A stretch of 64,000 bases of DNA, taken from Solirubrobacterales bacterium. GTDB taxonomy: Bacteria; Actinomycetota; Thermoleophilia; Solirubrobacterales; 70-9. Of this stretch, positions 1-64,000 are shown in pieces (position 1 is the first letter of the stretch; each line of letters opens with the position of its first letter). The translations under genes and the position numbers were made by a program. The stretch covers positions 9,359 through 73,358 of the forward strand of contig DATASN010000033.1 of the NCBI GenBank assembly GCA_036269215.1, in the 5' to 3' direction. Under the pieces are notes generated by a model. That model did not search any database, was not told where the DNA came from, and saw nothing but the letters and a program-made list of their open reading frames with translations.

Positions 1-310
1 CCAGGTCCCTCTCGAAGCGGAGGTTCGCGGCGACGTAGCGCAGCCGAGCGTGCTCGTGAGCCTCCGGATTGGCGTCGACGCCGACCACGCTCGCCGCGGC
101 TCCGGAGAGCTCGGCCGAGCCGTAGCCCTCGCCGCAGGCCATGTCGACCACGCGTCTGCCCGCGACCCGCTGCGCGATCCACTCATATACGACCAGGTGG
201 CGCCGGTACCAGTAGTTCTCCTCGGGCAGGTCGGGCAGCGTGCGCTCGCCGGTGAGCGGCAGCGGCGGCACCCCGGGGGGCTGGTTGAGCTGGACGTATT
301 CGCGAGCCAC
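1..310 (-). CDS. Class I SAM-dependent methyltransferase (3' end runs off the window)
   Basis: Hand translation of the minus strand from GTG at 310: VAREYVQLNQPPGVPPLPLTGERTLPDLPEENYWYRRHLVVYEWIAQRVAGRRVVDMACGEGYGSAELSGAAASVVGVDANPEAHEHARLRYVAANLRFERDL. It has the motif I signature VDMACGEGYG. It is missing from the ORF track because no stop lies inside the window. Confidence 0.6.
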   Translation of the reverse strand, partial: MAREYVQLNQPPGVPPLPLTGERTLPDLPEENYWYRRHLVVYEWIAQRVAGRRVVDMACGEGYGSAELSGAAASVVGVDANPEAHEHARLRYVAANLRFERDL

Positions 311-338
311 GGATGGGGACCGTATTGTTCCCGACCGC

Positions 339-1271
339 ATGCCGGCCTCCCCCACAGCGACCCCCGAGCACATCAAGGACGTCAACACGCGCTACCACGA
401 CGCAGCCGCGGAAGAGTACGACGCCAAGTGGGGAATCGACTTCGGCGCGACCGGCCAGGAGCAGGTGCGCCAGAAGCTGGTCAAGGCGCTGGGCGGATGG
501 GACAGGCGGAGCTTCGGCGCCGGCCTCGAGATCGGCTCGGGCACCGGCTACTTCTCGCTCAACCTGCTGCAGCTCGGCGCGATCGGACGGCTGACCGCGA
601 CCGACGTCTCGGCCGGGATGCTGAAGCGCCTCGCCGCCACCGCCGAGGGTCTCGGCCTCGAGGCCGAGACGGTGGAGACCGAGGCCGAGGAGCTGCCCTT
701 CGCCGACGAGAGCTTCGACCTCGTCTTCGGCCACGCCGTCCTGCACCACATCCCCGACCTCGACCGGGCCTTCGCCGAATTCCGCCGCGTCCTGCGCCCC
801 GGTGGAGCGATCGCCTTCTGCGGCGAGCCCTCGCGCTACGGCGACCGCCTCGCGGCCCTGCCCAAGCGGGCCGGCCTGCTCGCCGCGCCGCTCTGGCGCC
901 GCGCCGTCGGCGCGCGGCCGCGCGCGATCGCCGAGGCCGACCGGTCCGAGGGGCACGCGCTGGAGGGCGAGGTCGACGTCCACGCCTTCGCCCCCGCCGA
1001 CCTGCGCCGCCTGCTCCGCGAGGGCGGCTTCGAGGACCGCCACGTCGGCGGCGAGGAGCTGCTCGCCAACGCCTGGGGCTGGGGCCTGCGCACGGTCGAG
1101 TCCAGCGCCGAGCCCGAATCGGTCTCCTGGGGCTGGCGCCGCTTCGCCTTCAACAGCTACATCGCCCTGCAGAAGGTCGACTCACGCCTGCTCGAGCCCC
1201 ACCTGCCGGCCGAGCTCTTCTACAACCTGCTCGTCTCCGGCCGCAAGCCGGAACAACCCAAGGCTTGTTGA
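339..1271 (+). CDS. Class I SAM-dependent methyltransferase (Methyltransf_11-like)
   Basis: Frame of ORF 240..1271. The internal ATG at 339 gives MPASPTATPEH... Motif I is GLEIGSGTGYFSLNL and the post-I/II region is FDLVFGHAVLHHIPD..LRPGGAIAF. Confidence 0.8.
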   Translation: MPASPTATPEHIKDVNTRYHDAAAEEYDAKWGIDFGATGQEQVRQKLVKALGGWDRRSFGAGLEIGSGTGYFSLNLLQLGAIGRLTATDVSAGMLKRLAATAEGLGLEAETVETEAEELPFADESFDLVFGHAVLHHIPDLDRAFAEFRRVLRPGGAIAFCGEPSRYGDRLAALPKRAGLLAAPLWRRAVGARPRAIAEADRSEGHALEGEVDVHAFAPADLRRLLREGGFEDRHVGGEELLANAWGWGLRTVESSAEPESVSWGWRRFAFNSYIALQKVDSRLLEPHLPAELFYNLLVSGRKPEQPKAC

Positions 1272-1303
1272 AGCTTTTCGGCCCCTATGGCCGCCACAAT
1301 CCT

Positions 1304-2218
1304 TCAATCGGCGACGTCGAGACGGCCGGCAACGGCCGCGAGGGTCGCTGTGACCCTGGCCGCCTCGAAGCGGACCTGCGCTGCGGTGAAGCGCAGGGTG
1401 GTTAGCCCTGCAGCCGTGTGCGCCTGATCGCGGAGCCGGTCCCTCGCCTGCTGGGCGGGAGTCCTGTGGTACCTCAGCCCATCGGTCTCCACCACCAAGC
1501 CCAAGCGAGGCCAATAGAAGTCCACGCGGAATCCGTTGAGCCAAGCCTGGGTCTCGGGCATCGGCAGGCCCGCCGCTCGGATGAGGGCAAGGAATCGACG
1601 CTCCAGGACTGAGTCGGTGAGGGAAAAAAACCACGAGTCCAACACCGACCGGAGGCGGGCCAGGCCGGGACGCTTCGGATACGTGTCGAGCGCCAGCCGC
1701 AGCGCCTCTGGGTCGATCAGGTCGAGACGATCAGCCTCGTTGACTGCCCTCTCGGTGCCCTCGCGAGCCGTGCATGCGGCAAGGTCGACCAGGGTGGAAA
1801 CGGGATCGGTGACGGGTATCCCGTCTACCAATCTGCGCTCCAGGACGCCCAAGCCTGACCGGCGGTGGACGCGGATTCCGGGATGGCGCCTGACGACGCC
1901 ATACGCCACCACGATCTCTATCCCTGGCGGAGCATCCATAAGTCCCCAAAGGGCGGCGGCGCTGCGGTGGCTGAGAAGCGCAGTCGGTCCGCAGACCAGC
2001 ACTGCAGCCATCCACCGCCCCCGCTGGTCGACCTCCGGTCTGCCAACTGCGTAGACGCCGCGCCAAATTGGGTGCAGGCGTCCCACCGTGATGCGATGGC
2101 GGATTGCACGTGGGCTCAGCCCGAGCGCAAGCAATTGCCTCCGCGAGACCACCCCGTGCTGTTGCCGGACCAGATCCCAAACACCGCTCGATTGAGATTG
2201 AAGCTTTGTAGCCCTCAC
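1304..2218 (-). CDS. DUF559 (Vsr-like endonuclease fold) protein with AbiEi-like N-terminal wHTH
   Basis: N-terminus is GVVSRRQLLALGLSPRAIRHRITVGRLHPIWRGVYAVG. C-terminus is FRVDFYWPRLGLVVETDGLRYHRTPAQQARDRLRDQ, typical of DUF559. A paralog lies at 33724..34629. Confidence 0.75.
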   Translation of the reverse strand: MRATKLQSQSSGVWDLVRQQHGVVSRRQLLALGLSPRAIRHRITVGRLHPIWRGVYAVGRPEVDQRGRWMAAVLVCGPTALLSHRSAAALWGLMDAPPGIEIVVAYGVVRRHPGIRVHRRSGLGVLERRLVDGIPVTDPVSTLVDLAACTAREGTERAVNEADRLDLIDPEALRLALDTYPKRPGLARLRSVLDSWFFSLTDSVLERRFLALIRAAGLPMPETQAWLNGFRVDFYWPRLGLVVETDGLRYHRTPAQQARDRLRDQAHTAAGLTTLRFTAAQVRFEAARVTATLAAVAGRLDVAD

Positions 2219-2296
2219 CTCGACTATAAGGCTTCAGCCGAGGCGGATTCTCCCCCCTCCTTCGCCCAAATCTGGTGGCGATTGGGTGGCACGGCC

Positions 2297-3403
2297 TCAG
2301 CCGAGGCGGCGGGCGCGGTAGAGCTTGGTGCGCGATTCGAAGCCCTTGAGGCGGCGCTCGCCGGCGAAGGAGTACTCGAAGGCGTCCGGGGCCGCCTGCT
2401 TCGCCGCCCTGTCGACGAGGACGCTGCCCGGCTTGGCGACGCCGGTGATGCGGCTGGCCAGGTTGACCGAGCGGCCGTAGTAGTCGCCGCTCTGGACGAG
2501 GGCGGGGCCGCGGGCGATCCCGGCGCGCAAGCTCGGGAAGGCCTCTCCCTCCCCCTCTGAGGCCTCGACCAGGCGAAGCGCCGCGTCGGTCATCGGCTCG
2601 GCGTCGGTCGCGACAAGCATCGCCGCATCGCCGATCGTCTTGACCAGGCGCACCGGCGGTTCGGCGACCGCGGTCGCCATCTCCTCGAGGCGGCCGGCGA
2701 CCAAACCGAGCTCCTCCGGCGCAATCTCCTCGCCGAGCTTGGTGAAGCCGACCAGGTCGGCGAAGCAGACCGAGACCTCGGTGGTGGCGCCCATCCCGCC
2801 CGAGGCGAGATCGGCGGTGCCGATCACGTCGCGGCGAATCTGCTCGAGCAGGTGGGCGCGCTGCGCGTAGAGCAACGTGGGCTCGAAGATCGGCAGCATG
2901 TGCTCCGCCGCGGCGGCGAAGCGCAGGGCGAGGTCCCGCTCTGTGTCGCCCGGCTGCATCAGCGTGCGCCTGATCAGCTCGCGATTGGCGTCGGCTATCC
3001 GTGCCGTGCCCATCCCGATCGTCCTCGCGACCTGGATGATGCCGTCCTCGGGCAGACCCGCGTCGAGGAAGGCCTTGACCCGCTTGGCCGTTTCGAGGTC
3101 GGCCTCGGTGAGGACCTTTTCCCCTGCGTCCGGGTAGGGAATCCCGAGCGCCGCGCTTGCCCGCTGCAGCAGGCCGAGGTCGGCGTCGGAGAGCTCGGCA
3201 ATCTCCTCCCGCGTGTAACGGGGGCCGTCGCCGGCGAGGCCGCGCTCGACCGGCAACAGGGTGAGGCGGCCGGCGGCAACCGCTTCGCGCAGCTCATCCA
3301 GCGCCACCCCCTCACCGGCCAGCTGCTCGAGCAGGGCGAGGCGCGCCTCGCGCACCTCGCCCTCGACGCCGTCGAGCAGCCCCTCTGCCTCGAAGTCGAT
3401 CAT
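2297..3403 (-). CDS. Class III adenylate cyclase with an Rv1264-type N-terminal regulatory domain
   Basis: Catalytic blocks are VCFADLVGFTKLGE, LVKTIGDAAMLV, FPSLRAGIARGPA and GDYYGRSVNLASRITGVAKPGSVLV. The N-terminal ~170 aa looks collinear with my recollection of M. tuberculosis Rv1264, the pH-sensing cyclase. Confidence 0.85.
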   Translation of the reverse strand: MIDFEAEGLLDGVEGEVREARLALLEQLAGEGVALDELREAVAAGRLTLLPVERGLAGDGPRYTREEIAELSDADLGLLQRASAALGIPYPDAGEKVLTEADLETAKRVKAFLDAGLPEDGIIQVARTIGMGTARIADANRELIRRTLMQPGDTERDLALRFAAAAEHMLPIFEPTLLYAQRAHLLEQIRRDVIGTADLASGGMGATTEVSVCFADLVGFTKLGEEIAPEELGLVAGRLEEMATAVAEPPVRLVKTIGDAAMLVATDAEPMTDAALRLVEASEGEGEAFPSLRAGIARGPALVQSGDYYGRSVNLASRITGVAKPGSVLVDRAAKQAAPDAFEYSFAGERRLKGFESRTKLYRARRLG

Positions 3404-4905
3404 GCGACCGCAACGCTACCGCCGCGGCGCGGATCGCCGCCGCCGCTCAGCGCCCCGGTCGCGCGCTCCCGGGCGACCGCCTGGGCGCCGCCGAAGAAGA
3501 GGTTGATCGCCGGCCGCCTGACGACGGGCAGGCCGCGAGCCTCCAGTCGTGCCAGCGCCTCCTCGTCCAGCCCCGGCTCGGCCTGGACGACGCCCTGCTC
3601 GAAATGCAGGCGCGGCGCCCGCACCGCCTCGCCGGCGCCCATGCCCTGCTCGACCGTGCGCACGATCGTCTGCAGGATCGCCGAGCGGATCCGGTTGGAG
3701 CCGGCGCTGCCCAGCCCCAGCTCGATCTCGCCGCCGCGCAGGACCACGGTCGGCGCCATCATCGAGGGCACCCGCCGCCCCGGCGCGATCGAGTGGAAGC
3801 CGAGCGGGTTGAGGTCCTCCTCGCCGAGCATGTTGTTGAGGATCACGCCGGTGTCCGGGACGAGTACCCCCGAGCCCGAGCCGTTGGAGCAGGTGACGCA
3901 GGCGCACATGCCGTCGCCGTCGAGCACCGAGATGTGGGTGGTCGAGCCGAGCAGGTCGCCGGCGGCGCTGTCGAGCGCGCCGGGGTCGAGCAGGCTCGCC
4001 TCCAGATCCTCGCCGTAGAGCGCCTCGGCGAAGGCCTCGCCGCGGGCCTCGTTGGCGGCACCCATCGCGGCGACCAGCTGCTCGGGCCCGCTGCTCTCCC
4101 CCAGCCGCTCGAGCAGCCCGAGGCAGTAGGCGATCAGGATGCCGCCCGAGGACGGCGGCGGGTTGGTCAGCACCTCGGTGCCGCGGAAGCTCGTGCGAAT
4201 CGGCCGGCGCTCGATCGTCTCGTAGCCGGCCAGGTCCACCGGGCCGAGCGTGCCGCCGCGCTCTACCACGTGGTCGCTCAGCGCCGCGGCGACCTCGCCG
4301 CAGCGGAACAGCTCGGCGCCCTCGGCGCCGAAACGCTCCAGCGCCTCGGCCAGCTCCTCGAAGCGGAAGACCTCGCCCTCGCGCAGGGTGCGCCCGGCCG
4401 GCGCGTAGAGCTCCCGCGTTCCTTCGATGCGAGCGTGGATCGGCGCGAGGATGTCGAGGATGTAGGCCTGCTCGGCGTTGACCGGCACCCCCTCGCGGGC
4501 GAGGCGCACGCCTGGCTTGACAAGCTCGGCGAGCGGGATCGAGCCGAAGCGCCGCAGGGACTCCTCCAGACCCGAGGCGGTGCCGGGCACGCCACAAGAA
4601 GCCGGACCTACGTAGAACGTCTGCACCGTCTCGGCATCGAAGTGGACCGGCACCGGGGCCAGCTCGGCGCCGCGCTCGATCCCGTCCCGTCCCGGTGCGG
4701 CGACGAAGAAGTCGAGCAGGACCGTCTCCCCGCCGCGGTGGACCATCATGAAACCGCCGGCGCCGAAGCCGGTCAGGGGGCTCTCGACCGCGAAGGAGGC
4801 GAGCACGGCGGCGACCGCGGCATCGACGGCGTTGCCGCCCTCGCGCAGGACCTCGGCCCCCGCCTCGGCGGACAGTGGGTGGCCGGCGGCGACGACCCCT
4901 TTCAT
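3400..4905 (-). CDS. ggt: Gamma-glutamyltranspeptidase family protein
   Basis: The N-terminus GVVAAGHPLSAEAGAEVLREGGNAVDAAVAA and the autoprocessing region GSTTHISVLDGDGMCACVTCSNGSGSG are GGT hallmarks. The 3' end overlaps the cyclase start by 4 nt. Confidence 0.85.
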   Translation of the reverse strand: MKGVVAAGHPLSAEAGAEVLREGGNAVDAAVAAVLASFAVESPLTGFGAGGFMMVHRGGETVLLDFFVAAPGRDGIERGAELAPVPVHFDAETVQTFYVGPASCGVPGTASGLEESLRRFGSIPLAELVKPGVRLAREGVPVNAEQAYILDILAPIHARIEGTRELYAPAGRTLREGEVFRFEELAEALERFGAEGAELFRCGEVAAALSDHVVERGGTLGPVDLAGYETIERRPIRTSFRGTEVLTNPPPSSGGILIAYCLGLLERLGESSGPEQLVAAMGAANEARGEAFAEALYGEDLEASLLDPGALDSAAGDLLGSTTHISVLDGDGMCACVTCSNGSGSGVLVPDTGVILNNMLGEEDLNPLGFHSIAPGRRVPSMMAPTVVLRGGEIELGLGSAGSNRIRSAILQTIVRTVEQGMGAGEAVRAPRLHFEQGVVQAEPGLDEEALARLEARGLPVVRRPAINLFFGGAQAVARERATGALSGGGDPRRGGSVAVA

Positions 4906-4915
4906 GAGCGGCGGC

Positions 4916-6250
4916 TCAGCCGGGCAGGAACTCTGGGACGTCGATGCCGAGCTCGCCGGAGCGTTCGGAGCGGCGCGAGCGCGGTGCGTCTTTGGTGCGC
5001 CGGATCGTCGGCTCGGCGACGCGGCGTGGAGTTGCCGCGTGGCCGTCGAAGCGCGTCGCCACCACGGTCACCCAGACCTGGTCGCTGAGCTCCTCGTCGA
5101 CGTTGGCGCCGAAGATGATGTTGGCGTCGGGGTGGGCGGCCTCGCCGACCAGCTTCGCCGCCTCGCTGACCTCGACCAGCGAGAGGTCGGCGCCGCCGGT
5201 GATCGAGAGCAGGATCGCCCGCGCGCCCTCCATCGAGGTCTCCAGCAGCGGCGAGGAGATCGCTTTTTCGGCCGCCAGCACGGCCCGGCCCTCGCCGTGG
5301 CCCATGCCGATGCCGAGCAGCGCCCGGCCGGCCTCCGACATGATCGTGCGCACGTCGGCGAAGTCGAGGTTGATCAGGGCGGGAAGGGTCACGAGGTCGG
5401 AGATGCCCTGCACGCCCTGGCGCAGCACGTCGTCGGCCACCTGGAAAGCCTCGACCATCGAGGTCTGCTGGTCGAGCACCTCGAGCAGGCGGTCGTTGGG
5501 GACGACGATCAGCGTGTCGACCTCGGCGGCGAGGTCCTCGATGCCCTTGCCGGCCTGGCCGCCGCGGCGGCTGCCCTCGAAGCTGAACGGCTTGGTCACG
5601 ATCCCGACCGTCAGCGCGCCGACCTCGCGGGCCAGGCGGGCGATCACCGGGGCGGCGCCGGTTCCCGTGCCGCCGCCGGCGCCGGCGGCGACGAAGACCA
5701 TGTCGGAGCCCTTCAGCAGGCGCTTGATCTTGTCCTGTTCCTCGAAGGCGGAGCGGTGGCCGAGCTCGGGGTCGGCACCGGCGCCGAGACCGCGTGTCGA
5801 CTCGTCGCCGATGTGGACGGTGACGTCGGCGACACAGAGCTGCAGCGACTGAAGATCGGTGTTGACGGCCATGAACTCGACCCCGGGAATCCGCGCCTCG
5901 ACCATCCGGTTGACCGCGTTGACCCCACCACCCCCCACACCCACGACCCGAATCACGGGCTGATGCGGCTCACCGCTCCCGGGCGGCTCATAGGCAGGCT
6001 CCTCCCGCCCATAGCGAGGAGTCTCAACGATCGGCTCGATCTCCCGCCGCTGCGGTTTAGGCTCCTCGGAAAAGACCCGCTTCAGCCGCTCAGGAGGCGT
6101 CTCTTCTGAGGACTCCGGCGCGGTGGGGGGCTCCTCGGGCTGCTGCGCCTCCAGCTCGGGAGGATCGGACGGAGCGTCGTCAGCGGTGGATCGGAATAGA
6201 TCGGAGAGAGGACCCTCTCGCATGCTGGCCCGCTTATTACGCCGACTCAT
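4916..6250 (-). CDS. ftsZ: Cell division GTPase FtsZ with a ~97-aa N-terminal extension
   Basis: Motifs are VGVGGGGVNAVNRM, AVNTDLQSL, GGGTGTGAAPV, NLDFADV and the C-terminal peptide DVPEFL. An AAGGAGG Shine-Dalgarno lies 9 nt upstream of the ATG at 6250, inside the 3' end of the upstream gene. Confidence 0.9.
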   Translation of the reverse strand: MSRRNKRASMREGPLSDLFRSTADDAPSDPPELEAQQPEEPPTAPESSEETPPERLKRVFSEEPKPQRREIEPIVETPRYGREEPAYEPPGSGEPHQPVIRVVGVGGGGVNAVNRMVEARIPGVEFMAVNTDLQSLQLCVADVTVHIGDESTRGLGAGADPELGHRSAFEEQDKIKRLLKGSDMVFVAAGAGGGTGTGAAPVIARLAREVGALTVGIVTKPFSFEGSRRGGQAGKGIEDLAAEVDTLIVVPNDRLLEVLDQQTSMVEAFQVADDVLRQGVQGISDLVTLPALINLDFADVRTIMSEAGRALLGIGMGHGEGRAVLAAEKAISSPLLETSMEGARAILLSITGGADLSLVEVSEAAKLVGEAAHPDANIIFGANVDEELSDQVWVTVVATRFDGHAATPRRVAEPTIRRTKDAPRSRRSERSGELGIDVPEFLPG

Positions 6251-7406
6251 GCTCCAAGACCTCCTTCGCCAGCTCCCGGTAGTAGTTCGCGGCGCTGCTG
6301 CCGGAATCGTACTTGAGCACGCTGGCGCCTTTCACCGGAGCCTCGGCGAATTTGATTGCCTTGCGGATCCGGGACTTGAAGACCAGGTCGCCGAAGTTCT
6401 CCTCGAGGATTTCCACCGCCTCCTTGGCGTGGACCGTCCGCGAGTCGAGCATCGTCGGCAGGATGCCCTCGATCTTGACGTCCGGGTTGAGGTTCTCCTG
6501 GATCATCTTCAGCGTGTTCTGGAGCTGTACCAGTCCGCGCATCGAGAGATACTCGCACTGGACGGGGACGATCACCTTGTTCGCGGCGGTCAGCGCGTTG
6601 ATCGTCAGCAGCCCGAGGCTGGGCGGCGTGTCGATGCAGACGAAGTCGTAGTAGCCGGAGACCTCGCGCAGCGCTTTCTCGAGCGAGCGCTCACGGCCGA
6701 TCTTGGTGCTCATCGCGATCTCGGCACCGGCCAGGTCGATCGAGGCGACGGCGATATCGATCTCTCGCTTGACGATGATCTCGCTGATCGGCATGTCGTT
6801 GACCAGCACGTCGTAGAGGCTCTTCTCCACCTTGTCGGGGTCGATCCCCTGGCTCATCGTCAGGTTCCCCTGCGGGTCCAGATCGACGCAGAGCACCCTG
6901 TACCCCGACTCGGCGAAGGCAACGGCAAGGTTCAAGGTAGTGGTGGTCTTGGCCACCCCACCCTTCTGATTGGCAAAGGCGATCACATCGGCATGCTTAG
7001 TAGGCGCCTCCGCCTCGGTCTCCTCGACGGCGACCTCGTGCCGCGAGGGCGCGAGCAGATCTCGCGGCAGGAACCGCTCAGGCTTCTCGTCAACCACCTC
7101 AACTTGAGCCACAGAGGCGGCCGGTCCCGCCCCGCTGCCGACGCTCGGCTCCGGGGCTACGTCGATCCGCTCCTCTGCGGGTGGCGTGGGAGTAGGGGTG
7201 TCGAGGACGGACCGTGGCCCGCCCGCAGGCCCCCCTGCTCCCGCGACAGGACCCGCAGCCGAGCGCTCTGAAGATTCTTCATCCCGAGGCTCGGTCGTGC
7301 GCTCGGGAACGGCCTCCTCCATCTCCTGCAGCTCCTCCACGATCGGATGCACCTCATCGACGACAGGAGCGGGCCCGGACTTGTTCTTGCGGCTGAGGAA
7401 TCCCAT
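6237..7406 (-). CDS. ParA/Soj-family P-loop ATPase with a ~135-aa low-complexity N-terminal extension
   Basis: It has the deviant Walker A in IAFANQKGGVAKTTTTLNLA, plus VLCVDLDPQGN and FVCIDTPPSLG. It overlaps the ftsZ start by 14 nt. The start at 7406 is uncertain because there is no clear SD. Confidence 0.8.
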   Translation of the reverse strand: MGFLSRKNKSGPAPVVDEVHPIVEELQEMEEAVPERTTEPRDEESSERSAAGPVAGAGGPAGGPRSVLDTPTPTPPAEERIDVAPEPSVGSGAGPAASVAQVEVVDEKPERFLPRDLLAPSRHEVAVEETEAEAPTKHADVIAFANQKGGVAKTTTTLNLAVAFAESGYRVLCVDLDPQGNLTMSQGIDPDKVEKSLYDVLVNDMPISEIIVKREIDIAVASIDLAGAEIAMSTKIGRERSLEKALREVSGYYDFVCIDTPPSLGLLTINALTAANKVIVPVQCEYLSMRGLVQLQNTLKMIQENLNPDVKIEGILPTMLDSRTVHAKEAVEILEENFGDLVFKSRIRKAIKFAEAPVKGASVLKYDSGSSAANYYRELAKEVLEHESA

Positions 7407-8392
7407 TGCGCGGGTATTCGCATGACCACCCGCTTTTCCTGCCGCCCCGAGAAATTGCTAGGAATCACCCGGTAACCGAACTTCTCGACAAGCGCGTGGT
7501 CTTCGTCACCGGCAAGGGGGGCGTCGGCAAGACCACGGTCGCGGTCGCGCTCGGCCTGCGCGCCGCCGCCGAAGGAAAGCGGACGATCGTCTGCGAGGTC
7601 TCCGCCCAGGAGAACGCCTCGCGGATCTTCGAGCACACCGAAGTCGGCTTCCACGAGGTCGAACTGGCGGAGAATCTCTGGTCGATCTCGATCGACCCCG
7701 ACGAGTCGATGCGCGAGTACGTGCTGCTGCAGCTCAAGGTGCGGGCGATGCGCGACATGCTCTTCCGCAGCCGCATCTTCAACTACCTCGCCGCCGCCAC
7801 CCCCGGCCTCAAGGAGCTGGTCACGATCGGCAAGATCTGGGAGCTCTCCCAGCTCGACCGCAAGGTCAAGAGCGGGCGCAAGTACGACCTGGTGATCGTC
7901 GACGCGCCGGCCACCGGGCACGGGATCGGCTTCCTGCAGACGCCGCGCACCTTCGCCGCGATCGCCCGCGTCGGCCCGATCCACTCTCAGGCCCAGCAGC
8001 TCGACCGCCTGATCACCGACCACCGCCACACCGGCGTCGCGATCGTCGCCCTGCCCGAGGAGATGCCGGTCAACGAGTCGGCGGCGCTCGAGCACGACCT
8101 GCGCGAGGAGGTCGGCGTCGCCGTCGACCGCGTCTACATGAACGGCCTCTACCCGGAGCGCTTCTCCAACCGGGAGGCCGAGCGGCTGGCGGAGCTGGCC
8201 TGCGGCGAGAACGGCGTCGTGCGGGCAGCTGCGCGGGCGGCGCTCTCCGAGCACAACCGGGCCCGCTCGCAGCGCGCCCAGCTCGCCCGGCTGCGCCGCC
8301 GGGTCGAGGCGCCGGTCAGGACGCTGCCCTTCCTCTTCGAGCCCGACCTCGGCGTCGAGGCCGCGGGACAGCTGGCGAAGAGGCTCGGCTGA
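7406..8392 (+). CDS. ArsA/GET3-family ATPase-like protein (first of a pair, Rv3679-like)
   Basis: The P-loop is VVFVTGKGGVGKTTVAVALG, and DLVIVDAPATGHG is present. The TTG start at 7406 is uncertain. Confidence 0.75.
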   Translation: MRGYSHDHPLFLPPREIARNHPVTELLDKRVVFVTGKGGVGKTTVAVALGLRAAAEGKRTIVCEVSAQENASRIFEHTEVGFHEVELAENLWSISIDPDESMREYVLLQLKVRAMRDMLFRSRIFNYLAAATPGLKELVTIGKIWELSQLDRKVKSGRKYDLVIVDAPATGHGIGFLQTPRTFAAIARVGPIHSQAQQLDRLITDHRHTGVAIVALPEEMPVNESAALEHDLREEVGVAVDRVYMNGLYPERFSNREAERLAELACGENGVVRAAARAALSEHNRARSQRAQLARLRRRVEAPVRTLPFLFEPDLGVEAAGQLAKRLG

Positions 8393-9543
8393 TGTCCTCG
8401 GTCGGCGAGATCCTCGAGGGCAAGGGAATCTGCATCTGCGCCGGTTCGGGCGGGGTCGGCAAGACGACCACCTCGGCGGCGATCGCAAGCGGGATGGCGG
8501 CGCGCGGCCTCAAGGTCTGCGTGCTGACGATCGACCCGGCGAAGCGGCTCGCCGATTCGCTCGGCCTCGAGCAGCTGGGCAACGAGGCGCGCCAGGTCGA
8601 CCCGGGCCTGTTCGAGCGCCAGGGGGTGCAGATGAAGGGCGAGCTCTGGGCGATGATGCTCGACGCCAAGGCGACCTTCGACGAGCTGGTCGCCCGCCAG
8701 GCGCCGGACGAGGAGTCGCGCGACCGCGTCCTCGACAACCGCATCTACCAGCAGATCTCCAACGCACTCGCCGGCTCGCAGGAGTACATGGCGATGGAGA
8801 AGCTCTTCGAGCTGCACACCGAGGGCCGCTTCGACCTGCTCGTCCTCGACACGCCGCCGACCCGCAATGCACTCGACTTCCTCGACGCCCCGCGCCGCCT
8901 CACCCAGTTCATCGAAGGCCGCTCGCTGCGCGTCTTCATGCGCCCCACCGGGATCGCGGCGCGGGTGGCGGGACGCGGCGCCTCGGTCGCGCTCAGCGTC
9001 TTCAAGCGGATCGTCGGCTTCGACCTGCTGGCCGACCTGGCCGAGTTCTTCAACGCCTTCAGCGGCATGGTCGACGGCTTCCAAGCCCGCGCCAAGCGGG
9101 TCAACAGCCTGCTCGCCGATAGCCGCACCTGCTTCCTCGTCGTCTGCGGCCCGCAGGGGGAGCCGGTCGACGAGGCCGTCTACTTCCACCGCAAGCTGGT
9201 CGAGGCGAAGCTGCCCTTCGGCGGCGTCATCGTCAACAAGGTCCACTACCCGGCCGAGAAGCTTCGCGGCGCCGACGGCGACCTCGGCGGGGCGCTGGTC
9301 GAGAAGCTCGGCGACGAGGACCTGGCCGGGCGCGTCGCCGGGAACTTCGCCGACTACCAGGCGCTGGCCGAGCGCGACGCCCGCAACATCGAGCGCCTGG
9401 CGAGGGAGCTGCGGACCAAGGGCGTGATCCGCGTCCCCTACCTCGACGAGGACGTCCACGACCTAGCCGGCCTGGCCGAGATCAACCGCTACCTGTTCGC
9501 GAGCAACGAGCAACGCGAGGCAATAGCCGCGGGCCGCGCCTGA
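8392..9543 (+). CDS. ArsA/GET3-family ATPase-like protein (second of the pair, Rv3680-like)
   Basis: The P-loop is ICAGSGGVGKTTTSAAIA, and VLTIDPAKRLADSLG and LLVLDTPPTRNALDFL are present. Its start overlaps the previous stop (ATGA-type junction). Confidence 0.8.
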   Translation: MSSVGEILEGKGICICAGSGGVGKTTTSAAIASGMAARGLKVCVLTIDPAKRLADSLGLEQLGNEARQVDPGLFERQGVQMKGELWAMMLDAKATFDELVARQAPDEESRDRVLDNRIYQQISNALAGSQEYMAMEKLFELHTEGRFDLLVLDTPPTRNALDFLDAPRRLTQFIEGRSLRVFMRPTGIAARVAGRGASVALSVFKRIVGFDLLADLAEFFNAFSGMVDGFQARAKRVNSLLADSRTCFLVVCGPQGEPVDEAVYFHRKLVEAKLPFGGVIVNKVHYPAEKLRGADGDLGGALVEKLGDEDLAGRVAGNFADYQALAERDARNIERLARELRTKGVIRVPYLDEDVHDLAGLAEINRYLFASNEQREAIAAGRA

Positions 9544-9549
9544 AAAACT

Positions 9550-9602
9550 CCGCCGACGGGACGAAATCCACGGCAATGCCGTGGATTTCGTCCCGTCGGC
9601 GG
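9550..9602. repeat. Conserved palindromic terminator-type hairpin, copy 1
   Basis: The arms CCGCCGACGGGACGAAATCCACGGCA and TGCCGTGGATTTCGTCCCGTCGGCGG are perfectly complementary. It lies between convergent genes. On the minus strand the stem is followed by AGUUUUUCA. The same 20-nt arms recur at 54453..54507. Confidence 0.75.
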
Positions 9603-9607
9603 GTGGT

Positions 9608-11203
9608 TCAGCCGGCTTCGCGACTGTAGTGGTCGTATTTGAGCTCGCGAACTTCCCAGTCGGCGTCCTCGGGGACCGGGAAGAGGTGGCGCACGCGGGG
9701 GGTGTCGATCCGCTCGCGGTGCTGCACGTCTCCCTCGATCGCCGGGAAGTCGAGGGTGCTGTCGGTGGCCGCGACCTCGTCCAGCCAGGGAGTCGCGGTG
9801 ATGCGGATCTCGCCCTCGGCCGGGATCGGCTCGAGGATGCGGGTCTCCTGATCGTCGTGCTCGTCCTCCGGCTCGTGATGCGCAACGTAGTGTGACGTCA
9901 CTGTCTCCTCCACCTCTCCCGTGTCGGGTGTCTCCCAGTCCATAGGCATCTCGACGATCGTCCCGTCGCCGGCATCGAGGCCGGTCGCGATCAGGGTCTC
10001 GTCGGCGGCTGTGCCGAGGTCGGTGCCAAGCTCGCCGAGGGCGGCGTCGCGGAGGATCCGGCGCACTCCCTCCTCGATCCAGGTCGCCAGCGCGAGGCCA
10101 GGCAGCGAGGGAGCGCCGTTCATCAGCGAGCGCTCCAACTCCAGCGCGTGCTCGATCTGCTCGCGGGCCTCGATCCGGTCGAAGGTGTCGTCGGCGATCA
10201 GTGCCGAGGCGCGCATCGGCAGCGAGGCGCCGACCGGCCCGTGGCCGTCGAGCACCGCGCGCAGCGCCAGCAGATGGTCGCTGAGGCCCTCCAGGGCGGA
10301 GCCGCGCCCGCAGCCCATCTCGAAGCGCCCGACCGCCCAGGCCAGAGCGCCGTCGGGGTCCGGGCGCGCCTCCAGCGTGCTCGCGAACTCGGCCAGCTGG
10401 ATCGCCTCCTCCTCGTTCAGCTCGTAGCCGCCGGACCGGGTCGATGGCGCCCCGGTGGCGAGGCGAGCCCAGCGCCCCTCACCGGTCGGCGCGAAGGCAT
10501 GCGGGCCGAGCCCGACACTGCCCATCTTGAAGAGGTGCATGACGCTGATCAGCTCGTGCAGCTGGCGCATCGCGTCCTCGGCGCTCTCCGCCCCCTCGCT
10601 CTGCTCCGCGATGGCGAGGAACTGCGGCTCCCAGGCGGCGCGGCCCATGCCCTCGCTGCGCATCGCCTCGATCGGCGCCTCGATCGAGTCGGCGCGGATC
10701 ACCTGCACGCCGTGGGGTAGCTGCAGGCGGGGCAGCGGCATGCGCAGCCCGACCAGCGGGGCGATCAGCACGTCGGCCTCCTCGATCCCCCGGGTCTCGG
10801 CCTCGAGCACGGCGAGCGCGCCCTGCAGCCGCTCGTGGTCGAGCGAAAGTTCGGTGCACCCGTCCCAGAGCGAGGCGAGGAAGACCGTGAGCATCTGCGC
10901 CGCGCGCTCGCCGGGATCGGTCGGGACCGGCTCGCCGCGCGCTTCCAGGTAGGCGGAGGCGATGCCGGCGGCGGCGACCGCGTCGCGGGCGGGTCCGAAG
11001 GCCTCGAGGCCGCGCAGCTCGGTCTCGCGTTCGCGCACGTAGTGCGAGGTCAGCGGCTTGTAGCTGTAGAAGAGCGAGTCGTCGCCACTGTCGGCGTCGA
11101 CGTCGAAGGGGATCTGATCGCCACCGGCGACGAGCGAGCTGAGCCGGATCGCCGCCTCGGAGGCAAGGCGGGTCAGGGCATCGTTGACGAGTCGATCACG
11201 CAC
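9608..11203 (-). CDS. Conserved hypothetical protein with an acidic C-terminal tail
   Basis: Frame of ORF 9608..11272. I prefer the GTG at 11203 (VRDRLVNDALTRL), which is preceded by GGAAGG, because the longer N-terminus is an implausible Arg/Cys-rich peptide. I recognised no family. Confidence 0.55.
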   Translation of the reverse strand: MRDRLVNDALTRLASEAAIRLSSLVAGGDQIPFDVDADSGDDSLFYSYKPLTSHYVRERETELRGLEAFGPARDAVAAAGIASAYLEARGEPVPTDPGERAAQMLTVFLASLWDGCTELSLDHERLQGALAVLEAETRGIEEADVLIAPLVGLRMPLPRLQLPHGVQVIRADSIEAPIEAMRSEGMGRAAWEPQFLAIAEQSEGAESAEDAMRQLHELISVMHLFKMGSVGLGPHAFAPTGEGRWARLATGAPSTRSGGYELNEEEAIQLAEFASTLEARPDPDGALAWAVGRFEMGCGRGSALEGLSDHLLALRAVLDGHGPVGASLPMRASALIADDTFDRIEAREQIEHALELERSLMNGAPSLPGLALATWIEEGVRRILRDAALGELGTDLGTAADETLIATGLDAGDGTIVEMPMDWETPDTGEVEETVTSHYVAHHEPEDEHDDQETRILEPIPAEGEIRITATPWLDEVAATDSTLDFPAIEGDVQHRERIDTPRVRHLFPVPEDADWEVRELKYDHYSREAG

Positions 11204-11321
11204 GCCCCAGCCTTCCGCCCCACGCACAACGCTCCTGCGCCTGCACGGACGCTTGCAGTGAGCGAATCCCACGAAACCTCGTTAGTGCGCCAAGGAGGCG
11301 TAAAAGTGAGGTTTCGTGAGC

Positions 11322-11729
11322 TTATGCGGAGGCAGCCACGGCCGGCGCGTCCTCGAAGAGCCAGCGGCGGCCGTAGCGGCGCATGTCCTCGACCAGCGGC
11401 ACAAGGGCCTCGCCCTTCTCGGTCAGCGCGTACTCGACTCGGGGCGGGACCTCGGGGAAGGTGTGGCGCTCGACGATCCCCTCCTCTTCCAGCGCCCGTA
11501 GGCGCAAAGAAAGCGTGCGCGGGCTGATCCCCTCCAGCGAGCGCTCCAGCTCACAGAAACGACTGGACCCTTCGGCCAGATCGCGAATCAGCAGAAGGGT
11601 CCACTTGCCACAGACCACTTCGGCGGTGCGGCAGACGGGACATTGGGAGTTGGATACGGCACTCATGGTCAGAAGCGGGGCGGTTGTGTCGATTGCCTCG
11701 CTCCAGTCAGTGTACCGATCTCGCTTCAC
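11322..11729 (-). CDS. HxlR-family winged-helix transcriptional regulator
   Basis: CPVCRTAEVVCGKWTLLLIRDLAEGSSRFCELERSLEGISPRTLSLRLRALEEEGIVERHTFPEVPPRVEYALTEKG matches HxlR. The true start may be the internal ATG at 11666 (MSAVSNSQCPV). Confidence 0.8.
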   Translation of the reverse strand: MKRDRYTDWSEAIDTTAPLLTMSAVSNSQCPVCRTAEVVCGKWTLLLIRDLAEGSSRFCELERSLEGISPRTLSLRLRALEEEGIVERHTFPEVPPRVEYALTEKGEALVPLVEDMRRYGRRWLFEDAPAVAASA

Positions 11730-11745
11730 TTACTGAAGTTTTGGG

Positions 11746-12645
11746 CTATTCCGGGCTTGTCGCTGCCTGCGGCACCGGAACCCGCTTGACCGAGAGAACG
11801 TTGAGCTTGTAGTTGACGCCGCTTTCGCCGAGGCTGAAGGTCTCGGGGTATTTGGGTTCCATTTCGAGCAGCTGGCAGGTGCTCGTCCCGGCGACGCATT
11901 TCGCTTCGCCGAAGACCGCGCTCACTTCGGTTGAGACCAAGAACAGCGGCTTTTCGGTCGTCGGGTTGACCCCGATATAGGCAACGACCTGGACCTTCTT
12001 CGCGGGCAGCGTGGCCGGCGGCAGGATCCGTTCCTTGGTTTCGGGCTTGCTCTGTTCCTTTGTGCCATCCGGGTTGGTCACCGTCTTGGTGATCTTCACG
12101 TCGATCGCCCAGGTGTAGGTGACGACCCCCGAACCGGGAGCGGCTCCGCCGCTGTTGGCGCCAGTGGACGGTGGGCTTGTCGGCACGGACGCGGGTGGAG
12201 ACGATTCGATCGGGACCCCCACCGGGGCTTCGGGTGGAGGCGCGGACGTCGACGGGGTTTCGGTCACGGTCGTGCTCGTCGCCGTGGATTCCCCACCCCC
12301 AGCCGCCGGGACGGCGACATGAGTGAACTTCTGGACAAACGGGTCCTTGGCGTGCCGCTTGGCGAGTCGCTTGCGCGCAACCCGGAGTCCTGGGTCCACC
12401 TGTGTCACCGTGAACTTCGCGGCCCGAGACGCACTGGCGCCTGTCGATGAGGTCGTCGCGGAGACGGGCGGGACCGACGCCCGCGGTTCCGATTTGGCGA
12501 GCAGGAAGGGAACGGCGACGATCGCGACGACGACCAGGGCGACGAGCGGCAGCAACCGGCGGTCATGCAAGTCGTAGAAGAGATCCACTAGGGCGGGGGG
12601 TACTTTCAGCTTCGGCATCTTCAGGTCAGGTCCCAGGCGCTTCAC
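11746..12645 (-). CDS. Single-pass membrane protein, last gene of the pilMNO block (function unknown)
   Basis: The GTG start overlaps the pilO stop (GTGA). It has a basic N-terminus, a TM helix LLPLVALVVVAIVAVPFLL, a Ser/Thr/Pro-rich linker and a ~110-aa C-terminal beta-rich domain. Confidence 0.6.
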   Translation of the reverse strand: MKRLGPDLKMPKLKVPPALVDLFYDLHDRRLLPLVALVVVAIVAVPFLLAKSEPRASVPPVSATTSSTGASASRAAKFTVTQVDPGLRVARKRLAKRHAKDPFVQKFTHVAVPAAGGGESTATSTTVTETPSTSAPPPEAPVGVPIESSPPASVPTSPPSTGANSGGAAPGSGVVTYTWAIDVKITKTVTNPDGTKEQSKPETKERILPPATLPAKKVQVVAYIGVNPTTEKPLFLVSTEVSAVFGEAKCVAGTSTCQLLEMEPKYPETFSLGESGVNYKLNVLSVKRVPVPQAATSPE

Positions 12646-13415
12646 GGCGTCCCTCCGGTCGTGGTCGAGGCGGGCGTCGCCGTCACCGGGGTTGGCGCTT
12701 CCGGAGTCGCCCCGGCTGTCGTGCCCTGCTCGGGCGGCGTCAGGTAGGTGGTCACGGAGAAGTCTGCCTGCACGAACGGGAACGGCAGGGCTTGTGTGCT
12801 CGACAGGGAGAAGCCGTTGATGGTGATCAGGCGCCCGTCCACCTTGACCTTGGAGTTCGCGGTCTTGACCAGCGAGTCGAGACCCTGGATGAAGTCGGCG
12901 ACGTGCGAGAAGCGGCCGATGAACTTGAGGTTGTAGGGCATCACATCGAGGCCCGCCGGCCCGATCGAGGCGCCGAGCGGCAGGGTCGCGGCCGCCGCCT
13001 CGGTGGGCGCCGCCGGAGCCGGCGCGGAGCTCGGCGATGATTCGGCCGTGGGCGCGGCGGCTTCCGGAGTCGCAGCTTCCGATTCCGAAGCTCCTAGTTC
13101 GATTTCGCGAAAGCTGATTTTGGCCTTCCCGGAAATGTGCGTCATCGAGACCAGGAGCGAAGCGGTTTCGTCATCGCTCGGGACGGCCTTGCCGAGCACC
13201 ACGAGCTTTTGGTAATCGTGCGGGAAGCCTTTGCGGGCGGCCAGGGCCTGATCCGCTTCGGCGCGATCGGCGGCCAGCGACTGCTTCAGTTTGGAGGCTG
13301 TCTGCCCGAGGTCGCTCGCTTCCTGGCGCTTCGGCCCGAGCAGGAGCATCCAGAAACCCACCGCCAGGGCGGTGACCGCGAGCATCGCGACGATCGTTCT
13401 GTTGGTCGCGCTCAT
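12642..13415 (-). CDS. pilO: PilO-like type IV pilus assembly protein
   Basis: The internal ATG at 13415 gives MSATNRTIVAMLAVTALAVGFWMLLLGP, a TM helix followed by a coiled coil and then a PilO-like C-terminal domain (PYNLKFIGRFSHVADFIQGLD). The longer ORF N-terminus is an Arg-rich artefact. The start lies 2 nt after the pilN stop. Confidence 0.7.
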   Translation of the reverse strand: MSATNRTIVAMLAVTALAVGFWMLLLGPKRQEASDLGQTASKLKQSLAADRAEADQALAARKGFPHDYQKLVVLGKAVPSDDETASLLVSMTHISGKAKISFREIELGASESEAATPEAAAPTAESSPSSAPAPAAPTEAAAATLPLGASIGPAGLDVMPYNLKFIGRFSHVADFIQGLDSLVKTANSKVKVDGRLITINGFSLSSTQALPFPFVQADFSVTTYLTPPEQGTTAGATPEAPTPVTATPASTTTGGTP

Positions 13416-13416
13416 C

Positions 13417-14220
13417 TCAGCCTTCCGACGAGGTCGGGGTCGATTCCGCGGTCGAGGATTCCGGCGCCGGTTCCGCCGGCGCGGCTTCCGCCGGCGCCGC
13501 TTCTTCGCCTTCGCCCGAGGGCGCGACCGGCGCCGCATCGAAGGCGACGACGAGGTGGAATTCGGTGATGAAGCCGAGGGTCCGGCAATCGCTAGACCCG
13601 CTTTCGCTCGCCGAGCCGGTTCCAGTCGCCGCACCGGCGCCGCTGTTCGGTTCGGGCAGGGCCGACGATTCGACGCCGACCCGCGTCACCCCGTCGATGT
13701 CCTTCAGCGCCAGGACCAAGCCGGCGACCCCATTGTGAGTCAGGGCGCAGCCTTCGAGTTCCAGCGCCGGGCCGGCAATCGAGCTCCGCAGGCCTGCCCC
13801 CGACGATTCCCCGCCACCGGATTCCGAGCCGACCGAGGCTTCCGGGCTGGCGGTAGCGGTCAGGCCGGTCAGCCAGGCGTACGGGGGTATCACCCGCGAG
13901 AGTTCACGCATCACCCGTTCCCAGTCGAAGCGGCTGTCAGCGAGGCTGGTCACCGTCGCAACCCGCTGTTCGCTCAGGGAGCGGAAGCTCGTGTAGGCGG
14001 CGAGCCGCTGCGCCCGGGCGCTTGCGACGGCGTCTTCGCGGTGCAGCCGCGCGACTTCCGACTTGCTTTCGGAGATCTGGTTGCCGGTCAGGACAAGCGC
14101 CGTCACGCCGACGAGCACTGCCACGAGCGCACCGAGGACGATGTAGACGACGGGCCCGCTGCGCATAGGGCGGTGCTCGCCGCGGCGCTCCTCGGCTGGG
14201 ATCAGGTTGACCGGACGCAT
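13417..14220 (-). CDS. pilN: PilN-like fimbrial assembly protein
   Basis: MRPVNLIPAEERR is followed by the TM helix VVYIVLGALVAVLVGVTALVL and a coiled coil. Its start abuts the pilM stop. Confidence 0.75.
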   Translation of the reverse strand: MRPVNLIPAEERRGEHRPMRSGPVVYIVLGALVAVLVGVTALVLTGNQISESKSEVARLHREDAVASARAQRLAAYTSFRSLSEQRVATVTSLADSRFDWERVMRELSRVIPPYAWLTGLTATASPEASVGSESGGGESSGAGLRSSIAGPALELEGCALTHNGVAGLVLALKDIDGVTRVGVESSALPEPNSGAGAATGTGSASESGSSDCRTLGFITEFHLVVAFDAAPVAPSGEGEEAAPAEAAPAEPAPESSTAESTPTSSEG

Positions 14221-15309
14221 CTAGTGCTCCAGGGCCAGGCCGTAGGGAAGGGTCAGCCGCGCCGCCAGGCGGTCGTCGAGCTCGCCGAGCGCCGGCGGGC
14301 GGACGCAGGCGACCGGCAATCCCAGGCCGCCTTCCACCCTCGTCGCGAAGCCGGCGATCGCGCTGCCGGGCCCGCAGGCGGCCACGCGCTCAATCGGGAT
14401 GGCGCTTTCCTGAGCGCGGTAGTAGTCGAGCGAGAGGCGCAGGTCGTCGATCAGTGCGGCGACTCCCATCTCGAGCGCCTCGCGAGTCTCGCCGACGACT
14501 CCCGGGTCTCCCTCCACTTCGCCGACGGGAGCCTCCAGGCCGACGTGGGAAAGCCACTGGAGCGCGTGCTCCTGGCTGAGTCCGCGGCTCGCGGCAAGCA
14601 GCTCGGCGATCGAGCCGAGGCCCGCGTAGGAGACGCGGGTGAAGAGGCAGGACCGGTTGCGGGCCACAGCGAGGTTGGTGACGTCTCCGAGGCTGCAGTA
14701 GAGCACGGCGCCACTCGCCGCGCGCTGCTCGCCGGTCTGGGGATCGACCTGGGGCGGGACGGTATCGGCCAGGGCGCGGATCATCCCGAAGGCAGAGAGA
14801 TCGACGCCGACGGGCTCGAGCCCCGCACGCCGGATTGGCTGCAGGAAGACGGAGACCATCTCGCGGCGAGCGGCGACCACGACCACGTCGATCTGAGCCG
14901 GGGCGCCTTCCTCGGCGGGAACGCCGCCAACCACCTGGTGCTCCAGCACAGCCTGGTCGAGGGGCATCGGCATCTGTTCCTGGGCCTGGAAGCGAATCGC
15001 GGCGTCGAGCTCCTTCGGGTCCTCGATCGCCGGCAGCCGCAGGTTGCGAACGACGACGCCCTGGTTGCCGAGGCCGACCCTCACCTGCTTGGGGAGCTTG
15101 CTGCGGGAGAAGAGCGCCTTCAGCGCCTCGGCCACGGCGTCGGGCTCGGCGATCTCGCCCTCGTGGAAGGCGCCCGCCGCCAGTTGCTCCACTCCAGCCG
15201 CGCCGACCCGCGCCGAGCCATTGAGCGTCACCTCAGCCGCGGCGACGCTGTCCGCCTCGATCTCGAGGCCGGCGATGGCATCCGTCTTCTTCTTTCTCGT
15301 CAATTGCAT
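14221..15309 (-). CDS. pilM: PilM, actin-like type IV pilus assembly ATPase
   Basis: MQLTRKKKTDAIAGLEIEADSVAAAEV is the typical PilM N-terminus, and the protein has actin-fold length. The ATG at 15309 is preferred, but a TTG at 15387 is possible. Confidence 0.8.
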   Translation of the reverse strand: MQLTRKKKTDAIAGLEIEADSVAAAEVTLNGSARVGAAGVEQLAAGAFHEGEIAEPDAVAEALKALFSRSKLPKQVRVGLGNQGVVVRNLRLPAIEDPKELDAAIRFQAQEQMPMPLDQAVLEHQVVGGVPAEEGAPAQIDVVVVAARREMVSVFLQPIRRAGLEPVGVDLSAFGMIRALADTVPPQVDPQTGEQRAASGAVLYCSLGDVTNLAVARNRSCLFTRVSYAGLGSIAELLAASRGLSQEHALQWLSHVGLEAPVGEVEGDPGVVGETREALEMGVAALIDDLRLSLDYYRAQESAIPIERVAACGPGSAIAGFATRVEGGLGLPVACVRPPALGELDDRLAARLTLPYGLALEH

Positions 15310-15417
15310 GGAGGTCCGGGGCGCGTCGGCTCGTTGCGCCCGCCCTCTTTCAATCGACAGAAAGGCCTCAGACCTTTCGCCCTGCAACTACCCATTTCTA
15401 GGAGAACCTGGACGCTT

Positions 15418-16173
15418 CTACGAAAAGGTGCTCAGGTACCAGTCGACGATCTCGCTGCCCGCGAGCAGCCCGACCACCCCGCCCAGGGCCAGGAATGGCC
15501 CGAACGGGATCGCCTGCTTGCGCGCCGCGGCGCCGTAGCGGGCGATCATCGCCAGCCCGATCAGCGAGCCGGCGAGCAGGGCGACGAGGATCGCGGGGGC
15601 GACGCTGCGGCCCAGGAAGAGCCCCATCGTCGCCGCCAGCTTGACGTCGCCCAAGCCCATCCCGCGCGGGTAGGCGAGCGCCGCCAGGAAGAGCAGGCCT
15701 CCGGCCGCGGCCGCGGCGATCGCCCGCTCGGGCAGGCCGGCAGGGTCTCCGACGGCGGTGATCGCGACCGCCAGCACCGCCGCGACGATCAGGATCCTGT
15801 TGGGGATGATCCGCCGCTCGAGATCGGTCAGCGTGATCGCCGTCAGCATCGCGACGAAGACGAGGCCGAGGGCGATTTCGGTTGCATCGCCCCAGAGGAC
15901 GAGAACCGTGGCCGCATAGAGAAGGCCAACCACCAGCTCGGTCAACGGGTAACGGACCGAGATCCGCTCACCGCAGCAGCGGCTGCGACCCCTCAGCAAT
16001 GCCCAAGAGATCACCGGCACGTTGTCGTGGGCGGCGATCTGCGCGCCGCAGGATGTGCAGCGCGAGCGCGGCCGCACGATCGATTCCCCGCGCGGCACCC
16101 GGTGGGCGACCACGGTCACGAAGCTGCCGACCGTCAGCCCCCCGAGGAAGGCGAGCACCGCGGCGGGAGCCAC
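15418..16173 (-). CDS. pilD: Prepilin peptidase (A24 family)
   Basis: The N-terminal zinc-finger-like box is CTSCGAQIAAHDNVPVISWALLRGRSRCCGERIS. It is a polytopic membrane protein and carries the GLGDVKL active-site motif. Confidence 0.85.
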   Translation of the reverse strand: MAPAAVLAFLGGLTVGSFVTVVAHRVPRGESIVRPRSRCTSCGAQIAAHDNVPVISWALLRGRSRCCGERISVRYPLTELVVGLLYAATVLVLWGDATEIALGLVFVAMLTAITLTDLERRIIPNRILIVAAVLAVAITAVGDPAGLPERAIAAAAAGGLLFLAALAYPRGMGLGDVKLAATMGLFLGRSVAPAILVALLAGSLIGLAMIARYGAAARKQAIPFGPFLALGGVVGLLAGSEIVDWYLSTFS

Positions 16174-16176
16174 CGC

Positions 16177-17574
16177 CTACCCCCCTTCGATCGGGGTGGG
16201 GGTGTCGACCTCGATCCGGGTCCGGTATTTCGGGTGGTCGTAGAGGATGCCGATCGCTTCTCCCGCGGTTTCCCCGGCGACTGTCAGGGCGACGCCGAGC
16301 CGGTCTCCGGCGGGGATTTCCACGGGTCCGCTGAATTCCATCGTCTTGCGCACCTCTTCCCACTTGCCCCACCACCAGATCCCGCTGCCGCCGGGCGTGT
16401 ACTTCCAGTAGGGGTTGGAGGTGCCGACTTCTTTGAGCCACGTATCCGTGGCCGTCGGCGGGGAGCCCGTTTCGTGGCGGTCGAAGAGGTAGGCGCAGAG
16501 CGTCCCGGTGTATTTCGCGTCGCTGAGCGCCCGCGTGAAGAAATCGAGCGTCACCTTGCCGGCGAGGGTGAATTTGGAAGCCATCGGGTCGGTGACCCAG
16601 CGGTGCGCCTGCCATTGCGGCGCCGTTTTCCCGGTCGGGACGTAATGGCAGCCGCTGGTGTCGTCGCGGCGGAGCTGGATGCCCTTGGCGGTTTCGGCCG
16701 ACGGCGGGCTCGGGTAGTCGTTCGAGTAGTCGTAGACGAGTGGGTTGTTTTCGTCTTCCGGCGCGGGGTCCGGCGGCGCGCCGATCAGCAGCGTATCCGG
16801 GGCGCCCGGCGTCACCCCCGTCTGCGGCCCGCTGGCGCAGGTGCCGAGCGTGTTGTGCAGAGCGTGGTCGCCGCTGATCGTCTGCCGCGCGGTCGTGCCC
16901 GCCGAGGCGCACGCGGTGTCGGAGAGGAAGAACTGCTGCGCCGTGACCACGCCGTTCGCCCCCGGGATCGGGTCGTTGAGGGCGCTGTCTTTGGGGTCGA
17001 TGAAGTCGGACTGGACTTCGACGTACCCCCTCTCCCCCGACTGGTTGCCGGGCGTGTCGAGCTTGACCGCGACGACGATCTGCTTGTAGTCCTGGCCCCC
17101 CGGACAGGTCGCGCTGGGGCAGCTCGTGTCGTTGCGCCAGACCACGTAGCGGTAGACTTTGCCGGTCACGTCGCCGCTCGTGAATTTGGTCGGGCCGGGA
17201 TTGACCACCCCGCCTTCGACGACGCCGCCGCCGTAGAGTTCGCCGCCGTTTTCGACCAGCCGGTGATATTCGGACGGCGGTTCCCGGATCACGGCAAATT
17301 CGGCGTTGGAGACGCGGTGACCCGGATTGAGCGTGTCGGTCGACGACGGTGGGGCAGCGGTGAGCGCCAGTTCCTTGTTGGAGAGGCTGCGCAGCTTCTC
17401 GATTTCCTGCTGGGCCTGATCGAGCGCGACCTGGCTCGCCTTCGCCCGCTGCGTGTTGATCGTCGCGGCGCGCAGAACCCCGAAGGTCGCGAAGGCGCCC
17501 AGGACCAGCACCAGTGCCGCGACCAGCACCTCGATGATCGTGATCCCGTCCTCTCTTTTCGCCAGGCGTCGCAT
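16177..17574 (-). CDS. Large PilV-like minor pilin (prepilin-type N-terminal methylation domain)
   Basis: The ATG at 17574 gives MRRLAKREDG/ITIIEVLVAALVLVLGAF, a class III signal, followed by a ~430-aa Cys-containing globular region. The start lies 2 nt after the upstream stop. Confidence 0.7.
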   Translation of the reverse strand: MRRLAKREDGITIIEVLVAALVLVLGAFATFGVLRAATINTQRAKASQVALDQAQQEIEKLRSLSNKELALTAAPPSSTDTLNPGHRVSNAEFAVIREPPSEYHRLVENGGELYGGGVVEGGVVNPGPTKFTSGDVTGKVYRYVVWRNDTSCPSATCPGGQDYKQIVVAVKLDTPGNQSGERGYVEVQSDFIDPKDSALNDPIPGANGVVTAQQFFLSDTACASAGTTARQTISGDHALHNTLGTCASGPQTGVTPGAPDTLLIGAPPDPAPEDENNPLVYDYSNDYPSPPSAETAKGIQLRRDDTSGCHYVPTGKTAPQWQAHRWVTDPMASKFTLAGKVTLDFFTRALSDAKYTGTLCAYLFDRHETGSPPTATDTWLKEVGTSNPYWKYTPGGSGIWWWGKWEEVRKTMEFSGPVEIPAGDRLGVALTVAGETAGEAIGILYDHPKYRTRIEVDTPTPIEGG

Positions 17575-17575
17575 C

Positions 17576-18169
17576 TCAGTCGCCCAGGGTCGCGTTGCGG
17601 AGGCTGGCTCCGTCGGAGACGGTGAGAGCCCCGCCCCCACCGCCCGGGTTCGGGATCGCGATCGTCACTCCGACGTAGGTCGGGGCGGTGGCGTTCGGGG
17701 TGTAGCTGAAGACGTTGGCGCTGTTGCTGAGGCCGGTGAAGATCGTCGTCAGGCTGCCTCCCGTGTATACGCCGGGTTCGGTCTCCCGCCGGGTGCAGCT
17801 TTCCGCCGCGCAGCTATAGGTCACCTCGCATTTGATCGCGGGCGAGCTGCTGGCCGAGAGGGTCGTGCCGCCGCAGGCCATGTGGCGCACGTAGGTCTGG
17901 AAGGAGACCGAGGAGGTCGAGGTCGCTTTGTCGACGACCACGCCCTCGCGCAGTTCGCGGGTCATCCGCTCCAGCACGAAGCGGGCCGTCTGGATGTTGG
18001 CCGACTTCTGGCTGATCTTGGGCTGTGCCCGCAGCGCCCCGATCAGCAGCGGCACCACAGCGGCCATCAGAACGACCCCCATCGCCGAGGCGATGAGAAG
18101 CTCGGTCAGGGTCATCCCCGCCTCGCCCCGGCCGCCCCCGAGAGAGAGCGCGTGCAGTACCCGCCTCAT
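17576..18169 (-). CDS. PilW-like minor pilin (prepilin-type N-terminal domain)
   Basis: The ATG at 18169 gives MRRVLHALSLGGGRGEAG/MTLTELLIASAMGVVLMAAVV. It has an ATGA overlap with the upstream gene's stop at 18166. Confidence 0.7.
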   Translation of the reverse strand: MRRVLHALSLGGGRGEAGMTLTELLIASAMGVVLMAAVVPLLIGALRAQPKISQKSANIQTARFVLERMTRELREGVVVDKATSTSSVSFQTYVRHMACGGTTLSASSSPAIKCEVTYSCAAESCTRRETEPGVYTGGSLTTIFTGLSNSANVFSYTPNATAPTYVGVTIAIPNPGGGGGALTVSDGASLRNATLGD

Positions 18170-20544
18170 CCCTTCACCAGCTTGAACTTGCGGACGACCG
18201 GCGCCTGCTCCGCCATCCCCGCGTTCGCCCCGATCACTTCGAAGACGTGCCGGCCGGGGTGCACAGGCTTCAGCCGCTGTGGAGAGCTGCATCCGTACCA
18301 GCGGTGGCGATCGACCCGGCAGAGGAAGGTCGTGCCGCCCTGGCCCGTCGTGTCGACGAACTGGAAGACGGGGCGGCGCGCCCGCGTCTTGAAGGCCGGT
18401 GCGAAGGTGATCCGGGTCTGAGGTGCGAAATGAAGGGCCCCTGGCTCCGTACCGCCCCCGCCTTTGCCCGCCCCGGGCCCGCCACCAGCGGAACCGCCGC
18501 CACCGGCACCTCCGCCTTCGTCGCCACCTCCTCCGCCCCCGGCCGATTCGGAGGCCTGCGTGTAGGAGATCGCGGGCGAGCAGGGCGAGGTATCGGCGTT
18601 GAGGTCGGTGGCGGTCGCGCGGAAGGACGTCGTCGAGCCCGCCGGCACGGTGACGACGATGCCGGCGCCGCCAAGCTCCGCCGAGCTGCCGGTGGCCACG
18701 GGAGCCCCCGAGCAGTCGGCCGTTTTGTAGAGCTTGATCGCGGAGTTCGAGTCCGCCTGGCCGCGGACCGCCGGGGTCGTCGAGGAGCCGGGGGATGGCG
18801 GGTTCGTCCCGGTGAGCACCGGCGTCGCCGGGCCGAGCTGAAGCGAGTTGCCCACCGATACGAGCCGCGTTTTGGTCCCGGCACGTTCGTAGACGTCGCT
18901 TTCGGAATCGACGTCTTCGGCCGTCAGGCGCTTGACCGTCGAGAAGATCACGACGGAGCCGTTTTCGGCGGCGCCGTCGAAGTTCGCGTTGCAGCCTTTT
19001 TCTTCGCTGAGCGGACAGATCCCGCCCGTGGACTCGGGCGCCGTGGCGGGCGAGCCGGTCAGCTGGCGCATGTAGATGTCGGTCGATTCGTCGCCGTCGG
19101 CCGAGCTCAGCGATTCGGTCGTAGAGAAGAAGGCCCGCGCCCCGTCCGGCGTCACGCCCGAGAGCCTCGATTCCGCCGACCCGTTGCCGCAACCCGGCGC
19201 GCAGGACGCTTCGCCCTGCGAGACCAGCGTCGTCGTGCCTTTGCCGAGGTCCCGCATGTAGGCATCGGTGGCGCTGTCTTCGTCCTCGGAGGCCAAGCGT
19301 TCGTTTGTCTGGAAGAAGACTTTGCTCCCGTCCGAGGAGGCGCCGCGATATTCGGCGTTGCATTCCGAGACCAGGGGGCAGGTTCCTTCGACCGAGACGA
19401 GCGTCGTCGTGCCGCTGACGAGGTCACGCGCGTAGACGTCGGTGGCTTCGTCTCCATCGCCGGCCACCAGCGGTTCGCTGGTCTGGAAGAAGACGGTGGC
19501 GCCGTCGGCGAATGCCCCCGCGTACGTCGCCGGCGAAGCGCCGCTTGCATCGGTCGGCCCGGTCGAGACCAGCACGGGCGCCCCGCCCGTCCAAGCGTAG
19601 ACATCCGACGACCCGTCTTCGTCGCTCGGCGACAGCTGCTGATCGGTCTGGAAGAACACGTGCGAGCCGTCTTCGGAGGCGCCGCGGAAGATCGCGTTGC
19701 AGTCGAGGCCGGCACCACAGGCGCCTGTGCCGGAGACGAGCGTCGTCGTGCCGCTGACGAGGTTGCGCACGTAGAGGTCCTGCAGGTTGTCTTCGTCTTC
19801 GCTGGCAAGCCGCTCACTGGTCTTGAAGACGACGACCGAGCCATTCATAGAAGCGTCGCTGAAGGAAGCCGCGAAGGGACCGTTGCCGCAACCGGACGCC
19901 AGGCAGGAGGCGGCGCCCCGAGATACGAGTTTCGTGGCTCCCGCGCCGATTTCGCGAACGTAGACGTCGAAGGAGCTGTCGCTGTCGCCGCCAGCGAGCT
20001 GTTCTTCGCTGACGAAGAAGACCTTGGAGCCATCCGGCGTAACGCCGACGAAGATCGAATCGGCGAAGCCGTTGCCGCAGAGCGATTCGGCGCACGAGGG
20101 GTTGCCCTGGGTGACCAGCGTCGTCGTGCCGTTCGAGAGGTCACGCATGTAGACGTCTTCGGCGCGATCCGTGTCTTCGGCGACCAGCGACTCGCTGGTC
20201 GAGAAGAAGACCTTCGAACCGTCCGAGCTGACGCCGTCGTAGGTGGCGTCGAAGGCGTCGTTGCCACCGGTCGGCCCGGTCGAGACCTCGCGCGTCACGT
20301 AGGCCCCGAGGCCGATGTCGAAGGAGCGCTCGTAGACGTCGAGCCGGTTGTCGGTGTCGCCAGGGACCAGCTTTTCCGTCGTCGTGAAGAAGATCGTGCC
20401 GCCGTCGACCGAAGCGCCGGCGTAGTTGGCGGGCGCGGCGTTTGCCGTCGAGGCGGAGAGAGCAATGCAGAAGAATGCCGCAGATGCAAGCACCGCGAAC
20501 CAGACAGTGCGCCACGACGGGCTATTCAGCAGCTTGAGCGACAT
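18166..20544 (-). CDS. Secreted PD40/TolB-like beta-propeller repeat protein with C-terminal Ig-like domains
   Basis: The ATG at 20544 is preceded by GAGGAA and opens a Sec signal, MSLKLLNSPSWRTVWFAVLASAAFFCIALSASTANA. About 9 repeats of 55-62 aa follow, with consensus sxDGSkVFFxTxExLvxxDxDxxxDVYxRdLxxGTTTLVS. Then come an Ig-like domain, a Gly-rich linker and a second beta domain. Confidence 0.7.
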   Translation of the reverse strand: MSLKLLNSPSWRTVWFAVLASAAFFCIALSASTANAAPANYAGASVDGGTIFFTTTEKLVPGDTDNRLDVYERSFDIGLGAYVTREVSTGPTGGNDAFDATYDGVSSDGSKVFFSTSESLVAEDTDRAEDVYMRDLSNGTTTLVTQGNPSCAESLCGNGFADSIFVGVTPDGSKVFFVSEEQLAGGDSDSSFDVYVREIGAGATKLVSRGAASCLASGCGNGPFAASFSDASMNGSVVVFKTSERLASEDEDNLQDLYVRNLVSGTTTLVSGTGACGAGLDCNAIFRGASEDGSHVFFQTDQQLSPSDEDGSSDVYAWTGGAPVLVSTGPTDASGASPATYAGAFADGATVFFQTSEPLVAGDGDEATDVYARDLVSGTTTLVSVEGTCPLVSECNAEYRGASSDGSKVFFQTNERLASEDEDSATDAYMRDLGKGTTTLVSQGEASCAPGCGNGSAESRLSGVTPDGARAFFSTTESLSSADGDESTDIYMRQLTGSPATAPESTGGICPLSEEKGCNANFDGAAENGSVVIFSTVKRLTAEDVDSESDVYERAGTKTRLVSVGNSLQLGPATPVLTGTNPPSPGSSTTPAVRGQADSNSAIKLYKTADCSGAPVATGSSAELGGAGIVVTVPAGSTTSFRATATDLNADTSPCSPAISYTQASESAGGGGGGDEGGGAGGGGSAGGGPGAGKGGGGTEPGALHFAPQTRITFAPAFKTRARRPVFQFVDTTGQGGTTFLCRVDRHRWYGCSSPQRLKPVHPGRHVFEVIGANAGMAEQAPVVRKFKLVKG

Positions 20545-20600
20545 CGTTCCTCTATCGGTCGAATTCGAAGATTCGCTTAGTCCGTGCCTTGGTCCTGGCC

Positions 20601-20638
20601 AAAAAGAGCGAGGGGCGGGCCAACCAGCCCGCCCCTCG
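20601..20638 (-). terminator. Intrinsic terminator/attenuator downstream of pilA
   Basis: On the minus strand a 12-bp GC stem (CGAGGGGCGGGC, loop UGGUUG, GCCCGCCCCUCG) is followed by CUCUUUUUGG. Confidence 0.65.
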
Positions 20639-20683
20639 GCACTTTCACGCTTGACTAGGCCAAGGCAATCTGGCTTATAAAGA

Positions 20684-21148
20684 TCAGCCGTTAGCCCAGT
20701 TGCCTCCAGAAGGACAACCGCCGCCGCCAGTCGAAGGCGTACATGTGTAGGACAAACCACCGCCTGCCGCGCGCGCGACACTGAACGTATGCGCAGTTAC
20801 TGCGGCAGTCACTGTGACCTTGTACGTTTCGGTGCCCTGTTCGGTAGTTGTAAAGCTCACGCCGCTCAGAGTTGGCTCAATAGTTTCGAGTTGCGGCTTT
20901 CCGCAAGGGGTGTACCCGCCGCTGTTTTCGGTTGCGCACGTCTCCATCGCAACCTGAGCGGTATGCACGTACTCCTTGGCCTTGGCGTCGTCGGCCTTCT
21001 GCTTCTGGTTGAAGAACGCCGGCAGCGCGATCGCGGCCAGGATTCCGAGGATGAGCATGACGACGAGAAGCTCGATCAGCGTGAAGCCGGCCTCGCTGTC
21101 GCCGTTGAGCCGGGCGCCAACCTTGGCCCGGAGATTCTGGAGAAACAT
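20684..21148 (-). CDS. pilA: Major type IV pilin
   Basis: The leader MFLQNLRAKVGARLNGDSEAG is followed by FTLIELLVVMLILGILAAIALPAF. There are C-terminal Cys pairs. An AGGAGG SD lies 7 nt upstream. GC is ~53% against ~70% for the window. Confidence 0.85.
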   Translation of the reverse strand: MFLQNLRAKVGARLNGDSEAGFTLIELLVVMLILGILAAIALPAFFNQKQKADDAKAKEYVHTAQVAMETCATENSGGYTPCGKPQLETIEPTLSGVSFTTTEQGTETYKVTVTAAVTAHTFSVARAAGGGLSYTCTPSTGGGGCPSGGNWANG

Positions 21149-21219
21149 TTAGGGACCTCCTAGGTTCCTATCGATTTCGCCAGAGCCCCGTCGCATCTCA
21201 GCCACGTGGTGTCTGTCGA

Positions 21220-21307
21220 CCCCGGTGGTAGCCCGGCCAACTCCCAGAAGGGAGTCCCGACAGCTTTGCGCCCCCGCCTCACAGCGAGTTTGCCTTTGGC
21301 ACCGAGG
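21220..21307 (-). promoter_or_regulatory. Candidate c-di-GMP-I (GEMM-I) riboswitch aptamer in the pilA leader
   Basis: The minus-strand RNA is CCUCGGUGCCAAAGGCAAACUCGCUGUGAGGCGGGGGCGCAAAGCUGUCGGGACUCCCUUCUGGGAGUUGGCCGGGCUACCACCGGGG. It contains, in canonical order, the blocks AAAGGCAAAC, a 6-bp hairpin with GNRA loop GUGA, GCGCAAAGC, a second hairpin, and GCCGGGCUACC. A closing helix CCUCGGUG/CACCGGGG is available. Confidence 0.55.
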
Positions 21308-21339
21308 CACTGGCAGATTCATCACAGCCACTTAATCGA

Positions 21340-21348
21340 CCCCCCCCC
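21340..21348. repeat. C9/G9 homopolymer tract upstream of the pilA leader
   Basis: The plus strand has nine consecutive C between cttaatcga and agatctc. Confidence 0.9.
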
Positions 21349-21424
21349 AGATCTCTAAATCCTCGAAACTAGGGCTTCATCTCCCCAAAACTCAGGTTTC
21401 TCGCCCGCCCATTCCCCAAGGTCC

Positions 21425-21748
21425 GTGGCTAACATGGCTTCGATGACCGCCCCGCAAGCCAACAACGCCGTGCTCGCCCGCTCTCGAGCCCGCGGCGACA
21501 TCTCACGCATCGCTTCCGAGCATGGAGCCCGCAACATCCGAGTGTTCGGGTCGGCAAGCCGCGGCGAGGCAGGCGCTCGCGACCTGGACCTTCTGGTCGA
21601 GATGGCTGCAGGCCGCAGCCTCCTCGACCTGATCGCTCTTTCCCAGAGCCTCGAGGACGCTCTGAGGGTCCACGTGGACGTCCTTACCGAGGCCGGTCTG
21701 TCACCTTATCTCCGTGATCGAATCCTCGCCGAGGCGGTCCCTCTTTGA
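21425..21748 (+). CDS. MNT-type nucleotidyltransferase (antitoxin of a HEPN/MNT pair)
   Basis: IRVFGSASRGEAGARDLDLLVEM matches the GSxxRGExxxxSDxDLLV NTase motif. It overlaps the downstream DUF86 ORF (TTGA). Confidence 0.75.
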   Translation: MANMASMTAPQANNAVLARSRARGDISRIASEHGARNIRVFGSASRGEAGARDLDLLVEMAAGRSLLDLIALSQSLEDALRVHVDVLTEAGLSPYLRDRILAEAVPL

Positions 21749-21972
21749 AGGACGAGCAGGCCTACCTGCTCCATATCCGCGATGCGATCGATCGCGTGCT
21801 GAGCTACACCGAAGAGGGCCGCGACGTATTCCTTGGCGACCCGATGATCCAGGACGCGGTACTTCGGAACATGGAGATCCTCGGCGAGGCATCGAAGCGA
21901 GTCTCACAACCGCTGCGAGACCGTGCGCCGGATATGCGAGGGAGCAGCTGGACGATCAGTCATCTTGTCTGA
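21745..21972 (+). pseudogene. Truncated HepT/DUF86 HEPN-domain toxin remnant
   Basis: The N-terminal two thirds are DUF86-like (YLLHIRDAIDRVLSY...DAVLRNMEILGEASKRV). The ORF stops at 75 aa, where the Rx4-6H catalytic motif and last helices should be, and the tail RGSSWTISHLV does not fit the motif. Confidence 0.5.
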
Positions 21973-22044
21973 GTCAGTAGTTCAGAACCTGAATACCAAC
22001 TGGTTCAGAAAGCTTGAACTTTTCGGTATGCTGACTTTGAACCG

Positions 22045-23166
22045 ATGGCGGAGCTCAATCCATTCATCTACGACCACCCTGTCCCGTCGGGGGAGTTGAT
22101 CGATCGCGAAGACGAGACCCGGAAGCTGCTCGAGTTGGCGGAGGGCGGGCACAACACGCGCCTCCAGGGGCCCCGGCGCTACGGCAAGACGAGCATTCTG
22201 AAACGACTCTTGGAGGACGCCGACAAGGTGGGCTGCCGCACCGTCTACGTCGATTTTCTCGCCGTGACCACCACTGCCGAGGTGGCCCGGCGCATACACG
22301 AGGCATATGAGGCGAGCCTCAAGGGGACGCTCGCGCAGATGTACAGCCGAATCCGGCGCGGCTGGCGGACTCGGATCAAGGCAGCCCCCGGCGGCGTTGG
22401 GCTGGAGGCGGAGCAGGGAGCGGGCATCGGCGCGATGCAGCAGCTCGCCGACCTGCTCGACCTCCCGACGAAGATCCTGGCCGACACCGGGCAGCGCACT
22501 ATCGTCGTCTTCGACGAGTTCCAGGACTTCCTCCGGACATCGGGAGAACTCGACGGCCTGCTCAGGAGCAAGATGCAGACTCACCACGATGCCGCGAGCT
22601 ACATCTTCTGCGCTTCCGAGTCAGCCCTTCTCGAGTCTCATTTCGCGGACCGGCAGAAGCCATTGTTCGACCAGGCAAGGCCGCTGTATCTCTCGGCGCT
22701 CTCGGATCTCGACCTTGGTGACTACATCGCCGAGGCGTTTCGCAAGACCGGCCGGGACTCGGGGAGCGCTCTGGACCTTCTCCTGGATCTGGTGCGCGGT
22801 CACCCGCAGCGGGCGATGCTGGTTGCCCACCACCTCTGGGAGCAGACTCCAGCGAATCGGGTCGCCGACGCCGACACTTTCGATACGGCGCTGAAGGCGA
22901 TGGATGGTGAGCTGAGGGAGCGCTTCGAGTACACCTGGAATCAGCTCTCGAGGCAACCCAATTCAAGCCGCACGCTGAAGGCCATTGCCATAAGCCCAGA
23001 GACGCTCTACAACCAGCGAACCCTCTCGAGGTTTGAGTTGAGCAAGAGCCAAGCGGCCTCCGGCGCCAAGACATTGGAGAGAGACGGCGAGCTGTGGACG
23101 GTAGATGGCCGCCCACAGATAATCGACCCCCTGCTCGAACGCTGGGTACGGATGAGGGAGGGCTAA
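22045..23166 (+). CDS. AAA+ ATPase of the Arch_ATPase/ATPase_2 (ORC/Cdc6-like) type with a C-terminal wHTH
   Basis: NPFIYDHPVPSGELIDREDE is followed by Walker A GPRRYGKTS and Walker B IVVFDEFQDFL. The C-terminal ~90 aa is winged-helix-like. Confidence 0.7.
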   Translation: MAELNPFIYDHPVPSGELIDREDETRKLLELAEGGHNTRLQGPRRYGKTSILKRLLEDADKVGCRTVYVDFLAVTTTAEVARRIHEAYEASLKGTLAQMYSRIRRGWRTRIKAAPGGVGLEAEQGAGIGAMQQLADLLDLPTKILADTGQRTIVVFDEFQDFLRTSGELDGLLRSKMQTHHDAASYIFCASESALLESHFADRQKPLFDQARPLYLSALSDLDLGDYIAEAFRKTGRDSGSALDLLLDLVRGHPQRAMLVAHHLWEQTPANRVADADTFDTALKAMDGELRERFEYTWNQLSRQPNSSRTLKAIAISPETLYNQRTLSRFELSKSQAASGAKTLERDGELWTVDGRPQIIDPLLERWVRMREG

Positions 23167-23198
23167 GAGCGGGGGAAGACCAGACCGATCCGCCCTTT

Positions 23199-24491
23199 TC
23201 AGGGCCCCAGCAGGGCGGCGGGAATGACTCCTATCCCGTCGCGACGGCGGTACGCCTCGGGGCCGGTGGTGATAACCGCGGCGTCGAGAAGGTCCTCGCC
23301 AAGCCGTTCGGCAAGCCAGCTTAGCTGCCTCGTGTCCCGATCCTCGACGGCTCGCGTCAGCTTGACCTCGAGAGCGACCACTCGCCCGTCGCCTCGATCG
23401 ACGATCAGATCCACCTCGTGCTCGCCGGCACGAGTGCGCAGATGGCCCACGTTCCCCGCCTCCGCCGCCTGCGCGTACGTTCTGACCGAGAGCGCCACCA
23501 AGGACTCGAAGAGCGCACCCAGAAGCGTGCCGTCCCGGGACATCGGCGGTCCCCCCGCCTCACCGCTCAGCAGCGCATCGGCGTTGACACCGAGCAGGCG
23601 GGCCGCAAGCGCCGGATCCGCGAGCTGGTGCTTTGGGGGCATCGCGAGCCGCCGTATGTGGCTGCGAGTTGGAGCCCAGGCCGGCAGCGGATCGAGGATC
23701 CAGAGTCGTTCCAGCGCGGTCCTATAGGGCCCAACCGTCGTTTTGGCGGGCTTCTCGCCCTGCCCCGCGGTCGCGGCATCGCGAATCTTCTCGAATGAGG
23801 CGGCTGTCGAGGTCGCGGCGGCGTAGGCGGTCAGCCAGTGGCGCAGGCCGTCGGGATTTCGCACTTCACGATCCAGCTCGTCGGCGAAGTCGCGGTCGAC
23901 GATCCTACGCAGGTAGCCGTCGAGCTGGCTGCGCAACGCTCGGCCGTCGAGCTGGCGGAGGCCCGGAAATCCGGACCGGATGATCTCGGCAACGTAATCC
24001 TGGAGCACCCAATCGGTGCGACCGTGGAGCTCGGGCCGCGCGCCGCTCAACAGGCTTCCCAGGCTGACGCTTGGGGGCTCGCTGCCGCGCTCGGCCAGCG
24101 AGAGAGGACGCATCCGCACGGTGACGATCCGGCCCGCTCCCGAGTGCGTTGGCGGGGCCGCCGGGGAGGCCGAGCCCGTGAGCAGGAACTGGCCTGGAGA
24201 TGCACCACGATCGACACTGCGACGGACGAGATCCCAGATCTCCGGCGTGCGCTGCCACTCGTCGAGCAGCACCGGTGGAGGATCGGCGAGCAGCCTCCTC
24301 GGGTCGCCCAAGGCAACCTCTCGCTGCCCGGGATCGTCGAGTGCATGAACGGTCGTTGAGCGACGCGAAGCGGTCACCGTCTTACCGACGCCCTTCGGCC
24401 CCTCGATCGCAATCGCGGGAAGCGAGGCCATGAGCTCGTCCAACTCGCCGTCGACAATGCGAGGCAGGTACGCGTCAACGGAGCGATCCAT
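23199..24491 (-). CDS. AAA_14 ATPase with DUF4143 domain
   Basis: Walker A is IEGPKGVGKT and Walker B-like is VLLDEWQRTPEIWDLV. FLLTGSASP is present, and the C-terminus has a PD-(D/E)xK-like motif EVDLIVDRGDGRVVALEVK. Confidence 0.8.
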   Translation of the reverse strand: MDRSVDAYLPRIVDGELDELMASLPAIAIEGPKGVGKTVTASRRSTTVHALDDPGQREVALGDPRRLLADPPPVLLDEWQRTPEIWDLVRRSVDRGASPGQFLLTGSASPAAPPTHSGAGRIVTVRMRPLSLAERGSEPPSVSLGSLLSGARPELHGRTDWVLQDYVAEIIRSGFPGLRQLDGRALRSQLDGYLRRIVDRDFADELDREVRNPDGLRHWLTAYAAATSTAASFEKIRDAATAGQGEKPAKTTVGPYRTALERLWILDPLPAWAPTRSHIRRLAMPPKHQLADPALAARLLGVNADALLSGEAGGPPMSRDGTLLGALFESLVALSVRTYAQAAEAGNVGHLRTRAGEHEVDLIVDRGDGRVVALEVKLTRAVEDRDTRQLSWLAERLGEDLLDAAVITTGPEAYRRRDGIGVIPAALLGP

Positions 24492-24630
24492 CCATCTAGA
24501 CTATCAAATGGACGGCTACTACGCTATCAAAGGACGAACTAAAGACCTACCTTTTGGACGCTCAACGGATGTCTTTTGCCTGGCTCGCGGCGACTTCGAC
24601 CATGTAGATTAAAGCTTATGCCACTAAGCT

Positions 24631-25014
24631 TTAAGGCCGTGCCACAGGCAGGCCGTTCTTGGTCCCCGCCTCGGCCAAACGCTCGTCGTAGGTGAAGAAA
24701 GCGCCAAGCTCGTCTCTGATGCTGAGGGCTGTGGCCAGGTGCAAGGCATCGAGACTTCGCAGCCCCGTCGGGCCTATCGATGCGGCCCCCTCAAGCACGG
24801 CGTCGTCGAGGGGCAGCAACGCCACGTCGACGATGAAGGACCGGGCGTCCTCCGCGTACTCCTCGCCGTAGCGCTCGCATGCCCTGATCGCCTCCACGCC
24901 GAGCAGGGCGCTGGACACATAGCCATCCCACTCAGCCAGCTCCGCAAGCAGCGCCTCCTGCTCGTCCTCCTGAAGCGGCAGCTTCACGTAGGCCGAGCTG
25001 TCCAGATAGGCCAG
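24631..25014 (-). CDS. vapC: VapC-type PIN-domain toxin (no canonical start codon; CTG at 25014 assumed)
   Basis: (L)AYLDSSAYVKL..., DALHLATAL and TYDERL give the PIN acidic residues. No in-frame ATG, GTG or TTG lies between the antitoxin region and the first PIN motif. Confidence 0.65.
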   Translation of the reverse strand: MAYLDSSAYVKLPLQEDEQEALLAELAEWDGYVSSALLGVEAIRACERYGEEYAEDARSFIVDVALLPLDDAVLEGAASIGPTGLRSLDALHLATALSIRDELGAFFTYDERLAEAGTKNGLPVARP

Positions 25015-25022
25015 CCGGCCGG

Positions 25023-25304
25023 CTACAGCCGCTCCTCGCGCACCTCGTCGAGAACTTGAAGGCTCGGGGGTCCCTCGGCGGGCGGGCGGGCCGAGCTGCG
25101 AACCCGGGAAAGCAAATCCCCACGCGGCATAGTCGCGCCCCGCTCGGCTGCGAGACGGGCGATCGGCGAATCCGCCGGACCCGACGGCGTGAGCCGCGCG
25201 ACCTCCCTGCCCCGCTCGGTGACGGCGAGGCTCTCCCCCGCCTTGACTTGGACCAGATAGCGAGAGAGGTTCTGCCGCAACTCTCGGACCCCGACCTGAT
25301 TCAT
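25023..25304 (-). CDS. Phd/YefM-family antitoxin
   Basis: MNQVGVRELRQNLSRYLVQVKAGESLAVTERGREVARLTP is a classic Phd/YefM N-terminus. It sits directly upstream of the PIN gene. Confidence 0.75.
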   Translation of the reverse strand: MNQVGVRELRQNLSRYLVQVKAGESLAVTERGREVARLTPSGPADSPIARLAAERGATMPRGDLLSRVRSSARPPAEGPPSLQVLDEVREERL

Positions 25305-25348
25305 GTGCGCCAGGGTAGCACTTCGTGCCGATATCCTCCTTGCTTGCT

Positions 25349-25759
25349 CTAAACCGCGACCACGACGAGGTGCTCATCCGCAGAAGCAAGGGCTTCGATG
25401 TCGCCTCGGTCCGCTGTGAGGACGATCGCACCTTGGTCGAGGGCGCAGCAGACGACGTGGGCATCGGCTACGTCGGTTCTCGCGCGGCTCCCCAAGCGCT
25501 CTCCGACTTCCTTCGCGCGGGCTTCGTCGAGCGTATCGCTTGCGATGCCCGTCATCAAGCGGGCAAGGCGCGCCGACCTCGGCCCGCCCCGCCAAGCTTG
25601 CGCCAGCGCGCTCGCGGGTACCACGACCTCGTCGCCGACCTCGAGGGCGTCTCCGATGATCGCCGCCGTGCGGCGGTCGGCCCGCTCGAAGGCGATCAAC
25701 GCTCCTGCGTCGAGGACGAGATCTCCCGCCGCGCCCTCGCCATTTCCTTCCGTGCCCAT
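25349..25759 (-). CDS. vapC: VapC-type PIN-domain toxin
   Basis: LVLDAGALIAFER, DAHVVCCAL and VLTADRGD supply the PIN acidic residues. The ATG at 25759 overlaps the upstream antitoxin by 64 nt. Confidence 0.7.
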   Translation of the reverse strand: MGTEGNGEGAAGDLVLDAGALIAFERADRRTAAIIGDALEVGDEVVVPASALAQAWRGGPRSARLARLMTGIASDTLDEARAKEVGERLGSRARTDVADAHVVCCALDQGAIVLTADRGDIEALASADEHLVVVAV

Positions 25760-25986
25760 TCCTTCGCCTCCTCGCCGATCGGACCGAACTCCTCTTCCCA
25801 CATGTCGAGAGCTTCGCGCAGCGCCCGCTTCCGTCCTCGTGCCTTGAGCGCCTCTTCGAAGGCCGCCGACACGTTCGCAGCCTCTCCGGCCTTGACCTGA
25901 TCCCGCGCGATCTGGATTACCTCTGGCTCCACCGAGATCGTGACCCTCTCTTTCATACGGAGCATCATACGCTCCGTTCGCGACAT
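25696..25986 (-). CDS. Ribbon-helix-helix-type antitoxin (VapB-like)
   Basis: It is a small protein with RVTISVEPEVIQIARDQVKAGEAANVSAAFEEALK (a beta-alpha-alpha pattern), located upstream of a PIN gene. Confidence 0.6.
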   Translation of the reverse strand: MSRTERMMLRMKERVTISVEPEVIQIARDQVKAGEAANVSAAFEEALKARGRKRALREALDMWEEEFGPIGEEAKEWARKEMARARREISSSTQER

Positions 25987-26048
25987 CGACTTGCGACGAC
26001 GCTAGAGAGTCGAGGCGCACTCGTGGCGCGCAGGATGTGCCAAAACCG

Positions 26049-27293
26049 TCAACGGATCTTTTCGTAGAGGCTGAAGAGCGGCAGGTACATCGAGATCACG
26101 ATGAAGCCGACCATGCCGCCGACGAAGACGATCATAATCGGCTCGATCAGGGCCGTGAGGGCCTTGACCTTGGCGTCGACCTCGGCCTCGTAGAAGTCGG
26201 CGATCTTGGTCATCATGTGCTCCAGCTGGCCGGTCTCCTCGCCGACCGCGACCATGTGGCCGACCATCGGCGGGAAGATCGGGTTGCCCTCGATCGGCCC
26301 GGCCAGGGAGCCGCCCCGCTTGACCGAGGCGTAGACATCGTCCATCGCCTGCTCGACGACGATGTTGCCGGAGGTCTCGCCGGTCAGTTTGATTGCCTGC
26401 AGCATCGGCACGCCGGAGGCGACCGAGCCGGCGAAGGTGCGCGACCAGCGGGCCAGCGCCACCTTCTGGATCACGTCGCCGATCTTGAACGGCAGCCGCA
26501 GGGTGAAGCGATCCCACATCTCTTTGCCGCGTTCGGTCTTCTTCCACCTGAAGAAGGCGAAGAAGCCGATCACCAAGGCAGGGATGATCACGAACCAGTA
26601 GCCGGTCAGCGCGTTGGAGACGCTCACGCAGAGCTGGGTCGGCGCGGGCAGCGACGAGCTTTCCCCGGGGTGTTCTTCGGCGATTTCTTTGAAGATGCCG
26701 ACGAAGACGGGGATCACGAAGACGACGATCGCGACCAGCACGACGATCGCGAAGCCGAAGACCAGCGCCGGGTACATCAGCGCCGACTTGACTTGGCGCC
26801 GCAGGGCGTCGGTTTTCTCCACCTGGAAGGCGATCCGGTCGAGGGCGTCCTCGAGGCGGCCCGACTGCTCTCCGGAGCGGACCATGGCGCGGAAGAGGCG
26901 GTCGAAGACCTTCGGGTGGCGCTCCATCGCCTGCTCCAGCGTGCTGCCCGCCTCGACGTCGGCACGGATGCCCGCGACCGCGTCCCGGATCATCTCGTCC
27001 TGGGTCTGTTCCTCGAGGGTCTGCAAGGTGCGCAGCATCGGCATCCCCGAGGCGACGAGGGTTGCGAACTGGCGCGAGAACACCGACAGCTCGCGCATGT
27101 CGACCGTCTGCCAGCGCTTGAAGAAGTCCTCGATGTTGACCGGGCTGGCCTTCTCGGTGACGTCGAGGACGATCAGCCCGCGCTGGCGCAGCTGGTCGGA
27201 GACCTGGGCCTTGGACTCGGCCTCGACCTCACCGGCCGAGGCGGCGCCGGCCAGGTCCATGGCGCGGAAGCTGAACGTCGTCGCCCCGGCCAC
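26049..27293 (-). CDS. pilC: Type IV pilus platform protein PilC (GspF family)
   Basis: It has two GspF repeats, a polytopic architecture and the N-terminus FSFRAMDLAGAASAGEVEAESKAQVSDQLRQRGLIVLDV. Confidence 0.9.
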   Translation of the reverse strand: MAGATTFSFRAMDLAGAASAGEVEAESKAQVSDQLRQRGLIVLDVTEKASPVNIEDFFKRWQTVDMRELSVFSRQFATLVASGMPMLRTLQTLEEQTQDEMIRDAVAGIRADVEAGSTLEQAMERHPKVFDRLFRAMVRSGEQSGRLEDALDRIAFQVEKTDALRRQVKSALMYPALVFGFAIVVLVAIVVFVIPVFVGIFKEIAEEHPGESSSLPAPTQLCVSVSNALTGYWFVIIPALVIGFFAFFRWKKTERGKEMWDRFTLRLPFKIGDVIQKVALARWSRTFAGSVASGVPMLQAIKLTGETSGNIVVEQAMDDVYASVKRGGSLAGPIEGNPIFPPMVGHMVAVGEETGQLEHMMTKIADFYEAEVDAKVKALTALIEPIMIVFVGGMVGFIVISMYLPLFSLYEKIR

Positions 27294-27296
27294 TTC

Positions 27297-28490
27297 TCAG
27301 GTCCCCTGGGTGTACGTCGGCGCCGCCGGGGGTGCGGTCGAACCGGCTGAGGCAGCTGCCGGCACCCCGTTCGAGGGGGAGCTCGCCGGCATTCCAGCGG
27401 GCGACGCCTGCGGCATGACGGGCGCGGCACCGCCGAGCAGCCGCTTCAGCTCCTCCGGCACGGAGGCGCGCTGTTCGGCCACCGAGCGGGTGATCTTCCC
27501 GGCCCGCACCAGGCGCGCGAGGTCGGCGTCCATGGTCTGCATCCCGACCGCGCCGGAGGTTTGCACCGCGGCGTAGATCTGGTGGGTCTTGCCCTCGCGG
27601 ATCAGGTTGCGGATCGCCGGCGTCGGCACCAGCACCTCGCAGGCGACAACGCGGCCCATCCCGTCGGAGGTCGGCAGCAGCTGCTGGGTGACGATCCCCT
27701 GCAGGGCGATCGAGAGCTGCGTGCGCACCTGGCCCTGCTGCTGGGGCGGGAAGACGTCGATGATCCGGTCGACCGTCTGAGCGGTCGATTGGGTGTGCAG
27801 CGTGGCGAAGACGAGGTGGCCGGTCTCCGCCGCGGTCAGCGCGGTGGAGACCGTCTCCAGGTCGCGCATCTCGCCGACGAGGATCACGTCGGGATCCTCT
27901 CGCAGGGCGGCGCGCAGCCCGAGGGCGAAGTCCTCGGCGTCGGCGCCGACCTCGCGCTGGTTGACGATCGAGCGTTTGTGCTGGTGCAGGAACTCGATCG
28001 GGTCCTCGATCGTGAGGATGTGGTCCTGGTGCTCGGAGTTGATCACGTCGAGCATCGCCGCCAGGGTCGTCGACTTGCCCGAGCCGGTCGGGCCGGTGAC
28101 CAGCACGAAGCCGCGCGGTTTGGAGGTCAGGTCGCGCAGGATCGGTGGCACGGCGAGGGACTCGAGGCTGGGAATCTCCTGCGGCACGAGGCGAAAGGCA
28201 GCGCTGACCGAGCCGCGCTGGAAGAAGCAGTTGACGCGGAAGCGAGCGACGTTGGGGATCGCGTAGGCGAAGTCGAGCTGCTTGTGGTTCTCAAAGCGCT
28301 TGCGCTGGTCGTCGTTGAGGATGCTGTAGACGACCTCGCGGGTCTCCTGCCCGGAGAGCACCGGGAAGCCCTCCATCGGGGAGATCTTGCCCTTGTCGCG
28401 GATCGCCGGCGGGGAGCCCGCGGTGAGGTGGACGTCGGAGGCCCTGGTCTCGACCATGCGGCGGAGAACCTCTGAGAAGTCAAAGTCCAT
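27297..28490 (-). CDS. pilT: Twitching-motility retraction ATPase PilT with a ~50-aa Pro/Ala-rich C-terminal tail
   Basis: ASDVHLTAGSPPAIR, Walker A GPTGSGKSTT, ILTIEDPIEF, ILVGEMRDLET and GHLVFATLHT are all present. Confidence 0.9.
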   Translation of the reverse strand: MDFDFSEVLRRMVETRASDVHLTAGSPPAIRDKGKISPMEGFPVLSGQETREVVYSILNDDQRKRFENHKQLDFAYAIPNVARFRVNCFFQRGSVSAAFRLVPQEIPSLESLAVPPILRDLTSKPRGFVLVTGPTGSGKSTTLAAMLDVINSEHQDHILTIEDPIEFLHQHKRSIVNQREVGADAEDFALGLRAALREDPDVILVGEMRDLETVSTALTAAETGHLVFATLHTQSTAQTVDRIIDVFPPQQQGQVRTQLSIALQGIVTQQLLPTSDGMGRVVACEVLVPTPAIRNLIREGKTHQIYAAVQTSGAVGMQTMDADLARLVRAGKITRSVAEQRASVPEELKRLLGGAAPVMPQASPAGMPASSPSNGVPAAASAGSTAPPAAPTYTQGT

Positions 28491-28550
28491 AGGGCTTAGA
28501 TCGACCCCCCGAAGCGATTCCTCGATACCCGAAATCGGGGATGGCAGCGC

Positions 28551-30344
28551 TCAGGCGGTGACACGCAGAACCTCCTCGAGGCTGGTCATGCCGCTCCGCA
28601 CCTTGGAGAGGCCGTCTTCGCGCAGGGTCAGCATGCCCTCCTCGCGGGCGACCGCGGCGATCTCAGACTCCGGGGCCTGCGCCACGGCCATCTCCTTGAT
28701 CCGCTCGCTCATCCGCATCACCGAGTAGATGCCGACACGTCCTCGATAGCCACTCTGGTTGCAGCGGCCGCAGCCGATCGGCTCGTAGGCCTCGAGCTCG
28801 GCGCCCACCCGCAGGCCGGCGTCGTTCAAGGCGTTGGGAGGGACGATCGTGCGGCGCTTGCAGTGGGTGCAGAGCTTGCGGGCGAGGCGCTGGGCGACCA
28901 CGCAGTCGACGGCGGACGCCGTGAGGAAGGCCTCGATCCCCATCTTGGTCAGGCGGGTGATCGCGCCCGGGGCGTCGTTGGTGTGCAGCGTGGTCAGCAT
29001 CATGTGCCCGGTCAGCGCCGCCTCGATCGCGATCCGCGCGGTCTCGCCGTCGCGGATCTCGCCGACCATGACGATGTCGGGGTCGGCGCGCAGGATCGAG
29101 CGCAGGCCGGTGGCGAAGTCGAGCCCCGCCTTGCGGTCGACGTTGATCTGTTTGATCCCCGAGAGCCGGTACTCGACCGGGTCCTCGATCGTGATGATGT
29201 TCTTCTCGACTTGATTCAGCTCCTGCAGGGCCGCGTAGAGGGTCGTCGACTTACCGGAGCCCGTCGGCCCGGTTACGAGGACCGCCCCGTAGGCCTGGTG
29301 GAAGGAGCCCTCGAAGCGCTCCCGTGCCGAGCTGTCCATGCCGAGCTCGTCGAGCGAGCGCTGCGCGTTCTCCTTGTCGAGGATGCGGATCGTCGCCCCC
29401 TCGCCGCGCTGGGTCGGCAGCGTCGTGACACGGAGGTCGACCCTGCGGTCCTCGACGGTGACGCTGACCCGGCCGTCCTGCGGAACCCGCTTCTCGGCGA
29501 TGTTGAGGTCGCTCATGATCTTGATCCGCGAGACGACCGCGTTGATCATCCGTTTCGGCACGTGGGCGGCCTCCCGAAGCACGCCGTCGATCCGGAAGCG
29601 AACCCGCATCTCGTCCTCGTCGGGCTCGAAATGAACGTCAGAGGCGCCCTCGCCCACCGCCTGACCGAGGATGCTGTAGACGAGCTTGATCACCGGCGCG
29701 TCCTCGGCGCTGACCTGGATGTCGCTGACTTCGGCGAGTTCCTCCTCGCCCTCCGCCTCGCCCTCGATGACGGCCTCGCTGACCGCGCTCTGAAGCGTGT
29801 TGAGACGACCGATCAGCGCTTCGATGTCCTCGTCGGCCGCGACGGCGACCTTGCAGTCGAGTGCGGTCGCGATCTGGATGTCGTCGACGGCGAGCACATT
29901 GGTCGGGTCGGCCATCGCGACGAGCAGGGTGCCCTTGTCCACGAAGCCAACCGGCAGCGCCCTGTAGCGGCGCGCGGTGTTGACCGGAATCAGGTTGGCC
30001 GCGGCCATGTCGACGTGGTAGGCGGAGAGATCGATGTGATCGAGGCCGTAGCGCTCGGCGATCGCGCGCGAGAGCCGATCCGAGGTGATCGCACCCTGTT
30101 GGAGCAACAGGGCCTCGGGAGGCATCGCGGCGGTGCGCGCCTCTTCGATCGCCTGGCGGGCGCGCTCTTCAGGCACGTAGCCGAGGTCGACGAGGACGTC
30201 GGTGACGAAACCGCTGGAGCGGCCGGGGGCGACGGGCGGCGTCAGCCCCGGCGTCCCCCCCACCTCGGGTCCGAGGTCCCGCGCGGTGGCCTCACCGGCT
30301 CCAGGCACCGGGCGCAGATGGCTCGGATAGTCCCCGGAGGCCAT
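28551..30344 (-). CDS. pilB: Type IV pilus extension ATPase PilB (GspE family)
   Basis: It has T2SSE_N-like N-terminal domains, Walker A GPTGSGKSTT, IITIEDPVEY, the tetracysteine region CTHCKRR...CGRCNQSGYRGR, and GHMMLTTLHTN. Confidence 0.9.
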   Translation of the reverse strand: MASGDYPSHLRPVPGAGEATARDLGPEVGGTPGLTPPVAPGRSSGFVTDVLVDLGYVPEERARQAIEEARTAAMPPEALLLQQGAITSDRLSRAIAERYGLDHIDLSAYHVDMAAANLIPVNTARRYRALPVGFVDKGTLLVAMADPTNVLAVDDIQIATALDCKVAVAADEDIEALIGRLNTLQSAVSEAVIEGEAEGEEELAEVSDIQVSAEDAPVIKLVYSILGQAVGEGASDVHFEPDEDEMRVRFRIDGVLREAAHVPKRMINAVVSRIKIMSDLNIAEKRVPQDGRVSVTVEDRRVDLRVTTLPTQRGEGATIRILDKENAQRSLDELGMDSSARERFEGSFHQAYGAVLVTGPTGSGKSTTLYAALQELNQVEKNIITIEDPVEYRLSGIKQINVDRKAGLDFATGLRSILRADPDIVMVGEIRDGETARIAIEAALTGHMMLTTLHTNDAPGAITRLTKMGIEAFLTASAVDCVVAQRLARKLCTHCKRRTIVPPNALNDAGLRVGAELEAYEPIGCGRCNQSGYRGRVGIYSVMRMSERIKEMAVAQAPESEIAAVAREEGMLTLREDGLSKVRSGMTSLEEVLRVTA

Positions 30345-30346
30345 CG

Positions 30347-30964
30347 CTATGGGTGATAGTTGAGCGTGCGGCCCTTGTAGCGAGCGTCGCGCACGGCCTG
30401 CTCGGCGCTGTTGGTGCTCTGGATGCCGTAGCTGACCGATGCGATCGGGACGCCGTGGTCGAGGTGCTTGGGCCGGATCACCACCAGGGCCGGCAGCCGG
30501 TCGACCTTGACGCCCTGGGCGATCGCCGCGTAGCGGGCGATCCGCTTCGCCGGAACCGTGAAGGCCGCGACGCCCTGCATCGAGCGCACGTGACGGAACT
30601 CATGGCTGAGAAGCTTGTCTTCATAGGCGCCCTTGCGGACGAACAGCAGGACGATGGTCTTGTTGGCCGCGAATGCGGCGGTGACGGCATGCGGGAGCGG
30701 CGGGGCGGGAACATCGGGGGCACTCGCAACCGATGCCGGGACCGCCGCTGCGCCGGCCGCGGGCGTTTCACCGGAGGTCGTAACCGTAGCGGTGACCGAG
30801 GCTTCCCCGGACGGCGTGCTGACGCTTGCGGTGCTCGTCGTGGTCGAGCTGGATTCGCCTCCGCCACCCCCCATCGAGGAGAGTACGAAAATGCCGGTGA
30901 GGACGAGCAGGACGCCGATCACTGCCATCTGCATCAGCGGATTGCTGTTCAGTTTCTCTCTCAT
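30347..30964 (-). CDS. Membrane-anchored protein of unknown function, coupled to pilB
   Basis: It has a TM helix MQMAVIGVLLVLTGIFVL, a Ser/Thr-rich linker and a ~120-aa alpha/beta domain (KTIVLLFVRKGAYEDKL...LPALVVIRP) that looks thioredoxin-fold-like but has no Cys. Its stop lies 2 nt before the pilB ATG. Confidence 0.55.
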   Translation of the reverse strand: MREKLNSNPLMQMAVIGVLLVLTGIFVLSSMGGGGGESSSTTTSTASVSTPSGEASVTATVTTSGETPAAGAAAVPASVASAPDVPAPPLPHAVTAAFAANKTIVLLFVRKGAYEDKLLSHEFRHVRSMQGVAAFTVPAKRIARYAAIAQGVKVDRLPALVVIRPKHLDHGVPIASVSYGIQSTNSAEQAVRDARYKGRTLNYHP

Positions 30965-31050
30965 ACGTCCGCTTATCTAGCTCGACATTTCGGCCGCGAA
31001 CCTTGAGTCCGGGGCGCCGCATGACGAGCGGGGACGGCCCACGGCCAGGC

Positions 31051-32424
31051 TCAGCAGTTTGCGTTGGGCCGCGAGCCGGTCCCGCCCGCGCACTCGATGT
31101 AGGACTGGCGCGAGTAGAGCGTCGCACCACCGATCTGAGGCGGTTCGAAGCCGAGATCTTGGCTGATTTTTCCGTTACCGCTGTCATTGATCGTGCGGCC
31201 CGCCAGCACGCCTTTGTAATCGGCGTTGCCGCTTATGTTGATGTCGGTATTCGGCGCGTAGATAACGAACTCGTTGACGCCATTGTTGCCCGCAAGGTTT
31301 ATAGATGACCTGGTCGTAGTCGACCCGAGCATGTATATGCCCGGCATGTCGAAGTGACCTACTTCCCCTTTGTAGCCGGTTGCTTCGACATTGCTGTTGC
31401 CGGTGAAGCTGATCTGATTCGTGGTTCCACAGTGTTCAGGGGTGTCGAAGAAGAGGCGAACGTGTGCGTCGGCAGCCATGATCAAATGGGAATTTCCACT
31501 CAAGGTCAGCGAGCAGAGCCAGTAGTCGCCACCGCTCAGCGTGAGGACGCTGTTTTGAAGCGAGATCGATCGAGTGCTGGGGTTGAACGGCGTATTGGAG
31601 TCCCATTTGCCGTTGTAGCTATCGGTTTGACAGCCTTCGGGTTTCGGTTCCGGGCTGGTTACTGTGCAGGTGACCAAGCGATAGTTGGAGTTGCTGGTCG
31701 CGATGTCAGGCGGAATGAATGTGCTCACCTGAGGCAGTTCGTCTTCGCCTTCGGCGATGGAATAGCCGTTGCATTGCGAGGCGTTGCCGCTGTGTTGCCA
31801 TTCTTTCCCAACGCCATGCCGAATGTTGTTGCAGATCGTCGCGTTGCCGGACGAGACAACGCTGCCATTTGTCCCGACTCCGACCCTGATGTCGGCGTTA
31901 CCGCTGAAGGTAATGCTTTCCCGGCCGACCAGCCCTTCGGTCGCGAGGATGCTGGCGACTGTCTGCGCGGTAAATGTGACATCGATACGGCGGCTGACGC
32001 CCGTTGAAGCGCCCGTCGCAACGACGCTCATCGTGCCGGTGGTCTTCGGAGTGACCCGGTAGGCATAGCTCGAACTGCCGACTGTGCCTTTGATTTCGGG
32101 ACACCAGCCGTCGGCCGCAGCCGTGGTGACGGCCAGAGTGCCGCCGCTGATCCCAAGACAGGGCGTCGAGCCGTTGAGCGAGTTCGCGTAGCGGTTTAGC
32201 CGCATCAAGGCTACGCTCGCCCCGGCATCGGCGGCGGCGATCGCTTCCTTGGAACTGTGATCGCGAGTGGTGCCGTGCTGAGAATCGACCGAGGCGACGA
32301 CCGCGACACTCGCCAGGCTGAAGCTTGCGATCGTCGCGAAGAGGGCGACTGGGAGCGCCATGCCGCGCTCGCTCCTCAGGAGCTCACGGAAACGTCGGCG
32401 CAGGGAGAGGTAAATCGCCATCAC
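31051..32424 (-). CDS. PilX_N-type pilus-associated protein with a beta-helix-like repeat region
   Basis: The N-terminus SERGMALPVALFATIASFSLASVAVVAS...AIAAADAGAS resembles the PilX N-terminal domain. The remainder is rich in short G/N/S/T turns (SGNADIRVGVGTNGSVVSSGNATI, TGNSNVEATG, SGNADYKGVLAG). GC is ~54%. Confidence 0.6.
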   Translation of the reverse strand: MMAIYLSLRRRFRELLRSERGMALPVALFATIASFSLASVAVVASVDSQHGTTRDHSSKEAIAAADAGASVALMRLNRYANSLNGSTPCLGISGGTLAVTTAAADGWCPEIKGTVGSSSYAYRVTPKTTGTMSVVATGASTGVSRRIDVTFTAQTVASILATEGLVGRESITFSGNADIRVGVGTNGSVVSSGNATICNNIRHGVGKEWQHSGNASQCNGYSIAEGEDELPQVSTFIPPDIATSNSNYRLVTCTVTSPEPKPEGCQTDSYNGKWDSNTPFNPSTRSISLQNSVLTLSGGDYWLCSLTLSGNSHLIMAADAHVRLFFDTPEHCGTTNQISFTGNSNVEATGYKGEVGHFDMPGIYMLGSTTTRSSINLAGNNGVNEFVIYAPNTDINISGNADYKGVLAGRTINDSGNGKISQDLGFEPPQIGGATLYSRQSYIECAGGTGSRPNANC

Positions 32425-32522
32425 AATGGGGATCGACGGCCCGAGCGGTTGCCTTGAGCGACGCTCATGGCGCCGCTCGGACTCTGGACGCTCGTCCTAC
32501 GCAGTCCTGGCGCGGACGCGCG

Positions 32523-33638
32523 TCACTCGCCGGGCTGACCCGCGAGCTGCTCGATGCCGCTCGCCCGCTGCCCCCCGGCGGAGAGCATCAGTTTGAAATC
32601 ATGCGGGCTGGAGGCGTAGTCGAGGGCGACTTGCTCGGCGATCTTGCCCTCCATCACGTAGCCGAGCAGCGACTGGTCGAAGGTGCGCATGCCGTAGTAC
32701 TCGCCCTCGGCGATCACCTCGGTGATCTTGCCGGTCTCCTCTGGGTTCATGATCAGGTCCTGGACGCGCCCGGTGACGACCAGCACCTCGGAGGCCGGAA
32801 CGCGCCCTTCGCCGGTGATGTCGGGGACGAGGCGCTGCGCGATCGCTCCCTTCAGCGTCGCCGAGAGCATCACCCGCGCCTGGTGTTGGAGGTGGGGTGG
32901 GAAGAAGTCGATGATGCGGTTGATCGTCTCGGTCGCGTCGAGGGTGTGGACCGTGGAGAGGACGAGGTGGCCCGTCTCGGCCGCGGAGAGCGCCGTGCGC
33001 ACCGTCTCCTCGTCGCGCATCTCGCCGATCAGGATCACGTCGGGGTCCTGGCGCAGGACGCGGCGCATCGCGCGGCCGAAGCTCTCGGTGTCGGAGCCGA
33101 CTTCGCGCTGGTTGACGATCGAGCGCTTGTCTTCGTGCAGGTACTCGATCGGGTCCTCGAGCGTGATGATGTGGTGCGGACGGTTGCGGTTGATGTGGTC
33201 GATCATCGCCGCCAGCGTCGTGCTCTTGCCGGAGCCGGTGGTGCCGGTGACGAGGATGATCCCGCGCTGCTCTTCGGACAGCTTGGTGACGACCGGCGGC
33301 AGGCCCAGCTCCTCGACCGAGCGGATGTCGAAGGGGATCGCGCGGCAGACGATCGAGATCGAGCCGCGCTGTTTGAAGGTGTTGACGCGGAAGCGCGAGA
33401 GACCGGGGATCGAGTAGGAGAAGTCGGCCTCGCCCGCTTCCTCGAACTCGGCCAGCGAGCGCACCTCGGCGATGTCGTGGAAGGCCTTCTCGGTGTCCTC
33501 GCCGCTCAGCGGCTCGTAACCGTCGAGGTAGACGAGCTCGCCGTGCTGGCGGATGATCGGCTTCGAGTTGACCTTGACGTGAAGGTCAGAGCCCTCACGC
33601 TCGATCAGCGTCCGCAGCGCTTTGTCGATCTCGAACAT
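32523..33638 (-). CDS. Second PilT/PilU-family retraction ATPase
   Basis: GSDLHVKVNSKPIIR, Walker A GTTGSGKSTT, IITLEDPIEYLH, ILIGEMRDEET and GHLVLSTVHT are present. Confidence 0.85.
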   Translation of the reverse strand: MFEIDKALRTLIEREGSDLHVKVNSKPIIRQHGELVYLDGYEPLSGEDTEKAFHDIAEVRSLAEFEEAGEADFSYSIPGLSRFRVNTFKQRGSISIVCRAIPFDIRSVEELGLPPVVTKLSEEQRGIILVTGTTGSGKSTTLAAMIDHINRNRPHHIITLEDPIEYLHEDKRSIVNQREVGSDTESFGRAMRRVLRQDPDVILIGEMRDEETVRTALSAAETGHLVLSTVHTLDATETINRIIDFFPPHLQHQARVMLSATLKGAIAQRLVPDITGEGRVPASEVLVVTGRVQDLIMNPEETGKITEVIAEGEYYGMRTFDQSLLGYVMEGKIAEQVALDYASSPHDFKLMLSAGGQRASGIEQLAGQPGE

Positions 33639-33723
33639 CGAGACCTATATCGGCCGAGACGAACCTTCCCTTAACCCGCCAGGGGGGAGAGAATCGGGGT
33701 GTGTGAGCTTGACGTTCATATAG

Positions 33724-34629
33724 ATGGACAAACTCACGCACCCCCATCGCGATCAGGAGCTGGCGGCGCTGGCTACGCGGCAGTACGGGGTCGTGGCCCT
33801 GCACCAGCTTCGGGACCTCGGTCTGGGACGTGGCGCGATCGATTCCCGCCTCAGATCCGGACGCCTGCACGCAGTGCATAGGGGCGTGTACGCGGTCGGC
33901 CACAGGCGTCTGAGCCAACGCGGGATCTGGCTTGCGGCAGTACTTGCGTGCGGGGACACAGCCCTGCTGAGCCACCAAAGCGCCGCTGCACTTTGGGGGC
34001 TAATCGATCCATCGCCGCCACCGGTGGACGTAACGGCCAGGCGGGGTCGACCTGGGCGCAAGGGCATCCGCTTGCACAGAGCCACCGTCTATCCACAGGA
34101 GAGGAGCGCCCGGCACGGAATCCCTGCCACCGGCGTTGCGCGAACGCTCCTGGACATGGCCGCACTCACGCCTGAGAAGCGACTCAGGAGAGCCTACGAG
34201 GAGGCGGATCGCCTCAATCTCCTTGGTCCGGATGCCCTGGAGCAGGTCTGCCGCCGCGCCGTGGGACACCGCGGACTCGCCGTGATCCGTCACCTCGTGG
34301 CCGGCGAGCACAGCGGTGCCACACGTTCTGCGCTGGAGGACCTGTTCGTCGCCCAGTGCCGCCGGCACGGGCTTCCCGCCCCGGCGATCAACGCACCCCT
34401 GCTCGGTTTCGAGGTCGATGCGCTCTGGCCAGAGCAGCGCCTGGTCGTCGAGCTGGACGGCTTCGCCTTCCACCGCCATCGCGCCGCTTTCGAGCGCGAC
34501 CGTGCCCGCGACGCAACCCTCCAGGCGGCGGGCTATCGCGTGGTTCGCTTCACCCATCGCCGCCTCGAACGGGAACCCGACGCCGTTGCCGGGGAGCTCC
34601 GCGCCCTGCTCGCAGTGAGCCTCAGGTGA
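33724..34629 (+). CDS. DUF559 protein with AbiEi-like N-terminal wHTH (paralog of 1304..2218)
   Basis: [38 protein letters not shown]...[13 protein letters not shown]...[35 protein letters not shown]. Confidence 0.75.
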
Positions 34630-35728
34630 CCTCGCGCAGCTTCTGAGCTTCGCCCAGCTGCTGCAGCTTCTTGAGGCTCTGGTTCTCGATCTGGCGGATC
34701 CGCTCGCGGGTAACGTTGAAGGTCCGCCCCACCTCGTCGAGCGTGCGCGGGTGCTCGCCGCCGAGGCCGTAGCGCAGCTCGAGCACGCGGCGCTCGCGGT
34801 AGGAGAGGTTCTCCAGCGCCTCCTTCAGCGCCTCTTTGGTCAGCAGGTCGGCCGCCCGGTCGAAGGGGGACTCGGCCTTCTCGTCGGCGATGAACTGGCC
34901 GAACTCCGACTCCTCCTCGTCGCCGACCGGCTTCTCCAGCGAGACCGGGGCCTGGGCGGAGCGCTTGATCGAGTCGACCTCCTCGGGATCGATCCCGGTC
35001 ACCTCGGCGATCTCCTCCGGGGTGGGCTCGCGGCCCAGCTCGGTGACCAGCTTGCGCTCGGCGCGGCCGATCTTGTTCAGCTTCTCGACCACGTGGACCG
35101 GGATGCGGATCGTCCGTGCCTTGTCGGCGAGCGCGCGGGCGATCGCCTGGCGGATCCACCAGGTCGCGTAGGTCGAGAACTTGAATCCCTTGCGGTAGTC
35201 GAACTTCTCGGCGGCTCGGACCAGGCCCAGCGTGCCCTCCTGGATCAGGTCGAGGAAGGGCAGGCCCTGGTTGCGGTAGTTCTTGGCGATCGAGACGACC
35301 AGGCGCAGGTTCGACTCGACCATTTTCTGCTTCGCGTCGAGGTCGCCGCGCTCGATCCGCTTGGCGAGTTCGACCTCCTCCGCAGCGGTCAGCAGGCGGA
35401 CCTTGCCGATGTCCTTGAGGAACAGCTGCAGGCTGTCCGTGGTCATGTCCGGTTTCAGGTCGAGCGCGGCTTTCTGGCGGCGCCGGCCTTTTTTGCCGGT
35501 GTCCATCGGCAGCGCGTCGGCGGCTGCTTTCTGGGCCGGGTCCATGTCCTCGACGAGCTCGATGCCCGACTTCTCGAGGTGTCCGTAGAGGTCCTCGACG
35601 TCGGACTCGTCGAGATCGACCTCCGAGACCGCGGAGGAAACGTCGCCGAAGGTCAGCACGCCAAGCTGCTGCCCTCTCGTAATGAGGCCTTTGACCTCCT
35701 CAAGCTCCTGAAGCTCAGCTACCAGCAT
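34622..35728 (-). CDS. rpoD: Primary-type RNA polymerase sigma-70 factor (group 1/2)
   Basis: Regions 1.2 to 4.2 are present: [87 protein letters not shown], and [27 protein letters not shown]. Confidence 0.9.
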
Positions 35729-35803
35729 CGTCTATCTACTCGATTCCTTGCGCTAGATGGTTAAGTCGTGCCACGTAAAGACCGCCGCGCCCGAAAAGTC
35801 GCG

Positions 35804-35829
35804 AAAAAACGGACCGGCGATCCGGTCCG
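35804..35829 (-). terminator. Terminator-like hairpin plus U6 inside the sigma-factor upstream region
   Basis: On the minus strand CGGACCGG-AUCG-CCGGUCCG forms an 8-bp stem followed by UUUUUU, 76 nt upstream of the rpoD-like ATG. Confidence 0.4.
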
Positions 35830-35886
35830 CGTTGCTGACTAGTCTGCGCTGCACTGCCCCTGGACGGGCGTCAAACGTCTGTTCGC

Positions 35887-35915
35887 ATGATAATCGCTTC
35901 AGTTTCTGAAGTCAA
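35887..35915 (-). promoter_or_regulatory. Predicted sigma-70-type promoter (TTGACT-17 nt-TATCAT) facing the sigma-factor gene
   Basis: On the minus strand, TTGACT is at 35915..35910, the spacer is 17 nt, and TATCAT is at 35892..35887. The spacer contains the palindrome CTTCAGAAACTGAAG. Confidence 0.35.
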
Positions 35916-36826
35916 TGCCCAAACCCGTCCGCGATACCCGTCCCTGGCTGAGCGCCTTCTGGCAGCGCGCCTACCGCGAGAACGTCACCGGGCTCTCGGC
36001 GATGGTCGCCTACAACCTGATGCTGGCGGTCTTCCCCTTCGCCCTGTTGGTTCTCTTCATCTTCGGCCAGGTGCTGAAGATCGGCGGGGTCGAGGCCAGC
36101 GTGATCAACGATCTGCAGCGGCTCTTCCCCAACGTCGAGCAGCACACGCTCACCGACGCGCTCGACCGGATCCAAGAAAACTCGACCACGATCGGGATCG
36201 CCGCCTTCTTCGGCTCGCTCTGGATCGGCGCCTCCTTCTGGGGGGCGATGGACACCGCCTTCTGCCGCATCTACCACGTCGAGTGCCGCGGCTGGGTCGA
36301 GCAGAAGCGCTTCTCCTTCACGATGCTGGCCGTCGTCCTGCTCTTCATCGCCGCCAGCATCTTCTTGCCGGCGATGGAGAGCGCCCTGGTCTCCAGCACC
36401 GACCGGCTGCCCTTCGGCCTCTCCCACATCAAGGCGATCGACACCGCGCTGCTGCTCGGCGCCGCGATCCTGACCACCTTCCTGATCTGCTGCGTGATCT
36501 TCTGGGCGGTGCCGAAGGGCCACATGCCGTGGCGCGCGGTCTGGCCCGGGGCGGGATTTGTGACGATCAGCGCCGGGATCGCCAACTGGCTCTTCCCGAT
36601 CTACCTCTCCAACGTCTCCAGCCTCTCGCGCTTCGGCTCGACCCTGGGCTTCATCCTGATCGCCCTGCTCTGGTTCTACGTTCTCAGCCTGGCGCTGCTG
36701 GCGGGCGCGGTGATCAACTCACTGCGCCACGAGCTGCACGAGACGGGCGAAATGCCTTACACGGGCTCCAGCACCGAGGGTCGCGCGGGCGACTGCGGCT
36801 GTGCGGACTCGGCGCCGTCCGGCTGA
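35915..36826 (+). CDS. YihY/BrkB (ribonuclease BN-like) family membrane protein
   Basis: SAMVAYNLMLAVFPFALLVLFIF and six predicted TM segments match the typical YihY layout. Confidence 0.8.
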   Translation: MPKPVRDTRPWLSAFWQRAYRENVTGLSAMVAYNLMLAVFPFALLVLFIFGQVLKIGGVEASVINDLQRLFPNVEQHTLTDALDRIQENSTTIGIAAFFGSLWIGASFWGAMDTAFCRIYHVECRGWVEQKRFSFTMLAVVLLFIAASIFLPAMESALVSSTDRLPFGLSHIKAIDTALLLGAAILTTFLICCVIFWAVPKGHMPWRAVWPGAGFVTISAGIANWLFPIYLSNVSSLSRFGSTLGFILIALLWFYVLSLALLAGAVINSLRHELHETGEMPYTGSSTEGRAGDCGCADSAPSG

Positions 36827-37485
36827 GCCGAGGCCGAGAGGGGCTCCGGCGAGCCGTAGAAGGAGAGCGCGAACTCGACCAGCTCGGGGCAGATCCCCGG
36901 CAGCTCTCGGGCTTCCCCCTCCAGGACGAGCTGCTTGACCCGCGAGACGATCCCGCCGACCACCGCGGGCTCGAGTCCCGCGGGAGGCGTGGCGACATCG
37001 ACGTTGCCGATCGCCGCGAGGCGCAGCATGCGCCCGTAGCGGTCCAGCCAATCGTGGTGGCGGGCGGCACTCTCCGCACCCGCGGCAGGCCCCTCCACGA
37101 CGATCAGGTTGGCGAGATCCGGATCCGCGGCCAGCAGGTCGAGGCCGGCCTTCAGCGCGGCGCCAACCCGATTGGCCAAGCCGGTTCGGGTGTAGCACTG
37201 AAAGGTGAGGACGCCGAGCAGGCGCTCCTGGGCGATCTCGTAGGCCGCGGCGAAGCACTCGCCCTTGTCCCCGAACTGCTCGTAGAAGGCGTTGCGGCGG
37301 ACCTGCGCAAGCTTGACGATGTGCTCGACGGTGGTCGCCTCGAAGCCGTTTTCGGCGACCGCCCGCGGCAGTGCCTCGAGCAGCCGGCGGCGCTGATCCG
37401 CGGCCACGACGCCGGCCGAGATCGCGTACGGGCCGCGGGGGAGCGGTTGATCTGCTGCCTGGTGGGAGGTCGGGACGGTCGGCAC
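36757..37485 (-). CDS. TetR/AcrR-family regulator (paralog 1)
   Basis: The HTH is RRRLLEALPRAVAENGFEATTVEHIVKLAQVRRNAFYEQFGDKGECFAAAYE. It has a GTG start. Its 3' end overlaps the yihY-like gene by 70 nt (convergent). Confidence 0.8.
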   Translation of the reverse strand: MPTVPTSHQAADQPLPRGPYAISAGVVAADQRRRLLEALPRAVAENGFEATTVEHIVKLAQVRRNAFYEQFGDKGECFAAAYEIAQERLLGVLTFQCYTRTGLANRVGAALKAGLDLLAADPDLANLIVVEGPAAGAESAARHHDWLDRYGRMLRLAAIGNVDVATPPAGLEPAVVGGIVSRVKQLVLEGEARELPGICPELVEFALSFYGSPEPLSASAQPDGAESAQPQSPARPSVLEPV

Positions 37486-37767
37486 GAGTATTGGTACGAT
37501 GAGATTCTAACAAAGAACAAAAGAGTTTCGTGCTACAAAATGAAGTAGCCCAGTCATCCCGGCGTCGTTTGGAATGCCAGCGTTCTCACGAGGGCGTCTC
37601 TGACAGGCCGCGACGCGGGTAAGTGCGAGGCAGCTGATCGAGATGGGCAAATCGTCACGATCGGCGGCCGCCCTTGGTGGGTGATGACGGCTCTGCCGGG
37701 GCGCCGAGTTCCCAAAGGGCTCTTCCGGTGAGGCCGAAGTTCAGTAACGCACCGGAAAGAGCGGGAG

Positions 37768-38421
37768 ATGAACCAGGAGCTCGAACCTCTGAGCGAAGCA
37801 GGCGTCCTGACGCCGAGCATCCCCTGGGACATCGGTGCGCGCACCCAGCGCGACCGGATCCTCAAAGCGATGGCGAAGAGCTGCGCCAAGAAGTCCTTCG
37901 CGGCGACGACGATCGCCGACATCGTCAGCCACGCGAGCATCTCCCGCGCCACCTTCTACAAGCACTTCAGCAACAAACGGGAGTGCTTCAACGCCACCGT
38001 CGACTCCTTCTTGGCGGAGCTGCGGGGCAGCGCGGAAAACGCCCTCCCGGACGGCGATGAATCGGTCGAAAGCGCGATTCGAGAGGTGATAGCGACCCTG
38101 CTCGGGCGGCTGGCGGCAAAGCCCGACCATGCGAAGCTGCTGCTGGTCGAGGCGCCGATCGTCGATCCCAAATTGGTGCAGCACTACCGACGCATCACCC
38201 TGGCGGCCCTCGAGGCGCGGCTGCGGGCCGCGGAAGTCGAGGCCCGCGCCGGTGCGGATCCGGAGATCGCCTTCGGGCGCGCCAAGGTGCTGGTCGCCGA
38301 CTACGTCGCCGCCGGCAAGGCGAAGGAGCTCCCCTCGTTGCTTCCCGAGCTCGTCTACATCGCGCAGCTCCCTTACCTCGGGCAGGAGCTGGCGCTGGAG
38401 CAAGCGCAGCTCGTTCGATGA
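37768..38421 (+). CDS. TetR/AcrR-family regulator (paralog 2)
   Basis: RDRILKAMAKSCAKKSFAATTIADIVSHASISRATFYKHFSNKRECFNATVD. Confidence 0.8.
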   Translation: MNQELEPLSEAGVLTPSIPWDIGARTQRDRILKAMAKSCAKKSFAATTIADIVSHASISRATFYKHFSNKRECFNATVDSFLAELRGSAENALPDGDESVESAIREVIATLLGRLAAKPDHAKLLLVEAPIVDPKLVQHYRRITLAALEARLRAAEVEARAGADPEIAFGRAKVLVADYVAAGKAKELPSLLPELVYIAQLPYLGQELALEQAQLVR

Positions 38422-39155
38422 TCCCCCAGAGCGAAGCTGAGCTACCCGGTCAAGGACCCGACGGCGATCCCCCGGAGGATCTCCACCTCTGGAAGCTGCC
38501 GCGCGGGCGCCACGGCCTACCGCGCGAGCTGGTCGCCCGCTCCCAGCGCGAGCGGCTGCTGGCCGGGGTCGTCCGGGTCACCGCCGAGAAGGGCTACCAG
38601 GCCAGCTCGGTCGCCGACATCCTCAAAGAGGCCGGGGTCGGCAGGGAGACCTTCTACAAGCACTTCAAGGACAAGGAAGACTGCTTCGTCGCGGCCAACG
38701 ACGCCCTCGTCGCCAACCTCGAGGCTCACGTCAATGAGACCTACGAGCAGCCCGGCAGCTGGCCGGAGAGGGTTCGCCGCGGTCTCGCCGAGACGCTCAA
38801 CTGGTTCGCGGCGAACCCGGCAGTGGCGCGGGTGATGATGATCGAGATGGGCACCGTGGGCCCGATCGCCAGCGCCCGCTTCCGCGAGACCTTCAGCCGC
38901 TTCACAACGCTGCTCGACGACGGCCGCGAGTTCATCGAGGATGCCCCCGACATGCCCAACCTCGCCAACATCGCCGGCGGTGCGGTGTTCGCGCGTGTCT
39001 ACGAAGAAGTGGCGCTCGGCAACATCGCCAACCTGCCGGCGCTGCTGCCCCAGCTGACCTTCGAGCTGCTGCTCCCGTACATCGGCGAAGAGGCAGCGCT
39101 CGAAGAACGCGACGCCACCGCCCAAGAGCTTGCCAGGGAAGGCGACGCAGAGTGA
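38418..39155 (+). CDS. TetR/AcrR-family regulator (paralog 3)
   Basis: QRERLLAGVVRVTAEKGYQASSVADILKEAGVGRETFYKHFKDKEDCFVAANDA. It has an ATGA overlap with paralog 2. Confidence 0.8.
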   Translation: MIPQSEAELPGQGPDGDPPEDLHLWKLPRGRHGLPRELVARSQRERLLAGVVRVTAEKGYQASSVADILKEAGVGRETFYKHFKDKEDCFVAANDALVANLEAHVNETYEQPGSWPERVRRGLAETLNWFAANPAVARVMMIEMGTVGPIASARFRETFSRFTTLLDDGREFIEDAPDMPNLANIAGGAVFARVYEEVALGNIANLPALLPQLTFELLLPYIGEEAALEERDATAQELAREGDAE

Positions 39156-39459
39156 GCGCCACGCCGAGCCCCCGAGATAGGAGTGACTCGGGGATGCCGG
39201 CGCGGCTCGTACCCATGCCTCGTCCCATCGAGGTGCGGGCGAACATCCAACCGTAATTCGACTTCTAACCGTAACTAAGGAGGCACGCTTTGCCTCGGCC
39301 TCCGAGTTGAGTTTTCTAGGCGATGGCCGCGAGGTCAAGAAATCCGCCTCCGGCGGCTCCGAAAGGGCGGCGCGAGGGCCGGAGAGTCTGGCTTTTGCCT
39401 GCAAATCGCAGAATTAAGAAACCGTGCATGCGCGGAAGCGTGCGTCGCGCCGATCCGCC

Positions 39460-40485
39460 CTAGGAGATGAAGAGAGCGCGGTGCAGGTCGTCGACGAAGT
39501 CGAGGGTGAGGGCCCGATCGCCGCAGACCTCGAGCTGATCGGTGCGGCCTTCGACCAGGGCATCGAGCCAGGCCGCCGCCGAGCCGCGGATCCAGCTCTC
39601 GGGCTTGGGCTCGAGCTTCGAAGTGCAATGCGTGAGCTTGCCGTCGCATACGGTGAGGCGGAGCCCCGCCGAGCGCCCGTCGGACCTCTCGCCGGCGAAG
39701 ACGGCGAGCTGGGCGGTCCCATCCGCGTGCGGCTCGAAGGCGGCGAGCGGCACGATCAGCAGCAGGATCGTCTCGACGTCGATGCGGGTCATCGGCGCGG
39801 TCTCCTCCGCCATGTGGCGGCGCTCGCAGCGCACCGCCGCCAGCAGCGGCGCCATCCCCCGGCGCAGCCAATCGGTCACCGTGTACGGGGTGCCTCCGCC
39901 GTTGCCCTGGGCGGCCGCCACGCAACCGAAGAGGCGCATCGCACCAAGCCGGCGCTCGAGCGCCGGGTAGCTGAAGGCGGTGATCAGGTTGTCCAGCTCG
40001 GTGAGCGAGAAGGGCCTGACGGCAAGCGCCCGCAGCATCGTCGACCCCCAGCCCCCGACCAGCGCCTTGACCGCCGCTTTGCCGGTTTCGCTTTCGAGCC
40101 GAACCGGGCCCTCCGGGGCGCGGGCCAGCCACGCCTCGATCGCGTCGGTGACGACGAGCAGCTCCCGCCCGACCGGGGTCAGCGCGTTGCCGAGCCCGCC
40201 GGCCCTGCCGTTGGCCTGGCACTTCTCCAGCGCCCCCATCGAGATCAGGGTTTCGACGTTGCCGCGCAACGTCGTCTGGGCCGGGCCGCCCACCTGCTTG
40301 CGCAGGTCCGCGAGCCGCAGCGGCCCGTCGGCGAGCGCCCTGAGGACAAGCCCGTGAAGCGCTCTGGAAAACAAGGAGAGGGCATATCCCCCGGTGCGAA
40401 ACTGGTACTCGGTCGCGAGGTCCCCATCGCCAACTTCCCGCACCGCCTGCGGCAACTGGCCATCTCGCACACCTGCGTCGAGCAC
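39460..40485 (-). CDS. Regulator with two HxlR-like winged-helix domains and a C-terminal SCP2-like domain
   Basis: The two wHTH-like segments are LHGLVLRALADGPLRLADLRKQVGGPAQTTLRGNVETLISMGALEK and STMLRALAVRPFSLTELDNLITAFSYPALERRLGAMRLFG. The C-terminus WIRGSAAAWLDALVEGRTDQLEVCGDRALTLDFVDDL resembles SCP2. The domain calls are made by eye. Confidence 0.55.
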   Translation of the reverse strand: MLDAGVRDGQLPQAVREVGDGDLATEYQFRTGGYALSLFSRALHGLVLRALADGPLRLADLRKQVGGPAQTTLRGNVETLISMGALEKCQANGRAGGLGNALTPVGRELLVVTDAIEAWLARAPEGPVRLESETGKAAVKALVGGWGSTMLRALAVRPFSLTELDNLITAFSYPALERRLGAMRLFGCVAAAQGNGGGTPYTVTDWLRRGMAPLLAAVRCERRHMAEETAPMTRIDVETILLLIVPLAAFEPHADGTAQLAVFAGERSDGRSAGLRLTVCDGKLTHCTSKLEPKPESWIRGSAAAWLDALVEGRTDQLEVCGDRALTLDFVDDLHRALFIS

Positions 40486-40568
40486 GTCTCCTGCCTCTCC
40501 TCGGGGACGGACGTGTTCTATCTTAGAACAAATTAGTCTTAGTAGTAGGACGCCTCAGTACTGAATCG

Positions 40569-41567
40569 TTATCCGTAGCGCTCGCCCGTCACCGTGCGCA
40601 GCTTGGCGCGGTCGTGGCGGGCGTGGACGCGGCGGACGGTGCCGGAGCGCGAGCGCATCACCAGCGACTCGGTGGTGGCGCCGGGGCCGCGGTAGCGGAC
40701 CCCCTGCAGCACGTCGCCGTCGGTGACGCCGGTGGCGGAGAAGAAGACGTCCTCGCCCGAGCAGAGGTCGTCGGCGGTGAGGACGCGGTCGAGGTCATAG
40801 CCGGCGTCGACGGCGGCGCTGCGCTCCCCGTCGTCGCGCGGCCAGAGGCGGCCGAGCAGCTGGCCGCCCATCGACTTCAGCGCCGCGGCCGAGAGCACGC
40901 CCTCGGGGGTGCCGCCGATGCCCCAGAGAAGATCGACGGGCGAGCGCTCGCTGACCGCGAGCAGGGCCGCGGAGACGTCGCCGTCGGTGATCAGGCGAAT
41001 GCGGCCGCCCGCCTCGCGCACCTCGCGCATCGCCTCCTCGTGGCGGGGCCGGTCGAGCATCACCACGGTGACGTCGCCGACGCTGCCGCCCTTGCGCTGA
41101 GCGATCAGCTTCAGCGTCTCGGGGAGCGGGCGATCGAGGTCGAGCAGGTCGGCGATCTCCTCGCTGCCGGCCATCTTCTCCATGTAGACGCAGGGGCCGG
41201 GATCGAACATCGTGCCGCGCTCGGCGAGCGCGATCACGGCCAGGGCGCTGGGCATGCCGAGGGCGCAGAGCCGCGTCCCCTCCAGCGGGTCGACGGCGAT
41301 ATCGACCACCGGCGGGCTGCCGTCGCCGATCTGCTCGCCGTTGTAGAGCATCGGCGCCTCGTCCTTCTCGCCCTCGCCGATGACGACGATGCCGTCCATC
41401 GAGACCGAGTCGAGGACGTAGCGCATCGCGTCGACAGCGGCCTGATCGGCGGCGATCTTGTCCCCCCGCCCGACCCAGCGGGCGGCGGCGAGGGCCGCGG
41501 CCTCGGTGACGCGAACGAGCTCCAGCGCCAGGTTGCGGTCCGGCTTGGTCGGAGCGGTCTCCCCCAT
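40569..41567 (-). CDS. glpX: Class II fructose-1,6-bisphosphatase
   Basis: LALELVRVTEAAALAAARWVGRGDKIAADQAAVDAMR...GEGEKDEAPMLYNGEQIG...DIAVDPLEGT are GlpX signatures. Confidence 0.9.
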   Translation of the reverse strand: MGETAPTKPDRNLALELVRVTEAAALAAARWVGRGDKIAADQAAVDAMRYVLDSVSMDGIVVIGEGEKDEAPMLYNGEQIGDGSPPVVDIAVDPLEGTRLCALGMPSALAVIALAERGTMFDPGPCVYMEKMAGSEEIADLLDLDRPLPETLKLIAQRKGGSVGDVTVVMLDRPRHEEAMREVREAGGRIRLITDGDVSAALLAVSERSPVDLLWGIGGTPEGVLSAAALKSMGGQLLGRLWPRDDGERSAAVDAGYDLDRVLTADDLCSGEDVFFSATGVTDGDVLQGVRYRGPGATTESLVMRSRSGTVRRVHARHDRAKLRTVTGERYG

Positions 41568-41658
41568 CGGCCCAGGAGCCTATCGATCGCGCCGCTCGAT
41601 GCATTGACCACACTGGGGTGTGTCAAATCGATCGAGCGACGATATGTAGGGTCTTCGC

Positions 41659-42591
41659 ATGGCTCAACGCTGGGGATTGACGCTTCCGCTGCCGGGGCTC
41701 TCGCTGGCGGCCCACGAGGATCTCGTCAAGCGGGCCGAGGCCGGCGGCTACACCGACTTCTGGAGCGGCGAGACAAACGGGCCGGATGGCTTCACGCCGC
41801 TTGCCCTTAGTGCGGCCTGGACCGAGCGGGCGCGGCTCGGGACCGGCATCGTCGGGGTCTTCCAGCGCGGTCCGGCGCTGCTCGCCCAGGAGGCGGCGGC
41901 GCTTGCCGACGCCTCCGGCGGGCGCTTCGTGCTCGGCATCGGCTCCTCCTCGGACCGGATCGTCGAAGGCTGGAACGGCATCCCCTTCGAGAAGCCGCTG
42001 AGCAGGGTGCGCGAGACGCTCGACTTCCTCAGCACCGCACTGCAGGGCGAGCGCACGGCAAGCGGCTTCAAGCTCGAGAGCGCGCCGGCGCAGCGGGTGC
42101 CGATCGTGCTCGCGGCGCTGCGCGGCAGGATGCTCGAGTTGGCGGTCGAGCGCGCCGACGGCGCCTTCACTAACTTCCTCCCCCTCGGCGGCCTGCCCAA
42201 GGTGACCGCGCAGCTACAGGGGGCGCCCGAGGGCTTCGAGCTGCTCTGCCGCTTCTTCTGCCTGCCCGGCGAGCGCGAGGCGGTCGAGCCGCTGGCCCGC
42301 TTCATGTTCTCCTCCTACATCACCGTCCCGGTCTACGCCGACTTCTACCGCTGGCTCGGCTACGGCGAGGAGATCGACGCGATGGTCGCGGCCTGGGAGA
42401 GCGGCGACCGCCAGGGCGCGGCCGCGGCGGCGCCGTGGAAGCTGATCGAGGCGATGTTCGTCTTCGGCTCGCCGGAGGAGATGACGGAGCGGATAGGCGC
42501 CTTCGTCGAAGGCGGCATCACCCTGCCGATCCTGACCCCGATCACGACGCCCGACAAGCTGGGCGAGCTGATCGAGGCGCTGACTCCCTAG
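41659..42591 (+). CDS. LLM-class (luciferase-like) F420-dependent oxidoreductase
   Basis: WGLTLPLPGLSL...AGGYTDFWSGETNGPDGFTPLA...GRFVLGIGSSS. Confidence 0.8.
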   Translation: MAQRWGLTLPLPGLSLAAHEDLVKRAEAGGYTDFWSGETNGPDGFTPLALSAAWTERARLGTGIVGVFQRGPALLAQEAAALADASGGRFVLGIGSSSDRIVEGWNGIPFEKPLSRVRETLDFLSTALQGERTASGFKLESAPAQRVPIVLAALRGRMLELAVERADGAFTNFLPLGGLPKVTAQLQGAPEGFELLCRFFCLPGEREAVEPLARFMFSSYITVPVYADFYRWLGYGEEIDAMVAAWESGDRQGAAAAAPWKLIEAMFVFGSPEEMTERIGAFVEGGITLPILTPITTPDKLGELIEALTP

Positions 42592-43625
42592 ACGGCGCGG
42601 GCCAGTGACAGCGCGTAGTCGCAGTCGGCGTCGGTGAACCAGCCGCCGATCGCCAGGCCGGCCTCCGCGTAGACGCCGGAGAGCTGCTCGTAGGTGAACT
42701 TCGAGGAGATCTCGGTTCGCATCTCCTCGCCGGCGGCGAACTCGACCGCCATGTCCAGCTCGTCGAGCTGGATCGTCTGCTCGGTCAGCGAGCGCAGGCG
42801 GATGTCCATGCGCGCCTCCTCGGCGTCGTAGCGGGCGACGTGCTCGAAGGAGTCGAGGTCGAAGTCGGCGCCGAGCTCGCGGTTGAGCACGCTGAGCACG
42901 TTCTTGTTGAAGCTGGCGGTGACGCCGCCGGCATCGTCGTAGGCCGCCTCGAGGCGCTCGCGGCCCTTGACCAGGTCGGTGCCGAGAAGCAGCCGGTCCT
43001 CGGGACCCATCAGGCCCGCCAGCCGGGCGAGGAACTCGCGGCGCGGCGCGGGGTAGAGGTTGCCGATCGTGCCGCCGAGGAAGGCGACGAGGCGGCCGCC
43101 GTCGCCGTCCGGGATGCGCTCGAGGTGGTGCTCGAAGTCGCAGACGAGGCCGCGCACGGCGAGGCCGGGGTACTCTTCGACCAGGGACGTGGCGGTGTCG
43201 TGGGTGATCTCCTCGGAGATGTCGACCGGGACGTAGGTGCCCATGCAGCCGGCGTCGCGCATCGCGCTGAGCAGGTGACGGGTCTTGGCGGCCGAGCCGG
43301 AGCCGAGCTCGACCAGGGTCCGCGGCTCCCCGGCCGCAGCGACGATCTCGGCGGCGCGCTCGGCGAGGATCGAGCGCTCGGCCCTGGTCGGGTAGTACTC
43401 GGGCAGCTCGGTGATCTGCTCGAAGAGCCGCGAGCCGAGCTCGTCGTAGAAGTACTTCGGCGCCAGCTCCTTCGGGTCGGTCGAGAGGCCGGCGCGGACG
43501 TCGCGCGCCATCATCGCGGCGGCGTCGGCGTCGAGATGCACCTCGATCGCGATCACATCACCACGTCCTTCACGTTCCACTCCCTCGCGCTGATCATCAC
43601 CGGCGACCTCGCTCACTCGCTCCAC
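42588..43625 (-). CDS. egtD: L-histidine N-alpha-methyltransferase (ergothioneine pathway)
   Basis: DVRAGLSTDPKELAPKYFYDELGSRLFEQITELPEYYPTRAERSIL...LVELGSGSAAKTRHLL...FLGGTIGN are EgtD hallmarks. The start is uncertain (GTG at 43625 or a downstream GTG). Confidence 0.85.
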   Translation of the reverse strand: MERVSEVAGDDQREGVEREGRGDVIAIEVHLDADAAAMMARDVRAGLSTDPKELAPKYFYDELGSRLFEQITELPEYYPTRAERSILAERAAEIVAAAGEPRTLVELGSGSAAKTRHLLSAMRDAGCMGTYVPVDISEEITHDTATSLVEEYPGLAVRGLVCDFEHHLERIPDGDGGRLVAFLGGTIGNLYPAPRREFLARLAGLMGPEDRLLLGTDLVKGRERLEAAYDDAGGVTASFNKNVLSVLNRELGADFDLDSFEHVARYDAEEARMDIRLRSLTEQTIQLDELDMAVEFAAGEEMRTEISSKFTYEQLSGVYAEAGLAIGGWFTDADCDYALSLARAV

Positions 43626-44700
43626 GTTCAGAGTCCCTCGCGCAGCGGATGCCGGCGAAGATCTGGCGGCGCTCCGGCAGGTCCCAGTTGCGGAAGCTCG
43701 GCCGCATCACGCTGGGATGGGTCGCCCAGGAGCCGCCGCGCAGCACCTTGTAGGTATCGCCGAAGAAGACTTCCGAGTACTCGCTGTAGGGGAACGCCTC
43801 GAAGCCGGGGTAGGCGAGGAAGTCCGACGAGGTCCACTCCCAGGCCTGGCCGACGCCGTCCAGGTCGCCGCTCGCCGCCTCCCACTCCTGCTCGCTCGGC
43901 AGCCGCTTGCCGGCCCAGCGGGCGAAGGCATCGGCCTCGGGCCAGGAGACATGGAGGACGGGATGGGCTGGATTGACAGGGTCGCGACCCGCCATCGTCG
44001 TCAGCACCCATCCCCCGTCGCCCCGCTCCCAGTACAGCGGAGGCGGCGCGCCGGTCTCCTCCATGAACTGGATATACGCAGCGTTGCTCACCGGAGTTCG
44101 ATCGATTTCGAAGCTTTCGAGCGCGACCGTGTGCCGAGCTCGCTCGTTGTCGTAGGCGAAGCCCCGCTCAGGAGCCCCGATCTCATGGGCGCCTCCCTCA
44201 ACGCGAACCATCTCCCCGTCGAAACCTCGATCTTGCGGCATATGCCCGACAAAACGAGATTTCGCGGCGGGCGGCGCGGCGAACGGCGATTCGTAGCCGT
44301 CGACCAGCTGGAGGAGCTGCAGCATCGTCTCGTTGTGCTGCAGCTCGTGGGCGAGCAGCATCTCGTAGACGAAGCCTTCGCGCAGCAGCGAGTCATCCGA
44401 GTCGGGACTGAGGTCGACCTCGTCGAGCACCTCGAGCGTGCGCTCGCGCACGTCGGCGAGGTAGGAGCGCAGCTCGGCGTCGCGCAGGATCGGCAGCTCG
44501 CCGCGGGTCCTGCGCGGGTTCTCGATCGCGTCGTAGAAGCGGCCGAGCTCGCCGTGTAGCGGCTCGCGACCGCCGATCGTCTGCACCAGCCAGAGCTCCT
44601 CGAAGTTGGCGATGTGGCCGAGGTCCCAGGCGAGGGGGCTGAGGATCGGCGAGTAGACGCGGTTGAGCTGCTCGTCGTCGAGCGGCTTGATCAGCTCCAA
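43597..44700 (-). CDS. egtB: EgtB-like sulfoxide synthase (DinB_2 plus FGE-sulfatase domains)
   Basis: SPLAWDLGHIANFEELW is the DinB metal site. The C-terminus GDTYKVLRGGSWATHPSVMRPSFRNWDLPERRQIFAGIRCARD is FGE-like. An in-frame sequence that looks coding extends ~25 codons upstream of the TTG at 44700 with no canonical start. Confidence 0.75.
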   Translation of the reverse strand: MELIKPLDDEQLNRVYSPILSPLAWDLGHIANFEELWLVQTIGGREPLHGELGRFYDAIENPRRTRGELPILRDAELRSYLADVRERTLEVLDEVDLSPDSDDSLLREGFVYEMLLAHELQHNETMLQLLQLVDGYESPFAAPPAAKSRFVGHMPQDRGFDGEMVRVEGGAHEIGAPERGFAYDNERARHTVALESFEIDRTPVSNAAYIQFMEETGAPPPLYWERGDGGWVLTTMAGRDPVNPAHPVLHVSWPEADAFARWAGKRLPSEQEWEAASGDLDGVGQAWEWTSSDFLAYPGFEAFPYSEYSEVFFGDTYKVLRGGSWATHPSVMRPSFRNWDLPERRQIFAGIRCARDSERGASERGRR

Positions 44701-44853
44701 CGTGCGTGCGCGCGCCTCGCCGAGACGCTCCGCGATCGCACTCTTGAAGCTCGACGTAACCTCGGTCGCGATCCGAAAACCCTAGCGAGGTCGGATCGCC
44801 GGCATGGGAACTCCCGGGGTGCAACGCGCTGACCCCTGGCAGGGGAGAGAACG

Positions 44854-45648
44854 TTGCACCGTGGGTTAGGGTGCTCGGCCGTGGAGATTGCAGGCAAGAG
44901 CGCGTTGGTCGCCGGCGGAGCGTCCGGGCTCGGCGAGGCGACGGCGCGAGCGCTGGTCGCGGCGGGCGCCGCGGTGACGATCGCCGACCTCAACGCCGAG
45001 AAGGGCGAGGCGCTGGCGGCGGAGCTGGGGCCCGGCGCCACCTTTGTCCAGGCCGACGTGACCGACGAGGCGGCGGTCTCGGCGGCGGTCGAACGAGCCG
45101 CAAGCCACGACGACGGGCTGCGCATCTCGGTCTGCTGCGCCGGGATCGGCTGGGCCGAGCGGGTCGCACACAAGGGCGGCCCCCACAACTTGGAGCTCTT
45201 CTCCAACGTGGTCAAGGTCAACCTGATCGGCAGCTTCAACGTGCTGCGCCTGGCGGCGGCCGCGATGAGCGAGAACGAGCCCGACGCGGAGGGCGAGCGC
45301 GGCGTCTGCGTCAACACCGCCTCGATCGCCGCCTACGACGGCCAGATCGGCCAGGCCGCCTACGCGGCCTCGAAGGGCGGCATCGTCGGCATGACCCTGC
45401 CGGCGGCGCGCGACATGGCCTCGCGCGGCGTCCGCGTCGTCACGATTGCCCCAGGGCTCTTCGACACGCCGCTGCTGGCGGCACTGCCCGAAGAGGCGCG
45501 CACGGCGCTCGGCGCCGGTATCCCCTTCCCCTCGCGCCTCGGCCGTCCCGCGGAGTACGCCCGGCTGGTCGGCCAGATCGTCGCCAACCCGATGCTCAAC
45601 GGCGAGACGATCCGCCTCGACGGCGCTCTGCGGATGCCACCGAGGTGA
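44854..45648 (+). CDS. SDR-family oxidoreductase, HSD17B10-like 3-hydroxyacyl-CoA dehydrogenase
   Basis: It has [48 protein letters not shown] (YxxxK) and [18 protein letters not shown] lies upstream of the TTG at 44854. Confidence 0.85.
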
Positions 45649-45691
45649 CGAGGAATGCGTTTACCCTTGCCACTGACAAACGCATTCCTCG
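45649..45691. terminator. Bidirectional hairpin between convergent genes
   Basis: A perfect 14-bp stem, CGAGGAATGCGTTT ... AAACGCATTCCTCG, has a 15-nt loop and starts 1 nt after the SDR stop. Confidence 0.65.
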
Positions 45692-45701
45692 TTGATTGGC
45701 C

Positions 45702-46622
45702 CTAGTCAGTCCCTTCCGCCTCCGGGTCGCGCCAGACCTTCTTGTGCCAGGGCGGGTGGATAGTGAAGTGGGCGTCGCTGGTGGCGGCGATCGGCTCCAA
45801 GGGGATCAGGTGGACGCGGTTGCGGGGCGTCATCCGCTCGATGCGGGGGATGCCTTCGGCGTTGCCCGCGTGGCTGCCGCCTGAGATGAGCAGGACGTGG
45901 GTCTCCGGCCCCCAGCCGTTCTCGGGACGCAGGCCGACCGCTTCGGCGATGTCCCTGAGCGGGCCGATGCCAGCGTCCGAGCCCCAGTTGGCGACGCTCT
46001 GACCGTGGTTGTAGCCCTCGTGGGACGAGGCGCGCTCGTCGACCGAGCCGTCGGGCCGGATCCGGAACTGGACGCTTTCCCAGTCGTCGCGGTGGTAGCC
46101 CGCGGCGCCGATGAGGCTGCGGAGGGTGGCGGAGTCGGTGTAATAGAGCCAGTACTGGATATAGAGGTTGCCGGCGCGTGCGCCCGAGCAGTTGGCGCCT
46201 TCGGCTTCCATCGCAGCGATCGCGTCCGGCCGGCAGTCGATCACGTGGGCGAAGGCGGAGACGGGCAGGCCGGCTTCGCTGTGGCGCACGTAGCCATGTT
46301 CGGCGCCGTCGCCGCAGGCCGTGCTGCGGCAGCGCCGGTAGTCGACCGGAACCGCGCGCGATCCCCGCTCGAAGAGCAGCGATGGCATGTGCCGCCGCAC
46401 CAGCTCACCCACTTCGGTCCCGTAGGCGGCGATCAGAGCCGGCTCGTCGCCGTCGCAGCTGTCGGCCAGTGAAGCGGCGCAGAGGATCCGCGAGGCCACC
46501 GCGCGGGCGAGCGCGGTGCCGGGAACCCGCACCCCGGCAGCCACCAGGCCCGCGAGCAGCAGGGCGACGAGCAAGAGTAGGCCCACCCACTCGACCGTCG
46601 ACTGCCCCCGCTCGTCTCGCAT
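45702..46622 (-). CDS. Protein with a TadE/Flp-type N-terminal pseudopilin signal and a Vps62/DUF946-like domain
   Basis: The N-terminus MRDERG/QSTVEWVGLLLLVALLLAGL fits the G/xxxxE(Y/W) processing motif. The central NLYIQYWLYYTDS...GYHRDDWESVQFRIRPDG resembles the Vps62 signature as I recall it. Confidence 0.5.
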   Translation of the reverse strand: MRDERGQSTVEWVGLLLLVALLLAGLVAAGVRVPGTALARAVASRILCAASLADSCDGDEPALIAAYGTEVGELVRRHMPSLLFERGSRAVPVDYRRCRSTACGDGAEHGYVRHSEAGLPVSAFAHVIDCRPDAIAAMEAEGANCSGARAGNLYIQYWLYYTDSATLRSLIGAAGYHRDDWESVQFRIRPDGSVDERASSHEGYNHGQSVANWGSDAGIGPLRDIAEAVGLRPENGWGPETHVLLISGGSHAGNAEGIPRIERMTPRNRVHLIPLEPIAATSDAHFTIHPPWHKKVWRDPEAEGTD

Positions 46623-46689
46623 GGGACGACGCTAGGAGCGCCGCCTCTACGCGTGCGTGTCGAGTGCGCCGAAAGGCGCGCGGGAGGCG

Positions 46690-48104
<1,415 letters not shown>

Positions 48105-48108
<4 letters not shown>

Positions 48109-48419
48109 TTGCCGCCCTTCCCGTCGTCCCCGGCCTTGGGTTTCGGCTTTTTGGAGAACATGCCGAGCATGCGATCGGTGACCATGAAGCCGCCGACGAC
48201 GTTGATCGTGCCGAAGGCGATCGCGATCGTGCCGATCACGTACTCGAGCGGGTCGTTGGCGTAGCCGACGACGATCAGGCCGCCGAGCATGACGATCCCG
48301 TGGATCGCGTTGGTCTGCGACATCAGCGGCGTGTGCAGGGTCGTCGGCACCTTCGAGATCACCTCGAAGCCGACGAAGGCGGCGAGGACGAAGATCGTCA
48401 CCTCGGTCATCACGCTCAT
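48105..48419 (-). CDS. pntAB: NAD(P) transhydrogenase subunit alpha part 2
   Basis: It is a ~100-aa membrane protein, FVLAAFVGFEVISKVPTTLHTPLMSQTNAIHGIV. Confidence 0.85.
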
Positions 48420-48477
48420 AGGAGAACCTTCCGCTGTGCCTTAACGACACAGAACGAGGGAAAGGAACAGCGGAGCA

Positions 48478-49596
48478 TTATTTTGCCGCCCTCTCGTTAC
48501 GGATCTCGCCGCCGTGGGTGATGCAGGCGGCGGCGACGATGTCGTCCTCGAAGTCGAGGTTGAGCGCGCCCGCCTCGCCGATCAGCAGGCCGAGCAGGTT
48601 CTCGAGGTTCTTGGCGTAGAGCTGCGAGGCGGGCCGCGGCATCTCACTGGCCAGGTTGCGCGGGCCGATCACCTTGACGCCGTTCTCGACCACGGTCTGC
48701 CCCGCCTCGGTCAGCTCGCAGTTGCCGCCGGTCTCGGCGGCGAGGTCGACGATCACCGAGCCCGGTGCCATGCCGCGCACCGCGTCGGCGGTGATCAGCA
48801 GCGGCGCCGGGCGGCCGGGGATCGCCGCGGTGGTGACGATCACGTCCTGTTTGGCGGCGTTCTCGCCGAGCGCCTCGCGCACCTGGGCGTTCTCCTCGTC
48901 GGTGAGCGGGCGGGCGTAGCCGCCCTCGCCCTCGGCGTCGGGGATGAAGTCGAGTTCCAGCGGCCGGCCGCCGAGCGAGGCGATCTGCTCCCAGGCGGCG
49001 CGGCGGATGTCGAAGCCGGTGACGATCGCGCCGAGGCGCTTGGCGGTGGCGACCGCCTGCAGGCCGGCGACGCCGGCACCGAGGACGAGGACCTTGGCCG
49101 GCGGCACCGTGCCGGCGGCGGTGGTCATCATCCCGTAGAAGCGGCCCGACTCGCGGGCGGCGATCAGGCTGGCCGCGTAGCCCGCGGCGGCAGCCTGCGA
49201 GGAGAGGGCGTCCATCGCCTGGGCGCGGGTTGTGCGCGGGATCGCCTCCATCGCGAAGCTGGTGACGCCGGCCGCGGCCAGCGCCCTGTTGGTCTCGGCC
49301 GCCGTCCAGGGCGCCAGGTGGCCGATCAGGATCTGGCCGGAGTCGAGGCGGGCGATCTCGGCGGCGGAAGGGGCGGCGACGCGAAGGACGACGTCGGCGC
49401 CCCACGTAACCTCGCCCTCGACGACCTCGGCACCGGCGTCGGAGTACTGGGAATCGGGGTGGCCGGCCGCCTCCCCCGCGCCGGACTCGACCGCCACCGA
49501 GACCTTCTCGTCGGCGGCCAGGGACTTGACCACGTCGGGGACCAGCGCGACCCGGCGCTCCCCATCGGCGGTCTCTTTCGGCACTCCGATCTTCAT
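48478..49596 (-). CDS. pntAA: NAD(P) transhydrogenase subunit alpha part 1 (AlaDH-like)
   Basis: MKIGVPKETADGERRVALVPD... is followed by the Rossmann motif VLVLGAGVAGLQAVATAKRLGA. Confidence 0.9.
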   Translation of the reverse strand: MKIGVPKETADGERRVALVPDVVKSLAADEKVSVAVESGAGEAAGHPDSQYSDAGAEVVEGEVTWGADVVLRVAAPSAAEIARLDSGQILIGHLAPWTAAETNRALAAAGVTSFAMEAIPRTTRAQAMDALSSQAAAAGYAASLIAARESGRFYGMMTTAAGTVPPAKVLVLGAGVAGLQAVATAKRLGAIVTGFDIRRAAWEQIASLGGRPLELDFIPDAEGEGGYARPLTDEENAQVREALGENAAKQDVIVTTAAIPGRPAPLLITADAVRGMAPGSVIVDLAAETGGNCELTEAGQTVVENGVKVIGPRNLASEMPRPASQLYAKNLENLLGLLIGEAGALNLDFEDDIVAAACITHGGEIRNERAAK

Positions 49597-49614
49597 AGGA
49601 CGCGGCGGCGGAGA

Positions 49615-50661
49615 CTATGCGATGAGCGCCGCCAGGCGCTGCAAGGTGTGCAGCTGCTGGCTGCGCTCGGCGTGCACCGGGGAGACGATCAGGCGGTCGA
49701 TGCCGGCACCGCGGAAGCGCTCGACCCGCTCCGCCACCTCGGCCTCGGTGCCGACCAGCGAGGTCGCCTCGACGACCTCGTCGGGGACCGCCTCGAAGGC
49801 GCCGGCGCGATCGCCGTCCTGGAAGCGCACCTGCACCTCGTCGGCGACGTCGCCGAAGCCGAAACGATGAGCGAGGTCGACGTAGAAGTTGGTCTTGCGA
49901 CTGCCCATGCCGCCGAAGTAGAGGACGAGGCCGGCCTTGACGACAGCCTTGGCCGCGTCGAGGTCGCCGTCGATCGCGACCTGCAGCGAGGGCGATACCT
50001 CGAGGTCGGAGCGCTGCCGGCCGCCCTTGGCGAAACCCGCCTCGAGATGCTCCCCCCAGGTCTGCTCGAAGGCATCGACGCTGAAGAAGATCGGGATCCA
50101 GCCGTCGGCGATCTCGGCCGCCATCTCGACCGACTTGCGCCCGATCGCGCCCACGAAGACGGGGATTTGGGACCGCTGCGGGTGGAAGTTGAGCTTCAGC
50201 GGCTTTCCCTCCCCCCCGGGCAGCGGCAGTTGATAGTGAGTGCCCTGGTGGTCGACCTTGTCCTCGCGGGCGACGATCTCGCGGACGACTTCGATGTACT
50301 CGCGGGTGCGGCCCCAGGGCTTGGCGTAATCGACGCCGTACCAGCCTTCGGAGACCTGCGGCCCGGAGGGGCCGAAGCCGAAGAGGAAGCGGCCGCCGGA
50401 GAGCTTGTCGATCGTCGCCCCGGCCATCGCCGCGGCGGCGGGCGGGCGGGCCGGGACCTGCATGATCGCGGCGCCGAGGTTGATCGTCGTCGTCTGCGGC
50501 GCCAGCCAGGCGAGCACGCTAACCACGTCGGAGCCGTAGGACTCGGCCGCCCAGACCGACTCGAAGCCGGCTGCCTCGGCGGCGAGGACGACCTCGAGGG
50601 CGTCCTCGCCGGCCGGGCCGATGCCCCAGTAGCCGAGGTTGAGTCCGAGCTTCAAAGCCAT
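49615..50661 (-). CDS. LLM-class F420-dependent oxidoreductase
   Basis: MALKLGLNLGYWG...AGFESVWAAESYGSDVVSVLAWLA...GRFLFGFGPSGPQVSEGWYG. Confidence 0.8.
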   Translation of the reverse strand: MALKLGLNLGYWGIGPAGEDALEVVLAAEAAGFESVWAAESYGSDVVSVLAWLAPQTTTINLGAAIMQVPARPPAAAAMAGATIDKLSGGRFLFGFGPSGPQVSEGWYGVDYAKPWGRTREYIEVVREIVAREDKVDHQGTHYQLPLPGGEGKPLKLNFHPQRSQIPVFVGAIGRKSVEMAAEIADGWIPIFFSVDAFEQTWGEHLEAGFAKGGRQRSDLEVSPSLQVAIDGDLDAAKAVVKAGLVLYFGGMGSRKTNFYVDLAHRFGFGDVADEVQVRFQDGDRAGAFEAVPDEVVEATSLVGTEAEVAERVERFRGAGIDRLIVSPVHAERSQQLHTLQRLAALIA

Positions 50662-50689
50662 CCGGCGCGCACCCTATTGAATAGGCGCC

Positions 50690-53101
50690 ATGACCGACGC
50701 GGCAATCGAGCGGGGCCTGACCAGCGCCACGGCGGCGAAGCGCCTGCGCGAGCTCGGCTCTCCGCCCGAGACCTCCTCGCGCTCGGTCTCCAGCATCGTC
50801 GCCGGCAACGTCTTCACGCTGTTCAACGCGATCATCGGCGCCTTCTTCGTGCTCGACCTCGGGCTCGGCCTCTACGCCGACTCGCTCTTCGGCCTGATCG
50901 CGGTGATCAACTCCTACATCGGCATCCGCCAGGAGCTGAAGGCCAAGACCACGCTGGACGAGCTCGCGGTCCTCGTCGCTCCCCACGCCAAGGTCGTCCG
51001 CGACGGCGCCGTGGTCAGCCTGCTCGCCGAGGAGATCGTCCCGGGCGACGTGATCGCGGTCGAGCCCGGCGACCAGCTCGTCGCCGACGGCGAGGTGATC
51101 CGCACGCGGGGAATGACGCTCGACGAGTCGATGCTGACCGGCGAGGCCGACGGCGTGCGCAAGGGCCTCGGCGAGCGGGCGCTCTCCGGCTCCTTCTGCA
51201 TCAGCGGCTCCGGCTACTACACGGTAGACGCGGTGCGGGAGGAGAGCTACGCGGGGCGGCTGGCCGGCGAGGCGCGCGCCTTCCGCCATCCGCCCTCGCC
51301 GCTGCAGGACGAGGTCAACCGGGTGATCGTCGCCTGCGTCTACGCGATGGTGCCGCTGGCGGTGCTGCTGATCCTGACCCTGAAGCTGCGCAGCACCGGG
51401 ATCGACGAAGCCGCCCAGACCGCCACCGCCGGGCTGGTCACGCTGGTCCCCGAGGGGCTGGTGCTGCTGATGAGCGTCACCTTCGCCGTCGCCGCGGTGC
51501 GGCTGGCGCGCAAAGACACCCTGATCCAGCAGATGAGCGCGACCGAGAGCCTCGCCGCGGTCGACACGATCTGCGTCGACAAGACCGGAACGCTGACCGA
51601 CGGCGAGCTGCGGCTGATCGACACCGAGGTGGCGGAGGGGATCGACGTCAAAGCCGCGCACGCGGCCTTGGGACGCTTCGCGGCGAGCATCGGCGACCGC
51701 AACCGCACCCTGGAAGCGATCGCCGAGCGCTACCGGGGCGAGGCCGAGCGGGTCAGCGCCGAGGTGCCGTTCTCCTCGGAGTGGAAGTGGAGCGGCCTGC
51801 GAATCGGCTCGACCTCCTATGTGCTGGGAGCGCCGGACGTGCTGAGCGCCGCCGGCGCCCTGGCCCTCCCCCCCGGCCTCGCCCGCGTGCTCGAGCGGGA
51901 GACCGCCGCCGGCAGGCGCGTCGTCGCCTTCGGCGAATCGAGCGAGCCGCTGCCGGCCGAGCCCTCCGAGCAGACGGCGCCGCGGCTGGCGCCGGTCGCG
52001 CTGGTGGTCCTCGAGGAGACGCTGCGCCCGGACGCGGCGGAAACCGTCGCCACGATGCGCGAGCAGAACGTCGACCTGAAGCTGATCTCCGGCGATGCGC
52101 GGGCGACGGTGACCGCGGTCGCCAACGCGGTCGGGGTGCCGCCCGACGCCGGCGTGATCGAGGGCTCCGAGCTGCCCGACGATCCCGAGGGCCTGGCCAG
52201 GGTGGCGCTGGGCAACACCGTGTTCTGCCGGATCAAGCCCGAGCAGAAGCGCGACCTGGTCGCCGCGCTTGCCGCCTCGGGCCGCTACGCGGCGATGATC
52301 GGCGACGGGGTCAACGACGTGCCGGCGCTGAAGCGGGCGCGGATGGCGGTGGCGATGGGCTCGGGCGCGCAGGTGACCAAGGGCGTCGCCGACGTCGTCC
52401 TGCTCAAGGACGAGTTCGCCCGCCTGCCGCAGGCGGTCGGCGAGGGGCGGCGGATCGCCCGCAACATCCACCGCCTCGGCCGCCTCTACATGACCAAGAC
52501 CGTCTACGCCGCGGCGCTGATCCTGCTCGTCGCGATCCCGGGCTTCGCCTTCCCCTTCCTACCTCGCCACCTCACCCTCGCCGCCTTCCTGACGATCGGC
52601 ATCCCCTCCTTCGTGCTGGCCCTGGCGCCCTCGGACGGACCGCTGTACCGCGGTCGCCTGCTGCGCGCCCTCTTCGCCTTCGCGGTGCCGGCCGGGCTGG
52701 CGACGGCGCTCGGCTCGATCCTCTCCTTCTTCCTCGTCGACACCGTCTTCGGCGGCAGCCTCGAAGCCGGCCGAACCGCGGCGACGACGACGCTGATCGT
52801 GCTCGGGCTCAGCTTCGTCCTGCTGCTCGAGCGCGGCCCCGGCCGCGAGCACATCGCGATCCAGAGCTACATGCTCGCCCTCGTCGCCGGCCTCGGCGCC
52901 CTCTACGCGCTGATCCTCGCCGCCGCTCCGGTGCGCGACTTCTTCGAAATGGCCCTGCTCAGCGCGACCCAGTGGTTCCTCGCCCTCTTCGCCGCCGCGG
53001 TCGGCCTGACGATCGCCAGCGCTCTCTGGCGCCTGCCGCAGATCGAAGCCCTGGAAGCTCCGGTCAACCCTGAGCCTGCGGAGCCAATACGAACTGGCTG
53101 A
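50690..53101 (+). CDS. Cation-translocating P-type ATPase (HAD-IC)
   Basis: It has the phosphorylation site ICVDKTGTLT, TGEA in the actuator, the hinge MIGDGVNDVPALK, and about 10 TM segments. I did not assign a substrate. Confidence 0.9.
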   Translation: MTDAAIERGLTSATAAKRLRELGSPPETSSRSVSSIVAGNVFTLFNAIIGAFFVLDLGLGLYADSLFGLIAVINSYIGIRQELKAKTTLDELAVLVAPHAKVVRDGAVVSLLAEEIVPGDVIAVEPGDQLVADGEVIRTRGMTLDESMLTGEADGVRKGLGERALSGSFCISGSGYYTVDAVREESYAGRLAGEARAFRHPPSPLQDEVNRVIVACVYAMVPLAVLLILTLKLRSTGIDEAAQTATAGLVTLVPEGLVLLMSVTFAVAAVRLARKDTLIQQMSATESLAAVDTICVDKTGTLTDGELRLIDTEVAEGIDVKAAHAALGRFAASIGDRNRTLEAIAERYRGEAERVSAEVPFSSEWKWSGLRIGSTSYVLGAPDVLSAAGALALPPGLARVLERETAAGRRVVAFGESSEPLPAEPSEQTAPRLAPVALVVLEETLRPDAAETVATMREQNVDLKLISGDARATVTAVANAVGVPPDAGVIEGSELPDDPEGLARVALGNTVFCRIKPEQKRDLVAALAASGRYAAMIGDGVNDVPALKRARMAVAMGSGAQVTKGVADVVLLKDEFARLPQAVGEGRRIARNIHRLGRLYMTKTVYAAALILLVAIPGFAFPFLPRHLTLAAFLTIGIPSFVLALAPSDGPLYRGRLLRALFAFAVPAGLATALGSILSFFLVDTVFGGSLEAGRTAATTTLIVLGLSFVLLLERGPGREHIAIQSYMLALVAGLGALYALILAAAPVRDFFEMALLSATQWFLALFAAAVGLTIASALWRLPQIEALEAPVNPEPAEPIRTG

Positions 53102-53519
53102 CGATCAGGTTCGCGGCTAGGCGCGGCTCCGCGCCCTCGCGGCGTCGCTCCATCCTCACCTCGATCACGACAGTGCTTTTGCCGGTGTGCAGGGGCTCGG
53201 CGACGGCGACGATCTCGTCGCCGAGCAGGGCGGCGGCGAAGACGTTCAGCTTCAGCTCGATCGTGGTGAAGTTGTGGCCCGGCGGGATCACGCGAAACGT
53301 GGCCCAGGCGGCGACGGTGTCGCCGAGGGCCGTCCAGACGCCGCCGTGTACGAAGCCGCCGGGATGGAGGTGGCGCTTGTCGACCTCGATCCGACCGCGC
53401 GAGTGCGAGTCCTCGATCTCGAGCGGCTCGATGCCCAGGTCGCCGGGAAAGCTCCCCGGCAGGAAGCCGCGCACCGACTCCGGTGTGATCAGCGAGCTGG
53501 GGTGATGCGGATCGGCCAT
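53064..53519 (-). CDS. PaaI-family hotdog-fold thioesterase
   Basis: HLHPGGFVHGGVWTALGDTVAAWA and the ~150-aa size fit the family. It overlaps the ATPase 3' end by 38 nt (convergent). Confidence 0.75.
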   Translation of the reverse strand: MADPHHPSSLITPESVRGFLPGSFPGDLGIEPLEIEDSHSRGRIEVDKRHLHPGGFVHGGVWTALGDTVAAWATFRVIPPGHNFTTIELKLNVFAAALLGDEIVAVAEPLHTGKSTVVIEVRMERRREGAEPRLAANLIVSQFVLAPQAQG

Positions 53520-53531
53520 GCGGCCGGGACC

Positions 53532-54440
53532 CTATTCGACCCCGAAGCCCTCGAGGCCGAAGTCGCCGAAGGGCTCGTCGCGGTCGCGCACGGCCTCCTT
53601 GAAGCCCGACTCGGCGGCGCGGCGGACGAAGCCGTGGCCCTCCTCGGTGTGACGGGCGATGCCGTCGAAGAAGGTGCCGAGCAGCTGCGTCTGGTGCAGG
53701 CCCTGAGCGTAGAGGCTCTGGTTGACCAGCATCTTCATCATCACCAGCTGGTTGATCGGCATCCGCGCGACCCGCTCCAACAGCCGCTCGAAGCGCTCGT
53801 CGAGCTCCGCCGCGGGCGGCGCCTCGGTCGCCAGCCCCCACTCCTCCGCCTGGGCGCCGCTCAGCGAGTCGCCGGTGAGCAGCAGCCGCTTGGCCCGCAT
53901 CGGACCGAGCCGCGCGGCCCACATCGCCGTCGTCGGCGAGCCCCAGACCCGCGCCGGCGGGTAGCCGATCTTGGCGTCCGCCGCGATCACCAGGAGGTCG
54001 GAGCAGAGCGCCATGTCGGTGCCGCCGGCGACGCAGTAGCCGTGCACCTTGCAGAGCACCGGCTTCTCCGAATGAAAAAGGCTCATGAACCCCCGCACGT
54101 TGCGCGACATGAACTGGAAGTCGGTGACCGGGTCCCAGTTCGACTCGGGCGCATGGTTGGCGCCGATCACGGCAGGGTCGAGAGGCGACCCCGCCGGCGC
54201 CTCCACCCCACCAAGCTCCCTCATGTCGCCCTCGGCCGAGGCAACCAGGTCGTAACCGCCGCAGAAGCCCGTGCCGTTACCGGCAAGCGCGATCGCGTGA
54301 ACCTCGGGGTCGAGGTTCGCCCGCTCGATGCAGGCCGCGATCTCGGTCGGCATCCGCGGCGTGATCCCATTCGCGCGCTCAGGCCGGTTCAGCATGATTC
54401 GAGCAACCGGGCCATCGACCTCGAACGTAACCGTCTCCAC
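53532..54440 (-). CDS. Enoyl-CoA hydratase/isomerase (crotonase) family protein
   Basis: VARIMLNRPERANGI...ALAGNGTGFCGGYDL... Confidence 0.85.
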   Translation of the reverse strand: METVTFEVDGPVARIMLNRPERANGITPRMPTEIAACIERANLDPEVHAIALAGNGTGFCGGYDLVASAEGDMRELGGVEAPAGSPLDPAVIGANHAPESNWDPVTDFQFMSRNVRGFMSLFHSEKPVLCKVHGYCVAGGTDMALCSDLLVIAADAKIGYPPARVWGSPTTAMWAARLGPMRAKRLLLTGDSLSGAQAEEWGLATEAPPAAELDERFERLLERVARMPINQLVMMKMLVNQSLYAQGLHQTQLLGTFFDGIARHTEEGHGFVRRAAESGFKEAVRDRDEPFGDFGLEGFGVE

Positions 54441-54452
54441 GCCCTCAAACTA

Positions 54453-54507
54453 CCGCCGACGGGACGAAATCCCCACCTATGTCGGCGGATTTCGTCCCGT
54501 CGGCGGG
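54453..54507. repeat. Conserved palindromic terminator-type hairpin, copy 2
   Basis: The arms CCGCCGACGGGACGAAATCC and GGATTTCGTCCCGTCGGCGG are identical to those at 9550..9602, but the loop here is 15 nt. As in copy 1, the hairpin begins 5 nt after the stop of a minus-strand gene and has similar flanks (AAACT.. / ..GTTCA). Confidence 0.75.
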
Positions 54508-54511
54508 CTGT

Positions 54512-55672
54512 TCAGACCCTTTCGACGAGCATCGCCTTGCCCTGGCCGCCGGCTACGCACATGGTCTCGATCCCGACCTGGTGGTCGTCGGTCTCCATCA
54601 CGTTGAGCAGGGTGCCCATCATGCGGGCGCCGGTCATGCCGAAGGGGTGGCCGAGGGCGATCGCGCCGCCATGGGTGTTGAGCTTCTCCAGCGCGATGTC
54701 GCACTCGTCCATGATCGGGATCACCTGGGCGGCGAAGGCCTCGTTGAGCTCGACCGTGCCGACGTCGTCGATCGTCATCCCGGTCCGCTCGAGGACCTTC
54801 TTGATCGCGCCGATCGGGGCCACGCCCATGTACTCGGGCTCGTTGCCGTAGGTCGCCGCCGTGACGATGCGAGCACGCGGGGTCAAGCCGAGCTCCTTGG
54901 CCTTGGTGTCGCTCATCAGCAGCACCGCGGCGGCGCCGTCGTTGAGCGGGCAGGAGTTGCCGGCGGTGACGCCGCCGCCGCCGCCGAAGGACTCGGGCAG
55001 CTGGCTCAGCTTCTCCAGGGTGGAGGAGGCGCGCGGGCCGTCGTCCTTGGCGACCTCGGTGCCGTCGGGCAGCGTCACCGGGACGATCTCGCGGTCGAAG
55101 AAGCCGTCCTCCTGGGACTGCACGGCCAGTTCCTGAGAGCGCTGCGCGATCTTGTCCATGTCGGCACGGCTGACCTCGTAGCGTTCGGCGACGTTGACCG
55201 CCGTCTTGCCCATCTCGATGTAGGCGTTGGGCTGGCCGTCGTTGCCCTGCAGGTTGGTGTTCTGGTCGTCGGCGCCGGCGGGCTCGGTGCGCTCGTTGTA
55301 ACGGCTCACCCACTCGACCCCGGCGGCGATGTAGACGTCGCCCTCGCCGGCCTTGATCGCGTTGCCGGCGTGGCGGATCGCGTCGAGGCTGGAGGAGCAG
55401 TAGCGCGAGACGGTGACGCCGTTGACAGTCTGCGGCAGCTTCTCGGAGAGCAGCGAGACGATCCGGCCGATGTTGAAGGCCTGCAGGCCCTGCGGCATGC
55501 CACAGCCGCAGAAGACGTCCTCGACCAGGGCGGGATCGAGGCCGGGGTTGCGCTCGAGCAGCTGGTCGACCGCGTAGGCGCCCATCTCGTCGGGGCGGAG
55601 CTGGGCCAGCGAGCCCTTGAAGGCGCGGCCGATCGGCGTGCGGATGGTGTCGACGATTACTGCCTCGGGCAT
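54512..55672 (-). CDS. Acetyl-CoA C-acyltransferase (thiolase)
   Basis: The ATG at 55672 is preceded by AAGGAGAG and gives MPEAVIVDTIRTPIGRAFKGSL. The active-site regions VSRYCSSSLDAI, NEAFA and CVAGGQG are present. Confidence 0.9.
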   Translation of the reverse strand: MPEAVIVDTIRTPIGRAFKGSLAQLRPDEMGAYAVDQLLERNPGLDPALVEDVFCGCGMPQGLQAFNIGRIVSLLSEKLPQTVNGVTVSRYCSSSLDAIRHAGNAIKAGEGDVYIAAGVEWVSRYNERTEPAGADDQNTNLQGNDGQPNAYIEMGKTAVNVAERYEVSRADMDKIAQRSQELAVQSQEDGFFDREIVPVTLPDGTEVAKDDGPRASSTLEKLSQLPESFGGGGGVTAGNSCPLNDGAAAVLLMSDTKAKELGLTPRARIVTAATYGNEPEYMGVAPIGAIKKVLERTGMTIDDVGTVELNEAFAAQVIPIMDECDIALEKLNTHGGAIALGHPFGMTGARMMGTLLNVMETDDHQVGIETMCVAGGQGKAMLVERV

Positions 55673-55733
55673 GCGGGTCTCTCCTTGGAAGCGGGGGCGG
55701 GACGTGCGCGCAGCAGGGTAGTGGATTAAGTTA

Positions 55734-55991
55734 GTGGCGATGTCGCTGGACGGACTGCGGGCCTGGATCGGGGAGGTTGAGCGCAAGCTCAAGATGCGCA
55801 CGCGCGTCTTCCTCGTCCTGGTCGCGATCGCGGTCGGCGGCGCCGGCGCCGCCATCTACCTCGCGGTCGAAGCGCAGAACGGCCAGGTCACCGAAGGCGA
55901 CGTGCAGGCGCTTCAAGAAGACCAGACGGCGAGGATCGAAGCGCTCGAAACGCGGGTCGAAAGCCTCGAATCCGCAGGCAAGATCAAATAG
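55734..55991 (+). CDS. Small membrane/coiled-coil protein (hypothetical)
   Basis: It has high GC3, a TM helix VFLVLVAIAVGGAGAAIYLAV and a heptad-like tail QALQEDQTARIEALETRVESLES. I recognised no family. Confidence 0.5.
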   Translation: MAMSLDGLRAWIGEVERKLKMRTRVFLVLVAIAVGGAGAAIYLAVEAQNGQVTEGDVQALQEDQTARIEALETRVESLESAGKIK

Positions 55992-56113
55992 CCGTTCGTG
56001 CCAAAAGGCACGAACTTCGCGCTCATCGTCCCCTTCCTGCGTTACATTCGCCGCAATTCGATCTCGCGTGCAATCGCGAGCTCTGCCGCTTAGGCAGTGA
56101 AAGGAGGGCCCCG

Positions 56114-56260
56114 ATGCCCGAGGGTTACTGCGTCAAGGAGCGAAAGAAGGTCGAGATCAAGGACGCCAAGCAGGTGACGATGAAGAACGGTCGCCCGGCG
56201 ATCCAGGGAACGTGCCCGGATTGCGGAACGAAGATCTTCAAGATCGGAAAAATGGAGTAG
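56114..56260 (+). CDS. DUF5679-like small zinc-ribbon protein (48 aa; below the ORF-track cutoff)
   Basis: Hand translation gives MPEGYCVKERKKVEIKDAKQVTMKNGRPAIQGTCPDCGTKIFKIGKME. An AAGGAGG SD lies 6 nt upstream. The pattern matches my recollection of actinobacterial DUF5679 (YCVKCR...KNGR.A..G.CP.CGT..F.I). Confidence 0.65.
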   Translation: MPEGYCVKERKKVEIKDAKQVTMKNGRPAIQGTCPDCGTKIFKIGKME

Positions 56261-56351
56261 CAAGGCCCGCCTCTGGCCTGAACCCGTACCGGCGACCGCT
56301 CGTACAACGGGGCAGTCGTGATCTGCATACCTGCTCCAAGATCGGCCTGAG

Positions 56352-56861
56352 ATGGCTTCCGGTGCTCTGACCCACGAGCGGGACGTGCGCGAGGCCTACG
56401 CGGCGCATGCGGCAGAGCTGTACGGCTTCGCGGTTCGCTCGCTCGCCGACCCGGGCCTCGCCGAAGAGGCCGTGCAGGAGACCTTCCTGCGGGCCTGGCG
56501 GGCCGGCGAGCGCTTCGACCCGCAGATCGGCTCGCTGCGCACCTGGCTGTTCGCGATCCTGCGCAACGTCGTGATCGACCTCGGCCGCGCCCGCTCGGTG
56601 CGGCCCGGCGTCGCCGAGGGCGGCATCGAGCCCTCGGTCGAGCCCTTCGACGAGGCGCTGCTCGCCTGGCAGATCGAGGAGGCGATGCGCAGGATCGGCG
56701 ACGACCACCGCCGCGTCCTGGTCGAGACCTACTACCGCGGCCGCCCCTACGCCGAGGTCGCCGAGGAGCTCGGCGTCCCGGAGGGAACGGTGAAGAGCCG
56801 CGTCTACTACGGCCTGCGGGCGCTGCGGGTCGTGCTCGAGGAGATGGGCTATGAAGACTGA
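56352..56861 (+). CDS. ECF-type sigma-70 family sigma factor
   Basis: Region 2 is AEEAVQETFLRAWRAGERFDPQIGSLRTWLFAILRNVVID. Region 4 is YYRGRPYAEVAEELGVPEGTVKSRVYYGLRALR. Confidence 0.85.
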   Translation: MASGALTHERDVREAYAAHAAELYGFAVRSLADPGLAEEAVQETFLRAWRAGERFDPQIGSLRTWLFAILRNVVIDLGRARSVRPGVAEGGIEPSVEPFDEALLAWQIEEAMRRIGDDHRRVLVETYYRGRPYAEVAEELGVPEGTVKSRVYYGLRALRVVLEEMGYED

Positions 56862-57558
56862 GAGCTGCCGCGAATGGCGCGAGTCGCTGGGCGCCTACGC
56901 GCTGGGACACCTCGGCGACGAGGAGCGGACCAGCCTCGAGGCCCACCTGGAGGGCTGCCCCGGCTGCCGCGCCGAGGCTCAGTCGCTGCTCGCCGTATCG
57001 CGGTTGCTGCCTCACGCCGACCCGGCTCACTTCGGCCCGGCACCGCAGCCGCCGGCCGAGCTGGGCAAGCGGATCGCGGCGACGATCGGCGCCGAGCGGC
57101 GTTCGAAGCGGCGCCGTCGGCGCTTCAGCCTCGGTCTCGGCTTGAGCGGAGCCGCGGCCGCGGCCGCCGCGGCCGTCCTGGCGATCTTCGTGCTCGGCAG
57201 CGGCGAGGGCAGCGGCCCCGAGCAGCGCGTCTCCTTCCGCTCCGTGCCGACCGGGGTGACGATCTCCGCCACCCTGCAGCCGCAGGCCTTCGGTACCGAG
57301 ATCCACATGTACGTGAGCGGGATCCGCTCCGGCACCCTCTGCCGCGTCTACATGCGCGGGCCGGCGGGCGCCGACGTCTCCGCCGGCACCTTCCGCTACC
57401 GCTGGGGCGGCGACGCCTCGGCCGTGCTCAGCGCCGCGCTGGACCTCTCCCGCGCCAAGGCGATCGTCGTGCACGCCGGCAGCCGGACCTTCGTCGCGCC
57501 GATCGGCGCCGCCAAGACAGCCCTGCACATCCAACCCCACGAGGAGGAACAGACGTGA
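56851..57558 (+). CDS. Anti-sigma factor (zf-HC2 type) with one TM segment
   Basis: It has the zinc motif H..LEGCPGCRAEAQSL and a TM segment LGLSGAAAAAAAAVLAIFVLG. It overlaps the sigma gene by 11 nt. Confidence 0.75.
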   Translation: MKTESCREWRESLGAYALGHLGDEERTSLEAHLEGCPGCRAEAQSLLAVSRLLPHADPAHFGPAPQPPAELGKRIAATIGAERRSKRRRRRFSLGLGLSGAAAAAAAAVLAIFVLGSGEGSGPEQRVSFRSVPTGVTISATLQPQAFGTEIHMYVSGIRSGTLCRVYMRGPAGADVSAGTFRYRWGGDASAVLSAALDLSRAKAIVVHAGSRTFVAPIGAAKTALHIQPHEEEQT

Positions 57559-58085
57559 AGAAGACCTTTCCCGCGATCGCGCTGCTGGCGCTTGCCGCAA
57601 TGGTGGCCATCGCCGGCTGCGGAAGCAGCAACAACAGCACGAGCAGCTCGAGCTCCGGCGGCGCCTACGGCTCGAGCAGCGAATCGACCGGCAAGCCCGC
57701 CGCGGCGAGCAGCGAAGGCGCGCCGATCACCGTCGGCACCGCCAAGGGAGTCGGCAAGGTGCTGGTCGACTCGGAAGGCATGACCCTCTACTACTTCCAG
57801 AAAGACAAGAAAAGCAGCGGCAAATCGGCCTGCTACGGCGCCTGCGAACAAGCCTGGCCGCCGCAGACGACGGAAGGTGCCCCGCAGGCCGGCGAAGGCG
57901 CCATGTCCTCGAAACTGGGCACGATCAAACGTAGCGACGGAACCACCCAGGTCACCTACGCGGGCTGGCCCCTCTACACCTTCGTCGAGGACAAGAAGCC
58001 GGGCGAAGACAACGGCACCGACAGCAAGGCATTCGGCGCCTCCTGGTACCCGCTACATCCCAACGGCGAAAAGGCCGGCCACTAG
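57555..58085 (+). CDS. Lipoprotein with COG4315/Lipoprotein_15-type repeats
   Basis: The GTG at 57555 (GTGA overlap, GAGGAGG upstream) gives VKKTFPAIALLALAAMVAIAGC, which carries a lipobox. The repeats are VLVDSEGMTLYYFQKD...CYGACEQAWPP and VTYAGWPLYTFVEDKKPGEDNG. Confidence 0.7.
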   Translation: MKKTFPAIALLALAAMVAIAGCGSSNNSTSSSSSGGAYGSSSESTGKPAAASSEGAPITVGTAKGVGKVLVDSEGMTLYYFQKDKKSSGKSACYGACEQAWPPQTTEGAPQAGEGAMSSKLGTIKRSDGTTQVTYAGWPLYTFVEDKKPGEDNGTDSKAFGASWYPLHPNGEKAGH

Positions 58086-58753
58086 GAGCGCTTGCGAGCG
58101 GAGATCGAGGGTGGGACGAGCTCGCGGATCTCGGCCAGCAGCCGAACCGCGAGCTCTCCCGGCTCTTCGCCGGGCTGAGCCTGCCCGCCCGCGGGCTCGA
58201 AGAAGCGAATCCTGATTCGGGGGCGGCGGGGAAAGCCGGTGAGGTCCGACGTCCCCTCGATCGCGACGCAGACGAGCTTCGCCTCCGGAACCTCGAGCGC
58301 GAGCCGGCCGGCGCCGCTGCGCGCCCGCAGCACTTTGCCGCGCGAGCGCGTGCCTTCGGGGAAGACGCCGATGCAGGCGCCGCGCCGCAGTTCCTCGATC
58401 GCCCGAGCCAGGGCGCCGGCATCGCCCGCGCCGCGCTCGATCGGGATCTGACCCATGCCGTTGAGGATCGGGGCAAGACCGCGTACGTCCCAGAGTTCCG
58501 ACTTGGCCAGCGCCTTGATCTGGCGCCGCCGGATCGCCGCGATCCCGACCATCACCGGGTCCCAGTGGCTGTCGTGGTTGCCGACGACCAGCACCGGCCC
58601 GCTCTCGGGCAGCACCTCCAGGCCTTCGGCCCGCAGCCGGCCCCAGCTCGCCACCGGCCGGCAGACCGCCATCGCCGTCCGGTACATCGGGCTCGGCTCC
58701 CTGGCGGGCTCGGCGAGGGGGATGTCGTCCTGCAATTTCGTCGCTGCCTCCAT
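58082..58753 (-). CDS. plsC: 1-acyl-sn-glycerol-3-phosphate acyltransferase family protein
   Basis: It has the HX4D motif VVGNHDSHWDP and the FPEGTRS motif. Confidence 0.8.
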   Translation of the reverse strand: MEAATKLQDDIPLAEPAREPSPMYRTAMAVCRPVASWGRLRAEGLEVLPESGPVLVVGNHDSHWDPVMVGIAAIRRRQIKALAKSELWDVRGLAPILNGMGQIPIERGAGDAGALARAIEELRRGACIGVFPEGTRSRGKVLRARSGAGRLALEVPEAKLVCVAIEGTSDLTGFPRRPRIRIRFFEPAGGQAQPGEEPGELAVRLLAEIRELVPPSISARKRS

Positions 58754-58914
58754 CGGGAAGGCACCGTAGTCGATCCGGGCCAGCTCGCCGTTGCGATCCG
58801 CCTAAGTGATCAAAATCACGTATTCGCCCCTCCCGGCAGTCGAAGGTACTCGTCTCGCTTTCTGCAAGCAGCGACCTTTCGTTCCCCCGGCTGTGCCGAT
58901 CCCGACTATCTAAA

Positions 58915-59331
58915 GTGTCATCTGTGACGCAGAAGCCGCTCGAGCTGATCCTGGCTCGCAACCTGATGTCTGCGCTCTCGACCCCGGCCTTCCTGGTCGA
59001 CGAGGGCGGGATCCTCGTCTTCTACAACGAGGCGGCCGGCGTCCTGCTCGGCAAGCGCTTCGAGGAGCTGGGCACGGTGGGCGCCGAGGAGTGGGGATCG
59101 CTCTTCGGGCCCTTCGACGATCGCGGCGAGCCGATTCCCTACGACGAGCTGCCGCTGGTGATCGCGGTGCGCGACGGCCACCCGGCCCACGCGGACTTCG
59201 CGATCAGCTCGGTCGACGGCACCCGCCACCAGGTCGAGGCCTCAGCCTTCCCGATCCTCACCGCGCACGGCTCGCGGGGGGCGATCGCGATCTTCTGGCC
59301 GGCCGGGTCGCGCAACGGAGCGGGGCACTGA
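58915..59331 (+). CDS. Stand-alone PAS-domain protein
   Basis: The ~135-aa sequence TPAFLVDEGGILVFYNEAAGVLLGKRFEELG...ISSVDGTRHQVEASAFPI fits a PAS fold. It has a GTG start. Confidence 0.6.
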   Translation: MSSVTQKPLELILARNLMSALSTPAFLVDEGGILVFYNEAAGVLLGKRFEELGTVGAEEWGSLFGPFDDRGEPIPYDELPLVIAVRDGHPAHADFAISSVDGTRHQVEASAFPILTAHGSRGAIAIFWPAGSRNGAGH

Positions 59332-59332
59332 G

Positions 59333-60214
59333 ATGAAGGTCAAGCTCTGGGGCACGCGCGGCTCGATCCCCTCCCCGGGGCCGGAGACGATCCGCTACGG
59401 CGGCAACACCTCCTGCGTCGGCGTCACCCTCTCCGACGGCTCGATGCTGGCGCTCGACGCCGGCACCGGCATCCGCAGCCTCGGGCTCGCCCTCGCCGCC
59501 GAGCCGGCCCGCCTGCATATCCTCCTCACCCACCTCCACCTCGACCACATCCAGGGCCTGGTCTTCTTCGCGCCCGCCTTCCGCCCCCAGACCGAGATCG
59601 TGATCTGGGGCCCGGCCTCGCCGGAGGCCTCGCTGCGCGACCGCATCGCCCGCTACATCTCGGCGCCGCTCTCGCCGGTCGAGGTGCGCGAGCTGCCCTG
59701 CGACGTCTCCTTCCGCCACTGCCCGCAGACCGAGTGGGAGATCGGCCCGGCGCGGATCAGCGCCGCCTCGGTCGCCCACCGCGGCCCCACCCTCGGCTAC
59801 CGGATCGACGACGGCGACTCCTCGCTCGCCTACATCCCCGACCACGAGCCCGCCCTCGGCGCCGACCTCGACGCGCTCGAGGAGGACTGGATCTCCGGCC
59901 TCGGCCTTGCCCGCGACGCGTCCATCCTGATCCACGACGGCCAGTACTCCGACGCCGAGTACCCCGACCACATCGGCTGGGGCCATTCCTCGCTCTCGCA
60001 CGCGGTCTCCTTCGCCCGCCGCGCCGGCGCCGGACGCACCGTGCTCTTCCATCACGACCCGATGCACTCCGACGAGCAGCTCGACCGGCTCGGCGCCGAA
60101 GCGCGGCAGCGCTGGCTGGCGCTGGGCGGCAGCGAGGCGGGGATCGAGCTGGCGGTCGAGCGCGGCGAGTACGAGCTGCCCGCGCACGCGGCCAGCGCCG
60201 CCACTGCAAGTTAG
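59333..60214 (+). CDS. MBL-fold metallo-hydrolase
   Basis: MKVKLWGTRGSIPSPGPETIRYGGNTSCV...ILLTHLHLDHIQG contains the HxHxDH motif. Its start lies 2 nt after the PAS stop. Confidence 0.8.
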   Translation: MKVKLWGTRGSIPSPGPETIRYGGNTSCVGVTLSDGSMLALDAGTGIRSLGLALAAEPARLHILLTHLHLDHIQGLVFFAPAFRPQTEIVIWGPASPEASLRDRIARYISAPLSPVEVRELPCDVSFRHCPQTEWEIGPARISAASVAHRGPTLGYRIDDGDSSLAYIPDHEPALGADLDALEEDWISGLGLARDASILIHDGQYSDAEYPDHIGWGHSSLSHAVSFARRAGAGRTVLFHHDPMHSDEQLDRLGAEARQRWLALGGSEAGIELAVERGEYELPAHAASAATAS

Positions 60215-60274
60215 GTACCTCGCAAACAGCGGTGGTTCACGCGGGCTCCGCGTCCCGCTACGCTGGCACACGGG

Positions 60275-60889
60275 ATGTCGTCGACCTCTGGAATCGACGC
60301 TGCAGTCGAGAGATCCGATCTGGTCAGGGACGCGCTTGATACAGCGCGACGGGCGCATGCGGGCCAATTGCGGCGGGGCAGCGACGGGCATCCCTTCATC
60401 GACCACCCGGTCGCGGTCGCCGAGATCCTGCTCAAGCACCGCTACAACGACGACGTCCTCGCCGCGGCGCTGCTGCACGACGTGGTCGAGAAGAGCGATA
60501 TCGAGCTGCCGGAGCTTCGCGAGCGCTTCGGCGACCCGGTTGCCGACCTGGTCGAGGCGATGACCGAAGACGAGACGATCGACCCCTACGAGGAGCGCAA
60601 GGAGGAGCATCGCCGCCGCGTCGCCGAGGCCGGCCCGGCGGCCCTGGCGATCTTCGCCGCCGACAAACAGACCAACGTGGCGATGCTGCGCGAGGCCTAC
60701 GCGCTGATCGCCGAGGGCGTCAGCGACGAACTGGCCGTCTCGCTCGACCTGAAGATCTACGTCTGGGAGGCCGACCTGGAAATGCTCTTCAACGAAGCGG
60801 CCGAGATGCCGCTCACGGACGAGTTCGCCGACGAGATGGTCGGCCTCTGGGGCGACCGCTTCAGGGCCGTCGATTCCTCTCCAGACTAA
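60275..60889 (+). CDS. HD-domain protein, RelA/SpoT-hydrolase-like (small alarmone hydrolase type)
   Basis: AHAGQLRRGSDGHPFIDHPVAVAEIL...AALLHDVVEKSD...VEAMTED follows the (p)ppGpp hydrolase HD pattern. Confidence 0.7.
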   Translation: MSSTSGIDAAVERSDLVRDALDTARRAHAGQLRRGSDGHPFIDHPVAVAEILLKHRYNDDVLAAALLHDVVEKSDIELPELRERFGDPVADLVEAMTEDETIDPYEERKEEHRRRVAEAGPAALAIFAADKQTNVAMLREAYALIAEGVSDELAVSLDLKIYVWEADLEMLFNEAAEMPLTDEFADEMVGLWGDRFRAVDSSPD

Positions 60890-61349
60890 CGCGGCGCCGC
60901 AGCGGCAATACGTACCAGAGGGCGATGAAGGTCGACGCGGCGGCGAGGCCGGTGATCGCCGTGGCGATGCCGCCGAAGAGAACGTCGGTGATCAGGACGA
61001 TAGCCCCGGTCATCGCCAGGGCGAGGAACGAGAGCCCGGCGATCGTGAAGCGGTTGGCGAGGAAGACGAGCTCGTGCTTCTGCTGCAGCCGGAAGGTGAT
61101 CCGGTGATAGGAGGAGGGCGCGATCAGCAGCACGGCCGAGAGCGCCGTGCAGAGCAGGGTGGCGAAGTAGACGCGCTTCTCGAAGGCCGAGATCTTGGTG
61201 AAGTTCTGCTGGAACGGCACGGCGAGGAGGAAGGCGAAGAGGACCTGCACGCCAGGGAGGGCGACCCGCAGCTCCTGCAGCAGCTCGCCGAGGTTGCGAT
61301 CGAGGCGCGCGTCCTCGCTCTCCTCGCGTCCTGACGGCCTCTCCGTCAC
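60861..61349 (-). CDS. DUF6328-like membrane protein
   Basis: RLDRNLGELLQELRVALPGVQVLFAFLLAVPFQQNF...LLIAPSSYHRI. The GTG at 61349 is preceded by GGTGAGGGG, but the start is uncertain. Confidence 0.55.
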   Translation of the reverse strand: MTERPSGREESEDARLDRNLGELLQELRVALPGVQVLFAFLLAVPFQQNFTKISAFEKRVYFATLLCTALSAVLLIAPSSYHRITFRLQQKHELVFLANRFTIAGLSFLALAMTGAIVLITDVLFGGIATAITGLAAASTFIALWYVLPLRRRVSLERNRRP

Positions 61350-61454
61350 CCCCTCACCATAGGCGACGCGCACACGGCCGTCGTCGTCTTCTCTGCGACA
61401 CGTACTCTGCGACGCGTAGGATCCGTGTTGCTCGGCGGCGAGACGGTCGGGTCT

Positions 61455-61471
61455 ATACCCCCAGGGGGTAT
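61455..61471. promoter_or_regulatory. CsoR/RcnR-type operator-like palindrome
   Basis: ATACCCCC-A-GGGGGTAT is a perfect 8+8 inverted repeat ending 16 nt upstream of the permease ATG. Confidence 0.45.
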
Positions 61472-61487
61472 TTGCTACGTTGCCTGC

Positions 61488-62618
61488 ATGACCGACGTCC
61501 TGAGCACGATCGCCGAAGGCTTCAAGCAATCCCTCCTGATGGCGTACGAGGTCTGGTGGGCGCTCGTCCTCGGCTTCGCGATCTCGGCGATCGTCCAGGC
61601 CTGGGTGCCGCGCGAGAGGATCCAGGCGACGCTCTCCGGCGACGGGCCGCGCCCTATCGCCTGGGCCATCGGGCTCGGCGCCGCCTCCTCCTCCTGCTCC
61701 TACGCGGCGATCGCGATCGCCAAGAGCCTCTTCCAGAAGGGCGCCTCGGCCGCCTCCGCGCTCGCCTTCCAGTTCGCCTCGACCAACCTGGTCTGGGAGC
61801 TGGGGCTGGTGCTCTGGGTGCTGATCGGCTGGCAGTTCACCCTGGCCGAGTACGTCGGCGGCACGATCATGATCGTGCTGATGGCGGTGCTGCTGCGTGC
61901 CTTCGTCTCACCGCGCCTGGAGGAGCAGGCTCGCGCCCACGCCCAGGCCGCCGACGGCCACGAGCACGAGCACGACCACGGAGACGGCGAGGCGGCGGCG
62001 GGCTGGCGCGAGCGGGTCCTCTCGGCGGAGAGCTGGACCGGCGTCGCCCGCAACTTCCGCGGCGACTGGCAGATGCTCTGGAAGGAGATCGGGATCGGCT
62101 TCCTGCTTGCCGGCTTCATCGGCCTGCTCGGCAACGACTTCTTCAACGGCCTCTTCCTGACCGGCGCGCCGGGCTGGGTAAACGCGCTCGAGAACGTGAT
62201 CGTCGGGCCGCTGATCGCCGTGCTCAGCTTCGTCTGCTCGGTCGGCAACATCCCGCTCGCGGCGGTGCTCTGGTCCGGCGGGATCAGCTTCGCCGGGGTG
62301 ATGGCCTTCATCTTCGCCGACCTGATCGTGCTGCCGATCGTCGCGATCTACCGCAAGTACTACGGCTGGCCCTTCACGCTGCGGATCGTCGCCCTGATGC
62401 TGGTGACGATGATCGTCGCCGCACTCGCCGTCGACGGCCTCTTCAGCGCCGCCGGCCTGGTGCCGACGACGCGGCCCAGCCGCGACGACATCTTCGGCTC
62501 GGTGCAGCTCGACTACAAGCTGGTGCTCAACCTGATCGGAGTGGCCGTCTTCGTGGCGCTCTTCCGCTTGAGCAGCCGCGGCGAGGCCTCCGCGCCACCC
62601 TGCCCGGCTCACGCTTAG
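61488..62618 (+). CDS. ArsP_1/DUF318-family permease with a His-rich cytoplasmic loop
   Basis: It has two homologous halves with the motifs AASSSCSYAAIAIA and FVCSVGNIPLAAVLW. The central loop is HAQAADGHEHEHDHGDGE. The ATG is at 61488. Confidence 0.75.
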   Translation: MTDVLSTIAEGFKQSLLMAYEVWWALVLGFAISAIVQAWVPRERIQATLSGDGPRPIAWAIGLGAASSSCSYAAIAIAKSLFQKGASAASALAFQFASTNLVWELGLVLWVLIGWQFTLAEYVGGTIMIVLMAVLLRAFVSPRLEEQARAHAQAADGHEHEHDHGDGEAAAGWRERVLSAESWTGVARNFRGDWQMLWKEIGIGFLLAGFIGLLGNDFFNGLFLTGAPGWVNALENVIVGPLIAVLSFVCSVGNIPLAAVLWSGGISFAGVMAFIFADLIVLPIVAIYRKYYGWPFTLRIVALMLVTMIVAALAVDGLFSAAGLVPTTRPSRDDIFGSVQLDYKLVLNLIGVAVFVALFRLSSRGEASAPPCPAHA

Positions 62619-62650
62619 AGGCGGCGCCGCGGGGTATAGGCTCGGACGGA

Positions 62651-63844
62651 GTGCCCAGCCATGAGCTGACTGAACGGTCGAGTGCCGGGGCCTCGTCGGT
62701 CCGGTACGAAGGCGCGACCAAGCGCTACGGAGACTCCCCTGTCGCCGCGGTCGAGAAGCTGACGCTGGAGGTGCCCGCCGGGGAGATCTGCGTCCTGGTC
62801 GGACCGTCGGGGTGCGGCAAGACGACCGCGATGCGGATGGTCAACCGCACGGTCGAGATCAGCGAGGGCGACATCCTGATCGGCGAGCAGTCGGTGCGCG
62901 AGCGCGAGCCCGCCCAGCTGCGGCGGGAAATCGGCTACGTGATCCAGCAGGTCGGGCTCTTCCCGCACCGCACGATCGCCGAGAACATCGCCGCCGTGCC
63001 GCAGCTGCTCGGTTGGAAGAGGGAGCGCACGGCCGCCCGCACCGCCGAGCTGCTCGAGCTGGTCGGGCTCGGCGCCGAGCTCGGCGGGCGCGACCCGGCG
63101 CAGCTCTCGGGCGGCCAGCAGCAGCGGGTCGGGGTCGCCCGCGCGCTCGCCGCCGACCCGCCGGTGATGCTGATGGACGAGCCCTTCGGCGCGATCGACC
63201 CGATCAACCGCGAGCGCCTGCAGAACGAGTTCCTCCGCCTGCAGGCGGAGATCGGCAAGACCGTCCTCTTCGTCACCCACGACATCGACGAGGCGATCAA
63301 GATGGGTGACCGGATCGCGGTGATGCGCGAGGGCGGCAGGGTGGCCCAGTACGCGACCCCGGCCGAGATCCTGATGGACCCCGCCGACGAGTTCGTCGAG
63401 GACTTCGTCGGCGCCGACCGGGCGCTGAAGCGGCTGGCGCTGATGCGGGTCGCCGACATCGACCTCTGGGAGGCGCCGCTGGCCTACGTCGGCCAGCCGA
63501 CCGCCGAGGTGCGGGCGAAGCTGGCCGCGCCGGAGGTCGAGGTCCCCTACCCGCTGCTGGTCGACGGCGAGCGCCGCCCGCTCGGCTGGCTCTCCGAGCG
63601 CGACCTGCGCGCCGACGTCGTGCCGAGCCGCCCCGACTCGCCGCTCGGCCCGCTGCTCGATCGCGACGACGTGATGCGCGACGCCCTCGCCGACCTGCTG
63701 CAGGGTGAGGCCCAGTACGCCGCGGTGACCGATGCCCAGGGCCGGATCGCCGGCGTGCTCTCGGTCGAGATCATCTCCGAGTTCCTCGGCTCGCCGCAGG
63801 CGAAGACCGAGGAGCACGGCGCGGTGGAGCGGCCGCATGGCTAG
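62651..63844 (+). CDS. Osmoprotectant-type ABC transporter ATP-binding protein with tandem CBS domains (OpuCA/ProV-like)
   Basis: Walker A is GPSGCGKTT, the signature is LSGGQQQRVGVARAL, and Walker B is VMLMDEPFGAID. The C-terminus is a CBS pair. The GTG at 62651 is assumed. Confidence 0.85.
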   Translation: MPSHELTERSSAGASSVRYEGATKRYGDSPVAAVEKLTLEVPAGEICVLVGPSGCGKTTAMRMVNRTVEISEGDILIGEQSVREREPAQLRREIGYVIQQVGLFPHRTIAENIAAVPQLLGWKRERTAARTAELLELVGLGAELGGRDPAQLSGGQQQRVGVARALAADPPVMLMDEPFGAIDPINRERLQNEFLRLQAEIGKTVLFVTHDIDEAIKMGDRIAVMREGGRVAQYATPAEILMDPADEFVEDFVGADRALKRLALMRVADIDLWEAPLAYVGQPTAEVRAKLAAPEVEVPYPLLVDGERRPLGWLSERDLRADVVPSRPDSPLGPLLDRDDVMRDALADLLQGEAQYAAVTDAQGRIAGVLSVEIISEFLGSPQAKTEEHGAVERPHG

Positions 63845-64000
63845 CCCGGCGCTGCTGGCGGCGGTCGGCGAAGTCGGCAAGGGCTTCATCCACGAACGCA
63901 GCTCGGAGACCCTCCCCTGCCAGGCGACCGGCAAGCTCTTCTGCTTCGACTGGGCCAAGGAGCACATCAACCGCTACGGGACCCCGACCCTGCAGCACCT
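63837..64000 (+). CDS. Probable ABC transporter permease (5' fragment; runs off the window)
   Basis: The ATG at 63837 overlaps the ATPase stop by 8 nt and gives MASPALLAAVGEVGKGFIHERSSETLPCQATGKLFCFDWAKEHINRYGTPTLQH. The call rests on context only. Confidence 0.45.
   Translation, partial: MASPALLAAVGEVGKGFIHERSSETLPCQATGKLFCFDWAKEHINRYGTPTLQH

Follow-up and report, generated by a model that had tools for sequence, protein, structure and literature searches.

The association of the GEMM RNA with pilus genes was reported already at its first description (PMC1950547), where the first hairpin was defined as a 2-bp and a 6-bp stem separated by a 3-nt internal loop, with a GNRA tetraloop closing the longer stem, the AAA linker between the two hairpins was found to be virtually invariant, and a GYRA-tetraloop subtype of GEMM-I without tetraloop receptor was recognized. 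In Clostridioides difficile, the class II riboswitch Cdi-2-4 upstream of pilA1 acts as an ON switch by transcription anti-termination, with read-through into pilB (PMC6366702). In deep-branching Actinomycetota, c-di-GMP signalling has so far been known via the RsiG-WhiG protein switch on type IV pili: in Rubrobacteria, the sister class of Thermoleophilia, RsiG is armed by c-di-GMP and then sequesters WhiG, which as sigma factor reads the TAAA/GCCGATAA promoters of pilus genes (PMC8325347). A riboswitch is not mentioned in the WhiG papers searched, PMC8325347 included, and no riboswitch study in Thermoleophilia was found. Consistent with the original prediction, no prior description of c-di-GMP riboswitch control of a high-G+C actinobacterial pilin was found in the literature on riboswitches of Actinobacteria, Actinomycetota or Thermoleophilia.

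[quoted passage not shown] The aptamer is a canonical GEMM-I aptamer of the GYRA-tetraloop type, with no tetraloop receptor and with pocket bases of the c-di-GMP type. As an RNA sensor it is of a known type, met here in a lineage that has received little study, and its output stage does without a terminator. Taken as a whole, i.e. as a genuine cis aptamer combined with a two-state switch, the element is likely to be a functional class I c-di-GMP riboswitch before pilA.

Results

Identity of the aptamer

The 88-nt minus-strand RNA was re-read from the window and agreed exactly with the one originally given. The aptamer with its closing helix occupies 21220..21307 (-), as supported by the RF01051 match, the minimum-energy fold and covariation; all features described below lie on the same strand. 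All of the blocks claimed for it were found, namely GGCAAAC, a 6-bp stem (CUCGCU/GGCGGG) capped by GUGA, CGCAAAGC, a second hairpin and GCCGGGCUACC, and its ends, CCUCGGUG and CACCGGGG, are complementary as proposed and able to close an 8-bp P1 (21307..21300 with 21227..21220). The elements follow one another in the order P1, 2-bp stem (GC/GC), AAA loop, 6-bp P2 with GUGA loop, AAA linker and P3, and the minimum-energy structure of the isolated 88-mer is exactly this family architecture. The folding energy z-score of the 88-mer is just -1.1 in a stretch of 67% G+C, so that thermodynamic stability by itself is no proof.

The proposed family assignment was borne out by the covariance model. RF01051 (c-di-GMP-I) matched 21304..21224 (-) with 54.8 bits against a gathering score of 35 and with an E-value of 5.9e-8, which refers to the whole 64-kb window searched with 4227 Rfam families. 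The match spans model positions 1-87 of 87, and RF01051 was the sole family at or above its gathering score anywhere in the 64 kb. The control family RF01786 (c-di-GMP-II) was not detected anywhere in the window at gathering scores, nor in 21050..21450 when hits up to E<=10 were admitted. The tetraloop-receptor positions of RF01051 are deleted in the window alignment, as stated for GYRA loops (PMC1950547).

pilA and its gene cluster

The downstream gene, pilA (20684..21148), encodes a type IVa major prepilin of 154 aa, in which the leader MFLQNLRAKVGARLNGDSEAG is followed by FTLIELLVV (Pfam N_methyl, E 5.7e-9). Its identification as a type IV pilin gene was thus upheld by the prepilin N-methylation motif (G/FTLIELLVV) and by its place in a type IV pilus cluster, which is arranged as pilB-pilT-pilC...pilA...pilD-pilM-pilN-pilO and whose domains on the same strand are Peptidase_A24, T2SSE (three copies), T2SSF, PilM, PilN and PilO. 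Apart from a 487-aa pilin-like protein, pilA alone in the window carries the canonical prepilin motif. Its 80 orthologues share 58-70% identity, and the relatives belong to the order Solirubrobacterales of the Actinomycetota, in line with the pilin being actinobacterial. The aptamer is situated on the same strand as pilA, in cis in the 5' UTR, with 71 nt between its end at 21220 and the ATG (21148..21146), in accord with the distance of about 72 nt given before. It is very likely that this is a genuine c-di-GMP-I aptamer acting in cis on pilA.

Binding of c-di-GMP by PilB was considered as well. PilB has a Pfam MshEN domain that lacks the canonical RLGxx(L/V/I)(L/V/I)xxG... motif, the aligned stretch beginning with FVT in place of RLG; a third c-di-GMP input is therefore not claimed.

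Conservation and covariation of the leader

Among 80 Solirubrobacterales genomes, 61 carry the same leader before their pilin orthologue, as do 74 of 80 soil metagenome contigs (about 135 leaders). The genome alignment comprised 81 leaders, 62 with the aptamer (window included) and 19 without it, and the pooled set comprised 118 distinct sequences. The aptamer blocks are conserved in the related pilin leaders, as had been anticipated, and stand at a fixed distance from the start codon. The P2 loop is GCGA or GUGA in 115 of the 118 sequences, and the three columns of the AAA linker (21267..21265) are A in 61, 62 and 61 of the 62 leaders, respectively. Gathering score within the c-di-GMP-I clan was reached in 12 of the 14 aptamer-bearing relatives tested and in 20 of 20 divergent metagenome loci; two relatives, L010 and L038, carry degenerate copies below it.

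In the 62 genome leaders, 12 pairs were changed on both sides versus 3.9 in shuffles, with none of 500 shuffles as high; these and the following counts are not independent, the leader sequences being related to one another. The expectation of covariation in three helices held strongly for P2 and P3, and P1 showed a single U-A to C-G exchange, present in 9 distinct sequences. Among the 118 distinct sequences, cells changed on both sides numbered 39 versus 8.2 in shuffles for P2 (5 of 6 stem pairs), 86 versus 15.7 for P3 (10 of 14 pairs) and 9 versus 1.1 for P1, in which 99.5% of cells are paired; for P2 and P3 each, the observed value was reached in 0 of 300 shuffles.

It is extremely improbable that the element is a decaying relic or a chance match without regulatory role. 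The loss of the aptamer in 19 of 80 relatives, the degenerate copies of L010 and L038 and the unremarkable folding energy z-score would fit such a reading, but it is contradicted by the RF01051 E-value of 5.9e-8, by the compensatory exchanges that the 118 distinct sequences show in P1, P2 and P3 and in the anti-P1 hairpin described below, by the invariant pocket bases and by the fixed geometry to the promoter and the start codon.

Ligand pocket and specificity

The equivalent of Vc2 G20 is the G at 21294, directly 5' of the 2-bp GC stem in the Rfam alignment, and that of Vc2 A47 is the A at 21267, with which the AAA linker begins once the 2-bp stem is complete. In Vc2, A47 intercalates between the two guanines of the ligand, and the role of G20 in dinucleotide selectivity was reportedly described by Smith et al. 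2009. The equivalent of C92 is, as we take it from the Vc2 structure, contained in the ACC after P3 (21227..21229), both Cs of which are invariant in the 62 leaders. The assignment of all three pocket positions draws on the Vc2 structures, on the Rfam alignment and on the published role of G20 in cyclic-dinucleotide selectivity (PMC9262584).

The G20-equivalent is G in 59 of the 62 leaders and in 113 of the 118 distinct sequences, which points to c-di-GMP, not cGAMP; the A47-equivalent is A in 61 of 62 leaders, and the pocket bases G/A/CC (G21294, A21267 and C21228/C21227 in the window) are found in 113 of the 118. Recognition of another cyclic dinucleotide (3'3'-cGAMP, as in GEMM-Ib) or membership in the c-di-GMP-I-GGC variant class is accordingly considered very unlikely. 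In E-value mode, the best clan match of the window was to RF03167 (c-di-GMP-I-GGC, 50.7 bits), the RF03167 gathering score was exceeded in several relatives, and an A stands at the G20 position in a few of them (L013/L081/L082, L010 and L038), all of which would favour such a ligand or class. However, the 50.7 bits of the window are below the RF03167 gathering score of 59, the window has A where RF03167 has G, this being the single conserved-core difference between the printed consensus lines, and the relatives labelled GGC all have CGCAAAGC; against cGAMP stands the G itself, in the window as in the 113 sequences. Membership in the GGC variant calls for G at the A47-equivalent (consensus CGCGAAGC), where the window reads CGCAAAGC, and membership in the cGAMP-type GEMM-Ib calls for A at the G20-equivalent, where 21294 is G. 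By our reading of the two Rfam consensus lines, the name 'GGC' refers to the A47-equivalent position. Canonical aptamers of Solirubrobacterales can appear under the c-di-GMP-I-GGC name, a pitfall for annotation.

Candidate promoter and 5' end

A candidate sigma-28/WhiG-type promoter was located at 21333..21359, with a -35-like TTTA/TTAG at 21359..21355 and a -10-like GTCGATTA at 21340..21333. The 81 leaders share a conserved box, G(C/T)CGAT(G/T/A)A. Its end precedes GCCAG by 18 nt in 58 of the 62 leaders that carry the aptamer, the window among them, and by 11-18 nt in the aptamer-less ones; measured from a TAAA/TCAA box, a spacer of 15 nt fits best in 71 of the 81 leaders. The WhiG consensus, linked to type IV pili in Rubrobacter, is TAAA-N15-GCCGATAA with a criterion of <=2 mismatches (PMC8325347). 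The window copy (TTAG/GTCGATTA) has 4 mismatches to it and is weak taken alone; the homologous box has 1-2 mismatches in many relatives and a mean of 1.7 in the aptamer-less leaders. A sigma-70-type promoter was looked for before the leader and none was found. Judged from these sequence features, the leader is probably transcribed from a sigma-28/WhiG-type promoter.

In the stretch from the -10 element to the clamp (21315..21332) lie the conserved block GTGATGAATCT and the presumed transcription start; the latter was placed by promoter geometry only and would leave a 5' tail of about 9-12 nt. This stretch is >90% conserved in the 62 genome leaders and 60-70% conserved in the pooled set.

Alternative fold of the leader

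An alternative fold with two elements emerged from RNAalifold, as the consensus for the 62 leaders, and also from minimum-energy folding of the 154-nt leader. One is a clamp helix between the 5' strand GCCAGUGCCUCG (21303..21314) and the G-rich 3' strand CGGGGCUCUGGC (21179..21190), hereafter the switch strand, which is bound in the clamp as long as P1 is open and becomes free once P1 closes. The other, supported by covariation as well, is an anti-P1 hairpin, CCAC-CG-GGGUC-GACA-GAC-A-CC-AC-GUGG (21202..21228). The clamp 5' strand overlaps the P1 5' strand (21307..21300), so that clamp and P1 are mutually exclusive. In this predicted fold, the linker captures the P1 3' strand in the anti-P1 hairpin (21228..21202), and the upstream-extended P1 5' strand (21314..21303) pairs with the G-rich strand (21190..21179) as a clamp around the whole sensor; c-di-GMP would lock P1, upon which the clamp would dissolve and the G-rich strand would be set free.

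The mean difference between the P1-enforced and the clamp-enforced ensembles was just -0.3 and +0.3 kcal/mol; P1 thus competes, by the folding models, with a conserved alternative fold of near-equal predicted energy. In the anti-P1 hairpin, 93% of cells are paired and 11 two-sided changes were counted versus 1.6 in shuffles, with 0 of 300 shuffles as high (118 distinct sequences). The A of CACC, base 21226, shows covariation with both of the bases it can pair with, namely 21301 in P1 (U-A in 102, C-G in 9) and 21204 in the anti-P1 hairpin (A-U in 92, G-C in 7 and G-U in 5). In the clamp, 99% of cells are paired when a U-U column is left aside; the helix shows almost no covariation (4 two-sided changed cells versus 1.8 in shuffles) because its sequence is near invariant. 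The variable bases of the shared 5' strand show nearly only C to U and U to C changes, by which pairing to the Gs of both partner strands is kept. All 19 aptamer-less leaders retain the clamp helix as a plain hairpin and still carry the aptamer remnant GGUGCC...GGCAA, which indicates that an ancestral aptamer was deleted and the clamp-closed state left behind. A two-state switch between P1 on the one hand and the anti-P1 hairpin plus clamp on the other is reasonably probable.

The linker also contains a perfect 8-bp palindrome, CCACGTGG (21209..21202), which is >90% conserved in the genome set and which the aptamer-less leaders do not have. It might be taken as a DNA operator for a dimeric repressor, in which case a protein and not RNA refolding would explain the conservation. 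This is considered very improbable, since the divergent leaders lose the palindrome and keep the complementarity to the P1 3' strand (CCGCC/GGCGG, GCCG/CGGC) by compensating changes, and since the palindrome arises automatically where GUGG pairs with CCAC beside a CC/GG pair.

A further helix, 'P0', between the 5' tail GUGAUGAAUCUG and the linker CAGACACCAC, was predicted under enforced P1 and was rejected, as it is lost by eye in L003, L010, L013 and L029. In the pooled set it is 87.6% paired with 7 two-sided changes, many 5'-tail cells being gaps, and a slid register gives as many.

Output step

As predicted, no U-tract terminator was found in the leader between the aptamer and AGGAGG. A canonical intrinsic terminator follows pilA (20609..20638; a 13-bp G+C-rich stem, then CTCTTTTT), and pilA is consequently monocistronic; the organism thus uses ordinary terminators, which makes the lack of one in the leader meaningful. 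The Shine-Dalgarno sequence AGGAGG (21156..21161) lies partly in a small local hairpin (UAGG.ACCU / AGGU.CCUA). Its direct masking was rejected, the mean unpaired probability of -14..+6 being 0.36 with P1 and 0.38 with the clamp. From the lack of a leader terminator and the equal exposure of the Shine-Dalgarno sequence in both states, we infer that the output is probably post-transcriptional.

The opening cost of -18..+16 was 15.2 kcal/mol with P1 formed versus 12.6, and P1 raised it by more than 0.5 kcal/mol in 101 of 109 distinct sequences. When P1 was enforced, the folding models paired the switch strand (21190..21179) with pilA codons 2-7. The freed G-rich strand would most likely pair with the start of the coding region and make the ribosome landing site harder to open, which would lower translation; mRNA stability may fall upon c-di-GMP binding as well. 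The opening-energy difference did not prove robust in a synonymous-recoding control: the native sequence stood out in the window (0 of 50 recoded versions) and in L029 (3 of 50); in L001, L112 and L147 it was not distinct, with the sign reversed in L112. Specific selection for the pairing of the G-rich strand with codons 2-7 was supported by recoding in these 2 of 5 sequences (the window and L029) and was not adopted, and the pairing was not recovered by RNAalifold over the initiation region of all 81 sequences. A translational output is put forward tentatively, at slightly less than an even chance.

Two further features of the initiation region were noted. Positions 2 and 5 of pilA are taken by the rare codons TTT and AAT, which may simply keep the start region open; recoded versions were harder to open in 50 of 50 trials for L001 and L112, and not for the window, L029 and L147. 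An upstream ORF in the linker (AUG at 21196..21194, with an in-frame UAA abutting the pilA AUG) was rejected as not conserved: its AUG is replaced by ACG, AAG, AGG or UCG in many relatives and the frame ends early in others.

The switch may instead act on the fate of the mRNA, with the ligand-bound form exposing the linker and the G-rich strand to Rho or RNase E/J and the clamp giving protection, a possibility regarded as rather unlikely. It shares the sensor with the best explanation and differs in the output step alone. It would agree with a leader that has neither a terminator nor direct Shine-Dalgarno masking, with the failure of the translational signal in the recoding control of 3 of 5 lineages tested, and with the survival of a long stable clamp near the 5' end of aptamer-less leaders, as expected of a stabilising 5' stem-loop. 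Against it, the predicted start leaves about 10 nt single-stranded 5' of the clamp, which is long for 5'-end protection, and the linker, with 7 C versus 6 G, does not have the marked C-richness that Rho loading sites tend to have.

Direction of control

By the translational reading, c-di-GMP would reduce pilin, and this OFF direction is weakly favoured. Two arguments were considered for it. One is that the aptamer-less lineages are locked in the clamp state and presumably still make their major pilin. The other is that a WhiG-type box is conserved before the leader, taken together with the RsiG-WhiG logic of the sister class.

The same two-state switch could also work in the ON direction, c-di-GMP opening the clamp and raising pilin as for C. 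difficile pilA1, where type IV pili are promoted by c-di-GMP via a riboswitch (PMC6366702). Such a switch could operate through a long single-stranded stretch upstream of the start, the roughly 55 nt freed upstream of the structured initiation region being a possible ribosome standby site, or through base-pairing of the 5' end, which the P1-enforced fold would bury by pairing the 5' tail GUGAUGAAUCUG with the linker CAGACACCAC; in L112, moreover, P1 formation lowers the cost of opening the initiation region. This direction is regarded as rather unlikely, given that lineages without the aptamer are locked in the clamp state yet must express the major pilin, that P1 raises the opening cost in 101 of 109 sequences, that the 'P0' pairing is not kept in the divergent L003, L010, L013 and L029, and that high c-di-GMP shuts down pilus genes through WhiG-RsiG in the sister class.

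Discussion

The hosts of this leader are abundant, almost uncultured soil bacteria, and a conserved RNA sensor on their major pilin would constitute a second, independent c-di-GMP input on the organelle already tied to RsiG-WhiG. The locus offers a clear case of a class I c-di-GMP riboswitch without a terminator, with the alternative fold mapped and one base covarying doubly. Natural aptamer-deletion mutants together with the mapped fold make signal transmission in high-G+C riboswitches directly testable. The novelty is limited, in that the link between GEMM and pili is already published and the standard Rfam model finds the pilA-leader instance unaided.

A broader interpretation, which we regard as doubtful, is that of a relay-type platform that works with no terminator and no Shine-Dalgarno masking, in which four strands swap partners and which acts together with the WhiG-RsiG switch. 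The four strands would be the 5' and 3' strands of P1, the G-rich switch strand and, as the fourth, either the beginning of the pilA coding sequence or a site for RNase or Rho. Were it true, one messenger would gate the same gene at transcription initiation and post-transcriptionally, the deletion derivatives locked in one state would be a series for riboswitch rewiring and loss, and the natural pocket variants (A20, as in L013; A20+G47, as in L038) might read another dinucleotide.

Comparison with known systems

The RF01051 riboswitches Vc2 and Vc1 of Vibrio cholerae, Cd1 of C. difficile and Bc1 and Bc2 of Bacillus thuringiensis belong, by the covariance model, to the same family as the pilA-leader aptamer. 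They share with it the helices, the AAA linker, the GNRA-capped P2 and the pocket bases, and they too are cis elements, placed in the 5' UTR of genes for surface structures or motility. Compared with this reference set, the pilA-leader aptamer is of the GYRA-tetraloop type without the 11-nt receptor. The Gram-positive c-di-GMP-I examples studied use intrinsic terminators (PMC6366702, PMC11218506), whereas the pilA leader has none and is predicted to work by an exchange between P1, anti-P1 and a 5'-3' clamp. The RF03167 variant has a near-identical scaffold (50.7 bits), and some of the relatives are reported under its name; RF03167 has a conserved G after the 2-bp stem, where the window and all relatives inspected have A.

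Cdi-2-4 of C. difficile pilA1 is also a c-di-GMP riboswitch directly upstream of a monoderm major type IV pilin gene. Its class II aptamer is non-homologous to the class I aptamer found here, and, in contrast to its operation, pilA here forms a monocistronic unit, its control involves no terminator and is more likely to be of the OFF type. In Geobacter, the GEMM-I fold (GEMM and GEMM-Ib) is tied to type IV pilus genes, with pilM, pilO and pilQ listed (PMC1950547). Many of the Geobacter copies select cGAMP and have an A at the G20 position, whereas the pilA-leader aptamer has G, and they precede assembly genes of a diderm proteobacterium, whereas the gene here encodes the major pilin of an actinobacterium.

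RsiG-(c-di-GMP)-WhiG of Rubrobacter (PMC8325347) likewise provides c-di-GMP control of type IV pili in basal Actinomycetota, and a candidate promoter box of the TAAA-N15-GCCGATAA type is conserved before the pilA leader. RsiG-WhiG is a protein switch on transcription initiation, whereas the pilA leader is an RNA sensor.

Identity of the aptamer

The 88-nt RNA that had been proposed as a c-di-GMP-I aptamer in the leader of the major type IV pilin gene pilA (minus strand, 21307..21220) was recovered letter for letter from the window. RF01051 (c-di-GMP-I), the family named for checking it, was matched over the entire model at 21304..21224 (-) with 54.8 bits (gathering score 35, E-value 5.9e-8), and this was the sole match in the whole window when 4227 Rfam families were searched at gathering scores. 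The control named with it, RF01786 (c-di-GMP-II), was clean, with no match in the window at gathering scores and none in the pilA leader at E<=10. The minimum-energy structure of the isolated 88-mer has the GEMM-I architecture, i.e. the closing helix P1 (21307..21300 with 21227..21220), two stems of 2 bp and 6 bp, the latter capped by GUGA, and the second hairpin P3, in agreement with the predicted order of P1, GNRA-capped 6-bp hairpin and second hairpin. The folding-energy z-score of the 88-mer was just -1.1 in this G+C-rich stretch, so the case is made by the covariance-model match and the comparison with relatives rather than by stability. The aptamer has every GEMM feature that Weinberg et al. 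describe (PMC1950547): its first hairpin consists of 2 bp plus 6 bp around a 3-nt internal loop and ends in a GNRA loop, the linker is AAA, and the second hairpin lacks a receptor, as is the case where the loop is GYRA. Every sequence-level measure applied places the element in the c-di-GMP-I family.

Conservation and covariation among relatives

The pilin was used as query against one genome per species, and 80 loci with 58-70% pilin identity were obtained, nearly all labelled as Solirubrobacterales or Actinomycetes/Actinomycetota metagenome-assembled genomes (lineage Actinomycetota; Thermoleophilia). The aptamer was present in 61 of them, with GGCAAA 141-149 nt upstream of the start codon, and absent from 19; among sampled loci, the Rfam gathering score was passed by 12/14 aptamer-bearing and 0/6 aptamer-less ones. 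A metagenome scan with the most divergent pilin (locus L013) as query gave 80 further loci, 74 of them with a full leader, and all of the 20 most divergent reach a c-di-GMP-I clan gathering score. Pooling gave 135 full leaders with 118 distinct sequences. Whole units occur in tandem at L017 (2019-2098, 2846-2925), L038 and L109 (1041-1176, 1856-1991), each aptamer with its own pilin paralogue of ~156 aa, and L013 also carries two aptamer copies (1953-2039 and 2844-2930).

Among the 62 aptamer-bearing genome leaders, the window included, 96.7% of aptamer cells were paired (33-52% in slid registers), and 12 aptamer pairs had changed on both sides against 3.9 after shuffling (0/500 shuffles as high). 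In the 118 distinct sequences, two-sided changes numbered 39 cells in the first hairpin P2 (shuffled mean 8.2), 86 in P3 (15.7) and 9 in P1 (1.1). The block conservation and helix covariation expected of related pilin leaders were borne out, strongly for P2 and P3 and by one exchanging pair for P1, and by this comparison the aptamer is under structural selection. We are highly confident that pilA carries a conserved, genuine c-di-GMP-I riboswitch.

Pocket bases and ligand

The P2 loop is GUGA or GCGA in 115 of the 118 distinct sequences. The bases aligned to the ligand contacts G20, A47 and C92 of the Vibrio cholerae aptamer Vc2 are G21294, A21267 and C21228/C21227, and the combination G/A/CC is kept in 113/118. 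The G20 position governs cyclic-dinucleotide selectivity (PMC9262584), and the purine singled out there by the original prediction is G in the window; with this G and the G/A/CC pocket, c-di-GMP would be the expected ligand.

In E-value mode the clan winner was RF03167 (c-di-GMP-I-GGC) with 50.7 bits, under its gathering score of 59. The consensus lines of RF03167 and RF01051 differ at a single conserved core position, with G for the A47 equivalent, and the window has A, so GGC-variant identity was rejected on both counts. Eight relatives above the RF03167 gathering score (L112, L114, L101, L144, L115, L109, L118 and L149) all read CGCAAAGC and are canonical aptamers with A at the A47 equivalent. 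Judged by these bases, the label is artefactual: within the clan, competition by E-value favours the shorter model, and automatic annotation would put canonical aptamers into the variant class. Natural pocket variants were also met: A at the G20 position in an otherwise canonical aptamer of 51.7 bits (L013; also L081 and L082), A20 plus G47 with a 7-nt P2 loop in both tandem copies of L038 (1474-1623, 2823-2975), which fails the gathering score, and A20 in a degenerate aptamer (L010, 2828-2974). Dinucleotide selectivity may be altered in L013, L038 and L010, or these aptamers may be decaying.

Two alternative folds of the leader

A P1-open fold was given both by the RNAalifold consensus of the 62 leaders and by the minimum-energy fold of the 154-nt window leader. 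In this fold, the P1 3' strand and a highly conserved linker form an anti-P1 hairpin (21228..21202, CCAC-CG-GGGUC-GACA-GAC-A-CC-AC-GUGG), and the upstream-extended P1 5' strand GCCAGUGCCUCG (21314..21303) pairs with CGGGGCUCUGGC (21190..21179) as a clamp; the two together enclose the whole sensor. The P1-enforced and clamp-enforced ensembles differed by -0.3 kcal/mol (59 sequences) or +0.3 kcal/mol (109 sequences), as expected for a switch tipped by ligand binding.

In the genome set both alternative helices were 99% paired yet invariant, and so without covariation. With the divergent metagenome leaders added, the anti-P1 hairpin gained a signal (11 two-sided cells against 1.6 shuffled, 0/300 shuffles as high; 118 distinct sequences), whereas the clamp showed conservation only. 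The A of CACC at 21226 has U21301 as partner in P1 and U21204 in the anti-P1 hairpin; where G has replaced it, 9 distinct sequences have C as the P1 partner, and at the anti-P1 position 7 have C and 5 keep U in a G-U pair. Such double covariation, of one base with partners that exclude each other, is the classical mark of an RNA switching between two states. In the shared 5' strand three bases vary, almost solely between C and U, so pairing with the Gs of both partner strands is kept. A two-state platform is supported by these patterns and is considered probable.

The 19 aptamer-less leaders (L008, L009, L018, L019, L021, L027, L028, L031, L033, L035, L041, L050, L051, L058, L060, L063, L068, L074 and L075) keep the clamp as a plain hairpin (-15 to -34 kcal/mol, about 110 nt upstream of the pilin start), in three versions with an internal mismatch at differing places. 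They retain GGUGCC-loop-GGCAA, the first 17 nt of the aptamer, and L008 is an intermediate in which P2 alone is kept. These leaders look like deletions of an ancestral aptamer, locked in the ligand-free clamp state.

Promoter and gene surroundings

A conserved G(C/T)CGAT(G/T/A)A box of sigma-28/WhiG type (TAAA-N15-GCCGATAA-like) lies upstream of every leader. The best spacer measures 15 nt in 71/81, and among the 62 aptamer leaders there are 58 in which the box ends 18 nt ahead of the clamp. The window's own box (21333..21359 (-)) has four mismatches and is a candidate promoter; no sigma-70-type promoter was found in the pilA leader. The -35 element is TCAA in 37/62 aptamer leaders and TAAA in 17/19 aptamer-less ones, and mean mismatches to the WhiG consensus were 2.8 and 1.7, respectively, kinship being ignored in both comparisons. 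Elsewhere in the window, TAAG-N15-GCCGATAT (33647..33673 (-), two mismatches) ends 8 nt before the ATG of a second pilT at 33638, which could have a nearly leaderless WhiG-type transcript, and 31619..31645 (-) matches less well, with 3 mismatches.

The product of pilA (20684..21148 (-), start at 21148) is a 154-aa prepilin, MFLQNLRAKVGARLNGDSEAG|FTLIELLVV, with a Pfam N_methyl match. On the same strand lie pilC (26049..27293), pilT (27297..28490), pilB (28551..30344), the second pilT (32523..33638) and, by Pfam, pilD, pilM, pilN and pilO. A Pfam MshEN domain was matched in PilB (residues of interest about 40-70 and 99-182). It lacks the canonical motif for c-di-GMP binding, RLGxx(L/V/I)(L/V/I)xxG..., the best-aligned stretch starting FVTDVLVDLGYV, so direct c-di-GMP binding by this PilB is unsupported. 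Between pilC and pilA, a block of ~4 kb (21425..25464) has a lower G+C of 0.62-0.66. It holds a nucleotidyltransferase gene, a small overlapping ORF with no Pfam match, two AAA ATPases (one ATPase_2/AAA, one AAA_14+DUF4143) and a PIN protein, and resembles an islet of toxin-antitoxin or defence-like type that was inserted into the pilus cluster and splits it; owing to it, the pilA promoter is divergent to the nucleotidyltransferase gene. Otherwise the window holds ordinary chromosomal genes, such as ftsZ and those for a primary-type sigma factor, transhydrogenase and ergothioneine.

A canonical terminator after pilA (20638..20609) makes the gene monocistronic and places two large downstream proteins without Pfam match (16177..17640 (-) and 18166..20600 (-)) outside the riboswitch-controlled transcript. 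They could be tip proteins or a minor pilin. In the 487-aa protein a prepilin-like motif, GITIIEVLVA, lies close to the N-terminus (around 17547), and the start of the other resembles a signal peptide.

Output step and direction

No terminator was found in the pilA leader, as had been noted for the stretch between aptamer and Shine-Dalgarno. The Shine-Dalgarno sits within a small local hairpin, and its masking was rejected as the output, the exposure being equal in both modelled states (0.36 with P1, 0.38 with the clamp). When P1 is enforced, the freed G-rich strand is predicted to pair with pilA codons 2-7 and enclose the start site (UCUGG/CCAGA, GGGG/CUCC, with UCUC in the window fold, and AAAC or GAAAU/GUUU(C)). 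Opening -18..+16 costs 15.2 kcal/mol with P1 against 12.6 with the clamp, and the P1 cost is higher by >0.5 kcal/mol in 101/109 distinct sequences, which favours a translational OFF switch: P1 formation would free the G-rich strand to pair with the start of the coding region and lower translation. Against 50 synonymous recodings of codons 2-11 with the window's own codon usage, the native opening difference was exceptional in the window (0/50) and L029 (3/50) but unexceptional in L001, L112 and L147, with the sign reversed in L112. Because the sequences share ancestry, counts across them overstate independence. Translation is tentatively placed first among the possible outputs, with Rho or RNases acting on the fate of the RNA as a serious alternative.

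Codons 2-5 of pilA (21145..21134 (-)) include the Phe codon TTT and the Asn codon AAT, both rare in this genome yet conserved at positions 2 and 5 in most loci; in eight genes TTT was counted 4 times against 90 for TTC, and AAT 5 against 68 for AAC. When common codons replaced the native ones, opening the initiation region cost more in 50/50 trials in both L001 and L112, with no such consistent effect in the window, L029 or L147.

As to direction, we lean slightly towards OFF, with c-di-GMP lowering pilin, because the clamp-locked lineages must still make pilin and because of the RsiG-WhiG logic of Rubrobacter, where RsiG, once armed by c-di-GMP, sequesters the sigma factor WhiG that reads TAAA/GCCGATAA pilus promoters (PMC8325347); coherent control with the conserved WhiG-type box would call for an OFF riboswitch.

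Comparison with known systems

A full-text literature search by riboswitch and taxon names found no description of a c-di-GMP riboswitch in Thermoleophilia or on an actinobacterial pilin, the WhiG papers examined (including PMC8325347) do not mention a riboswitch, and in a recent survey c-di-GMP riboswitches were enriched in Thermodesulfobacteriota and Deinococcota, not Actinomycetota. The aptamer class is already known, the standard Rfam model suffices and Rfam-based genome annotation would probably flag the element; GEMM was tied to pilus genes at its first description (Geobacter pilM, pilO and pilQ; PMC1950547). The find is solid and useful, of an unsurprising kind. Its new aspects are the lineage, the terminator-free platform, the natural deletion series and the likely stacking of a riboswitch on a c-di-GMP-controlled sigma factor. 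The pilA1 gene of Clostridioides difficile likewise has a c-di-GMP riboswitch on the major pilin gene, and its class II control, cited in the original prediction, is established (PMC6366702); that riboswitch is an unrelated class II aptamer working by anti-termination, whereas the one in the window is of class I and terminator-free.
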